DNA from: Macrostomum hystrix
Lineage: Eukaryota > Animalia > Platyhelminthes
NCBI GenBank assembly: GCA_950097015.1
Contig: CATNEN010000001.1
Location: 24,614,001-24,678,000, forward strand
Direction of reading: 5' to 3'
Length of the DNA stretch: 64,000 nucleotides
Of this stretch, positions 1 through 64,000 are shown in pieces. Made by a program: the position numbers and the translations under genes. The notes under the pieces are model-generated. The model was not told the DNA's origin. It saw only the letters and a program-made list of their open reading frames with translations, and did not search any database. Position 1 is the stretch's first letter. Every line of letters begins with the position of its first letter.

Positions 1-175
1 CCCTCAAATACCTCAGCTGATGCTGGTACCCATTCAACCTGCAGCTTGGTGATTGAAGTAAGGCAGAGTTGTTAAGTGCCTTGCTGAAGAACACAAGTTG
101 TTCCAGTGGAGTCGGGAATCGAACACCCGACCTTCTAGACTTAAGCCTGTGTCTCTAACCACTAGGCTCCCACCT
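1..175 (-). mobile_element. tRNA-derived SINE (partial, runs off the window start)
   Basis: The minus strand reads AGCCTAGTGGTTAG (A box) ... GTTCGATTCCCG (B box), followed by a ...CACCAAGCTG...AATGGGTACCAGCA core similar to the copy at ~7800. Confidence 0.6.
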
Positions 176-559
176 ATGCTACAACCCCCTACTAGGCTAC
201 AACCCCTACTAGGCTACAACCCCTACTAGGCTACAACCCCCTACTAGGCTACAACCCCTTACTAGGCTACAACCCCCTACTAGGCTACAACCCCTACTAG
301 GCTACAACCCCTTACTAGGCTACAACCCCTACTAGGCTACAGCCCCCTACTAGGCTACAACCCCTACTAGGCTACAACCCCCTACTAGGCTACAACCCCT
401 TACTAGGCTACAACCCCCTACTAGGCTACAACCCCTACTAGGCTACAACCCCTACTAGGCTACAACCCCTTACTAGGCTACAACCCCTACTAGGCTACAG
501 CCCCCTACTAGGCTACAACCCCTTACTAGGCTACAACCCATACTAGGCTACAGCCCCCT
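176..559. repeat. 18-19 bp minisatellite (CTACTAGGCTACAACCCC)n, about 20 copies
   Basis: Directly visible tandem array with a variable C-run length. Confidence 0.95.
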
Positions 560-1073
560 GATCAAGCTAAAGCGGACAATGTTTTCAATCATGCTTTATA
601 CAATAATTAAGTTAAACGTGTGCAAAAACTGCTACATTGTGGCGGGCATGTCTTCGCCAAAGATGAAGAAGCATAGGTGTTCAGGCGGCAGGCGAATACT
701 TTCTGCATTCCTTTGTCACTAAGCTCAATCTGAATGCTATGTACAGCGTGTAGAGCAACTGGGGGATAGAAAATGAGAAGTATTCCTCTGCTCAAACAAT
801 AGCCGAGACTCATTCAAGTGAAGGCCTGTACTCAGACTGTACTCAAACTGCGACCAAAGTTGTCATCCCCAACGGTGCTTCTCTCTCCCTGCTCAGCTAG
901 CCTCAAATTCAGCCATTAAATCCCGGAAGAGCGCGGCCTCACCTGCCCTCCCTGGCTGCCTTCCCAGGTGTATCCTCAAGTGTCACACTCTGCCAGCTTT
1001 GCCACCAGATCCTTCAAAGCCGTCAAGAGAGAAAAGCTTCGATTAGTTTCAAACAGCTTCAAACGCAGGACAA

Positions 1074-2723
1074 ATGGAAGAATCTGCCATACCGCAGAGT
1101 GATCAGGAGCAAGCTCAGATCTCTGAGTCCGTCGTCTCAGAGGAGCTGGCAGCTCTTGTTGAAGAGATTGAGGCCCACCTGCAGCGATATCTGCAACGCT
1201 CTTTGGAAGAATATCCTCCGGGATCTCAGGTAAGAATATTTAAGAATCTTCATATTATTGAAAAACATTTCACAGCGGGGCTTCGAGCACTGCGAAAACA
1301 GAGTCGAAACTTTGTGTATCGGCCCACACTTTTCAGCCACCGACCCAGCCCACTAACTTTTCTGAATTGTTACTGACCTCAGGTGAGTCTGCAATAGCTC
1401 AAATAAAAAGCTACGAGTTTTCCGTTGTGTATTTTCCAGGCCGACTGGGTCGCTTCAACGGTTGTTGAGCGGGTGATGTCTGGCGGATCTCAGGCCGACT
1501 TCAAGTCACTAGCGAAACTGTGTGTCTTCCTGGTTGAAAGCCTGGGCGACATCTCCAAGACCTACGAGGAGTTCTACTCCGAGCAGCTGGACACGCTGAA
1601 GGAGCAGTCGGTGCAGCAGGCTACCCAGCTGGTGTCGCTGGAGGAGGAAAACACCCGCCTGCGCGAGCGGCTGCACAGCCAAGCCGAGGAACTGAAGATT
1701 CGCGAACTGTCACTGCGCAGCCTCCGCCTTCAGCAGCGGTCCAGCAGCGCCCGGCCCAGCAACAAGGAGTCGCTGAGCTCTAGCCACAACAGCGGTCGAC
1801 TGTCAGCCCGTCCGGAGCAGCTGCTGGCCAGCCTTCAGGAGGCAGTTACAGAGAAATCTGCCGCCATCCAGAGCCTGGAGCAGCAGCTGCACGCCGAGAA
1901 GATGAAGAATCGCGAGTTTGACGAGAAGTTCAGCTTGGAGGATGACGATGAAGACGAGAGAGAAGCTAATGAGGATGATTACGGACAAGACGACGAAGAT
2001 GATGATGACGACTTCAATGTGAGTGGCAGCGCCGGAGATTTTCTCGACTCGTCGATTGGCTTCGATCGAGAGCTGGTTCGTGAGAACGCTGAGCTGCAGT
2101 CGCGAATGACCGAGCTGATGCTGGAGAACAGCCAGTACAGGCAGCTGGGAGCACAGCTCACTCTGGAGAACCAGCAGCTGCGCACCGCAACGCGTGAGCT
2201 GCGCTCCGCTGTGGAACGCCTGCACGGCCGTCTCCACTCCGACGATCTGCTAAACTCCGCCGCTTCAAAAATCTTCGAAGAGTTGTCGTTCCTCCGCGGC
2301 GGTGAGGTTCGACCCGATGCCGAGCGGGCCGCCGCCGACGCCCGGGCTGCCGACGAAAGTTTCGACGTCGATGGGGAACCTGAGGAGATCCCGGACGACG
2401 CAACTGGGGCTACGATGGTGGATTCAGCGTCTGTCTGTCACGAGTGTCGCCAGTGCGGCCGCCTACGCGAGGCTGTCGCCAAACTGGAGCGTCGGCACGA
2501 GGACGAGGCGGCCAGAATTCGCGAGATTGTCACGCAGAATGTGTGCATGAAGGCTGAACTCGAGGACTGGAAGGCCGACATGGCTGAGAAGGTGCGCCAG
2601 AATGTCGCTCTCAACGGCCAGCTGGAGTCCTGCCAGCGGCTGCTCAGCCGCCTGTCGCCTGGCAACGCTGATAAGGCGAGGTCCGTGTTCGGCCGGGTGC
2701 TTATCGATAAGAAAGGAAAGTGA
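1074..2723 (+). CDS. Probable spliced host gene encoding a coiled-coil protein with an acidic D/E tract (exons ~1074-1229 and 1440-2723)
   Basis: CAG/GTAAGA donor at 1229/1230 and TTTTCCAG acceptor ending at 1439, both phase 0. The second exon has ~430 codons rich in heptad L/E/Q/R. The 5' structure is uncertain: there is an extra GTGAGT donor at 1383. Confidence 0.7.
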
Positions 2724-3371
2724 CCGAGCCACATGGAAAATTACGTGGAATATTCTAAAGATGTTTACATGCATTACATTTACATGCCGAAGGAATGATA
2801 CTCGTGCTGATGTTGTAGCATTCTGCCTTCTATTGAACTTCTTGTAAAATAACTAATTAATAACTATCTCAAATCTTCATTTGTCTATAATATCTAAAAA
2901 TTCGTATGCAAATCATTTTAGAAGGCAAAAAGATAATGTTGCTACGCTTAATAAATCCACTTTTTGCCATATTACAATCTATTCTAATTTTTTTGGTTGC
3001 AATCTAGTTTTGTGCCTTAGTAAATGCGACAAAACTTTTTCCTCTATACGACTCTGACATGTCCGAGGTTCGATGCAGGCAGGTGCAATGCTGTGCTGTG
3101 GTCGAAACCGCTTTGTCTGTGCTAAAATACAGGCCAGTGCCCAGACAGCGATTGGCGGAACTGTACTACCAGCCTCTTGTATACTAACCGTACAAAGGTT
3201 CCCACCTTCAGTCTTTGAGGTTCGAAAATCTTAATAACAGTGTGAACTACAAGTAGCACTTAACAGCCCTGCAGGGGCAGATCAAAACAAATTGGATTTT
3301 TTTAGTTATAAGCTCATTGAAGGCATCATCAATGACGAAATGAGGTGGTACGTAATTTACGAAAGCAGGTA

Positions 3372-3810
3372 ATGTGCCCAATGTCCCCCAGCAGGCAACC
3401 AATGTCCCACGCAGCAGGCAACCAATGCCCATTTTAGCCAAGAACCATGCAACCAATGTCCCCCCAGCAGGCAACCAATGTCCCCCCCAGCAGGCAACCA
3501 ATGTCCCCCCAGCAGGCAGCCAATGTCCCACGCAGCAGGCAACCAATGTCCCACGCAGCAGGCAACCAATGCCCATTTTAGCCAAGAACCATGCAACCAA
3601 TGTCCCCCCAGCAGGCAACCAATGTCCCCCCCAGCAGGCAACCAATGTCCCCCCAGCAGGCAGCCAATGTCCCACGCAGCAGGCAACCAATGTCCCACGC
3701 AGCAGGCAACCAATGCCCATTTTAGCCAAGAACCATGCAACCAATGTCCCCCCAGCAGGCAACCAATGTCCCCCCAGCAGGCAACCAATGTCCCACGCAG
3801 CAGGCAACCA
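3372..3810. repeat. Minisatellite of ~19-21 bp units (CAGCAGGCAACCAATGTCCCC) with a 150-bp higher-order repeat (~3 copies)
   Basis: Directly visible; overlapping ORFs repeat every 50 aa, equal to 150 bp. Confidence 0.92.
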
Positions 3811-5573
3811 ATTTACAGCGTCAATAAAGTTTTATTAGATTTCCTGCAAACTAATTTAAGCTATGCGCTAGTTTCACAGCTGCTACGAATTGGACTACAG
3901 TGAGCTTAACTTTACGCCAGAAATAGCAGCTTTGCAAAGAACTGAACAGATAATCCAAAAAATGAATAACTTTAAATATTTTGGAATTATTCCAATAACC
4001 TTTGCTATAAGCTAAGCGTTATAGTGCGCTGCCTGACGATAAGAAATGGATATGTACATGCTTGAATTGTTTTTTTAAGACAAGTAATGCTAGCTGTATA
4101 TGTAGGAACAGCAACTGGGCTATAAAGGAAGTTACAGTCAAAGCTGAAATTATCGTGCCACAGGCAGTTCCGGACCATTTCATTTTCGGAATCGTTGCGA
4201 AGGCCTCTATGCTTCCTCTTGGCACTGTTCCACATTTTCTTGCTTAAGCAACCTTAGTTATTATGTGAGTCAGTCCTTACAATGCACTCCATAAATGTAC
4301 ATGAGCTCGTGGGTCAGCAGAATGAAAAAATGCGAAAACAATACAAATCAGAAACACACAGCATTCAATTTTGACCTGTAATGTTTTCGCAATGTCATGT
4401 GTCGTAGCTACATTTATTAAGAAAGAACTCTGCAAGTTAGCTATTCCATTACTCTGCATAGGTTTGTGCTTTTAGACTGGCTGCAATGGTTGATGCTTGC
4501 AGTTAACAATCAAGTGTGTGATTTAGGCTAGTTTACTAGCTGTATATAATCATGTCTTTTGTTAGACGTTTGGGAAAATAAGCTCAAAATGCGACACGGG
4601 ATATTTGGGAATTGCTCAAATAAAATTGGCAAAAGTTTTATCACAGAAGCAGAACTTTGTAACTTTTATCTAGAATAATGAGCATAGGCTCCAAAAGTAG
4701 AACTATGTGCTTTAAGGTCCGAGTCCAGCAGGACCTATAGATAATACAATTTGCTGAAAGATTCCAAAGTCAGAAAAAAATGTAGATATGGGCAGATAGC
4801 AGGTAGATAAAATTCAAGAAGTACTCACAGTATTAGCGTTGTGCTTAGTTACCACTTGGTTTCGTAAAATTCGCCTATATTTAGTTTAAACTAAACGGTA
4901 ATAAATATGCTATTAAAATTACAGAACAGCTTGTGAATACAAGCATTAAAACAAACAGCGAACCGAAATTCCCGCGTAAAACAAAGACACAAGTCTATAA
5001 AACCACATAGGGCAAAAAGCAGCTTTATACACTAGGAAATTACCATTCGGAAATCTCATCGCAAAATAAAAAGCATCGCTGTGGTTGAGCCAAAAACCGA
5101 CTTTCTAAAAGTAATTACACGCAAATATCACAGAGCTTCAAAAAGTGCGATGTCATATGTTTTGCCTTGCTTGCCAGCAATCTTTCAAAATCGAAGGTGC
5201 TATTAAATAACCGCTTCTTGTTGTGTTTGTTGGATTTTTTATCAAAAATCGACTCAATAATTTTCGGATGCATCATTACAAGCACCTTTCATGCTCCACT
5301 TAGCATTTTTGAACACCGCTAAACGTGATATGAACATTGTACCTTTCAGAATCGATGTACTGAGCTAGGCTTCGAAATCAATATGCTTTGTGCTTTTGGT
5401 ATTTCATGAATGATACCTGTTGTGCATGATAGACAATCTAAATAAACTTCTGGAAGACCGCGCTTGTCGACTAAAGTCATGGAAAATCAATGAAAGTAAT
5501 TCGCTAAATCTTGCAGATCAAATATCAAGAGCCAGGAACAGTATTGATTTGTGTTGCGTCACACACATACGGC

Positions 5574-6740
5574 TCAGACATTCATTGGGCGACCGACGCT
5601 GGGGAGCTGGTTGGTCTCCTGTGGCGGCGATCTCAAAACTCCATCGCTGCCGAAACCATCCGCCCTTCTGTGACCTCCGGGATAGCCAGAGGAGCCTCCT
5701 CGACCTCCTTGACCAGAGCGAACTGCGTAGCTGCCGTGAAGAGGCTCCTGTCTGGAATCGCCCAGTGCGACGTGTAGCGTTGTGTGAGGCGTTACCGTCA
5801 ACGGCTGGTGCTGCTGACTAAAGCCATCGATTTGTTGTTGGTGTTGCTGATGCTGCTGCTGCTGCCGCTGATGTGAATGATGGCTTTCTGCTGCAGGTTG
5901 AGGCTGAGTAGAGTTATAGTTTCTCTGCTGATAGTCGATCCCATTAGCGGGGATTCCAGACGCTGGCTGTTGTGGCTGCTGCTGCTGGTCTCGGAAGTGC
6001 GACGGTGGCAACTGGTCGACATCCCGCCGGCTTCGATAGTTCAGCATTACAGTTTGAGTGTCGCCAGTGTAAACCACCTGTTGCGTTGGGGTAGAGAACT
6101 CGACTGGCACCATCCTGTGATGATTGTTGGCGTTGATGGGAGCATATTCTCTCTCTTTTGTCGGGTTGGGTGGCGGCGACTGCACAGGCGCTGGTGGCTG
6201 CTGCGGTGGCGGTTGTGGCACGCGGCTTGCATGATTGTCCACCGGCTGCGGAACCCCCTGATTCAAAGTCGGCTGCGCCGGCATTACTTTGTCTCGCCGG
6301 AAGCTGGCTCGCTTAGAACGGCCGCGTGTCGAGTTCCGGCCCGATCGGAAGCTGCGATACGATTTCGAGCCTGCGTACTCCTCCCAGTCAGGATCCTTCG
6401 AGTGAGCCTCCGTAGACTCGACGCGCTCTGAACCTCCGGCAGTTGAGGCATCTTCTGGGGCATCGTCAGCTGATGGCAACGGAGGTCTCGAGCCGTATAG
6501 CCTCAGGGCGATGCGAGACTTTCTGTCGGGCGTGCAGAAGAACCGGTTGCAGTAGCAGCCGAGACCAGCCAGCACTAAAAGCAGCAGACTCACTGAGAAC
6601 ATTGTTATCCCTGCGACAGTTTTCTGCTTATCGTTGCTGTAGTCTCCGCTGCCCCAGAAGCTCCCTCCGACAATGAAGAGGACGGCGCCAAGGAGGCAGA
6701 GCGCCATCACTACTGGCGTGCTCTCGTCCAGGCATAGCAT
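5574..6740 (-). CDS. Hypothetical membrane protein: two N-terminal hydrophobic helices, a Cys-rich juxtamembrane segment and a long Q/P-rich disordered tail
   Basis: 388-aa ATG-initiated ORF; VVMALCLLGAVLFIVGG and VAGITMFSVSLLLLVLAGLGCYC are TM-like. The 3' end may be spliced differently. Confidence 0.65.
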   Translation of the reverse strand: MLCLDESTPVVMALCLLGAVLFIVGGSFWGSGDYSNDKQKTVAGITMFSVSLLLLVLAGLGCYCNRFFCTPDRKSRIALRLYGSRPPLPSADDAPEDASTAGGSERVESTEAHSKDPDWEEYAGSKSYRSFRSGRNSTRGRSKRASFRRDKVMPAQPTLNQGVPQPVDNHASRVPQPPPQQPPAPVQSPPPNPTKEREYAPINANNHHRMVPVEFSTPTQQVVYTGDTQTVMLNYRSRRDVDQLPPSHFRDQQQQPQQPASGIPANGIDYQQRNYNSTQPQPAAESHHSHQRQQQQHQQHQQQIDGFSQQHQPLTVTPHTTLHVALGDSRQEPLHGSYAVRSGQGGRGGSSGYPGGHRRADGFGSDGVLRSPPQETNQLPSVGRPMNV

Positions 6741-7796
6741 GATGGCCTCTCTAGTTGCTCTGTTTCAGGGGTGAGTACTTGCCATAAAAACAGCTCAGTT
6801 GGTGGCGGCTGGCAAATTCTTGCGAGAAAAGGCCTGCACCAAGCGACAGTGCTTTTTCAGTTGTCGTCTTCCAGTGCCTTGTATCGGGGGATTATCCGTG
6901 CGCATGTTTGGTTTGGTGGCGGGCTGACATGCCTCGGCGGGTGGCACGGCTTTGTTAATGGTGTTTGGGTGGGTCAAACGGGGCTTATAGCTGATTCAAC
7001 TAGATTCCAAAAGCAGCGGACGAGCTCTGGGCGTTCCCAGGGTGGACGGCTTAGCTGGGAAGAGGGGATTTGAGGTGCCAGATAAGAACTGTTCGCGCGG
7101 GACTAGCGGGAGACGGGATTTGTACGGACAGGGAGAGCGGATGAGACTTGAGCTGTGCAGCTGCAAAACTTTTATGCCTTCAGTTCTCTCGCGCACTCCT
7201 CTAGTCTAGGTCACTGGCCCAGTGCTTGAAAGCAAAATTCTCTTCTCACTATACCCACTGCTTCCGTTGAGCTGTGCGTAAGTGCGTCTGTGTGCATGCG
7301 TCTGTGTGCTCAAAACGGACAGGCATTAGAGCGTACAATTTATATTGGCCGAGAAGCAGTGAGGAAAGGCAAATATGAATAGGCGGGTCAGCATGGACTC
7401 ACTGGCAAAGCAGGGCTAGTTGCAGCACAGGCAGAGATTGTCACAGTTGGTGTCAAAAAAAGATTTTTGTCACGGCAACCACCCCGCGAATGCAGTTGCG
7501 CTTCGGTCCAGCCAGTGCTCACGTGCAGTATGGCTGCTTACGTCTTCACTTTTCTGGAGGGCTTAATTTGCTCTCTCAGGAAAAAAGATTTAAGTTTCTG
7601 CAGCTAAAACAGTCTGCATCAGAAATTAAAACTAGTTTTCCTTCTGCTTCACCAGCTGTCTGAGTTTACAAACAACGTTTTTGAAGAAATTCTAGTTTTT
7701 TAAGACAATGCTCTGCTCTCAGGTCTGTTACTGTGGGTAGCTCGTAAGTTTTTTATATTTAGAATGAACAATCCAACTATCTAGAGTTGTTTTCTT

Positions 7797-7960
7797 TGGC
7801 GTTGTACCCAAGTGGTTAGTGCGTCGGACTCACGAAGCGAAAGTCGGGGGTTCGATTCCCGGTCCACCCAGAGAATTTGTCGTTTAGCAAGACTCCGAAC
7901 TCCGTGTTGCTTCAGTTCACCCAGCTGTTAAATGAGTACCAGCATTTAGCAAGGGTAATT
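7797..7960 (+). mobile_element. tRNA-derived SINE
   Basis: AAGTGGTTAGTG (A box) and GGTTCGATTCCC (B box), followed by a non-tRNA core CTTCAGTTCACCCAGCTGTTAAATGAGTACCAGCA. Confidence 0.6.
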
Positions 7961-9059
7961 GAGGGTGACTGTGTGGCGTCTCCGCCAGCTGATGGACTGA
8001 ACAGCCGTACGCAGCTTTCAGATGCGCCACGCAATAGCTGCGGCTGTGCTGTCCTTATTGTTGCTGTAATAATTGCTGTCAATATAATCTTATACTGTCT
8101 ATATTTTTTAAGTTTATGATGTCTGCGTTTCAACATATTTAATAGCTTGGTATGCTAATGTTCTTAACAAAGTTCGATCTGAATTCTTATAAAATATATT
8201 GGTTTAGGTTTTTGTCATTTAAAATTATAGATTTTTGTCACAATTTAATTAACAGTACGCTCGTAGGCCTACGAGCCATTACGACTCTACGAGGTTCCTA
8301 ACAAGCCATTTTGCCACCCGTTTTTATACCAAGGGGTGGGGAATTTCCATGTACCCAGAAAACTTTTTGGCAGCGCGTGAATGCTAACAGCGTTGGGTGG
8401 TGGCTGATTGGTTGACAGACTAGACGATGGTGTACTGTGGTTGAGCTGCGCCTAATATTTAGGCTTGATCAGTGAAATTGGTGGAATTCGCGTCAGGGTG
8501 TCCATAGTGGCCTAGTTCCACCTGTTGTAGCCCTTGAAGGTCCAGGAAATCCGTCTAGATAAAGGTAGGTGACCACCGAAGATGGAGATGATGCAGGCAC
8601 ATTCGGGTGACATGCTGATAAAGTTTGAAGGCCTGGCAAGGCCGCACTGAGGCGCATTGCTAATTTGTATGAAATACACAGGCTCTTAGAGGAAAAATCT
8701 GTCCTTCGTCAAGATACATTGAATATCTCGACGGTCTGAAGAGCTGCATGGCGACTTGATTATTGTTTCAGAAGATGCACAACAAAAAGTTGGCCTGTGT
8801 TCTTGAGTTTCGTTTGCTTCCGTTGTTACGTTCGGGTGCAGCACAAAAGTTGTCAGGGGGGAATCCGGCCGCCTTGGTTGTTCAACAGTTAAAGCACATG
8901 ACGCAGTGATAATAATATACATAACCTGCGACTTTTAACAGTGGTCGATCAATCATAGCTTCTACAATCGACATGCGAACAAAAAACTGTCTTTCGTGTC
9001 CATGGACAAAATAAACTAGAACTCGTGTGTCTCTGCAGTTTTATATAGAAATAGTCTAT

Positions 9060-9267
9060 TGTGGCGGCCGCTCTCTCCAGCGCTCTGCGTGGTGCTAGGG
9101 CAGCCACCCCAACTTTGACTCGCACTTGCGCTGGGCCGGGGCAGTATGCATAGGGCTTAAGCTCATGTACACGCGCCGGCCTATAAATCACTATCTTTTG
9201 GAACGCGCTGCACTTTACCTGTTCTTCGCCAAATAAAATTTAACTTTACGTGGCTACAATCGCCACA
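9060..9267 (+). repeat. 5' LTR (208 bp)
   Basis: TGTGGCG...CGCCACA terminal inverted repeats, TATAAA and AATAAA inside; identical by eye to the 3' LTR. Confidence 0.97.
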
Positions 9268-9268
9268 T

Positions 9269-9281
9269 TGGTGAGCCCGAC
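9269..9281 (+). promoter_or_regulatory. Primer binding site, tRNA-Trp-like
   Basis: TGGTGAGCCCGAC immediately follows the LTR and resembles the complement of the tRNA-Trp 3' end (TGGTGACCCCGAC). Confidence 0.7.
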
Positions 9282-9301
9282 TCTCAAACCGATAGTTTGA
9301 G

Positions 9302-10006
9302 ATGACTGAGTCTGCAGTAGCACTCAAGCTGCCCACGTTTTGGGTCAGCCAGCCCCGCGCCTGGTTTATCCAGGCCGAGGCACAATTCACTCTCCGAGGC
9401 ATTTCGCAGGACGACACCAAGTACTGCCACCTCGTAGCAGCGCTCGATCAGCAGTCGGCGGAGCGTCTACTGGACGTGCTGGAGAATCCGCCCACGGAAA
9501 ACAAGTACGGCGTGCTCAAGGACCGGCTGCTTGGCACTTTCGGCCTGACACAGCAGCAGCGGGCCAGCCGGTTGCTCAACCTGGCCGGCCTTGGTGACCG
9601 CCGCCCGTCCGAACTCATGGACGAGATGCTGGCACTGCTAGGCGACCATCGGCCATGCATGCTCTTCGAAGAGCTGTTCTGCCAGCAACTGCCAGCCGAC
9701 ATCCGTATGGCACTGGTCTCCGCCGATTTCAAAGACCCGCGGATGGTCGCGCAGCTCGCGGACCGGCTCTGGGCAAGCCGCGCCCAGCCCTTGGCAGCCG
9801 CCACGCTGGCGCACGACCAGCCGGTAGTTGTCGCCGCAGCTCGGCAGGCCACGGCCGCCGATCCAGCCCGGGCCCAACCACAGCAGCACCAGCCCAGAGA
9901 GGAAGGCGGTCCGGTCTGTTTTTTCCACCGGAAGTTCGGCTCCAAGGCCCGACGTTGTGAACAGCCCTGCCGGTACTCGGGAAATGGACCGGCCGGCCGT
10001 CAGTGA
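9302..10006 (+). CDS. gag: Gag (234 aa) with CHCC nucleocapsid motif
   Basis: KLPTFW...[10 protein letters not shown]-terminus and [18 protein letters not shown] zinc knuckle. Confidence 0.92.
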
Positions 10007-10023
10007 ATGCCTCGACGGCCGGC
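9979..10023 (+). promoter_or_regulatory. -1 programmed ribosomal frameshift signal
   Basis: G GGA AAT heptamer in the gag frame (9979-9985), a 6-nt spacer, then a 10-bp stem GCCGGCCGTC/GACGGCCGGC (9992-10001/10014-10023). Pol is in the -1 frame and open from 9961. Confidence 0.85.
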
Positions 10024-13000
10024 AGCAACAGTCTCCTGCTCATCCCCGACGTGGCCACCGGCCGGCGTTTCCTGGTCGACACCGGCGCGGAGGTGAGCAT
10101 TTTTCCGGTCTCAGGGGCCGACGCCCGCACGCACCCACCCGGCCCGCCACTTTTCGCGGCCAATGGCAGCCTGATACGTACCTTCGGCAGCCAGACGCTC
10201 AAAATTGACCTCGGCGTCAAGACCTGCACCTGGCCGTTCATCCTTGCCGAAGTGTCCCGACCGTTGATCGGCGCCGATTTTCTGCGGCATCATGGCCTCT
10301 TGGTGGACCTGCCGAACCGTCGCTTGCTGGACGCTAGCTCGTTGTCCAGTGTTCACCTGGTGCTCGGCTCTGGCACGGCCCCGCAGTTAGCCGCCGCGGT
10401 TGCCGGAGACCCGTACAGCCAGCTACTCACCGAGTTCCCTACGCTGACAGAGCCAAGCTTCCAAAAGGCCCGGCCTCGTCACGGCGTGGAGCACCATATA
10501 CCAACGACCGGGCCTCCCGTTCATGCCAGGGCGCGCCGCCTGCCACCGGACAAGCTGGCGGTGGCTAAGGACGAGTTCCGCACTCTGGAGCAGCTCGGCA
10601 TTGTGCGGCGGTCGTGCAGCCCCTGGTCGTCGCCACTACATATGGTGCCCAAATCCTCAGGCGGTTGGCGGCCCTGTGGGGATTTTCGGCGGCTCAATGA
10701 TGCCACGGTGCCTGACCGTTACCCGGTGCCACACATCCAGGACTTCTCAGCGCGGCTGTCCGGATGCAAAATATTTTCGAAAATCGACCTAGTTCGCGGC
10801 TATCATCAAATCCCGGTTGCGGAGGCCGACATCGCTAAGACGGCTGTCATCACCCCGTTTGGCCTGTTTGAGTTTATTCGCATGCCTTTCGGCCTTAAAA
10901 ATGCCGCCCAGGCTTTCCAGAGGTTGATCGACACGGTCTGCCAGGACCTGGACTTCGTGTTCGCCTACATCGACGACTTCCTGGTGGCGAGCAGCGATCC
11001 TCAGCAGCACCTGAAGCACCTGCGTGTGCTGTTCCAGCGCCTGGCCGACAACGGCCTCCTTACCAACCCGGCTAAATGCCAGTTTGGCCGCAGTGAAATC
11101 GACTTCCTGGGCCACCGCATTAACAGCCGTGGGGCCGTGCCGCTGCCCGACAAAGTCGACGCCATCACTCGGTTCGCGCCGCCTGCGACAGTCAAGGGCC
11201 TACAGGAGTTTGCCGGTATGGTGAACTTCTATCACCGGTTCGTGCCGCGAGCCGCCCAGCTGCTGCGCCCCATCTACGGCGCCCTGGCCAGCAAGGAAAA
11301 GTTTGTTCAGTGGACGCCGGAGCTGACGGATGCCTTCAACAGTACGAAGCGCGCTTTGGCAGACGCCGCCATGCTCGCCCATCCACAGCCCGGCGCTCCA
11401 ACGGCGCTGACGGTCGACGCCTCGGACACCGCCGTAGGGGCGGTCCTGGAGCAGCGCATCGGTGAGGCGTGGCAGCCGCTGGCGTTCTTCAGTCGGCAGC
11501 TGCGTCCCGCTGAACGAAAGTACAGCGCTTTCGACCGTGAGTTGCTCGCTCTTTATCTCGCCACTAGGCACTTCCGCTACTTTTTGGAAGGCCGCTTTTT
11601 CACCGCCTACACCGACCACAAGCCCCTAGTGGCGGCCATGGCCAAGCTGTCGGACCCGTGGTCGGCACGTCAGCAGCGGCACCTCGCATACGTGTCGGAG
11701 TTCACCACCGACATCCGGCACGTAGCGGGCAAAGACAATCCGGTGGCCGACGCTCTGTCCCGCTGCACCGTTGCCTCCGTTCAGCCGCTGCTTCCTGGTA
11801 TAGACTATGAGGCCCTAGCGCGTGCGCAGACTTTAGATGACCCTGCGCTTGCGGACACCGGTCTCAGGCTAGAACGAGTGGCGCTGGGCCCCGGCTTGGA
11901 GGTCCTCTGCGACACCGTGACCGGCCGTCCACGACCGCTGGTGCCCGCCGACTTCCGCCGTGCCGTTTTCGACGCCATCCACAGCCTGGCGCACCCGTCG
12001 GTCCGCAGCACACGGCGCCTTGTGTCCGAGAAGTTCGTGTGGCCCGGACTCAAGAGGGACGTCGGCCAGTGGGCACGCAGCTGCATCGCCTGCCAGACGG
12101 CCAAAGTCCAGCGGCATGTGATCCCCCCACCGTCTAGCATCCCGGTGCCCAACAGCCGTTTTGCCCATGTCCACGTTGATCTGGTCGGTCCGTTGCCGCC
12201 GTCTCGCGGTTACACCTATTTGCTGACAGCAGTCGACCGTTTCTCCCGCTGGCCGGAGGCATTTCCAATGGTCGACACCTCTGCCGCCTCCTGCGCATCT
12301 GTCTTCATCGCCGGCTGGATCGCCCGTTTCGGTGTCCCCAGCGACATCACGTCCGACCGCGGCTCCCAGTTCACCTCAGAGCTGTGGACCAACGTTTCCA
12401 AGCTGCTTGGCATGCAGCTCCATCACACAACGGCTTTTCATCCGCAGTCAAATGGGCTTGTGGAGCGTTTTCATCGCCAGCTCAAGGCATCTCTGATGGC
12501 GCGCCTGACTGGACCGGCTTGGGTCGACGAGCTTCCCTGGGCACTACTGGGCATCAGGACGGCCCCCAAGGAGGACATTGGCGCCTCCTCTGCAGAGCTG
12601 GTTTACGGCGCGCCGCTGACCGTGCCGGGCGAGTGCCTACAGGCCACGCCCGCGAAAGGCTCCTACGACCAGTTCCTAGCCCGGCTTCGTGGTGCTGTGC
12701 AATCATTCCGACCGCCTCCGACCTCTCGACACGGCCGCGTTGCAGCCTCCGTGCCCGACGCACTGGACACTTGCACGCACGTTTTCATCCGCCGTGACGG
12801 CCACCGCCCGTCGCTGCAAAGACCGTATTTCGGCCCATTCAAGGTGCTCGAGCGCAACACCAAAACCTTTCTGCTCGATTTGGGCACGCGGCACGATCAC
12901 GTGGCGGTGGATCGGCTGAAGCCTGCGTTGCTGGACCCCTGCGAAGCAGTACCGGCCCCACCGCTGCGACCCAGAGGCCGCCCTCGCCGAGATGCCCATC

Positions 13001-13164
13001 AACCGCTGAACGACAATGAGCCCGAACCTGCCACAGCTGCGCCACCGCCACCGCCGCGGACGTATCAACCGGCAGGTCACCAGCCAAACACCGCGGCTCC
13101 TCCTGATCCGATTCAGCGTCGTCAGCTACCACCGCGCCAATGCCGGCCGACTCGATTTCGCTAA
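10003..13164 (+). CDS. pol: Pol polyprotein (PR-RT-RNase H-IN)
   Basis: LVDTGA protease, YIDD RT, DASD RNase H, HHCC zinc finger and D,D-E integrase motifs; uninterrupted 1053 aa. Confidence 0.97.
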
Positions 13165-13187
13165 TAGGCCAGCGCTAGGGGGAGCTA

Positions 13188-13395
13188 TGTGGCGGCCGCT
13201 CTCTCCAGCGCTCTGCGTGGTGCTAGGGCAGCCACCCCAACTTTGACTCGCACTTGCGCTGGGCCGGGGCAGTATGCATAGGGCTTAAGCTCATGTACAC
13301 GCGCCGGCCTATAAATCACTATCTTTTGGAACGCGCTGCACTTTACCTGTTCTTCGCCAAATAAAATTTAACTTTACGTGGCTACAATCGCCACA
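13188..13395 (+). repeat. 3' LTR (208 bp)
   Basis: Direct repeat of 9060-9267. Confidence 0.97.
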
Positions 13396-15918
13396 CTATA
13401 AACAAAACTCTGAGTCGAAAAGCTGCTCTACGAGCTATGTAATCGATGCACTTGCCAAAAACGTCACATTAGTGACATGCGTACTAAGCTAAACAAACTG
13501 CACCACCTGGTTTAGTGAAATGCAATTCAAATCTCAATTGAAGACACGATCTTAGCATTGTATCCTCAATTGCATATAAATATGAGTTACTATTATTGCA
13601 CGCGTATTCCAACAGCTGCATGCATTTTTCTCCACAACTATAGCGATTACAGTATTAAAACTGTCTAGAAGTAATGATCGTGCAGGTGTCCATTAAAAAA
13701 TGTAGCCTTTTAGAGTAGCTTTGAGCGGCCGCTCATTTGGCGCTATGCACACCATAGTTGGCGGGTGCTTTTAATAAAGCGTGGAAATGTCGACGCTAAT
13801 TCAAATAATTCATACAATTCTATAATATAGATATATGAGCAGTTGCAAGAGCAGTCACACTTTTATAGTGCACGACATTTTATGCCACGTATCTATACAA
13901 ATACATATACAAATACATCTATGCAAATAAATAACTTTACCTTTGGCATCTATAAACGGTTATCGTAATGACTTAATCAGCCCATTAATGGTTGCTTACA
14001 TTAAAAAACGTATGCTTAACCTGCATGCGACAGTAGCGTTATAAATGATCTCGAAACCAAAAGTGCCAATAATTATAATAAAAGTAATTACATTCTTTAA
14101 TTTGATATTGGTTTTATTTCGAAAAGCCTAAATACATACGTTTCAATCGGATCTTATATAATAGTAACTTTGATATGTTATTAGGCTTCTCATTTCACTG
14201 CATACATATCCGACGCAAGGACCACTAGAAGAAGAAGGACGGGACACTTCGTTTCTTAGAAAATTTATTAAAGGCTGATTTTTACGGAAAAATACACTAG
14301 CGAGATAGGAACTTTTCACTTTTTTCACCTTAAAACGTTGATAACACTTTTATTGGAAGCAGATACAAAGCTCTTCTTTTGATATAACTTACAAAATATG
14401 TTGCTTAGACGAATTTTATGAAGATTTTTTCATGAATAATTGATCTTCATATCATTTTAATTACTATATCATGCAGCAATTATAGCATGAAGCTAACTAG
14501 ATTGAAGGTGTGCCACCTTAGCAGGTCGAAGTGCATTAATTGCTCAATATTTCGAAATTATTTTTTACTTCTGATCATGTCACCCAATAAAATGAACAAA
14601 AAACTTAATAAATATTCCAAAACTTAGCGGCCTTTGTACTGAGGATACTCACTGAAGCACTTTAATAGAGCAGACTACTGCATCATTGACTCCTGTATCA
14701 AAATCTTGATGAGCGCTAATATCTCCTTGACTGACTGACAGCCGAATGTGGGACCCACATATGGAGGGAGAGGGTGAATTTATGTTTTTATTAGGGAACA
14801 AAATAAACAAAATTAAAACAGCGGGAGGGAGCGCGGAGAATCGGAGAGTGAGAGAGACAGTATGAGATCTATCTACCTATCTATCTATGCCCATCTGTCA
14901 AAAAACGTAAAACATAATTAAAGGAAAGATTTATCCAAACAGCACTTGTTTTGTACATGCAACAACACGAATGGGCAGACACACACATTAGCAGTGCCAT
15001 CAAGCCACGTTACCATATATATTATGTTGTGTTACTTCTGTACGTAGGGTATAATTAATGGGACTGATAACATATCTGTTATTTACTAAGCAACGTATCT
15101 TTAAAATGCATATAATAAATCTACTAATTTTACGTTGCGAGAATGTACTAATGTACCAGCGATTATTGACACTTTCATATAGTACAAAATTAGGATTGAT
15201 GATGACAGACTGAAATGCGTTGCACTTTAAAAAGTACTCGCCCACTTCAAAGTACGCACTTTAAATGAATACCAGAGTACTCTATTGCTACGCCCTTAAA
15301 GAGTACCAGAGTACGAGTACTTAAGAGTGCTCAAAGAGTACACTGTGAAAACACTGCCTTAAACAGAAACTGGGTTCGAGGAACGAAGACAAGTACTTTA
15401 CTTTTAATTAACAAAAAATATATAAAAGCAGCGAGATGCAGCCCGGATTAGCAATGTGTTGTATGTTGTAGCCTTCCTTTAGGCTAGTTCGGGACGCTCA
15501 CACTCTACCTCGCTCGTCGGTAGTCTCAGGAAGGTGGCGGCCTTAACAGGATCAGTCCAGAGGTTTTCTAACGTGATCTCCGTAGGCCTGGCATTGCATC
15601 TGAAGAGGTGTGAAGTGGTGTAAAATTTTACTAATTTTACTGACTAGGCCCCAATGCTATATTGGCCATGCTACTATCCACCTGTACACCTAGTCCTATT
15701 AACTTTGTCAATAACAAATCTGCTAATGTGCCTTTGCTTATCTTGTTGCTTAGGCATCTCATCCAATGATATCAAATAGGCCTAGGCCTACTGATAGTGG
15801 CACAACTAGGACACTACATTTTCTAGGCACCATATTATATTGTCATATTACACTGCTATAGCTGTTTAAAAAGGAACAAACAAAGATAGTTAGCTTAAAT
15901 ATCATATTGTCTATATTA

Positions 15919-16738
15919 TGTTGTGCACGTGCGCTTGCACTGCTCAAGTGCACTCGCCCCCCCGCGCAACAAGTGCACTCGCAGTTGTTTTTGGCATTGT
16001 TGTTTTGGCGTTAAAGGCTCAGTGGTGTAAGCCGCTTAGCCGCCATTGTGTTGGCTGCGCGCTGGTTGGCTGGGCCGCCCTTTTTGGTCCTCGCCCCAGG
16101 CTGCCCCTCCCCCAGCTGCGCCGTGATTGGCCGGTGGGTGGCTGGGCCGGGGTGGTGGGTGGGGGTGGGGCGGGGGGGGGCCCCGGCCCTTGGTGAGCCG
16201 TGTCCTATAAAGGCGCGGCCGGGGGCGGGTGGCTGCCCCGTGCGCGTGTTCACGCTCTACAACGCCTGACTACTGTTTCCATAACCCGTCCCCCACGCAC
16301 AAATAATAACTAATAAATATCGACCACCCAGTCTGCCAGCCGCAATCAGAAGTCCGCTGCACGAAGTTGACTACACGCACGAGTGCGAGTGAACCAGAAG
16401 TAAGTCGCTGCCTTGTCTCCTTCATTTCGGGGGCTGTAGTGGGGACCGTCCGTGTGTCCTGACGCCGACTAAGGAGGGGGACTAGACCAGGTTGCCAGCC
16501 AGGGGTCACCCTGTACTGTACGCCCGCTGTACTCAGACGCCAGCTTGTGCGCCCTGACGCCCCACTGAAGGGTGATCAACATCACAGCGTCCCGACGCGT
16601 GTGCCGGCCACTTGGGTGCGTCCTGACGCCCCAGACTTAGGGTCCCGTGCGGACACTCGCGCCCTGACGCAGGCCAGCACGGGCCCGCGTACTCTGACCC
16701 TCCTAGGGGCGTCCCTCTGGGAAGTCGCGAGTACAACA
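15919..16738 (+). mobile_element. Solo LTR (820 bp) nested in the Helentron-like element
   Basis: TGTTGT...ACAACA termini, ATTA 4-bp TSD on both sides, GC-rich island with ATTGG (16126), GC boxes, TATAAA (16206) and AATAAA (16312). Confidence 0.8.
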
Positions 16739-17118
16739 ATTATTATTATAAAAACAAAGCATAGGCCCTATAGAAATATAATGCTTCTAACTTTAACATT
16801 ATAATCATTTATAGTTTTAAATCTAAAATGGATTGTTTAAATTTTTTTTCTTCATTTGTGTATTATTTATTATTCATTTTGTTATTAAAACAGCTGTGTT
16901 ATAATTGTTGTTTAAATGTGATTCCAAATCACAACAACAAAAAGTGCAATTTAAACAGGCAAATATACTTTCTTAATGCTAAACACTAGTTTGGTAAATG
17001 TTAGGAGTAGGCTTTTCAAAATATTTAGCTACATACTTCAATTGTTTTTATTGTCTAATTAGCACACATTTAGACTAGGCCTAATAAATCAATTTCTACA
17101 AATATTTATATATTTACA

Positions 17119-17679
17119 AGCGGAGAGCCTCTCCACATCGCCAAATGGGAAGTGTCACACCTATCTGACCTGATGTCTTGTTACTGTAGCGACAAACAAC
17201 AGCAGTTCTATTTGTTGTTTTTTGATTCAAACCTAGTGGTGACAGATTTGGCTGGCTCAGTGCTCCACACTGTGTGCTTACTCCAATTTGAGCACCCTTT
17301 GTGAGTAACGGGCTGTGCCAGCAAAATATTCATTCTCGGTAGCAACTCAAAACTTTTGTGCCTGTCTTCGGAGACACTGGAAGTTCAAGAGCACTCTCAG
17401 ATTCCAGTAGAAAATGTTGTCGACATCGCAGTGGTCAGTCGCCGACTGGTCGTGATGAACAAAGAGTCCGTGTATTTGATGGGACTTACTTGCAACAATC
17501 TGAATCTGCTCTGGTCTCCTGATCAACCGAGTCAAGAGCCAAAGACAAACTTAGTACGACTGGTTGGTCTCGGCTTTGGATGTTTTCTCGCTTACAGCGA
17601 TGCAAAAGAATGGCTGATGCCAGTGTCTACCGATGTTCTAGCTACGCGTACTACGCTACCATTTCCTAGCTTTGCTTAG
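17119..17679 (+). pseudogene. Captured gene-fragment-like reading frame (~185 codons, one in-frame TGA at 17302), beta-strand-rich
   Basis: The frame of ORF 17356-17679 extends upstream (SGEPLHIAKWEVSHL...LQFEHPL*VTGCASKIFILGSNSKLLCLSS...) within otherwise very AT-rich DNA. Confidence 0.45.
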
Positions 17680-19225
17680 GCCTATCTCCAGCAGAACTTG
17701 CTGTGCGGTCATTCGATGGCGATTCCGAAACTGTCGATTGTTCGAATATTTCTCGAATCGAATGCTATTTATATGCGTGTTGCTAACCGTCATGCAATAT
17801 GACGAACCGGCGTAGACGACCGGCGAGGACTAACTACCGGGTTTGTTTAATTAACGGTGAGGAGTCAGGACAGATATTTCTTCTACTGGAGTAAGTACTA
17901 ATAATTAGTAGCACTTATTATGGCTTTCTTAGAAAACTTGGCTAGGAATTTTATCATTCTGATTTCCAATTTAATATATATTTTTACCGTTGTTCACCGT
18001 TGTTTAACTACACTTTAATTTTTGTTTAAATATGCATACCCACCCCCAATTTTTGCTATAAATATATGCGCGCTGTAGGGAGAAAAACTAACTTTTGGGA
18101 GCTTAACCCAAGTTCAAGAATAAGATTTGCTGAATGCATGTGTTCTTTGAATAAAAATTGTTATAAAGAGGAAATAACAATGGGAATACATAAAACGTAT
18201 TGGAGGGCAGTTTATTATCGAGACGATAGCAAAAGGCCAGTTTTGGATAGAAATAAATATGTTGTGTTTGTCTGGTACCCTCCAATCAGTTGGAGCCTTT
18301 AAAGACTGGGTGTGATCAATAAGTATTAAAAGAATAATTCTATACAGTTAAAAGTAAGTGTCTTACCACTCGGGCACTTATGATTTGCTACCACAGTAAT
18401 TGAATTTATATTAAAGTGTTAGGCCTATACTTCCCTATAAATAGGGAAATTTTTAAAACATAACGAAAGTTGACATTTAAATAAGCATTTTTGCAGTGGA
18501 TAAATATAAGTAATTTATAAAGAATAAAAATAAAGAGAAGGGCTTTACGACAACTGGTGACGGCTGTGAGATTTTAGTAAATAGCCCTACAACACAATAT
18601 ATTGTAAAACAAGTATTTATAAGGTAGTAGGATACTAATATATAGAGTAAAAAGCGAATATAATAGCTACAGATTAAAGGCTTGAAAAAAATTCAGATTT
18701 AGATAGTGATTGCTTGGTTAAGTTGCTTTGAAATTTTTATGTCAAATTTGCCGTACGACAAAAATTTCGAATGCTATGTTAACATAGCCGATTTGAATTT
18801 TATTTTCGTGTAGAAACCATATGAAACAGAACGACTGAAATGTACAATTTGATTATTTAAAAATTATTTTAATTCAGATTTTGAAGCAACTTATTTCTTT
18901 CTTCAATTAAATTTTGTTATACAATTTATAAAATGCTTATTTTCAAAATATACCTCAAAAAGTAAGTTCAGCAGCTTTAAAAATGCGCACGTTTTTACAC
19001 TTCACGGCTCCAAAAAGTCACCATAGAAGATTTTTGCAGGACGCAAGACTTTTTACGTTACAAAATAGCACTTTTATATGCATTTTTTATTCAGTTTCAA
19101 AAGGCTTTTTAGTTATCTATTTGGTATTTTTTCTTTTAAAGATTTTTGCGAAATCAGGTCATTTTAACTTGTTACGAAACTGTGGACCCACACTTTTACG
19201 CAACGCAATGCGCATGATGTCATCT

Positions 19226-20310
19226 TAAAGCACTTGCTAAATGCTATTTATTGACACCACACTGAAGGCCTGGCATAGCATCGTTAATAAATGGCAGCGT
19301 GAAATATAGCAAAAACGCATAGTACCGGAACCTCGTAATTCGGTAAAATGTTAATAGCGTCAAAATACGAATTTTCGCACACTAACGAAGATGGCAGTCA
19401 TCTGTACGTGTTTACTGGGCACAATAGTGCTCTTGGAAGCTAAGAACCTCATAGCGAAAATTAATATATTTTCCGCCCTATGTAGTGCTCAAATGGGTTG
19501 TTTTTGCACAAAATCACGTTTTCCGATTTTGAGAGTCAATTAAAATTTTTTTTGCAACTGACAGACGTGAATGTCACTTTTTCTGAGAGTAGTCATCTAG
19601 ATGTTTCTAATAAGTACTAATATGGGTCATTCTTATGCTTCACCTATCCTTAGTATAGGTACAAAGTCATTATTTCATTTCCAGCAAGTCACGTGACCTG
19701 GCCTGAGGTGTACAACGCATCGTGCAATGCCAGCGAACATACACTCAAATTAAAGCACTTTTTAAATGCTAACTATTGACACCACACTGAAGGCCTGGCG
19801 TAGCATCGTTAATAAATGGCAGCGTGAAATATAGCAAAAAAACGCATAACACCGGAACCTCGTAATTCGGTAAATGTTATTAGCGTAAAAATACGAATTT
19901 TCGCACACTAACGAAGATAGCAGTCATCTGTACGTGTTTACTGGGCACAATAGTGCTCTTGGAAGCTAAGAACCTCATAGCGAAAATCAATAAATTTTTC
20001 ACCCTATGTGTGCTCATATGGGTTGTTTTTGCACAAAATCACGTTTTTCGATTTTAAAAGTCAATTATAACAAAATTTTGCAACTGACAGACGTGAATAT
20101 CATTTTTTCTGACAGTAGTCATCTAGGTGTTTCTAATAAGTACAAATTTTGGCTCATTCTTACGCTTCACCTATCCTTAGTATAGGTACAAAGTCATTAT
20201 TTCATTTCCAGCAAGTCACGTGACCTGTCCTGAGGTGTACAACGCATCGTGCAATGACAGCGAACATACATTCAAATTAAAGTACATCTAAAATGTAGTT
20301 CAATGACACC
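19226..20310. repeat. Internal tandem repeat, ~526-bp unit (2 copies plus a stub)
   Basis: GACACC-anchored matches at 19253, 19778 and 20305; the repeat is also present in all other copies of the element. Confidence 0.9.
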
Positions 20311-20835
20311 AAGTGCGTCGCGCTCCGGTAATCCGTTCAAAAGTTACAGGCTAAAAAGTATGTTCGATATGCAAGCCCCCCGTACCGTCGTTAAAGTACA
20401 TTTCTGTACCGGCAGCGACTTCAATAAACTAAGACGAAATTTCAAGATATACAAATTGTGCGAAATTTAGTTGTGCACCTTGCCTAAAAAGTCTGATTTT
20501 CCTAGCATGTCGTCGTTGCTTATTTTTTGTACATTTGTATCATGAAAAATGCATAAAAATAGCCTAAATCACGTTTATCGACTTTAGCAGTGTATGGCTC
20601 AGAGTCAGTGGAACGAAACGGCTCAAAATGTATTATAAACATGTAGATCTTACCTAAATGACCGCATTCATGTACTTTTTAGAACCTCGCAACAAGGTTG
20701 AATTTCCTTTATTTCGGTTCGAATACCTACCCGTCGAATATTCGAATGTAATTAACAGGTGCGAATGTACAGTTAAAGTGAGTATCTTGGTTAAAGTCGT
20801 GCGTCATGTAAGAGTCCCAGGTGCCATCGTTAGAA

Positions 20836-20883
20836 TGACGCAGCTCAAAGGTCGCGCTGACGCGCGACCTTTGAGCTGCGTCA
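20836..20883. other. Perfect 22-bp hairpin with a 4-nt loop
   Basis: TGACGCAGCTCAAAGGTCGCGC-TGAC-GCGCGACCTTTGAGCTGCGTCA; present in all five copies. Confidence 0.95.
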
Positions 20884-21296
20884 GTTGAAAGTTAAAAAAA
20901 ATGTGCATTTTTTGACACTTAAAAAACACACTTTTACAGAATTACCTATCAAGGTAAGCATTTAGCGGAAAATAACCAATCAGTGTCTTGAAGGTCTAAA
21001 AATTCGCCAAAAGTTGGGTTCAATCAATTTTTGACTCCATATTGTGAATCCTTATTTTTTAAGATTCAAGATTTCGATGGGTCTAAAAAAAGTCACTTTT
21101 TTGTTGCCATGGCAACCAAGACGCGTTGCTATGGAACTTTCACGTCACTCATCTTGTAGCCCTAAATGTTTTACGTCCATAGAGGGGTCACACATGGTTT
21201 CATCTCAAGTGGTTTTAATTGTGCATCAATTTTATTTTCTAAAACGTTGATTTTACGTTGGGGGAGTCTCCGGGCAATCTTATATCGGTCTCGTTT

Positions 21297-21369
21297 GTCC
21301 GGAAAAATTGCCAACGAGGAGCTACGCTCGCTTCGCTCGCTTCGCTCCTCGTTGGCAATTTTTCCGGAC
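21297..21369. other. Perfect 26-bp terminal hairpin with a GCTCGCTTC-repeat loop
   Basis: GTCCGGAAAAATTGCCAACGAGGAGC - TACGCTCGCTTCGCTCGCTTC - GCTCCTCGTTGGCAATTTTTCCGGAC, directly abutting the subTIR at 21370-21382. Confidence 0.95.
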
Positions 21370-21384
21370 TGCACTTCGACCTAA

Positions 21385-24300
21385 CTAGATTGAAGGTGTG
21401 CCACCTTAGCAGGTCGAAGTGCATTAATATTGCTTAATATTTCGAAATTATTTTTTACTTCTGATCATGTCACCCAATAAAATGAACAAAAACCTTTGTA
21501 AATATTTTAAAACTTAGCGGCCTATTTGTACTGAGGATACTGACTGAAGCACTTTAATAAAGCAGACTACTGCATCAAAAAATCGCCCCCTACCTCCAAT
21601 CGGACCTACATATGGAGGGAGGAAAGCGATTTTTTAGTTTTTATTAGGGAACATAATTGAAAACAGCGGGAGGGAGCGTGGAGAATCGGAGAGTGAGAGA
21701 GACAGTAGATCTATCTACCTATGCCCACCTGTCAAAAACGTAAACAGATAATTAAAGGAAAGATGATCCACAAATTTTTATCCAAAACAGCACTTGTTTT
21801 GTACATGCAACAACACGAACGGGCAGACACACACACGAGCGGTGCCATCAAGCCACGTTACCATATATATTAATATTTAATTAATTAAAATGCTCAGTTA
21901 TTCAACTCGAATCACCAGGATGGACAGGTTGGAACATATTTAAATACTAAATTAATTTATAATTTAGATGTTGCGTTACTTCAGTACGTAGGATATAATT
22001 AATGGGACCGAACATATTTGTTATTCACTAAGCATGGTAACTTTAAAATGCATATAATAAATATAATAATTTTACGTTGTACCAGCGATTATTGAGACTT
22101 TTATATAGTACAAAATTAGGATTGATGATGACAGACTGAAATGCGTTGCACTTTAAAAAGTACTTGCCTACTTTAAAGTACGCACTTTAAAAGAATACCA
22201 GAGTACTCTATTGCTACGCCCTTAAAGACTACCAGAGTACTTAAGAGTGCTTAAAGAGTACAGTGTGAAAACACTGCCTTAAACAGAAACTGGGTTCGAG
22301 GAACGAAGACAAGAACTTTAGTTTTAATTAATAAAAAATATATTAAAAGCAGCGAGATGAAGCCCCGTTTAACAGTCAGCTGCAGCTACTGGCCTTCCCG
22401 ACCAGCCCCCCTCTCAATATCGTTAGCGCTGGTAGCGGCAGCAGCGCCAGCAGCAGCCGCCCCTTGGTTGGGGTTGCAAAAGTCGCTCGCCGCGCTAGCA
22501 GCAGCCGCCCCTTGGTTGAGTTGCAAAAGTCGCTTGCCACGCTAGCAGCAGCCGCCCCTTGGTTGAGTTGCAAAAGTTGCTTGCCACGCTAGCAGCAGCC
22601 GCCCCTTGGTTGGGGTTGCAAAAGTCGCTTGCCATGCTAGCAGCAGCCGCCCCTTGGTTGGGGTTGCAAAAGTCGCTTGCTACGCTAGCAGCAGCCGCCC
22701 CTTGGTTGGGGTTGCAAAAGTCGCTTGCCACTCTAGCAGCAGCCGCCCCTTGGTTGGGGTTGCAAAAGTCGCTCGCCGCGCTAGCAGCAGCCGCCCCTTG
22801 GTTGGGGTTGCAAAAGTCGCTCGCCGCTAGACTTGAAAATCGAACCCAGTAACATTAATTAACACTGTATACAAAGGTCTCAGAAATAATAAAATAATAC
22901 TCATAATAGAAAATCTTAGACATTCTGTATATTTGGATTACAAATTGTAAAGAGAAAAATCGGAAAAATACAATATATGCTATTGGTAGAAAAATACCAT
23001 GTAATCAATATATTTAGAATTCAATAATAAAAACAATAAAATATTGTTTATTAATTATTGTGCAACTGGGCTAAGTAGCATAGCTGGCAATGGTAATAAT
23101 TACAAAGTTGAAAGTGAACATGCTACCTCAATTAATTTTACATTTAACGTAAAAATAATCTTACAATGAACAACAGAATTAGTTTTTAAAAACGGTTTGG
23201 CACTCCAATTCTGTTTACTATAATTTAAAATGATATTTTCCAAGACATTCAGCATTAAAAGTACAGACTTTTAATACCCACAGGTAAGTAAAACCACTGG
23301 ATACAACTTTGCAGTGAAATGCATTGCCATTCAATAAAAGTTACCCAACATTAGGTAGGTGTAGCCTGATCATTTAGCTAAGTCCAAAATTAGACACAAC
23401 AGCTTTTTAAAAATGCAAAACAAAACAAATCAATCAATCAATATCAAAATCAATGTTGAGAGAAAAATACTGCTGTGTCAAAAACAAAAAGCGTTGAACA
23501 TTTAACTAACCTCATGGTACAATGAGACTTACAAAGCAAACAACAATATTTTTATAGAAATTTTAGACAGTAAAAATATTTTACACTGTGGAGGTTAATA
23601 AATGCTACTCACATTTTTAAGGACTTTCACTGCACAGTTTGTAGGCAGTGCTGTGCGCAATAATTTATTCACAAAATTGTATTTAAGCTGCCAAAAGGCA
23701 AATTTGTGCACAGCACCCACTCAATAGTGTTTATTTTTTAAAAAGAATACTTAAATTGTATCTCAAGCAAACATAAGCTTTCTAAGTGCTTTGCTTATAG
23801 AAATTCAGCAGCCATTGCAGTGCAAATTGCTCGCCAAAAGGCAATAAATTGACAAAAGGCAATTAATCACCAAAAAGGCAAATTGTGCATTTCATGTGCT
23901 TTGCTCATAGGAATTCAGCGACCATTGCAGTGCACATTGTGCTATTAATCACCCAAGGCAATTAATCGCAAAAAAGGCAAGTGGTTTTCTTTCTAAGTGC
24001 TTTGCTTATAAGAATTCACCAGCCATTGCTGCGAATTACACTATAAATCACCAAAAGGCAATTAATTGACAAAAAAGCAAATGGTGTATTTCAAGAGCTT
24101 TGCTTTGATAAAAATTCAGCAACTATCGATCACAAAACTGCATTATTGCATTAAACTGCTAAGAATCTCATTCAATACTTAAACGTATCTGCTTAACCAT
24201 TCAAAAAGTAAAGACAGTTTGAATAATAAAAATAATTGCTTACTTGAGTCTCTAAAAAATTTATAAAAAGTCAACGAACATCAGACAGCGAGCTTTATAC

Positions 24301-27178
24301 ATCAGTTAGTATTTAAAATAAAATTAGAAGCTTAGACTTACAGTGTAAAATTGATAACAATTGAATATATTACAATTAAAACTTGAAGAATATAATATAT
24401 TGTACAATAATTATATATAAGGTAGTAGGATACAAATAAATAGCTTAACAAAACCGAATATTATAGCTACAAATTGAAGCTTGAAAAGATTTCAGATTTA
24501 GATAGCGTTTGATTGGATAAGTTGCTTTGAAAATTTGAGGTCAAATTTGTCCTACAGCAATTAAACTATTGTAAACATAACCGATTAAAAATTATTTTTT
24601 TGTAGAAATTATAAGGAACAGAACGACTGTAATGTACAATTTCATTATTTAAAAATGCTTTTTTCAGTTTCTGAAGCAACTTATTTTTATTATTATTAAA
24701 TTTTGTTATACAATTTATAAAATGCTTATTTTCAAAATATGCACTCAAAAAGTAAGTTCAACAGCTTTAAAAATGCGCACGTTTGTACACTTAACGGCTC
24801 CAAAAAGTCACCATAGAAGCTTTTTGCAGGACGCAAGAATTTTTACGTTACAAAATAGCACTTTTGTGTGCATTTTTTATTCAGTTTCAAAAGGCTTTTT
24901 AGTTACCTATTTGGTATTTTCTTCTTTTAAAGAATTTTGCGAAATTAGGTCTTTTTAACTTATTACGAAACTGTGGACCCACACTTTTACGCAACGCAAT
25001 GCGCATGATGTCATCTTAAAGCACTTGCTAAATGCTATTTATTGACACCACACTGAAGGCCTGGCGTAGCATCGTTAATAAATGGCAGCGTGAAATATAG
25101 CAAAAAAACGCATAGTACCGGAACCTCGTAATTCGGTAAAATGTTAATAGCGTCAAAATACGAATTTTCGCACACTAACGAAGATGGCAGTCATCTGTAC
25201 GTGTTTACTGGGCACAATAGTGCTCTTGGAAGCTAAGAACCTCATAGCGAAAATTAATATATTTTCCGCCCTATGTAGTGCTCAAGTGGGTTGTTTTTGC
25301 ACAAAATCACGTTTTTCGATTTTGAGAGTAAATTAAAAATTTTTTTTGCAACTGACAGACGTGAATGTCACTTTTTCTTAGAGTAGTCATCTAGATGTTT
25401 CTAATAAGTACTAATATGGGTCATTCTTATGCTTCACCTATCCTTACTATAGGTACAAAGTCATTATTTCATTTCCAGCAAGTCACGTGACCTGGCCTGA
25501 GGTGTACAACGCATCGTGCAATGCCAGCGAACATACACTCAAATTAAAGCACTTTTTAAATGCTAACTATTGACACCACACTGAAGGCCTGGCGTAGCAT
25601 CGTTAATAAATGGCAGCGTGAAATATAGCAAAAAAACGCATAACACCGGAACCTCGTAATTCGGTAAATGTTATTAGCGTAAAAATACGAATTTTCGCAC
25701 ACTAACGAAGATAGCAGTCATCTGTACGTGTTTACTGGGCACAATAGTGCTCTTGGAAGCTAAGAACCTCATAGCGAAAATCAATAAATTTTTCACCCTA
25801 TGTGTGCTCATATGGGTTGTTTTTGCACAAAATCACGTTTTTCGATTTTAAAAGTCAATTATAACAAAATTTTGCAACTGACAGACGTGAATATCATTTT
25901 TTCTGACAGTAGTCATCTAGGTGTTTCTAATAAGTACAAATTTTGGCTCATTCTTACGCTTCACCTATCCTTAGTATAGGTACAAAGTCATTATTTCATT
26001 TCCAGCAAGTCACGTGACCTGTCCTGAGGTGTACAACGCATCGTGCAATGACAGCGAACATACATTCAAATTAAAGTACATCTAAAATGTAGTTCAATGA
26101 CACCAAGTGCGTCGCGCTCCGGTAATCCGTTCAAAAGTTACAGGCTAAAAAGTATGTTCGATATGCAAGCCCCCCGTACCGTCGTTAAAGTACATTTCTG
26201 TACCGGCAGCGACTTCAATAAACTAAGACGAAATTTCAAGATATACATATTGTGCGAAATTTAGTTGTGCACCTTGTCTAAAAAGTCTGATTTTCCTAGC
26301 ATGTCGTCGTTGCTTATTTTTTGTACATTTGTATCATGAAAAATGCATAAAAATAGCCTAAATCACGTTTATCGACTTTAGCAGTGTATGGCTCAGAGTC
26401 AGTGGAACGAAACGGCTCAAAATGTATTATAAACATGTAGATCTTACCTAAATGACCACATTCATGTACTTTTTAGAGCCTCGCAACAAGGTTGAATTTC
26501 CTTTATTTCGGTTCGAATACCTACCCGTCGAATATTCGAATGTAATTAACAGGTGCGAATGTACAGTTAAAGTGAGTATCTTGGTTAAAGTCGTGCGTCA
26601 TGTAAGAGTCCCAGGTGCCATCGTTAGAATGACGCAGCTCAAAGGTCGCGCTGACGCGCGACCTTTGAGCTGCGTCAGTTGAAAGTTAAAAAAAATGTGC
26701 ATTTTTTGACACTTAAAAAACACACTTTTACAGAATTACCTATCAAGGTAAGCATTTAGCGGAAAATAACCAATCAGTGTCTTGAAGGTCTAAAAATTCG
26801 CCAAAAGTTGGGTTCAATCAATTTTTGACTCCATATTGTGAATCCTTATTTTTTAAGATTCAAGATTTCGATGGGTCCAAAAAAATTCACTTTTTTGTTG
26901 CCATGGCAACCAAGACGCGTTGCTATGGAACTTTCACGTCACTCATCTTGTAGCCCTAAATGTTTTACGTCCATAGAGGGGTCACACATGGTTTCATCTC
27001 AAGTGGTTTTAATTCTGCATCAATTTTAGTTTCTAAAACGTTGATTTTACGTTGGGGGAGTCTCCGGGCAATCTTATATCGGTCTCGTTTGTCCGAAAAA
27101 ATTGCCAACGAGGAGCTACGCTCGCTTCGCTCGCTTCGCTCCTCGTTGGCAATTTTTCCGGACTGCACTTCGACCTAA
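21385..27178 (-). mobile_element. Helentron-like element, copy B (5794 bp; diverged subfamily with different cargo), head-to-tail with copy A
   Basis: Same termini. ~1 kb and ~2.8 kb arms are homologous to copy A with substitutions; the middle (~22370-24400) is unrelated to A. Confidence 0.8.
22450..22828. repeat. 48-bp minisatellite (~8 copies) inside copy B
   Basis: Unit GCAGCAGCCGCCCCTTGGTTGGGGTTGCAAAAGTCGCTTGCCACGCTA. Confidence 0.93.
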
Positions 27179-27959
27179 CTAGTGACTAACTTGAATTTTA
27201 GAATCTCTGTTTAATCGGATGCATCTATTTTTTAGCAATATATGATTAAAAAATAGTTGGTTATAATTCTATGCCCAACTCACTGCTTCTTTATTTTAGT
27301 TTTATACTTTCTATATAAAATAAATGTAAATATATAGAGCTACCTATATTACATATAGACCTACTAGCTATGCCTAGACCTAGTTATATGTTTATCAATA
27401 ATCAAGACAGTATCTATCTTGTTAAGAATTGACAGTTTTTATACTTAATGAAATGTATGAATCTAAGCAAATGATTTAATTTTAAACCAAGCTTGTTCTC
27501 TCTTGTTTTTAGACTTTAGCTTATTTTAGCTATTTTGACATTATCTTTACATTAGCTAGTTTTTCCAGTATTTATTAAACAATGATAGCTATTTGCTCTG
27601 ATTTTGTCAAGATGTTCTTATTTCTATTTTCTATTATTTAATGAAAACAATGGCATAATTGGCTAGGGGCCTGAAGGGTTTTTTCTAAAAAATTTGGCTT
27701 TTTTTTAAATCCTATCACAGAGCCCTCCAATTCCCATTTGTGTGCACCCCTAAATCCCTATTGGCACCACCCAATAAAAAAAGCTTAATAACACCCCTGA
27801 ATTCATGTAATTCTTTTATTAACAAGGATTTATTTACCTTTATTGAATTTGGTAAAGCTTTGTGCCATGCCTGAAACTCAGTTTTCTGTTTAGAAAAGGA
27901 AAAAACTGTGGTCCTTTTATCCTTTGTGTCACAATTACTTTTTCATTGTGGTGCATGAT

Positions 27960-28500
27960 TCCAGATGGCATGTGGCCTGGTCTGCCATTAATGCTCTGAC
28001 AGGGCAAAAGTGGCGCATCCAACTGAATCTGGCAGATGGCACTGTGGATGAGCACAGTAACAAGCTACGTGAGTTCTTTGCTGCCATAGTCAATGCGCTG
28101 CCACCACTGCCCAACATCCTGACACTGCCACCAGAGACTCAGTTGCGGTCAAAGGACAGTTTTAACATTGCACCATTCACCATGGCTGAAGTCGTGATGT
28201 TTGCCTATAAGAAGCCAGGCAGCAAAGTGCTGTGTCCACTGTCCAAACAAGGTGTCCATCAAGGTGCTGCATATTCACTGTGTGGCCAGTGAGGTTGCCT
28301 GTGTGATGAACCGAGTGGACCATGACAAACATCATTGCCATATCAAAGAAGCTGGGCACTTCACGGCTATACAAGTATCGAGGCATCTGCCTGCAATCCT
28401 GTGCTGCAAAGTTGTTCAACCAAATGCTGCTACTGTGGTTGCAACCCATGTTGGATCCCTACCTGCGACCTGAGCAGAACAGGTTTCGTTGACTGCCTGC
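27960..28500 (+). pseudogene. Degenerate non-LTR retrotransposon RT fragment
   Basis: AWSAINALTG...PFTMAEV followed, after frameshifts, by IIAISKK...YRGICLQSCAAKLFNQMLL...LRPEQNRF, i.e. N-terminal RT subdomains. Confidence 0.7.
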
Positions 28501-30699
28501 TGGCCTATGCTGGTGCCCCAGACACTGCCGGCAATGCAGTGTTTGTTCGCACCCAGGCTCTGAAGCATGCACTGTGACACTGCTTTTTTACCTGACAGTG
28601 TATTTTGTTGTCGTTGTTGTTATTGTGGCACACAACACTTCATAGGCATCTTGACAATAAAAGACAATGAAAAATGAAAGGTCAGCACTACTTGAACACA
28701 TTTTCATGACTTGAAGTCATAATTAAAACATGTATACTATGAGCTCATATACAAAGATATAAAAAGCTGCAACTACTTCCATTTATTGTTCTCCATTTGA
28801 CATCTCATGGCACAAGCACTATTGAGAAAAGAAACTCATTTCAATACACAATAATCAGAAAAATGTAAAAGAAATCTCGAAATCAACTGAAGTAGTATAA
28901 ATGGATTTAAATTATTCTTTATAACAAATGATTCTTAAAATTCAAGGCAATTTTCACAATTGAGACACAAAAATAATATCTATATAATCTTAAATTATAG
29001 ACATGAAGTAATATATCTTTCTCTACATAATGTCTTTGTATGTCCATGAGGACAGTCAGAAGCTTACTACCTTGCAAGGGGCATCAATCACATGGTGATT
29101 AGACTGACTGGATGGGGTTGTCTAGCTGGTGACTACAGCACTTGGTTGAAAATGCAGTAAACATGAACAAGGTCCTTAGGCTCCAGGCTAGGCTCTCAAA
29201 TAGGTAGCCCAGAAGCTCCACCAGGTTGTTCTCTGACCGGCTGGGGCTCCACCACAGGTAGGTAGAACTGGGGCAGTGGTGTTGGCACAAAGCAGAAAGG
29301 CATGGACTTTCCCTGGAATGGCACAAAAAGTAAAAAACACACTAGAGCCACAATAGCAAGAACATTTTACAATTTCTTACTATAGTAAATACAATAAATT
29401 ATATTACCAAAAATATTCTAACATTACACACTAATACATAGCAGAATTAGTCTACCACTGAATGAGAGCCAGATAGCTTACCTGGGCCATATCAACCTTG
29501 AAGATCTCAATAGGCATAACAATAATAGCAAAAGCTCTGAGTACTAGTGTCAGTGCAGCAAAACTTTATTATAGCTAAAATGTGATAAGGAACAAGTAAC
29601 ACTTCTTGTTTTATCTTTTTTAATTAAATGTTTCAATGTTGAAAATTTAAAGCTTACAAGCATAGACTGTGGAAGTGCTATTACTTATATTTATCGGCAA
29701 TAATTTTGCCCCAATAGACAAAAAATACAACAGGCCTACTTACAACTTCTGGACTGTTAAATTCAATTGGAAATAAGTGATTAATTTAAAGAAAATCAAA
29801 TTCATCAAAACAACCAAGTCAAGCTAATATTAGCCATAAAAATACTATACTTGTTAAAAAAGAAGAAATGTAAAATTATAGTAGTGTCGTAGGCCTACTT
29901 CTTAACTCCCACTGCTTTCACCAATTTGTCGTAGGCTCTCTCCTCTTTGGGTTAAATATCACCGATACTCTTTTATTAAATATTAAAAAAATTGCTTATT
30001 TCACACCTTGGATTACCCTTTGAAATAACTCTTAATTTCCCTTGTCTATGACTTAGTTATTCTTCATAGGCTAGCTATGTATCCTCTTATTGCATATGCA
30101 TATATTGTTTAACTTGGCCAGATAGGCTGCTTTCCTTCCAAAATTGGTAGCGTTCTCACGAGTGTCCGAGCGGCAAGACACTTCTTCCTCTCCTTACTAA
30201 CTCACAACTGTCTGGCTCTCTGGTTTGTTCCCAGTCTTTCAAGGCTTCCAATGGACTGAAGTTGCCCAACTTTGCACACAGTGCTGTTCCACCAATCAGG
30301 ATTTTACCCTCAGCTCTTTAGTTTTACACTCTACTACGGCTTTTTTTTATAACTATCTCCTTCTTTATTCTTTCGAATGTTCACCAACTTGTGTATTATC
30401 ACAGACCTGCTTTTCTCCTTCTCTCTAAAATAATTGAATTCAAACACTTTGAGATTTATTCTCCTTTGTTTTCTCAGAACTGGGCACGGGGCACCGGTTG
30501 GGGATTTTGGGCAAAACTGCATCTATATTTATAGCAAAATTGGGGTGGATGATACGGTGTATTATAACAAAATGAAAATCGGGAAAAAGCATTTGGCGGG
30601 AATTCAACTTATAATTCTACGATAAAATTTGGGCCTGCCTCAACTGGCTTCCCCTATATAAATTTTGGAATAAGAAATACAACGCGTGACAAAATTTAT

Positions 30700-30850
30700 A
30701 GTAATAATAGCATACATAAAAACGGGTAGCAAAAATAGCATACACACAAAGTAAAAATGGGTAGCAAAATACAAAGTAAAACGGGTAGCAAAAATAGCAC
30801 ACACACAAAGTAAAACGGGTAGCGAAAAGGCATAATAAAACGGGTGACAA
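30700..30850. repeat. Short degenerate tandem repeat (AAAACGGGTAGCAAAA... x ~5)
   Basis: Directly visible. Confidence 0.7.
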
Positions 30851-30880
30851 ACGTTATAGTAACACGGTTAGATTGTCCTT

Positions 30881-31223
30881 TTAAGAAAAGTAGCACTCCT
30901 CGGTCAGTCTTTCGTTGCGGGGCCATCCCACTGTGCTGGCCATCCACCTCAACTCAATGTTGAGAGGAATGCGATTTACTGGCAGTGGGCTGCGATTGAT
31001 AACCTTCCGCGCATACTGCACAGCTCTCTTCCAGGCAGTTATACAGTGCGCCCTTGAGAACTTCTCGCATAGCACTCGCATGACGGAGTAAATTGCAGCT
31101 CGCTTTGGGTACCGCCGGTCGTTGTTGAATAGTCCAGCGTCCAGAATGTAGCCTTTCATGTGCCGAATCAGCCGTTTGAAATGCTCGTGCTGAGCATGTG
31201 GGATCTCCGCCATTGTTCGGGCG
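30881..31223 (-). CDS. C-terminal part of an ORF split by the LINE insertion (helical, basic domain)
   Basis: Removing the LINE and one TSD copy joins ...VENQE-F-ARTMAEIPHAQH... in frame with 36271-35424. Confidence 0.8.
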
Positions 31224-31291
31224 AATTCTTGGTTCTCATCATCATCATCAGTCCTTTTCTCGCCTCGCGGCGTGGACGCTCTGCCGCCGAC

Positions 31292-33934
31292 TCACTGGCA
31301 GGTCTTTCGATGTCTGGCCATGTTCGTGCGGGCCAGCATCCTCCCGCAGTCCGGGCACGGAGCTCTGGCGCTCTTGTAGATCCGCGCCGTAATCCCCGTC
31401 GTCTGCTGGCCTCTCCCCGTTGGTACTGCTGCTTCTTCTGCCCTCTCGTCCGGTGTCGCGCCCGCCTCTGGCTTCCTTCCGTTCTCCTTGCACCGTTTCC
31501 TATGCCGCGCGTGATTGGACTTGCTTATCCACTTGTTGCACTCTCCGCAGTGGACTTCTTTCGCCGATCGCTCCTCTCCTCCGCACCTCTTCTGGTGGTT
31601 TTTTCTTGTCGCCTCCGTGAAGAAGGTAGCGTTGCACTTTAGGCACGGCAGCGGTGTCTTCGTAAATTGATGGTGTATCCTCCGTTGGTGTACGGCTAAC
31701 CCGGCTCTCGACGCGCACACCTTCCCGCAGTTCTCGTAATTGCACCTGTACCCGGTCAGCTCCGATTCCACTTCTCCGGCTTCTCTTTCCTGTGCTGTTT
31801 CTTCCTCAGTCGTCTCTGCTTTCTTTCCTTTCTTCCTCTCGCTCTCCTCCAGCGCTCTTTCCCTGATGCGTAACTTCTTTCTCCAAGCCTCTCTATCGGT
31901 CACCAGCCTTTCGACCTCCAGCTCATCGATTTCTGCCGTGCGCAGTAGCTTTCTCCATACCGAGATGATGGTCTGCCTTCTCTTCCGCGCTTTCTTGATG
32001 GTAGTCAGCTTCTTGCTCCAGCCGAGGACACATCTTTTGACGGTGCTGGTATCCGGGAGTCTGAGTACGTGGCCTAGCCTGCGCCAGTGGGCCGATTCGA
32101 CTTTGGCGCCGATGCTTCGGACCCGCAGTTCGTTCCGCACGTCCCACATGTTCACTTTTTTTCTCTCCATTTCTTTTAGCGGTGGTTCGGTCTTGCTGCT
32201 CCACACGTACCGATAACGACGGTCCATTGCCTGCTGCATCCGCTTAATTTCCGACTTGTGGAAGGGCCGGGCGCCTGCATTGAAGAGCATCGTGCTCTCA
32301 ACACAGGTCTCTATGATCCTAGCTTGGGTGCGTTTGCTTAGTCGTGTTTTGCGTAGCATGCATTTGACTCCCGCCCACGCTTTGGCAGCTCTCTGCAGCC
32401 GCTGGGCGGTGTCCTGCTTTCTGCCGATCCAGGTGCCCAGTATCCGGATGTTCTGACTCTCAGGTGTTCCTAGCTTAGCTCGCTCTTCCTTCTCATCGTT
32501 CGTCCGTTCTTCTAGGATTCCGATGGTCTCGATGACGGTTCTCGTCCCTTGCTCGATTTCCTCGGATCCCCCGACAATAGTGGTGTCGTCAGCGAACAGT
32601 ACTTCTGTGATTGTTATCTCCGCCGCTTCTTCGTTGTAACCTCCCATCTTTTTAGGCGGTAAGCATTTGCCCGGTCGGCAAACCCACTTGATTCCGCATT
32701 CGGCCCCGGTGTTCTTCGCTTTTTCCATGCGCCTCTCTTTTGCTATCCGTATCGCCGTCTGGTGATAGATGTTGAAGAGGATAGGCGATGTGGCGCAGCC
32801 TTCTCTCAGCCCGAGTTGTGGGTAAAATTCGGAACTTGTCTCTGCGCCGCACCGTACCGTGTACGCGGTGTACTCGTGCAGGTCTGCCAGCTTTTTTATC
32901 GTGTGCTCCGGCATGTGCTGATGTTTCAGCAGTTCCCAAAGAGCCGGCTTGTTTACCCGCGGGTAGGCCTTCTTAAGGTCTAGCAAGACTAGGCTGGTAT
33001 CCATCGACTCTGCCCATTCTGGGCTCTCTCTGATCTTCTCGGCGTCCTCGTTCAGTCTGAGTATGATCTGGGTCGCATCCATAGTGGACCGGCCGCTCCG
33101 GAAACCGAACTGGTTGTCGTCTAGCAGACCCATGTTCTCCGTCCATGAGCTCAGCCTCGTCGCCAGTATCCGAGCGAGTATCCTGCTTGCGACTGGTAGG
33201 AGGCAGATCCCTCTGAAATTATTTAGGTTCGCCCGATCGCCTTTCTTGTGGAGTGGTATGATTACACCTACTTTCTGGTCCTCCTCCCAGGTGTCCGCTG
33301 GGTTGTTCCAGATGTAGTGCACTGCTTTCCGGACCTCCGTTTGGGCCATTGCGCACGCGCTGGTGATGTAGCGCATTCGGATGCCGTCTAAGCCCGGGGC
33401 CCCGTCTTTGATCTTTTTGATTTCGTCGTCGATCTCTTTGTTTGTTAGTGGTCTGGACAGCCGGTCATTGGCTTCCTCTATCGTAGCCTTGTCTACGCTT
33501 GGCTTTGGGGCTGACCTAATTAGATTGAGCATTTCCTCCTGGTCGTTCTCGAACCGTTGCTCCTGGATCTTTGACAGGTGTTCCTTGAAGTCTTCCGCCG
33601 TGAACAGTGGTACTGTTCTGCTGTTGTTCTCATTTTGCTTTGTGTTCCTGCCCATCTTCCGCAAACAGTCGTACATCCCAGCCACGTTTCCCGTGTCGCA
33701 GTTCCGCTTGCACTCTTCGGCAATCTCCATCCACCACTGTTCCATCCACTCTTGGAGTTTCTTCTTCTGCTTTCCCCGCTTCTCTTTCAGCCCTTGTGTG
33801 GCTCGGGTCAAGGCCACCGTCCGCTCTTCTACTGTTAGGGTCCCTTCGGGTGACTTCTTAACTCGGTTGCGGGCGCTCAGGGCGTGCTCCACTTCTTTGT
33901 TTCTGCCAGCTCTTCTTCGTGCCCTACCATCCAC
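31292..33934 (-). CDS. LINE ORF, RT plus C-terminal zinc fingers (frameshifted from the APE part near 33890)
   Basis: QFGFRSGRST, LDLKKAY, GLREGCATSPILFNIY, LFADD, WRRLGHVLR and several C-x2/4-C...H/C fingers. Confidence 0.92.
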   Translation of the reverse strand: MDGRARRRAGRNKEVEHALSARNRVKKSPEGTLTVEERTVALTRATQGLKEKRGKQKKKLQEWMEQWWMEIAEECKRNCDTGNVAGMYDCLRKMGRNTKQNENNSRTVPLFTAEDFKEHLSKIQEQRFENDQEEMLNLIRSAPKPSVDKATIEEANDRLSRPLTNKEIDDEIKKIKDGAPGLDGIRMRYITSACAMAQTEVRKAVHYIWNNPADTWEEDQKVGVIIPLHKKGDRANLNNFRGICLLPVASRILARILATRLSSWTENMGLLDDNQFGFRSGRSTMDATQIILRLNEDAEKIRESPEWAESMDTSLVLLDLKKAYPRVNKPALWELLKHQHMPEHTIKKLADLHEYTAYTVRCGAETSSEFYPQLGLREGCATSPILFNIYHQTAIRIAKERRMEKAKNTGAECGIKWVCRPGKCLPPKKMGGYNEEAAEITITEVLFADDTTIVGGSEEIEQGTRTVIETIGILEERTNDEKEERAKLGTPESQNIRILGTWIGRKQDTAQRLQRAAKAWAGVKCMLRKTRLSKRTQARIIETCVESTMLFNAGARPFHKSEIKRMQQAMDRRYRYVWSSKTEPPLKEMERKKVNMWDVRNELRVRSIGAKVESAHWRRLGHVLRLPDTSTVKRCVLGWSKKLTTIKKARKRRQTIISVWRKLLRTAEIDELEVERLVTDREAWRKKLRIRERALEESERKKGKKAETTEEETAQEREAGEVESELTGYRCNYENCGKVCASRAGLAVHQRRIHHQFTKTPLPCLKCNATFFTEATRKNHQKRCGGEERSAKEVHCGECNKWISKSNHARHRKRCKENGRKPEAGATPDERAEEAAVPTGRGQQTTGITARIYKSARAPCPDCGRMLARTNMARHRKTCQ

Positions 33935-35322
33935 GGGTTCGTCTGTCTCGTCTTTGGGCCGCAGATTTCTCTCGCGGCTTCAAGCATCGTTTGTTTCGTC
34001 GTTTCCCAGTCGGTCTCGCCCTTTCCAGCTAGCACTTCCTCCGTCTTTTTTCTGTATAGTTCGCGTACGCCGACATCGCGGAGCCGGTCCCAGGCGATTT
34101 CGTTTTTTTGGTTTTTTGGATACTTCCTGGTTGGTTCCGCGCATCTCTCCGCGAATCTTCTCTTCAGGGTGATGACCTTCGGTAGGTGGTCGGACCTCGT
34201 ATGGTGATTCGGATCGTGGTCGGTCCTGATGCTCCCGATGATCCGGTGTCTCTGCTCTTTCTTGGTGATGAAGCCGTCAATCTCGTACCATTGGTGTGAC
34301 CTCGGGTTCCGCCAGGTGCCTTGCTTCTTCTGCCTGTAGAAGGTGCTCGCCCATGCCAGGCCTAGGCTTTCTAGCCAAAGAAGTAGGTCTTCACCCTGTT
34401 GGTTCGTTGGTCCGATTCCATAACGGCCTGTGCTCGAGAGACGGTGCACTCCGCTCCCAACGCTGGCGTTGAAATCTCCACCGATGATTAGTACAGCCTT
34501 CTTTGCAAAGGTGTTCAGCATCCTTTCGATTTCTTCTCGGATCTCATCCACTTCTTCCTCGTACTCTTTACCCTTCTTGACCGGTTGGTATATGGCTACC
34601 AGGATCACTCCGCCTATTTCCAGCGCAAGTGTTCGTTTCATCGGGTGCATCTTCCTCCCAGTTTCGTTCCACATTGTCCAGGCTGTTTCTCCCAGAAGCA
34701 TTCCCACCTTCTGGGAGTGGACTAGGTGCATCTCTGCTTCTCTGTGATGGTAGCTTCTGATGCCAACGCCAGGTGTGTCAAGTTCGGATAGGAGGGTGAC
34801 GTCCCATCCCTTTCCTATCGCGTACTTAACGACCTCGCCGAACCTTCCGCTTCCTACGTTCGCTCTGCGCATATTCCACGTCGCTAGCTTTATGTCGTTA
34901 TTGTGCCACCTCTCATTTGCCCTCCTGGCCTTCTCTCTAGCTTTCCTATCTCGTACCTTTTTTCGTCGTGTGGTTCGTCTGAGCTTCCGTGCCGTCTTTT
35001 GTGCTGGACGCCTCGGTCCTGGGTTCTTTTCGATGGTCTCGAGCGCTCTGCTGATTTCAGCCCTTCGCCTTTCCTTGCTTTCTGGGTACGTGCAATTACT
35101 CTCTTCCTTGTTCGCTTCATGCTCCTTCTTTTTTTTGTTTTTTTTTGATATTTTCCGCAGCAGTTCCTCACTCTCTCTCTCACTTTCGGCAAAGCTTTCA
35201 ACCTTACTGTTGTTTCGAGAGGTGCCTGGGTCGGTTAGGTCCAAGCCACTCTGTTGCGAGGAGGTTTGCCCATAGACCGCGGCTGTTACGCCGAGGCTAC
35301 GGGCCTCTCTCCCCCCCCCCCC
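33877..35322 (-). CDS. LINE ORF N-terminal part: 2A-like motif plus AP endonuclease
   Basis: LATWNM, LLSE, GGDFNA, EIDGF and SDHLP APE motifs; TIEKNPGP upstream. No ATG before the APE domain, so the start is uncertain. Confidence 0.85.
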   Translation of the reverse strand, partial: GGGGREARSLGVTAAVYGQTSSQQSGLDLTDPGTSRNNSKVESFAESERESEELLRKISKKNKKKKEHEANKEESNCTYPESKERRRAEISRALETIEKNPGPRRPAQKTARKLRRTTRRKKVRDRKAREKARRANERWHNNDIKLATWNMRRANVGSGRFGEVVKYAIGKGWDVTLLSELDTPGVGIRSYHHREAEMHLVHSQKVGMLLGETAWTMWNETGRKMHPMKRTLALEIGGVILVAIYQPVKKGKEYEEEVDEIREEIERMLNTFAKKAVLIIGGDFNASVGSGVHRLSSTGRYGIGPTNQQGEDLLLWLESLGLAWASTFYRQKKQGTWRNPRSHQWYEIDGFITKKEQRHRIIGSIRTDHDPNHHTRSDHLPKVITLKRRFAERCAEPTRKYPKNQKNEIAWDRLRDVGVRELYRKKTEEVLAGKGETDWETTKQTMLEAAREICGPKTRQTNPWMVGHEEELAETKKWSTP

Positions 35323-35413
35323 GATTCTGCTTTGCCAACCGGGTTGCTCCGGTTGCCCGCTTGGCACCGCGTGTTGACGGCACGCTTCGTGGAGGTGCAG
35401 AATCTTGCCAAGC
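35323..35413 (-). ncRNA. HDV-like self-cleaving ribozyme at the LINE 5' end
   Basis: P1 GCTTGGC/GCCAAGC, P2 GATTCTGC/GCAGAATC, P3 ACC/GGT, P1.1 CC/GG, P4 CAACCGG/CCGGTTG and J4/2 GCAAA with the catalytic C, all in canonical nested order. Confidence 0.85.
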
Positions 35414-35423
35414 TTAATCTTGC

Positions 35424-36271
35424 AATTCTTGGTTCTCCACGGATTCCATGCTGGCATCGTCCTCGTCATCCATCGGCTGTGGCGACTGCTGCGACGGCTG
35501 CGGCTGTGGCTGCTGGTACAGAGGCTGCTGCTGTGTCGGCTGTTGCTGCGATGGCTGGGGCTGCTGCTGCTGCTGCGACGGCTGCGACTGTGGCTGCTGG
35601 TACAAAGGCTGCTGTGGCTGCTGTTGCTGCGATGGCTGGGGCTGTTGCTGCGACGGCTGCGGCTGTAGCTGTTGTTGAAAGTCAGTTCGATATCGGTACT
35701 GAATCGGTACCCTTTGCGCCTTTGGAGCTATTGGACGACCTTTAGGCTGTGGCTGCGGCTGAGGAACCGGCTTTGGGGCTATTGGCCGCTGTCCGGCCAT
35801 ACGTCGGCCCGGCTCCTGGCTCGGCGCAGCAATGACTTTGGTGGATCTAGCTCCTTCCATTCGTCCATCCTGAGCAGCTTCCGCTTCTGCCACCGGCGCA
35901 ATCGCCTGCTGCCGGAGTAGATTTACTCTCGTGGTAGCATCGAGGAACACTGGCAGTCTTGAACTGGGCAGCTTTCTCTTACTGGCGACTCCTTCCTGTA
36001 CCGATGTGGCAGCTCGCTTCTGGCTGTTTGCCCTCGACTGCTGGCCAACCATAGACGGTTGCGTCCTCTGCCGCAATGGCGCCTCGAGTTCTTCCGACTC
36101 ATCGATAATTGCTTGAACAATATCTACTTCGCCATCTCCGGCTTCCTTATTCTTAGTCTGCTCTGCTCTGTCAGGTTCGACATTCTCGCTGTCCGAAAAA
36201 TCCACGGTAACAGCTTCTAATAGCTTCTCGAATTCACTTACGCTCATGGCGGCTTCTTTATCTTGTTCCAT
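35424..36271 (-). CDS. N-terminal part (acidic, then Q/P-rich repeats) of a ~396-aa ORF downstream of Gypsy pol, split by the LINE
   Basis: ATG at 36271 (MEQDKEAAMS...); continues in frame into 31223-30881 once the LINE is removed (848+343 = 1191 nt). Confidence 0.75.
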
Positions 36272-36346
36272 TGCGGACTTGCTCTCTTTGTCAGTATGAC
36301 TTCTCTCTCTCTCTCTGTATGTTTGTTTGCCTTCCCAGGGCACTGG

Positions 36347-36430
36347 TTTATATAGGCGTGAGGCTGACGCGCATCATTGTGTCTCAGATTTCATTGGGCT
36401 ATACTGGCTTATTCTTAATCCTATTGGATC
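36347..36430 (-). promoter_or_regulatory. Putative Pol II promoter for the split ORF
   Basis: TATATAAA at 36354-36347 (minus) with CCAAT motifs near 36395 and 36425, ~80 nt upstream of the ATG. Confidence 0.5.
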
Positions 36431-36546
36431 CCTACTTGATTTCAATTAACCCCTACCTAATTGACTGGAAGTGGCTAACCCCTGCTCCCTTTCTATCCCT
36501 TGCACGTGGTTTCCTTGTGTTACTATTGCGTCACCCCAATCTCTGC

Positions 36547-37750
36547 CTAGATCTGTAAATTCCCAAGTATACTGAACATGGTGGCAAGCCTCTGCAAATA
36601 GCCTTCAAACCTCGCGGGGGGTCTGATTTGTCTGCGCGGACGGCTTGTCACTCCTTCCCTTTCTTCAATCTGTGCAATGTACATGCCTCCTTCTGAGGTG
36701 GCTGTTGCCAGACCCTCAGCTGTCCCTTCGCTTTCGCTCTCCTCTTCACTGCTCGTAGCCTCAGGCTCGGTGTGTGATTCATCCTCCACTTCTATCTCAG
36801 CTCCTAGTTCCAAATCTTCTCCATTAATTTCACTTGGGTTTCTCTAAAATGACATTGCCATTCTAATCTGTCTTCTTCCTCTTCGGATTCATCTTCCTCT
36901 GTTAGAACAAATCTTCCCTTCTCCTTCGGCTGGCTTCCCCTAACTTTGACCTCTGTCTTCTTAGCTTTCTTCTCTGGTGCGGCCTGGCTTCCCCTAATTA
37001 ATTCCTCTTGGGTCGAATTAGGCACAATAGTTATGTTGTCTCTATGGACAATCATGACATTGCCCACTAGTTGTCCTTGCTCCTCCTTTTGCACACGAAA
37101 CACTACATCTGAGATTTGCTCTATTACTCTGAAGGCTGATCTCTTTTTCCTATGAAATTTGTGAGATTCCTCACTGTCCAACTGTGGATTATTAATCAAC
37201 ACAAGACTTCCAACTGGGACTGTCTTAGGCAATTTGCTGTTTTTCGCAGACTCTTGTCTGTTACTGACAACCTTCTCCAATTTTCTTTTGACAATGTCTC
37301 TCGCAATCTTCAATCGTGCGGCATGTTCTGTCACATAAGATGGATAACTGGCGAATGACTTTGGTTGGCTGATTTGACTGTCCATAGGCAATACTGCTTC
37401 CCGTCCAAATAACAGGTAGTGGGGAGTAAAGCCTGTGGTTTTGTTCACACTAGTGCGGACAGCAACTAATGCAGCTGGGATCATAAGGTCCCAATCACTG
37501 TGATCTTTCTCAATGAGACAGGTTACTATTGATTTAATTTGCTTGTTAAATCTCTCCACCAATCCATTGCTTTGGGCATGGTAGGGTGTTGTAAACGTAT
37601 GCTTCACGTTATACATTTCGCAAAAAGCTTTGAACTGCTTGCTAGCGAATGCCTTGCCATTGTCTGTGTGTAACCACTGACATTGCCCATACTCTGCGAA
37701 GATTCTTTCCTGTAAGATTTTGATCACAGTATCTGACTTTTGATTTCTAG
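36547..37750 (-). pseudogene. pol: Gypsy integrase C-terminal half (element 2), with a frameshift near 36810
   Basis: [37 protein letters not shown]; terminal RPRRQIRPPARF in a second frame. Joins FAFPTR at 44641 across copy C. Confidence 0.9.
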
Positions 37751-40700
37751 TTAGGTCGAAGTGCAGTCCGGAAAAATTGCCAACGAGGAGCGAAGCGAGC
37801 GAAGCGAGCGTAGCTCCTCGTTGGCAATTTTTCCGGACAAACGAGACCGATATAAGATTGCCCGGAGACTCCCCCAACGTAAAATCAACGTTTTAGAAAA
37901 TAAAATTGATGCACAATTAAAACCACTTGAGATGAAACCATGTGTGACCCCTCTATGGACGTAAAACATTTAGGGCTACAAGATGAGTGACGTGAAAGTT
38001 CCATAGCAACGCGTCTTGGTTGCCATGGCAACAAAAAAGTGACTTTTTTTAGACCCATCGAAATCTTGAATCTTAAAAAATAAGGATTCACAATATGGAG
38101 TCAAAAATTGATTGAACCCAACTTTTGGCGAATTTTTAGACCTTCAAGACACTGATTGGTTATTTTCCGCTAAATGCTTACCTTGATAGGTAATTCTGTA
38201 AAAGTGTGTTTTTTAAGTGTCAAAAAATGCACATTTTTTTTAACTTTCAACTGACGCAGCTCAAAGGTCGCGCGTCAGCGCGACCTTTGAGCTGCGTCAT
38301 TCTAACGATGGCACCTGGGACTCTTACATGACGCACGACTTTAACCAAGATACTCACTTTAACTGTACATTCGCACCTGTTAATTACATTCGAATATTCG
38401 ACGGGTAGGTATTCGAACCGAAATAAAGGAAATTCAACCTTGTTGCGAGGTTCTAAAAAGTACATGAATGCGGTCATTTAGGTAAGATCTACATGTTTAT
38501 AATACATTTTGAGCCGTTTCGTTCCACTGACTCTGAGCCATACACTGCTAAAGTCGATAAACGTGATTTAGGCTATTTTTATGCATTTTTCATGATACAA
38601 ATGTACAAAAAATAAGCAACGACGACATGCTAGGAAAATCAGACTTTTTAGGCAAGGTGCACAACTAAATTTCGCACAATTTGTATATCTTGAAATTTCG
38701 TCTTAGTTTATTGAAGTCGCTGCCGGTACAGAAATGTACTTTAACGACGGTACGGGGGGCTTGCATATCGAACATACTTTTTAGCCTGTAACTTTTGAAC
38801 GGATTACCGGAGCGCGACGCACTTGGTGTCATTGAACTACATTTTAGATGTACTTTAATTTGAATGTATGTTCGCTGTCATTGCACGATGCGTTGTACAC
38901 CTCAGGACAGGTCACGTGACTTGCTGGAAATGAAATAATGACTTTGTACCTATACTAAGGATAGGTGAAGCGTAAGAATGAGCCAAAATTTGTACTTATT
39001 AGAAACACCTAGATGACTACTGTCAGAAAAAATGATATTCACGTCTGTCAGTTGCAAAATTTTGTTATAATTGACTTTTAAAATCGAAAAACGTGATTTT
39101 GTGCAAAAACAACCCATATGAGCACACATAGGGTGAAAAATTTATTGATTTTCGCTATGAGGTTCTTAGCTTCCAAGAGCACTATTGTGCCCAGTAAACA
39201 CGTACAGATGACTGCTATCTTCGTTAGTGTGCGAAAATTCGTATTTTTACGCTAATAACATTTACCGAATTACGAGGTTCCGGTGTTATGCGTTTTTTTT
39301 GCTATATTTCACGCTGCCATTTATTAACGATGCTACGCCAGGCCTTCAGTGTGGTGTCAATAGTTAGCATTTAAAAAGTGCTTTAATTTGAGTGTATGTT
39401 CGCTGGCATTGCACGATGCGTTGTACACCTCAGGCCAGGTCACGTGACTTGCTGGAAATGAAATAATGACTTTGTACCTATACTAAGGATAGGTGAAGCA
39501 TAAGAATGACCCATATTAGTACTTATTAGAAACATCTAGATGACTACTCTCAGAAAAAGTGACATTCACGTCTGTCAGTTGCAAAAAAAATTTTAATTGA
39601 CTCTCAAAATCGGAAAACGTGATTTTGTGCAAAAACAACCCATTTGAGCACTACATAGGGCGGAAAATATATTAATTTTCGCTATGAGGTTCTTAGCTTC
39701 CAAGAGCACTATTGTGCCCAGTAAACACGTACAGATGACTGCCATCTTCGTTAGTGTGCGAAAATTCGTATTTTGACGCTATTAACATTTTACCGAATTA
39801 CGAGGTTCCGGTACTATGCGTTTTTGCTATATTTCACGCTGCCATTTATTAACGATGCTATGCCAGGCCTTCAGTGTGGTGTCAATAAATAGCATTTAGC
39901 AAGTGCTTTAAGATGACATCATGCGCATTGCGTTGCGTAAAAGTGTGGGTCCACAGTTTCGTAACAAGTTAAAATGACCTGATTTCGCAAAAATCTTTAA
40001 AAGAAAAAATACCAAATAGATAACTAAAAAGCCTTTTGAAACTGAATAAAAAATGCATATAAAAGTGCTATTTTGTAACGTAAAAAGTCTTGCGTCCTGC
40101 AAAAATCTTCTATGGTGACTTTTTGGAGCCGTGAAGTGTAAAAACGTGCGCATTTTTAAAGCTGCTGAACTTACTTTTTGAGGTATATTTTGAAAATAAG
40201 CATTTTATAAATTGTATAACAAAATTTAATTGAAGAAAGAAATAAGTTGCTTCAAAATCTGAATTAAAATAATTTTTAAATAATCAAATTGTACATTTCA
40301 GTCGTTCTGTTTCATATGGTTTCTACACGAAAATAAAATTCAAATCGGCTATGTTAACATAGCATTCGAAATTTTTGTCGTACGGCAAATTTGACATAAA
40401 AATTTCAAAGCAACTTAACCAAGCAATCACTATCTAAATCTGAATTTTTTTCAAGCCTTTAATCTGTAGCTATTATATTCGCTTTTTACTCTATATATTA
40501 GTATCCTACTACCTTATAAATACTTGTTTTACAATATATTGTGTTGTAGGGCTATTTACTAAAATCTCACAGCCGTCACCAGTTGTCGTAAAGCCCTTCT
40601 CTTTATTTTTATTCTTTATAAATTACTTATATTTATCCACTGCAAAAATGCTTATTTAAATGTCAACTTTCGTTATGTTTTAAAAATTTCCCTATTTATA

Positions 40701-42949
40701 GGGAAGTATAGGCCTAACACTTTAATATAAATTCAATTACTGTGGTAGCAAATCATAAGTGCCCGAGTGGTAAGACACTTACTTTTAACTGTATAGAATT
40801 ATTCTTTTAATACTTATTGATCACACCCAGTCTTTAAAGGCTCCAACTGATTGGAGGGTACCAGACAAACACAACATATTTATTTCTATCCAAAACTGGC
40901 CTTTTGCTATCGTCTCGATAATAAACTGCCCTCCAATACGTTTTATGTATTCCCATTGTTATTTCCTCTTTATAACAATTTTTATTCAAAGAACACATGC
41001 ATTCAGCAAATCTTATTCTTGAACTTGGGTTAAGCTCCCAAAAGTTAGTTTTTCTCCCTACAGCGCGCATATATTTATAGCAAAAATTGGGGGTGGGTAT
41101 GCATATTTAAACAAAAATTAAAGTGTAGTTAAACAACGGTGAACAACGGTAAAAATATATATTAAATTGGAAATCAGAATGATAAAATTCCTAGCCAAGT
41201 TTTCTAAGAAAGCCATAATAAGTGCTACTAATTATTAGTACTTACTCCAGTAGAAGAAATATCTGTCCTGACTCCTCACCGTTAATTAAACAAACCCGGT
41301 AGTTAGTCCTCGCCGGTCGTCTACGCCGGTTCGTCATATTGCATGACGGTTAGCAACACGCATATAAATAGCATTCGATTCGAGAAATATTCGAACAATC
41401 GACAGTTTCGGAATCGCCATCGAATGACCGCACAGCAAGTTCTGCTGGAGATAGGCCTAAGCAAAGCTAGGAAATGGTAGCGTAGTACGCGTAGCTAGAA
41501 CATCGGTAGACACTGGCATCAGCCATTCTTTTGCATCGCTGTAAGCGAGAAAACATCCAAAGCCGAGACCAACCAGTCGTACTAAGTTTGTCTTTGGCTC
41601 TTGACTCGGTTGATCAGGAGACCAGAGCAGATTCAGATTGTTGCAAGTAAGTCCCATCAAATACACGGACTCTTTGTTCATCACGACCAGTCGGCGACTG
41701 ACCACTGCGATGTCGACAACATTTTCTACTGGAATCTGAGAGTGCTCTTGAACTTCCAGTGTCTCCGAAGACAGGCACAAAAGTTTTGAGTTGCTACCGA
41801 GAATGAATATTTTGCTGGCACAGCCCGTTACTCACAAAGGGTGCTCAAATTGGAGTAAGCACACAGTGTGGAGCACTGAGCCAGCCAAATCTGTCACCAC
41901 TAGGTTTGAATCAAAAAACAACAAATAGAACTGCTGTTGTTTGTCGCTACAGTAACAAGACATCAGGTCAGATAGGTGTGACACTTCCCATTTGGCGATG
42001 TGGAGAGGCTCTCCGCTTGTAAATATATAAATATTTGTAGAAATTGATTTATTAGGCCTAGTCTAAATGTGTGCTAATTAGACAATAAAAACAATTGAAG
42101 TATGTAGCTAAATATTTTGAAAAGCCTACTCCTAACATTTACCAAACTAGTGTTTAGCATTAAGAAAGTATATTTGCCTGTTTAAATTGCACTTTTTGTT
42201 GTTGTGATTTGGAATCACATTTAAACAACAATTATAACACAGCTGTTTTAATAACAAAATGAATAATAAATAATACACAAATGAAGAAAAAAAATTTAAA
42301 CAATCCATTTTAGATTTAAAACTATAAATGATTATAATGTTAAAGTTAGAAGCATTATATTTCTATAGGGCCTATGCTTTGTTTTTATAATAATAATTGT
42401 TGTACTCGCGACTTCCCAGAGGGACGCCCCTAGGAGGGTCAGAGTACGCGGGCCCGTGCTGGCCTGCGTCAGGGCGCGAGTGTCCGCACGGGACCCTAAG
42501 TCTGGGGCGTCAGGACGCACCCAAGTGGCCGGCACACGCGTCGGGACGCTGTGATGTTGATCACCCTTCAGTGGGGCGTCAGGGCGCACAAGCTGGCGTC
42601 TGAGTACAGCGGGCGTACAGTACAGGGTGACCCCTGGCTGGCAACCTGGTCTAGTCCCCCTCCTTAGTCGGCGTCAGGACACACGGACGGTCCCCACTAC
42701 AGCCCCCGAAATGAAGGAGACAAGGCAGCGACTTACTTCTGGTTCACTCGCACTCGTGCGTGTAGTCAACTTCGTGCAGCGGACTTCTGATTGCGGCTGG
42801 CAGACTGGGTGGTCGATATTTATTAGTTATTATTTGTGCGTGGGGGACGGGTTATGGAAACAGTAGTCAGGCGTTGTAGAGCGTGAACACGCGCACGGGG
42901 CAGCCACCCGCCCCCGGCCGCGCCTTTATAGGACACGGCTCACCAAGGG

Positions 42950-42980
<31 letters not shown>

Positions 42981-44640
42981 ACCACCCCGGCCCAGCCACC
43001 CACCGGCCAATCACGGCGCAGCTGGGGGAGGGGCAGCCTGGGGCGAGGACCAAAAAGGGCGGCCCAGCCAACCAGCGCGCAGCCAACACAATGGCGGCTA
43101 AGCGGCTTACACCACTGAGCCTTTAACGCCAAAACAACAATGCCAAAAACAACTGCGAGTGCACTTGTTGCGCGGGGGGGCGAGTGCACTTGAGCAGTGC
43201 AAGCGCACGTGCACAACATAATATAGACAATATGATATTTAAGCTAACTATCTTTGTTTGTTCCTTTTTAAACAGCTATAGCAGTGTAATATGACAATAT
43301 AATATGGTGCCTAGAAAATGTAGTGTCCTAGTTGTGCCACTATCAGTAGGCCTAGGCCTATTTGATATCATTGGATGAGATGCCTAAGCAACAAGATAAG
43401 CAAAGGCACATTAGCAGATTTGTTATTGACAAAGTTAATAGGACTAGGTGTACAGGTGGATAGTAGCATGGCCAATATAGCATTGGGGCCTAGTCAGTAA
43501 AATTAGTAAAATTTTACACCACTTCACACCTCTTCAGATGCAATGCCAGGCCTACGGAGATCACGTTAGAAAACCTCTGGACTGATCCTGTTAAGGCCGC
43601 CACCTTCCTGAGACTACCGACGAGCGAGGTAGAGTGTGAGCGTCCCGAACTAGCCTAAAGGAAGGCTACAACATACAACACATTGCTAATCCGGGCTGCA
43701 TCTCGCTGCTTTTATATATTTTTTGTTAATTAAAAGTAAAGTACTTGTCTTCGTTCCTCGAACCCAGTTTCTGTTTAAGGCAGTGTTTTCACAGTGTACT
43801 CTTTGAGCACTCTTAAGTACTCGTACTCTGGTACTCTTTAAGGGCGTAGCAATAGAGTACTCTGGTATTCATTTAAAGTGCGTACTTTGAAGTGGGCGAG
43901 TACTTTTTAAAGTGCAACGCATTTCAGTCTGTCATCATCAATCCTAATTTTGTACTATATGAAAGTGTCAATAATCGCTGGTACATTAGTACATTCTCGC
44001 AACGTAAAATTAGTAGATTTATTATATGCATTTTAAAGATACGTTGCTTAGTAAATAACAGATATGTTATCAGTCCCATTAATTATACCCTACGTACAGA
44101 AGTAACACAACATAATATATATGGTAACGTGGCTTGATGGCACTGCTAATGTGTGTGTCTGCCCATTCGTGTTGTTGCATGTACAAAACAAGTGCTGTTT
44201 GGATAAATCTTTCCTTTAATTATGTTTTACGTTTTTTGACAGATGGGCATAGATAGATAGGTAGATAGATCTCATACTGTCTCTCTCACTCTCCGATTCT
44301 CCGCGCTCCCTCCCGCTGTTTTAATTTTGTTTATTTTGTTCCCTAATAAAAACATAAATTCACCCTCTCCCTCCATATGTGGGTCCCACATTCGGCTGTC
44401 AGTCAGTCAAGGAGATATTAGCGCTCATCAAGATTTTGATACAGGAGTCAATGATGCAGTAGTCTGCTCTATTAAAGTGCTTCAGTGAGTATCCTCAGTA
44501 CAAAGGCCGCTAAGTTTTGGAATATTTATTAAGTTTTTTGTTCATTTTATTGGGTGACATGATCAGAAGTAAAAAATAATTTCGAAATATTGAGCAATTA
44601 ATGCACTTCGACCTGCTAAGGTGGCACACCTTCAATCTAG
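37751..44640 (+). mobile_element. Helentron-like element, copy C, inserted in the Gypsy integrase
   Basis: Inverted near-identical copy of A; the empty site reconstructs the integrase sequence ...PFAFPTR|NQKSDTV... Confidence 0.85.
42398..43218 (-). mobile_element. Solo LTR inside copy C
   Basis: Reverse complement of 15919-16738. Confidence 0.78.
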
Positions 44641-47600
44641 TTGGGAATGCAAACGGATATCGAGTGGTGCTATCCACAATAGTTAGGACATACTTGTGCC
44701 CTCTTTTGCTCTCCTTGGATAGTGGTCCTATAAAATCGACATGCAGGCGGTGAAAAGGTTCACTTATAGGGAACGATTGCACTGGCGCCTGAATCGGGTT
44801 TCCTCTCTTGCTTTCCAGGCACGGAATACACTCTGCGATATGAGCTTCCACTGCTTTGACCAATCCTGGTCTCCAAAATCTCTGCCTGACACGTTGAATT
44901 GTTTTATCGCGTCCCAAATGTCCTGCTAGGGGGCTATCATGAAGATCGCTGAGAACTAGCTTATCCAAGGACTGGGGCAGTACAACTTTCCAACTGTCAT
45001 CTTCGCTAATGATTAGCATCTCATTCTCTACCTTCATATCCTCAAAGAATTTCCTCATCTTCTTCAATTCTGGGCTGACAATTTCAGGTAACTGGGGATT
45101 GTTCTCTCCTGATTTCTTCCATTCAATTAGCACTTTAATTACTGGGTCATCTCTTTGTGACGCAATAATTTGCTCTCGTTTCAATGGGCTGGGTAAGAAA
45201 TCGGTCAATAACTTCTCGCACTTGCTACTTGTTGCTTGCAGCATATCCTCACTCTCAATAGGATTAAATTCTTCAGGAACTGGACTCGGAAGCGGAATGC
45301 TGGAGTCATGTTCAAGTTCACTGGGAATTCTCACCTCTCCTTGTCCTGAGATAGTAGACTGGATCCTGCTATTGGGATCTAACGTCTTTTTCTCTCCTTC
45401 ACTTAGGGCAGTCTGGGGCTGTGTCAAGCTATATAAGCTATCATTAGCCTTGACTTCCTGTCCTGACTCTTCCATTACACTGCAGCTTTGCACTATCGGC
45501 TCAATAACTTGCTCTGCTTCAGGGACATCAGCTGGTCTTCTTGACAGACTGTCAGCGTTCTGGTTCTTTGCACCGCTTCTGTGTTCTATATCGAACGAGA
45601 ATTCGTTTAGGCGCTCGACCCACCGACCAAGAATTCCTTGAGCTTCTGTTTGCCTTAACAGCCAAATTATCGCCTTATGATCCGTTCTTGCCAAAAACTT
45701 CTTGCCTAACAGGTAGAAACGGAAATGCCTCATGGCATCCACTAGGGCTAAGAGTTCTTTTCTAGTGATAGGGTAGCGTTTTTCCGACTCTTTCATAGCT
45801 CGGCTGAAATAAGCTATAGGTCTCTCTATGCCATCTGATTGGATCTGGCTAAGTACAGCGCCAATACGGCTATCACTTGCATCGGTATCCAATACCATCT
45901 TCACCTTCTCGTCATCCACAAATTCGGGATACGCTAAGACTTCAGTGGACATCATCCGGTTCTTTAGCGACTCAAACGCTTCGTCATGCTCCTTGCTCCA
46001 TCTCTCTTGAAAGTTCTTAATTCCTTTCCTTGTTAGCTGGAAAAGGGGATGGGCAGCTTCTGCATAATTTTTAATGAAGCGGCTATAGTAATTACATAGG
46101 CCAAGGAAACTGCGTAGCTCCTTCACATCTTTTGGCTTCGGCCAGGTCTTGATTGCTTCAATCTTCGTCTCATCCGTACGGATACCTTCTGTACTGATCA
46201 CATGTCCTAAGTACTTTAACTCTCTATGAAAAAGGTTACATTTCTTTGGCCTTAGCTTCAATCCTGCGATTATTAATCTCTTGAACACTTCCTTTAGATG
46301 GGAAAGGTGGTCATTAAAGTTCTTCGAATAGGTAACTATGTCGTCTATATACGACATAGCAAATTGATGTTGAATCCCTAAAAGTACAAGATTCATGAGC
46401 CTCTGGAAGGTTCCTGGGGCATTGGACAAACCTTGCGCCATAACCTGGGGCATTGGACAAACCTTGCGCCATAACCTCATACTCAAACTGGCCTCGGGTT
46501 AAAGTAGAGAAGGCGGTCATGAACTTGTGTTCTTCCTTTATCGGCACCTGCCAATAACCAGAATTCAAATCGAGACTACTAAAGTACTGACTACCAGATA
46601 AATAGGTGAAAGTCTGATGAATGTTAGGAAGCGGATACGGAACATAGTTCACCTTCGAGTTTAACACTCTGAAATCACTTACAATCCGTATGGATCCGTC
46701 CTTTTTCGGCACAATGACTAGTGGTGTAGAATAAGTTGAATAACTGGGCCTGATTAAATTTTTAGCCAACATGTCATCCAACTGTGTGTCGACTTGCTTT
46801 TGGAGATGGGGTGGTATTCTCCTAGTTGGGATCCTCACGGGAGTCTCATCCTTCAGTGAGATCTCATGTGTGATCAGATGGGTTAAACCCATATCCAACT
46901 CATTCTGTGAAAAAGCCTCGCGATGCTCCTTCATCAATTCGATGACTGATTTCCTCTGGTCATCGGTAAGATCTTGACAAATATTAACTTCATTAATCCA
47001 GGCATCTTCCACAGTTTGTGTCTGGTTGACTCGTCCGGTAGGTTGACTGACTATTTCCTTTTCGGCTTCGAAATATTTCAACTCATTTGCCTTCACTGGT
47101 TTGGCTAGGCCTACCAATGTTGACTTCGACAGCTTCACCTCAACTGGATTGTTATTCACAATCTCCACAATGGCGGAACCTTCTCGCATTGTGACTAGAG
47201 TGGGAGCCATCTCGACTGTCAATTCTTTGGCTTTTACGCCTTCGCCAATCATACTCACTGTCATAGGTGTTCCAAAATTGCACTCGGCATCTCTCGCCAA
47301 TCTCACTGGGATTCTCAACGCACTATTTGCAGGAATCACTACTTTCTCCTGAGTATACACTCTGCATACTTTTACAGGTAGATGAGTGAACTGCATAGGA
47401 ATGCTTGCTCCTTCATTTAGAATCAACATGCCTTTAGCAAGATGAATGCTATCACAATGTCCTAGGAAAAATTCCATTCCTAAGATATTGTCGCTCTCAT
47501 GTCCACACAAAAGGAATTCTATTTCTATCTGAATGTCTCCGAATCTAACTGGAATACAACTCTCGCCTTCCAATTGTACTCTGGTTCCGTCGAAAGTAGA

Positions 47601-47768
47601 GACTCGCTTGTCTGTACTTCTTATCTGTTCTGGCTTAAGTAATTTTGACCAAATAGATTTGCTCAAAAAGCTGTTCCTAGCCCCTGTGTCTAGGATAAAA
47701 TTAATTTCCTGATTCTTAAATTTTCCTACAATTACAGCTTCAAATCCTTCAGGTTTAATAAGTTCTAG
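44641..47768 (-). pseudogene. pol: Gypsy pol fragment (PR-RT-RNase H-IN N-half), frameshifted by a 31-bp duplication
   Basis: ILDTGA, LDLNSGYWQ, YIDD, DTDASD, HLGRDKT...CIPC and HVDFIGP motifs; duplication at 46413-46474. Confidence 0.93.
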
Positions 47769-50700
47769 TTAGGTCGAAGTGCAGTCCGGAAAAATTGCCA
47801 ACGAGGAGCGAAGCGAGCGAAGCGAGCGTAGCTCCTCGTTGGCAATTTTTCCGGACAAACGAGACCGATATAAGATTGCCCGGAGACTCCCCCAACGTAA
47901 AATCAACGTTTTAGAAAATAAAATTGATGCACAATTAAAACCACTTGAGATGAAACCATGTGTGACCCCTCTATGGACGTAAAACATTTAGGGCTACAAG
48001 ATGAGTGACGTGAAAGTTCCATAGCAACGCGTCTTGGTTGCCATGGCAACAAAAAAGTGACTTTTTTTAGACCCATCGAAATCTTGAATCTTAAAAAATA
48101 AGGATTCACAATATGGAGTCAAAAATTGATTGAACCCAACTTTTGGCGAATTTTTAGACCTTCAAGACACTGATTGGTTATTTTCCGCTAAATGCTTACC
48201 TTGATAGGTAATTCTGTAAAAGTGTGTTTTTTAAGTGTCAAAAAATGCACATTTTTTTTAACTTTCAACTGACGCAGCTCAAAGGTCGCGCGTCAGCGCG
48301 ACCTTTGAGCTGCGTCATTCTAACGATGGCACCTGGGACTCTTACATGACGCACGACTTTAACCAAGATACTCACTTTAACTGTACATTCGCACCTGTTA
48401 ATTACATTCGAATATTCGACGGGTAGGTATTCGAACCGAAATAAAGGAAATTCAACCTTGTTGCGAGGTTCTAAAAAGTACATGAATGCGGTCATTTAGG
48501 TAAGATCTACATGTTTATAATACATTTTGAGCCGTTTCGTTCCACTGACTCTGAGCCATACACTGCTAAAGTCGATAAACGTGATTTAGGCTATTTTTAT
48601 GCATTTTTCATGATACAAATGTACAAAAAATAAGCAACGACGACATGCTAGGAAAATCAGACTTTTTAGGCAAGGTGCACAACTAAATTTCGCACAATTT
48701 GTATATCTTGAAATTTCGTCTTAGTTTATTGAAGTCGCTGCCGGTACAGAAATGTACTTTAACGACGGTACGGGGGGCTTGCATATCGAACATACTTTTT
48801 AGCCTGTAACTTTTGAACGGATTACCGGAGCGCGACGCACTTGGTGTCATTGAACTACATTTTAGATGTACTTTAATTTGAATGTATGTTCGCTGTCATT
48901 GCACGATGCGTTGTACACCTCAGGACAGGTCACGTGACTTGCTGGAAATGAAATAATGACTTTGTACCTATACTAAGGATAGGTGAAGCGTAAGAATGAG
49001 CCAAAATTTGTACTTATTAGAAACACCTAGATGACTACTGTCAGAAAAAATGATATTCACGTCTGTCAGTTGCAAAATTTTGTTATAATTGACTTTTAAA
49101 ATCGAAAAACGTGATTTTGTGCAAAAACAACCCATATGAGCACACATAGGGTGAAAAATTTATTGATTTTCGCTATGAGGTTCTTAGCTTCCAAGAGCAC
49201 TATTGTGCCCAGTAAACACGTACAGATGACTGCTATCTTCGTTAGTGTGCGAAAATTCGTATTTTTACGCTAATAACATTTACCGAATTACGAGGTTCCG
49301 GTGTTATGCGTTTTTTTGCTATATTTCACGCTGCCATTTATTAACGATGCTACGCCAGGCCTTCAGTGTGGTGTCAATAGTTAGCATTTAAAAAGTGCTT
49401 TAATTTGAGTGTATGTTCGCTGGCATTGCACGATGCGTTGTACACCTCAGGCCAGGTCACGTGACTTGCTGGAAATGAAATAATGACTTTGTACCTATAC
49501 TAAGGATAGGTGAAGCATAAGAATGACCCATATTAGTACTTATTAGAAACATCTAGATGACTACTCTCAGAAAAAGTGACATTCACGTCTGTCAGTTGCA
49601 AAAAAAATTTTAATTGACTCTCAAAATCGGAAAACGTGATTTTGTGCAAAAACAACCCATTTGAGCACTACATAGGGCGGAAAATATATTAATTTTCGCT
49701 ATGAGGTTCTTAGCTTCCAAGAGCACTATTGTGCCCAGTAAACACGTACAGATGACTGCCATCTTCGTTAGTGTGCGAAAATTCGTATTTTGACGCTATT
49801 AACATTTTACCGAATTACGAGGTTCCGGTACTATGCGTTTTTGCTATATTTCACGCTGCCATTTATTAACGATGCTATGCCAGGCCTTCAGTGTGGTGTC
49901 AATAAATAGCATTTAGCAAGTGCTTTAAGATGACATCATGCGCATTGCGTTGCGTAAAAGTGTGGGTCCACAGTTTCGTAACAAGTTAAAATGACCTGAT
50001 TTCGCAAAAATCTTTAAAAGAAAAAATACCAAATAGATAACTAAAAAGCCTTTTGAAACTGAATAAAAAATGCATATAAAAGTGCTATTTTGTAACGTAA
50101 AAAGTCTTGCGTCCTGCAAAAATCTTCTATGGTGACTTTTTGGAGCCGTGAAGTGTAAAAACGTGCGCATTTTTAAAGCTGCTGAACTTACTTTTTGAGG
50201 TATATTTTGAAAATAAGCATTTTATAAATTGTATAACAAAATTTAATTGAAGAAAGAAATAAGTTGCTTCAAAATCTGAATTAAAATAATTTTTAAATAA
50301 TCAAATTGTACATTTCAGTCGTTCTGTTTCATATGGTTTCTACACGAAAATAAAATTCAAATCGGCTATGTTAACATAGCATTCGAAATTTTTGTCGTAC
50401 GGCAAATTTGACATAAAAATTTCAAAGCAACTTAACCAAGCAATCACTATCTAAATCTGAATTTTTTTCAAGCCTTTAATCTGTAGCTATTATATTCGCT
50501 TTTTACTCTATATATTAGTATCCTACTACCTTATAAATACTTGTTTTACAATATATTGTGTTGTAGGGCTATTTACTAAAATCTCACAGCCGTCACCAGT
50601 TGTCGTAAAGCCCTTCTCTTTATTTTTATTCTTTATAAATTACTTATATTTATCCACTGCAAAAATGCTTATTTAAATGTCAACTTTCGTTATGTTTTAA

Positions 50701-53700
50701 AAATTTCCCTATTTATAGGGAAGTATAGGCCTAACACTTTAATATAAATTCAATTACTGTGGTAGCAAATCATAAGTGCCCGAGTGGTAAGACACTTACT
50801 TTTAACTGTATAGAATTATTCTTTTAATACTTATTGATCACACCCAGTCTTTAAAGGCTCCAACTGATTGGAGGGTACCAGACAAACACAACATATTTAT
50901 TTCTATCCAAAACTGGCCTTTTGCTATCGTCTCGATAATAAACTGCCCTCCAATACGTTTTATGTATTCCCATTGTTATTTCCTCTTTATAACAATTTTT
51001 ATTCAAAGAACACATGCATTCAGCAAATCTTATTCTTGAACTTGGGTTAAGCTCCCAAAAGTTAGTTTTTCTCCCTACAGCGCGCATATATTTATAGCAA
51101 AAATTGGGGGTGGGTATGCATATTTAAACAAAAATTAAAGTGTAGTTAAACAACGGTGAACAACGGTAAAAATATATATTAAATTGGAAATCAGAATGAT
51201 AAAATTCCTAGCCAAGTTTTCTAAGAAAGCCATAATAAGTGCTACTAATTATTAGTACTTACTCCAGTAGAAGAAATATCTGTCCTGACTCCTCACCGTT
51301 AATTAAACAAACCCGGTAGTTAGTCCTCGCCGGTCGTCTACGCCGGTTCGTCATATTGCATGACGGTTAGCAACACGCATATAAATAGCATTCGATTCGA
51401 GAAATATTCGAACAATCGACAGTTTCGGAATCGCCATCGAATGACCGCACAGCAAGTTCTGCTGGAGATAGGCCTAAGCAAAGCTAGGAAATGGTAGCGT
51501 AGTACGCGTAGCTAGAACATCGGTAGACACTGGCATCAGCCATTCTTTTGCATCGCTGTAAGCGAGAAAACATCCAAAGCCGAGACCAACCAGTCGTACT
51601 AAGTTTGTCTTTGGCTCTTGACTCGGTTGATCAGGAGACCAGAGCAGATTCAGATTGTTGCAAGTAAGTCCCATCAAATACACGGACTCTTTGTTCATCA
51701 CGACCAGTCGGCGACTGACCACTGCGATGTCGACAACATTTTCTACTGGAATCTGAGAGTGCTCTTGAACTTCCAGTGTCTCCGAAGACAGGCACAAAAG
51801 TTTTGAGTTGCTACCGAGAATGAATATTTTGCTGGCACAGCCCGTTACTCACAAAGGGTGCTCAAATTGGAGTAAGCACACAGTGTGGAGCACTGAGCCA
51901 GCCAAATCTGTCACCACTAGGTTTGAATCAAAAAACAACAAATAGAACTGCTGTTGTTTGTCGCTACAGTAACAAGACATCAGGTCAGATAGGTGTGACA
52001 CTTCCCATTTGGCGATGTGGAGAGGCTCTCCGCTTGTAAATATATAAATATTTGTAGAAATTGATTTATTAGGCCTAGTCTAAATGTGTGCTAATTAGAC
52101 AATAAAAACAATTGAAGTATGTAGCTAAATATTTTGAAAAGCCTACTCCTAACATTTACCAAACTAGTGTTTAGCATTAAGAAAGTATATTTGCCTGTTT
52201 AAATTGCACTTTTTGTTGTTGTGATTTGGAATCACATTTAAACAACAATTATAACACAGCTGTTTTAATAACAAAATGAATAATAAATAATACACAAATG
52301 AAGAAAAAAAATTTAAACAATCCATTTTAGATTTAAAACTATAAATGATTATAATGTTAAAGTTAGAAGCATTATATTTCTATAGGGCCTATGCTTTGTT
52401 TTTATAATAATAATTGTTGTACTCGCGACTTCCCAGAGGGACGCCCCTAGGAGGGTCAGAGTACGCGGGCCCGTGCTGGCCTGCGTCAGGGCGCGAGTGT
52501 CCGCACGGGACCCTAAGTCTGGGGCGTCAGGACGCACCCAAGTGGCCGGCACACGCGTCGGGACGCTGTGATGTTGATCACCCTTCAGTGGGGCGTCAGG
52601 GCGCACAAGCTGGCGTCTGAGTACAGCGGGCGTACAGTACAGGGTGACCCCTGGCTGGCAACCTGGTCTAGTCCCCCTCCTTAGTCGGCGTCAGGACACA
52701 CGGACGGTCCCCACTACAGCCCCCGAAATGAAGGAGACAAGGCAGCGACTTACTTCTGGTTCACTCGCACTCGTGCGTGTAGTCAACTTCGTGCAGCGGA
52801 CTTCTGATTGCGGCTGGCAGACTGGGTGGTCGATATTTATTAGTTATTATTTGTGCGTGGGGGACGGGTTATGGAAACAGTAGTCAGGCGTTGTAGAGCG
52901 TGAACACGCGCACGGGGCAGCCACCCGCCCCCGGCCGCGCCTTTATAGGACACGGCTCACCAAGGGCCGGGGCCCCCCCCCGCCCCACCCCCACCCACCA
53001 CCCCGGCCCAGCCACCCACCGGCCAATCACGGCGCAGCTGGGGGAGGGGCAGCCTGGGGCGAGGACCAAAAAGGGCGGCCCAGCCAACCAGCGCGCAGCC
53101 AACACAATGGCGGCTAAGCGGCTTACACCACTGAGCCTTTAACGCCAAAACAACAATGCCAAAAACAACTGCGAGTGCACTTGTTGCGCGGGGGGGCGAG
53201 TGCACTTGAGCAGTGCAAGCGCACGTGCACAACATAATATAGACAATATGATATTTAAGCTAACTATCTTTGTTTGTTCCTTTTTAAACAGCTATAGCAG
53301 TGTAATATGACAATATAATATGGTGCCTAGAAAATGTAGTGTCCTAGTTGTGCCACTATCAGTAGGCCTAGGCCTATTTGATATCATTGGATGAGATGCC
53401 TAAGCAACAAGATAAGCAAAGGCACATTAGCAGATTTGTTATTGACAAAGTTAATAGGACTAGGTGTACAGGTGGATAGTAGCATGGCCAATATAGCATT
53501 GGGGCCTAGTCAGTAAAATTAGTAAAATTTTACACCACTTCACACCTCTTCAGATGCAATGCCAGGCCTACGGAGATCACGTTAGAAAACCTCTGGACTG
53601 ATCCTGTTAAGGCCGCCACCTTCCTGAGACTACCGACGAGCGAGGTAGAGTGTGAGCGTCCCGAACTAGCCTAAAGGAAGGCTACAACATACAACACATT

Positions 53701-54656
53701 GCTAATCCGGGCTGCATCTCGCTGCTTTTATATATTTTTTGTTAATTAAAAGTAAAGTACTTGTCTTCGTTCCTCGAACCCAGTTTCTGTTTAAGGCAGT
53801 GTTTTCACAGTGTACTCTTTGAGCACTCTTAAGTACTCGTACTCTGGTACTCTTTAAGGGCGTAGCAATAGAGTACTCTGGTATTCATTTAAAGTGCGTA
53901 CTTTGAAGTGGGCGAGTACTTTTTAAAGTGCAACGCATTTCAGTCTGTCATCATCAATCCTAATTTTGTACTATATGAAAGTGTCAATAATCGCTGGTAC
54001 ATTAGTACATTCTCGCAACGTAAAATTAGTAGATTTATTATATGCATTTTAAAGATACGTTGCTTAGTAAATAACAGATATGTTATCAGTCCCATTAATT
54101 ATACCCTACGTACAGAAGTAACACAACATAATATATATGGTAACGTGGCTTGATGGCACTGCTAATGTGTGTGTCTGCCCATTCGTGTTGTTGCATGTAC
54201 AAAACAAGTGCTGTTTGGATAAATCTTTCCTTTAATTATGTTTTACGTTTTTTGACAGATGGGCATAGATAGATAGGTAGATAGATCTCATACTGTCTCT
54301 CTCACTCTCCGATTCTCCGCGCTCCCTCCCGCTGTTTTAATTTTGTTTATTTTGTTCCCTAATAAAAACATAAATTCACCCTCTCCCTCCATATGTGGGT
54401 CCCACATTCGGCTGTCAGTCAGTCAAGGAGATATTAGCGCTCATCAAGATTTTGATACAGGAGTCAATGATGCAGTAGTCTGCTCTATTAAAGTGCTTCA
54501 GTGAGTATCCTCAGTACAAAGGCCGCTAAGTTTTGGAATATTTATTAAGTTTTTTGTTCATTTTATTGGGTGACATGATCAGAAGTAAAAAATAATTTCG
54601 AAATATTGAGCAATTAATGCACTTCGACCTGCTAAGGTGGCACACCTTCAATCTAG
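47769..54656 (+). mobile_element. Helentron-like element, copy D (6888 bp)
   Basis: Same termini and internal sequence as copies A and C. Confidence 0.85.
52415..53234 (-). mobile_element. Solo LTR inside copy D
   Basis: Same sequence as in copies A and C. Confidence 0.78.
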
Positions 54657-57600
54657 TTGGGAATGCAAACGGATATCGAGTGGTGCTATCCACAATAGTT
54701 AGGACATACTTGTGCCCTCTTTTGCTCTCCTTGGATAGTGGTCCTATAAAATCGACATGCAGGCGGTGAAAAGGTTCACTTATAGGGAACGATTGCACTG
54801 GCGCCTGAATCGGGTTTCCTCTCTTGCTTTCCAGGCACGGAATACACTCTGCGATATGAGCTTCCACTGCTTTGACCAATCCTGGTCTCCAAAATCTCTG
54901 CCTGACACGTTGAATTGTTTTATCGCGTCCCAAATGTCCTGCTAGGGGGCTATCATGAAGATCGCTGAGAACTAGCTTATCCAAGGACTGGGGCAGTACA
55001 ACTTTCCAACTGTCATCTTCGCTAATGATTAGCATCTCATTCTCTACCTTCATATCCTCAAAGAATTTCCTCATCTTCTTCAATTCTGGGCTGACAATTT
55101 CAGGTAACTGGGGATTGTTCTCTCCTGATTTCTTCCATTCAATTAGCACTTTAATTACTGGGTCATCTCTTTGTGACGCAATAATTTGCTCTCGTTTCAA
55201 TGGGCTGGGTAAGAAATCGGTCAATAACTTCTCGCACTTGCTACTTGTTGCTTGCAGCATATCCTCACTCTCAATAGGATTAAATTCTTCAGGAACTGGA
55301 CTCGGAAGCGGAATGCTGGAGTCATGTTCAAGTTCACTGGGAATTCTCACCTCTCCTTGTCCTGAGATAGTAGACTGGATCCTGCTATTGGGATCTAACG
55401 TCTTTTTCTCTCCTTCACTTAGGGCAGTCTGGGGCTGTGTCAAGCTATATAAGCTATCATTAGCCTTGACTTCCTGTCCTGACTCTTCCATTACACTGCA
55501 GCTTTGCACTATCGGCTCAATAACTTGCTCTGCTTCAGGGACATCAGCTGGTCTTCTTGACAGACTGTCAGCGTTCTGGTTCTTTGCACCGCTTCTGTGT
55601 TCTATATCGAACGAGAATTCGTTTAGGCGCTCGACCCACCGACCAAGAATTCCTTGAGCTTCTGTTTGCCTTAACAGCCAAATTATCGCCTTATGATCCG
55701 TTCTTGCCAAAAACTTCTTGCCTAACAGGTAGAAACGGAAATGCCTCATGGCATCCACTAGGGCTAAGAGTTCTTTTCTAGTGATAGGGTAGCGTTTTTC
55801 CGACTCTTTCATAGCTCGGCTGAAATAAGCTATAGGTCTCTCTATGCCATCTGATTGGATCTGGCTAAGTACAGCGCCAATACGGCTATCACTTGCATCG
55901 GTATCCAATACCATCTTCACCTTCTCGTCATCCACAAATTCGGGATACGCTAAGACTTCAGTGGACATCATCCGGTTCTTTAGCGACTCAAACGCTTCGT
56001 CATGCTCCTTGCTCCATCTCTCTTGAAAGTTCTTAATTCCTTTCCTTGTTAGCTGGAAAAGGGGATGGGCAGCTTCTGCATAATTTTTAATGAAGCGGCT
56101 ATAGTAATTACATAGGCCAAGGAAACTGCGTAGCTCCTTCACATCTTTTGGCTTCGGCCAGGTCTTGATTGCTTCAATCTTCGTCTCATCCGTACGGATA
56201 CCTTCTGTACTGATCACATGTCCTAAGTACTTTAACTCTCTATGAAAAAGGTTACATTTCTTTGGCCTTAGCTTCAATCCTGCGATTATTAATCTCTTGA
56301 ACACTTCCTTTAGATGGGAAAGGTGGTCATTAAAGTTCTTCGAATAGGTAACTATGTCGTCTATATACGACATAGCAAATTGATGTTGAATCCCTAAAAG
56401 TACAAGATTCATGAGCCTCTGGAAGGTTCCTGGGGCATTGGACAAACCTTGCGCCATAACCTGGGGCATTGGACAAACCTTGCGCCATAACCTCATACTC
56501 AAACTGGCCTCGGGTTAAAGTAGAGAAGGCGGTCATGAACTTGTGTTCTTCCTTTATCGGCACCTGCCAATAACCAGAATTCAAATCGAGACTACTAAAG
56601 TACTGACTACCAGATAAATAGGTGAAAGTCTGATGAATGTTAGGAAGCGGATACGGAACATAGTTCACCTTCGAGTTTAACACTCTGAAATCACTTACAA
56701 TCCGTATGGATCCGTCCTTTTTCGGCACAATGACTAGTGGTGTAGAATAAGTTGAATAACTGGGCCTGATTAAATTTTTAGCCAACATGTCATCCAACTG
56801 TGTGTCGACTTGCTTTTGGAGATGGGGTGGTATTCTCCTAGTTGGGATCCTCACGGGAGTCTCATCCTTCAGTGAGATCTCATGTGTGATCAGATGGGTT
56901 AAACCCATATCCAACTCATTCTGTGAAAAAGCCTCGCGATGCTCCTTCATCAATTCGATGACTGATTTCCTCTGGTCATCGGTAAGATCTTGACAAATAT
57001 TAACTTCATTAATCCAGGCATCTTCCACAGTTTGTGTCTGGTTGACTCGTCCGGTAGGTTGACTGACTATTTCCTTTTCGGCTTCGAAATATTTCAACTC
57101 ATTTGCCTTCACTGGTTTGGCTAGGCCTACCAATGTTGACTTCGACAGCTTCACCTCAACTGGATTGTTATTCACAATCTCCACAATGGCGGAACCTTCT
57201 CGCATTGTGACTAGAGTGGGAGCCATCTCGACTGTCAATTCTTTGGCTTTTACGCCTTCGCCAATCATACTCACTGTCATAGGTGTTCCAAAATTGCACT
57301 CGGCATCTCTCGCCAATCTCACTGGGATTCTCAACGCACTATTTGCAGGAATCACTACTTTCTCCTGAGTATACACTCTGCATACTTTTACAGGTAGATG
57401 AGTGAACTGCATAGGAATGCTTGCTCCTTCATTTAGAATCAACATGCCTTTAGCAAGATGAATGCTATCACAATGTCCTAGGAAAAATTCCATTCCTAAG
57501 ATATTGTCGCTCTCATGTCCACACAAAAGGAATTCTATTTCTATCTGAATGTCTCCGAATCTAACTGGAATACAACTCTCGCCTTCCAATTGTACTCTGG

Positions 57601-57784
57601 TTCCGTCGAAAGTAGAGACTCGCTTGTCTGTACTTCTTATCTGTTCTGGCTTAAGTAATTTTGACCAAATAGATTTGCTCAAAAAGCTGTTCCTAGCCCC
57701 TGTGTCTAGGATAAAATTAATTTCCTGATTCTTAAATTTTCCTACAATTACAGCTTCAAATCCTTCAGGTTTAATAAGTTCTAG
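54657..57784 (-). pseudogene. pol: Duplicate of the Gypsy pol fragment 44641-47768
   Basis: Identical ORF translations offset by 10,016 bp, including the 31-bp duplication. Confidence 0.93.
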
Positions 57785-60700
57785 TTAGGTCGAAGTGCAG
57801 TCCGGAAAAATTGCCAACGAGGAGCGAAGCGAGCGAAGCGAGCGTAGCTCCTCGTTGGCAATTTTTCCGGACAAACGAGACCGATATAAGATTGCCCGGA
57901 GACTCCCCCAACGTAAAATCAACGTTTTAGAAAATAAAATTGATGCACAATTAAAACCACTTGAGATGAAACCATGTGTGACCCCTCTATGGACGTAAAA
58001 CATTTAGGGCTACAAGATGAGTGACGTGAAAGTTCCATAGCAACGCGTCTTGGTTGCCATGGCAACAAAAAAGTGACTTTTTTTAGACCCATCGAAATCT
58101 TGAATCTTAAAAAATAAGGATTCACAATATGGAGTCAAAAATTGATTGAACCCAACTTTTGGCGAATTTTTAGACCTTCAAGACACTGATTGGTTATTTT
58201 CCGCTAAATGCTTACCTTGATAGGTAATTCTGTAAAAGTGTGTTTTTTAAGTGTCAAAAAATGCACATTTTTTTTAACTTTCAACTGACGCAGCTCAAAG
58301 GTCGCGCGTCAGCGCGACCTTTGAGCTGCGTCATTCTAACGATGGCACCTGGGACTCTTACATGACGCACGACTTTAACCAAGATACTCACTTTAACTGT
58401 ACATTCGCACCTGTTAATTACATTCGAATATTCGACGGGTAGGTATTCGAACCGAAATAAAGGAAATTCAACCTTGTTGCGAGGTTCTAAAAAGTACATG
58501 AATGCGGTCATTTAGGTAAGATCTACATGTTTATAATACATTTTGAGCCGTTTCGTTCCACTGACTCTGAGCCATACACTGCTAAAGTCGATAAACGTGA
58601 TTTAGGCTATTTTTATGCATTTTTCATGATACAAATGTACAAAAAATAAGCAACGACGACATGCTAGGAAAATCAGACTTTTTAGGCAAGGTGCACAACT
58701 AAATTTCGCACAATTTGTATATCTTGAAATTTCGTCTTAGTTTATTGAAGTCGCTGCCGGTACAGAAATGTACTTTAACGACGGTACGGGGGGCTTGCAT
58801 ATCGAACATACTTTTTAGCCTGTAACTTTTGAACGGATTACCGGAGCGCGACGCACTTGGTGTCATTGAACTACATTTTAGATGTACTTTAATTTGAATG
58901 TATGTTCGCTGTCATTGCACGATGCGTTGTACACCTCAGGACAGGTCACGTGACTTGCTGGAAATGAAATAATGACTTTGTACCTATACTAAGGATAGGT
59001 GAAGCGTAAGAATGAGCCAAAATTTGTACTTATTAGAAACACCTAGATGACTACTGTCAGAAAAAATGATATTCACGTCTGTCAGTTGCAAAATTTTGTT
59101 ATAATTGACTTTTAAAATCGAAAAACGTGATTTTGTGCAAAAACAACCCATATGAGCACACATAGGGTGAAAAATTTATTGATTTTCGCTATGAGGTTCT
59201 TAGCTTCCAAGAGCACTATTGTGCCCAGTAAACACGTACAGATGACTGCTATCTTCGTTAGTGTGCGAAAATTCGTATTTTTACGCTAATAACATTTACC
59301 GAATTACGAGGTTCCGGTGTTATGCGTTTTTTTGCTATATTTCACGCTGCCATTTATTAACGATGCTACGCCAGGCCTTCAGTGTGGTGTCAATAGTTAG
59401 CATTTAAAAAGTGCTTTAATTTGAGTGTATGTTCGCTGGCATTGCACGATGCGTTGTACACCTCAGGCCAGGTCACGTGACTTGCTGGAAATGAAATAAT
59501 GACTTTGTACCTATACTAAGGATAGGTGAAGCATAAGAATGACCCATATTAGTACTTATTAGAAACATCTAGATGACTACTCTCAGAAAAAGTGACATTC
59601 ACGTCTGTCAGTTGCAAAAAAAATTTTAATTGACTCTCAAAATCGGAAAACGTGATTTTGTGCAAAAACAACCCATTTGAGCACTACATAGGGCGGAAAA
59701 TATATTAATTTTCGCTATGAGGTTCTTAGCTTCCAAGAGCACTATTGTGCCCAGTAAACACGTACAGATGACTGCCATCTTCGTTAGTGTGCGAAAATTC
59801 GTATTTTGACGCTATTAACATTTTACCGAATTACGAGGTTCCGGTACTATGCGTTTTTGCTATATTTCACGCTGCCATTTATTAACGATGCTATGCCAGG
59901 CCTTCAGTGTGGTGTCAATAAATAGCATTTAGCAAGTGCTTTAAGATGACATCATGCGCATTGCGTTGCGTAAAAGTGTGGGTCCACAGTTTCGTAACAA
60001 GTTAAAATGACCTGATTTCGCAAAAATCTTTAAAAGAAAAAATACCAAATAGATAACTAAAAAGCCTTTTGAAACTGAATAAAAAATGCATATAAAAGTG
60101 CTATTTTGTAACGTAAAAAGTCTTGCGTCCTGCAAAAATCTTCTATGGTGACTTTTTGGAGCCGTGAAGTGTAAAAACGTGCGCATTTTTAAAGCTGCTG
60201 AACTTACTTTTTGAGGTATATTTTGAAAATAAGCATTTTATAAATTGTATAACAAAATTTAATTGAAGAAAGAAATAAGTTGCTTCAAAATCTGAATTAA
60301 AATAATTTTTAAATAATCAAATTGTACATTTCAGTCGTTCTGTTTCATATGGTTTCTACACGAAAATAAAATTCAAATCGGCTATGTTAACATAGCATTC
60401 GAAATTTTTGTCGTACGGCAAATTTGACATAAAAATTTCAAAGCAACTTAACCAAGCAATCACTATCTAAATCTGAATTTTTTTCAAGCCTTTAATCTGT
60501 AGCTATTATATTCGCTTTTTACTCTATATATTAGTATCCTACTACCTTATAAATACTTGTTTTACAATATATTGTGTTGTAGGGCTATTTACTAAAATCT
60601 CACAGCCGTCACCAGTTGTCGTAAAGCCCTTCTCTTTATTTTTATTCTTTATAAATTACTTATATTTATCCACTGCAAAAATGCTTATTTAAATGTCAAC

Positions 60701-63700
60701 TTTCGTTATGTTTTAAAAATTTCCCTATTTATAGGGAAGTATAGGCCTAACACTTTAATATAAATTCAATTACTGTGGTAGCAAATCATAAGTGCCCGAG
60801 TGGTAAGACACTTACTTTTAACTGTATAGAATTATTCTTTTAATACTTATTGATCACACCCAGTCTTTAAAGGCTCCAACTGATTGGAGGGTACCAGACA
60901 AACACAACATATTTATTTCTATCCAAAACTGGCCTTTTGCTATCGTCTCGATAATAAACTGCCCTCCAATACGTTTTATGTATTCCCATTGTTATTTCCT
61001 CTTTATAACAATTTTTATTCAAAGAACACATGCATTCAGCAAATCTTATTCTTGAACTTGGGTTAAGCTCCCAAAAGTTAGTTTTTCTCCCTACAGCGCG
61101 CATATATTTATAGCAAAAATTGGGGGTGGGTATGCATATTTAAACAAAAATTAAAGTGTAGTTAAACAACGGTGAACAACGGTAAAAATATATATTAAAT
61201 TGGAAATCAGAATGATAAAATTCCTAGCCAAGTTTTCTAAGAAAGCCATAATAAGTGCTACTAATTATTAGTACTTACTCCAGTAGAAGAAATATCTGTC
61301 CTGACTCCTCACCGTTAATTAAACAAACCCGGTAGTTAGTCCTCGCCGGTCGTCTACGCCGGTTCGTCATATTGCATGACGGTTAGCAACACGCATATAA
61401 ATAGCATTCGATTCGAGAAATATTCGAACAATCGACAGTTTCGGAATCGCCATCGAATGACCGCACAGCAAGTTCTGCTGGAGATAGGCCTAAGCAAAGC
61501 TAGGAAATGGTAGCGTAGTACGCGTAGCTAGAACATCGGTAGACACTGGCATCAGCCATTCTTTTGCATCGCTGTAAGCGAGAAAACATCCAAAGCCGAG
61601 ACCAACCAGTCGTACTAAGTTTGTCTTTGGCTCTTGACTCGGTTGATCAGGAGACCAGAGCAGATTCAGATTGTTGCAAGTAAGTCCCATCAAATACACG
61701 GACTCTTTGTTCATCACGACCAGTCGGCGACTGACCACTGCGATGTCGACAACATTTTCTACTGGAATCTGAGAGTGCTCTTGAACTTCCAGTGTCTCCG
61801 AAGACAGGCACAAAAGTTTTGAGTTGCTACCGAGAATGAATATTTTGCTGGCACAGCCCGTTACTCACAAAGGGTGCTCAAATTGGAGTAAGCACACAGT
61901 GTGGAGCACTGAGCCAGCCAAATCTGTCACCACTAGGTTTGAATCAAAAAACAACAAATAGAACTGCTGTTGTTTGTCGCTACAGTAACAAGACATCAGG
62001 TCAGATAGGTGTGACACTTCCCATTTGGCGATGTGGAGAGGCTCTCCGCTTGTAAATATATAAATATTTGTAGAAATTGATTTATTAGGCCTAGTCTAAA
62101 TGTGTGCTAATTAGACAATAAAAACAATTGAAGTATGTAGCTAAATATTTTGAAAAGCCTACTCCTAACATTTACCAAACTAGTGTTTAGCATTAAGAAA
62201 GTATATTTGCCTGTTTAAATTGCACTTTTTGTTGTTGTGATTTGGAATCACATTTAAACAACAATTATAACACAGCTGTTTTAATAACAAAATGAATAAT
62301 AAATAATACACAAATGAAGAAAAAAAATTTAAACAATCCATTTTAGATTTAAAACTATAAATGATTATAATGTTAAAGTTAGAAGCATTATATTTCTATA
62401 GGGCCTATGCTTTGTTTTTATAATAATAATTGTTGTACTCGCGACTTCCCAGAGGGACGCCCCTAGGAGGGTCAGAGTACGCGGGCCCGTGCTGGCCTGC
62501 GTCAGGGCGCGAGTGTCCGCACGGGACCCTAAGTCTGGGGCGTCAGGACGCACCCAAGTGGCCGGCACACGCGTCGGGACGCTGTGATGTTGATCACCCT
62601 TCAGTGGGGCGTCAGGGCGCACAAGCTGGCGTCTGAGTACAGCGGGCGTACAGTACAGGGTGACCCCTGGCTGGCAACCTGGTCTAGTCCCCCTCCTTAG
62701 TCGGCGTCAGGACACACGGACGGTCCCCACTACAGCCCCCGAAATGAAGGAGACAAGGCAGCGACTTACTTCTGGTTCACTCGCACTCGTGCGTGTAGTC
62801 AACTTCGTGCAGCGGACTTCTGATTGCGGCTGGCAGACTGGGTGGTCGATATTTATTAGTTATTATTTGTGCGTGGGGGACGGGTTATGGAAACAGTAGT
62901 CAGGCGTTGTAGAGCGTGAACACGCGCACGGGGCAGCCACCCGCCCCCGGCCGCGCCTTTATAGGACACGGCTCACCAAGGGCCGGGGCCCCCCCCCGCC
63001 CCACCCCCACCCACCACCCCGGCCCAGCCACCCACCGGCCAATCACGGCGCAGCTGGGGGAGGGGCAGCCTGGGGCGAGGACCAAAAAGGGCGGCCCAGC
63101 CAACCAGCGCGCAGCCAACACAATGGCGGCTAAGCGGCTTACACCACTGAGCCTTTAACGCCAAAACAACAATGCCAAAAACAACTGCGAGTGCACTTGT
63201 TGCGCGGGGGGGCGAGTGCACTTGAGCAGTGCAAGCGCACGTGCACAACATAATATAGACAATATGATATTTAAGCTAACTATCTTTGTTTGTTCCTTTT
63301 TAAACAGCTATAGCAGTGTAATATGACAATATAATATGGTGCCTAGAAAATGTAGTGTCCTAGTTGTGCCACTATCAGTAGGCCTAGGCCTATTTGATAT
63401 CATTGGATGAGATGCCTAAGCAACAAGATAAGCAAAGGCACATTAGCAGATTTGTTATTGACAAAGTTAATAGGACTAGGTGTACAGGTGGATAGTAGCA
63501 TGGCCAATATAGCATTGGGGCCTAGTCAGTAAAATTAGTAAAATTTTACACCACTTCACACCTCTTCAGATGCAATGCCAGGCCTACGGAGATCACGTTA
63601 GAAAACCTCTGGACTGATCCTGTTAAGGCCGCCACCTTCCTGAGACTACCGACGAGCGAGGTAGAGTGTGAGCGTCCCGAACTAGCCTAAAGGAAGGCTA

Positions 63701-64000
63701 CAACATACAACACATTGCTAATCCGGGCTGCATCTCGCTGCTTTTATATATTTTTTGTTAATTAAAAGTAAAGTACTTGTCTTCGTTCCTCGAACCCAGT
63801 TTCTGTTTAAGGCAGTGTTTTCACAGTGTACTCTTTGAGCACTCTTAAGTACTCGTACTCTGGTACTCTTTAAGGGCGTAGCAATAGAGTACTCTGGTAT
63901 TCATTTAAAGTGCGTACTTTGAAGTGGGCGAGTACTTTTTAAAGTGCAACGCATTTCAGTCTGTCATCATCAATCCTAATTTTGTACTATATGAAAGTGT
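57785..64000 (+). mobile_element. Helentron-like element, copy E (cut by the window edge)
   Basis: Same 5' terminus, hairpins and cargo as copy D. Confidence 0.85.
62431..63250 (-). mobile_element. Solo LTR inside copy E
   Basis: Same sequence as in the other A-type copies. Confidence 0.78.

Follow-up and report, generated by a model that had tools for sequence, protein, structure and literature searches.

A 25-nt L3 loop with a predicted hairpin in an HDV-like ribozyme fold at the 5′ end of a young LINE family

HDV-like ribozymes are known at the 5′ ends of R2, L1Tc, Baggins and RTE elements (PMC6765202). The release of LINE RNA by a ribozyme is an already-known role. In these ribozymes, L3 counts as an invariable component of the HDV catalytic core with a length of 7–8 nt, which published searches build in as a constant. 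L3 of the genomic HDV ribozyme comprises U20–U27 (PMC1874588), and it is 7 nt long in the CPEB3 and HDV antigenome ribozymes (bioRxiv 2022.09.22.508989). The L3 core TYYHCG and the J4/2 sequence CNRA are elements of a published descriptor (PMC4870747, supplement). A reverse wobble between U20 and G25 was described as crucial in HDV (PMC6326823), and the G25A mutation has a cost of about 3000-fold (PMC1874588). The role of C75 as general acid and the rule of a 6–7-bp P1 with a G1-pyrimidine pair have also been described (PMC6326823, PMC4908430). Large HDV-like ribozymes of the drz-Agam-2-1 type add a peripheral helix to the HDV core; in drz-Agam-2-1 itself the added domain lies in J1/2 and was shown to speed cleavage (PMC4908430).

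We analyzed a stretch of 64,000 nucleotides from Macrostomum hystrix (the window). The first-pass annotation had described 91 nt of its minus strand as an HDV-like ribozyme with perfectly paired helices and a 25-nt L3 containing its own hairpin. We located these 91 nt at 35413–35323 and found the full HDV-type double pseudoknot (Table 1). All 27 of the 27 core pairs are Watson-Crick, and L3 indeed comprises 25 nt, with a predicted hairpin of 5 bp. The features that define membership of the HDV-like ribozymes are present, namely the helix order P1, P2, P3, P1.1, P4, the G1-pyrimidine pair, TYYHCG and CNRA. Double-pseudoknot topology, TYYHCG, CNRA and a predicted cleavage at the first base of the element are shared with the published HDV-like ribozymes, but their L3 has 7–8 nt whereas the one described here has 25 nt and a hairpin. 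As in drz-Agam-2-1, a peripheral helix is added to the core; however, J1/2 is only 2 nt long here, and the addition is predicted in L3.

A search with a relaxed L3, as proposed in the first-pass annotation, was performed on both strands of the 64-kb window. When L3 was allowed to vary from 6 to 40 nt, the sole match was the ribozyme at 35413–35323; with an L3 of 6–9 nt, nothing was found in the window. In 2161 simulated 64-kb windows (first-order Markov, composition-matched, both strands) the relaxed descriptor had 0 matches. A control descriptor with G in place of C gave one match, again at the same site, with J4/2 read one base longer. The published RNArobo L3 element (TYYHCG + 0–1 nt + Y) permits 7–8 nt and therefore cannot match a ribozyme with a 25-nt L3. 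Rfam scores were below the gathering cut-offs as well, with 25.0 bits for RF00094 (cut-off 50) and 22.5 bits for RF02682 (cut-off 44), so that the earlier suspicion that standard descriptors miss this ribozyme was borne out on both counts. The Rfam alignment covers the whole core and places 19 nt directly past the G25 equivalent, where RF00094 has 2 nt and RF02682 has 1. At E up to 3, Rfam also left the ribozymes of six related loci undetected, indicating that the low score of the window ribozyme does not result from the insert alone. The HDV-type fold at 35413–35323 is real and family-wide, and it escapes the standard patterns checked.

Table 1. Coordinates of the ribozyme, the LINE and its insertion site, in positions of the window
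Feature	Position	Strand	Remark
HDV-like ribozyme fold, 91 nt	35323..35413	-	predicted cleavage 5′ of G35413, the family 5′ end
P1 5′ strand, 7 bp, G1-C pair	35407..35413	-	partner 35359-35365
J1/2, 2 nt	35405-35406	-	
P2 5′ strand, 8 bp	35397..35404	-	partner 35323-35330
P3 5′ strand, 3 bp	35394..35396	-	partner 35366-35368
Catalytic L3 core UCCACG, intact	35388..35393	-	published TYYHCG element and Rfam alignment
U20 equivalent	35393	-	
P1.1 5′ strand CC	35392-35391	-	
G25 equivalent	35388	-	
19 nt past G25 equivalent	35369..35387	-	AA and predicted 5-bp hairpin with 7-nt loop
L3 hairpin stem (predicted)	35385-35381 with 35373-35369	-	
P1.1 3′ strand GG	35357..35358	-	2 bp, CC/GG
P4, 7 bp, 6-nt loop	35336..35355	-	
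J4/2 CAAA	35331..35334	-	C35334 is the C75 (general acid) equivalent; fits CNRA
G12 run directly 3′ of ribozyme	35311..35322	-	9-11 G in other copies
N-terminal region and APE-type endonuclease (PF14529)	33877..35274	-	
2A-like (StopGo-like) motif TIEKNPGP	35014..35037	-	upstream of endonuclease
Reverse transcriptase (PF00078) and four C-terminal zinc-finger-like motifs	31292..33979	-	
Short 3′ UTR	31238..31291	-	shared end at 31248, then trinucleotide tail
Junction filler of window copy, 10 nt	35414..35423	-	first 8 nt repeat ribozyme nt 6-13
14-bp target-site duplication, 5′ copy	35424..35437	-	empty site in run X1
14-bp target-site duplication, 3′ copy	31224..31237	-	

In HDV, U27 is extruded and can be deleted. 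The extra bases of the window ribozyme occupy the place of HDV C26–U27: UCCACG comes first and the insert follows after the G25 equivalent, leaving the catalytic bases undisturbed. Shuffling the 19-nt insert gave a Watson-Crick hairpin of at least 5 bp in 2.4% of cases, which puts the hairpin by itself only modestly above the chance expectation. Two CACG repeats flank the insert, and the 5′ arm of the stem is the reverse complement of the second repeat. Without the 18 nt between the repeats, the remaining 7 nt form a canonical L3. The repeats and the reverse-complement arm suggest a fold-back duplication during reverse transcription; judged from this pattern, the insert likely arose on the lineage of the window element by fold-back or template-switch duplication. 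In the titles and abstracts searched, we found no L3 hairpin in HDV-like ribozymes, although a published example of an L3 insertion may exist. L3 length is not addressed in the excerpts of PMC9901934, PMC10879173, PMC11331408, PMC12846837 and PMC12338488.

A private mutation of one copy, an assembly error or a chance fold might also produce a long L3, and the Rfam scores under the gathering cut-offs are in line with such an origin. Copies were compared as collapsed contigs of sequencing runs, of which six were examined (X1, X2, X3, X5, X9, X11). Most of the element is present in 20 of 24 listed runs (9 studies); in run X3, although listed with the element, no element contig was found. In the contigs of the other five runs, which carry three organism labels, the ribozyme shows no substitution (X1, X2, X9, X11, X5), and the 7-nt L3 that the first-pass annotation had considered for other copies is absent from them. 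All 14 differences of the X5 contig lie outside the ribozyme. The lack of substitutions in five runs indicates that the long L3 is a family trait and not private. Six lineages with homologous folds in the corresponding position (see below) further contradict an accidental origin, and the five substitution-free runs together with the 0 matches in 2161 simulated windows refute it, leaving it a negligible probability. Over about 4.2 kb, the differences between the copies number at most 14 bases; the family is therefore young, and fixation of the hairpin reflects inheritance and is no proof of selection on it.

The ribozyme had been placed at the 5′ end of a LINE, with its predicted cleavage site 10 nt from the target-site duplication. 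This distance was confirmed, and the family 5′ boundary lies at G35413. Five junctions from five runs (X1, X2, X5, X11 and one X9 unitig) fall exactly at 35413. Two X9 unitigs have their junction two or three bases upstream of 35413 with a shared AA, and a third X9 unitig with the shared AA aligns on to 35423 with 3 mismatches. One X11 junction lies 4 nt inside the element (35409). The X5 contig, possibly of RNA origin, extends 16 nt past G35413, which carries no information on cleavage; among the runs listed with the element, none was recorded as RNA. The flanks of the other copies differ from the window flank and among themselves. As these different flanks meet the element at G35413 or a few bases from it, the family begins with the first base of the ribozyme, and as the flanks differ between copies, the 10 nt beside the duplication are filler of the window copy and lie outside the element. 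In Drosophila R2, each insertion makes its junction additions anew, because cleavage removes the earlier ones before they can be passed on (PMC3774820). A contig of run X1, whose sample may be related to that of the window, represents the empty site, which confirms the 14-bp duplication and shows that the insertion is polymorphic. The boundary at G35413 and the substitution-free ribozyme in the contigs of five runs support the earlier interpretation of the locus as a structural variant. At the 3′ end, the tail consists of TGA repeats in the window copy and of an AGA/GAA repeat in X9. Purine-rich trinucleotide tracts (GAT, GAC, GAA, CAA repeats) that resemble the elements' own tails are preferred as insertion sites; such tracts were seen in the flanks of run contigs and in the 5′ flanks of related metagenome loci (L010, L011, L015, L019, L022–L028), and the tails differ between copies.

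A protein search yielded 244 matches, and identity was at most 45% among the 120 listed. Of 31 metagenome loci found, 19 were scanned upstream of the endonuclease match. A strict descriptor recovered no relatives, while relaxed versions did: an HDV-like core is present in 11 of the 19 loci, belonging to five lineages. L3 has 9 nt in L003/L004 and in L011/L019, 7 nt in L010, 8 nt in L017 and 7 nt in the divergent L022/23/24/25/28. L032 represents a partial sixth lineage with an L3 of 7 nt, in which P2 was not resolved. Protein identity of the six lineages to the window element is about 36–45%, and in all 12 related loci with the fold L3 measures 7–9 nt. The core is missing from 8 of the 19 loci, including L002, L018 and L021 with short or truncated 5′ regions and L005, L029 and L031 without a fold. 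The remaining two of the eight (L009:1-40, L015:11-50) start like the L003-type ribozyme and have lost the 3′ half by internal deletion. Additional short-helix matches (L018, L019, L029, L031) and an AT-rich match in L032 were attributed to chance.

Paired changes among the lineages were found in P3 (A-U/G-C, C-G/U-A), in P1.1 (CC/GG, UC/GG, UU/AA) and in P1. The published L3 string matches 0 of the 6 related lineages, indicating that this descriptor is narrow. Past L3 position 6 the relatives have 1–3 nt and the window ribozyme has 19 nt; the variation among the relatives marks a length-tolerant site. L003 and L004 share their sequence from G1 on and differ upstream, and thus have the same 5′ boundary. 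L011 has the same P1 5′ strand and L3 core as the window ribozyme. Unusual features were observed elsewhere: P1 has 6 bp in L010, L017 and L032, and L022:41-126 (also L023, L024, L025, L028) combines a C at position 1 with a UU/AA P1.1 and the L3 UUUAAGG. In a FastTree phylogeny built from query-anchored columns of APE and RT, with 14 loci and 16 proteins and with L031 as the root, the window element is sister to a clade of L003/L004 and L011/L019 with a support of 1.0; deeper nodes are weakly supported. From the short L3 of the relatives and this tree position, the long L3, and with it the hairpin, was likely derived on the branch of the window element. As to compensatory changes in the hairpin, the copies are unchanged, and the nearest other loci have no hairpin and proteins that are 45% (RT) and 40% (APE, full matches) identical; for the endonuclease, a representative library contained nothing closer, its best full match being 40% identical. 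No relative between near-identical copies and 45% protein identity was found. The viral contigs searched contained no relatives, and the genome contigs contained two loci, one of them useful. Searching the viral contigs for the L3 core with a 0–28-nt gap returned 83 stretches, none of which has a complete HDV fold. L032, a family member on a contig titled as a Bacteroidia MAG, is surrounded by AT-rich DNA of eukaryotic appearance and likely reflects a contaminated bin.

A single ORF without RNase H defines the RTE clade. The window element has an APE-type endonuclease and a reverse transcriptase, a target-site duplication and no terminal repeats, and is thus an APE-type non-LTR retrotransposon. 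The window copy is frameshifted: it lacks 4 bases at 33900 that the X1, X9 and X5 contigs carry, and because of this its endonuclease frame ends at 33877. The presence of these bases in the contigs indicates that the family has one ORF. No Pfam match to RNase H was obtained in the element. The single ORF, the lack of RNase H and the short 3′ UTR with a microsatellite tail constitute an RTE-type architecture. RTE-clade LINEs have the same single APE-RT ORF without RNase H, the very short 3′ UTR and the copy-variable microsatellite-like 3′ repeats, and the 14-bp target-site duplication compares with theirs (PMC6007223). Membership of the RTE clade is plausible from architecture and tails; look-ups in clusters, the protein atlas and the PDB returned neither a clade name nor a named reference RT.

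A difference from RTE elements is the 2A-like motif of the window element: the abstract of PMC3708506 lists 2A for Rex1, Crack, L2, L2A, CR1 and Ingi and not for RTE. The element also resembles L1Tc/Ingi in having one ORF with C-terminal zinc fingers, a 2A-like sequence ahead of the APE domain and a compact ribozyme at the 5′ end whose J1/2 is short (PMC4035085, PMC3708506). Unlike L1Tc, which has RNase H activity (PMC4035085), it shows no RNase H match, and it differs from L1Tc/Ingi in its trinucleotide tails. A further difference is a T instead of D in its 2A-like motif; in the wider family, TIHP is frequent there. Of the 77 homologues (among the 120 listed) whose N-terminus is long enough, 74 have an NPGP-type motif. 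It is mostly non-canonical, T[IV]HPNPGP or TIExNPGP, and the canonical D(V/I)ExNPGP occurs in the sister clade; the loci examined for the motif were L003, L005, L010, L011, L017 and L029. The string HPNPGP was not found in the main text of PMC12846837, PMC3708506 and PMC12338488.

No in-frame AUG precedes the endonuclease in 35413–34872. A non-AUG codon may serve as the start of translation, as has been suggested for R2 and L1Tc RNAs headed by a ribozyme. Since the length of the G run varies between 9 and 11 in other copies, the reading frame likely starts 3′ of the run. An upstream ORF of 12 codons, out of frame, was noticed after the G run (35273-35235, minus strand).

We also predicted how the insert folds. 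With P1, P3 and P4 imposed, the 5-bp L3 hairpin has a probability of 0.99. An alternative 7-bp hairpin between the insert and the 3′ strands of P3 and P1 has −7.6 kcal/mol, compared with −5.2 kcal/mol for the 5-bp form, and in the pseudoknot-free ensemble its probability is 0.67 versus 0.23. Three mutually exclusive pairings were predicted in the nested ensemble (0.23, 0.67 and 0.22), and the 7-bp form is ahead in transcription prefixes of 48–52 nt, until P1 closes. Such pairings could make the insert a switch or timer, with the 5-bp hairpin as the on form and the 7-bp hairpin as the off form; cleavage would then be delayed, or the 5′ end would refold after the cut to allow translation. L1Tc was proposed to change its structure after cleavage (PMC4035085), and the lack of an in-frame AUG ahead of the endonuclease would agree with a refolded 5′ end. 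However, alternatives are common in pseudoknot-free predictions of GC-rich ribozymes, non-native nested optima were also found in two of the three relatives tested, and the sister lineages manage with a 9-nt L3. We therefore give a switch or timer a low probability. Native helices beat the best nested fold by 9.1 kcal/mol, and by 6.2 kcal/mol without the insert; the margin is 3.9 kcal/mol for L011, 7.3 for L003 and 8.0 for L017, all of these being rough values for which native helices were summed and the pseudoknot penalty was left out. The insert thus need not destabilise the native fold.

For the window copy, pairing of host flank and filler with the 5′ strands of P1, P2 and L3 was predicted. 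Poor cleavage of this copy may result, even if the family as a whole is active. Its −1 base is A, and in HDV a −1 A is slower than U or C (PMC1874588). In drz-Agam-2-1 constructs, a 1-nt J1/2 spacer gave little activity and spacers of 3–7 nt gave more (PMC4908430). The insert might even have broken the ribozyme, leaving a crippled relic whose 5′ end is now set by an overlapping internal promoter. L3 is part of the catalytic core (PMC4908430) and short in every related locus with the fold, and in copies as young as these decay would not yet be visible. Pr77 of L1Tc offers a precedent for a promoter that occupies the bases of a ribozyme (PMC4035085), and AA precedes G1 in three X9 junctions and in the window copy. 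Against such a loss of function speaks the flawless state of the 27 core pairs and of the catalytic letters, which surpasses that of several relatives. The insert also leaves the catalytic bases untouched, and new copies with G1 ends and polymorphic insertions continue to arise in the family. On balance, we consider a relic unlikely.

The reading that we favour, and regard as fairly probable, is an active release ribozyme with a tolerated peripheral hairpin that would cleave 5′ of G35413. The Watson-Crick helices, the catalytic letters and the lack of chance matches in the simulated windows argue for it, as does the G1 boundary, which recurs across insertions and in the relatives L003/L004. 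A precise 5′ end could, however, also come from an internal promoter, Pr77 of L1Tc being promoter and ribozyme at once (PMC4035085). The 7-bp alternative hairpin that dominates the pseudoknot-free ensemble, the J1/2 of only 2 nt and, in the window copy, the flank pairing and the −1 A weigh against activity too. As an active ribozyme, the fold would self-cleave 5′ of G35413 and free the element RNA from host read-through transcripts. C35334 would act as general acid, and U35393 and G35388 would form a reverse wobble as in HDV. The hairpin at the position of U27 would point away from the active site; it would be tolerated and might stabilise the P3 arm. The cut RNA would then be translated without an upstream AUG into a 2A-like peptide and an APE-RT-zinc-finger protein, and copied by target-primed reverse transcription. 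At the next cleavage round, additions at the junction, for example the 10-nt filler of the window copy, would be removed.

The LINE interrupts a Gln/Pro-rich ORF (36373-35424 and 31237-30881, minus strand) that spans 430 codons from stop to stop at the empty site. This ORF lies just downstream of a Gypsy-type integrase (36804-37892), and run X1 holds diverged paralogues. It probably belongs to an LTR element, which could be the source of a read-through transcript. Further mobile DNA was observed in the window. Tandem units of about 10 kb, 99.9–100% identical, occupy 37745-64000, with inverted copies at 14495-21389 and 24394-27182; each unit holds a Gypsy-type protease-RT-RNase H, which points to recent amplification or an assembly effect. 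An apparently intact Gypsy-type element (9060-13395, plus strand) contains a DUF7041 gag-like ORF and pol between identical 208-bp terminal repeats (9060-9267, 13188-13395). Two long near-perfect palindromic hairpins (37767-37837 and 38239-38314) at the edge of a tandem unit gave weak miRNA-model matches.

A bolder proposal, which we put forward tentatively and with more doubt than confidence, is that the site just after G25 is a third natural site for peripheral domains beside J1/2 and P4. A hairpin would have been gained there independently more than once at LINE 5′ ends, actively stabilising or gating catalysis, and the 91-nt, all-Watson-Crick version would be a minimal natural example of a class missed by descriptors with a 7–8-nt L3. 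The window ribozyme is well suited as a test case because it is short, perfectly paired and part of a young polymorphic family, and its sister lineages, e.g. L011, supply natural short-L3 controls. If it is active with its hairpin-bearing 25-nt L3, the structural definition of HDV-like ribozymes would widen, surveys would have undercounted them, and a new insertion site beside the active site would become available for engineering. If the family is RTE-like, it would add one more clade to the LINEs that bear a 2A sequence, here in the form of a putative motif.
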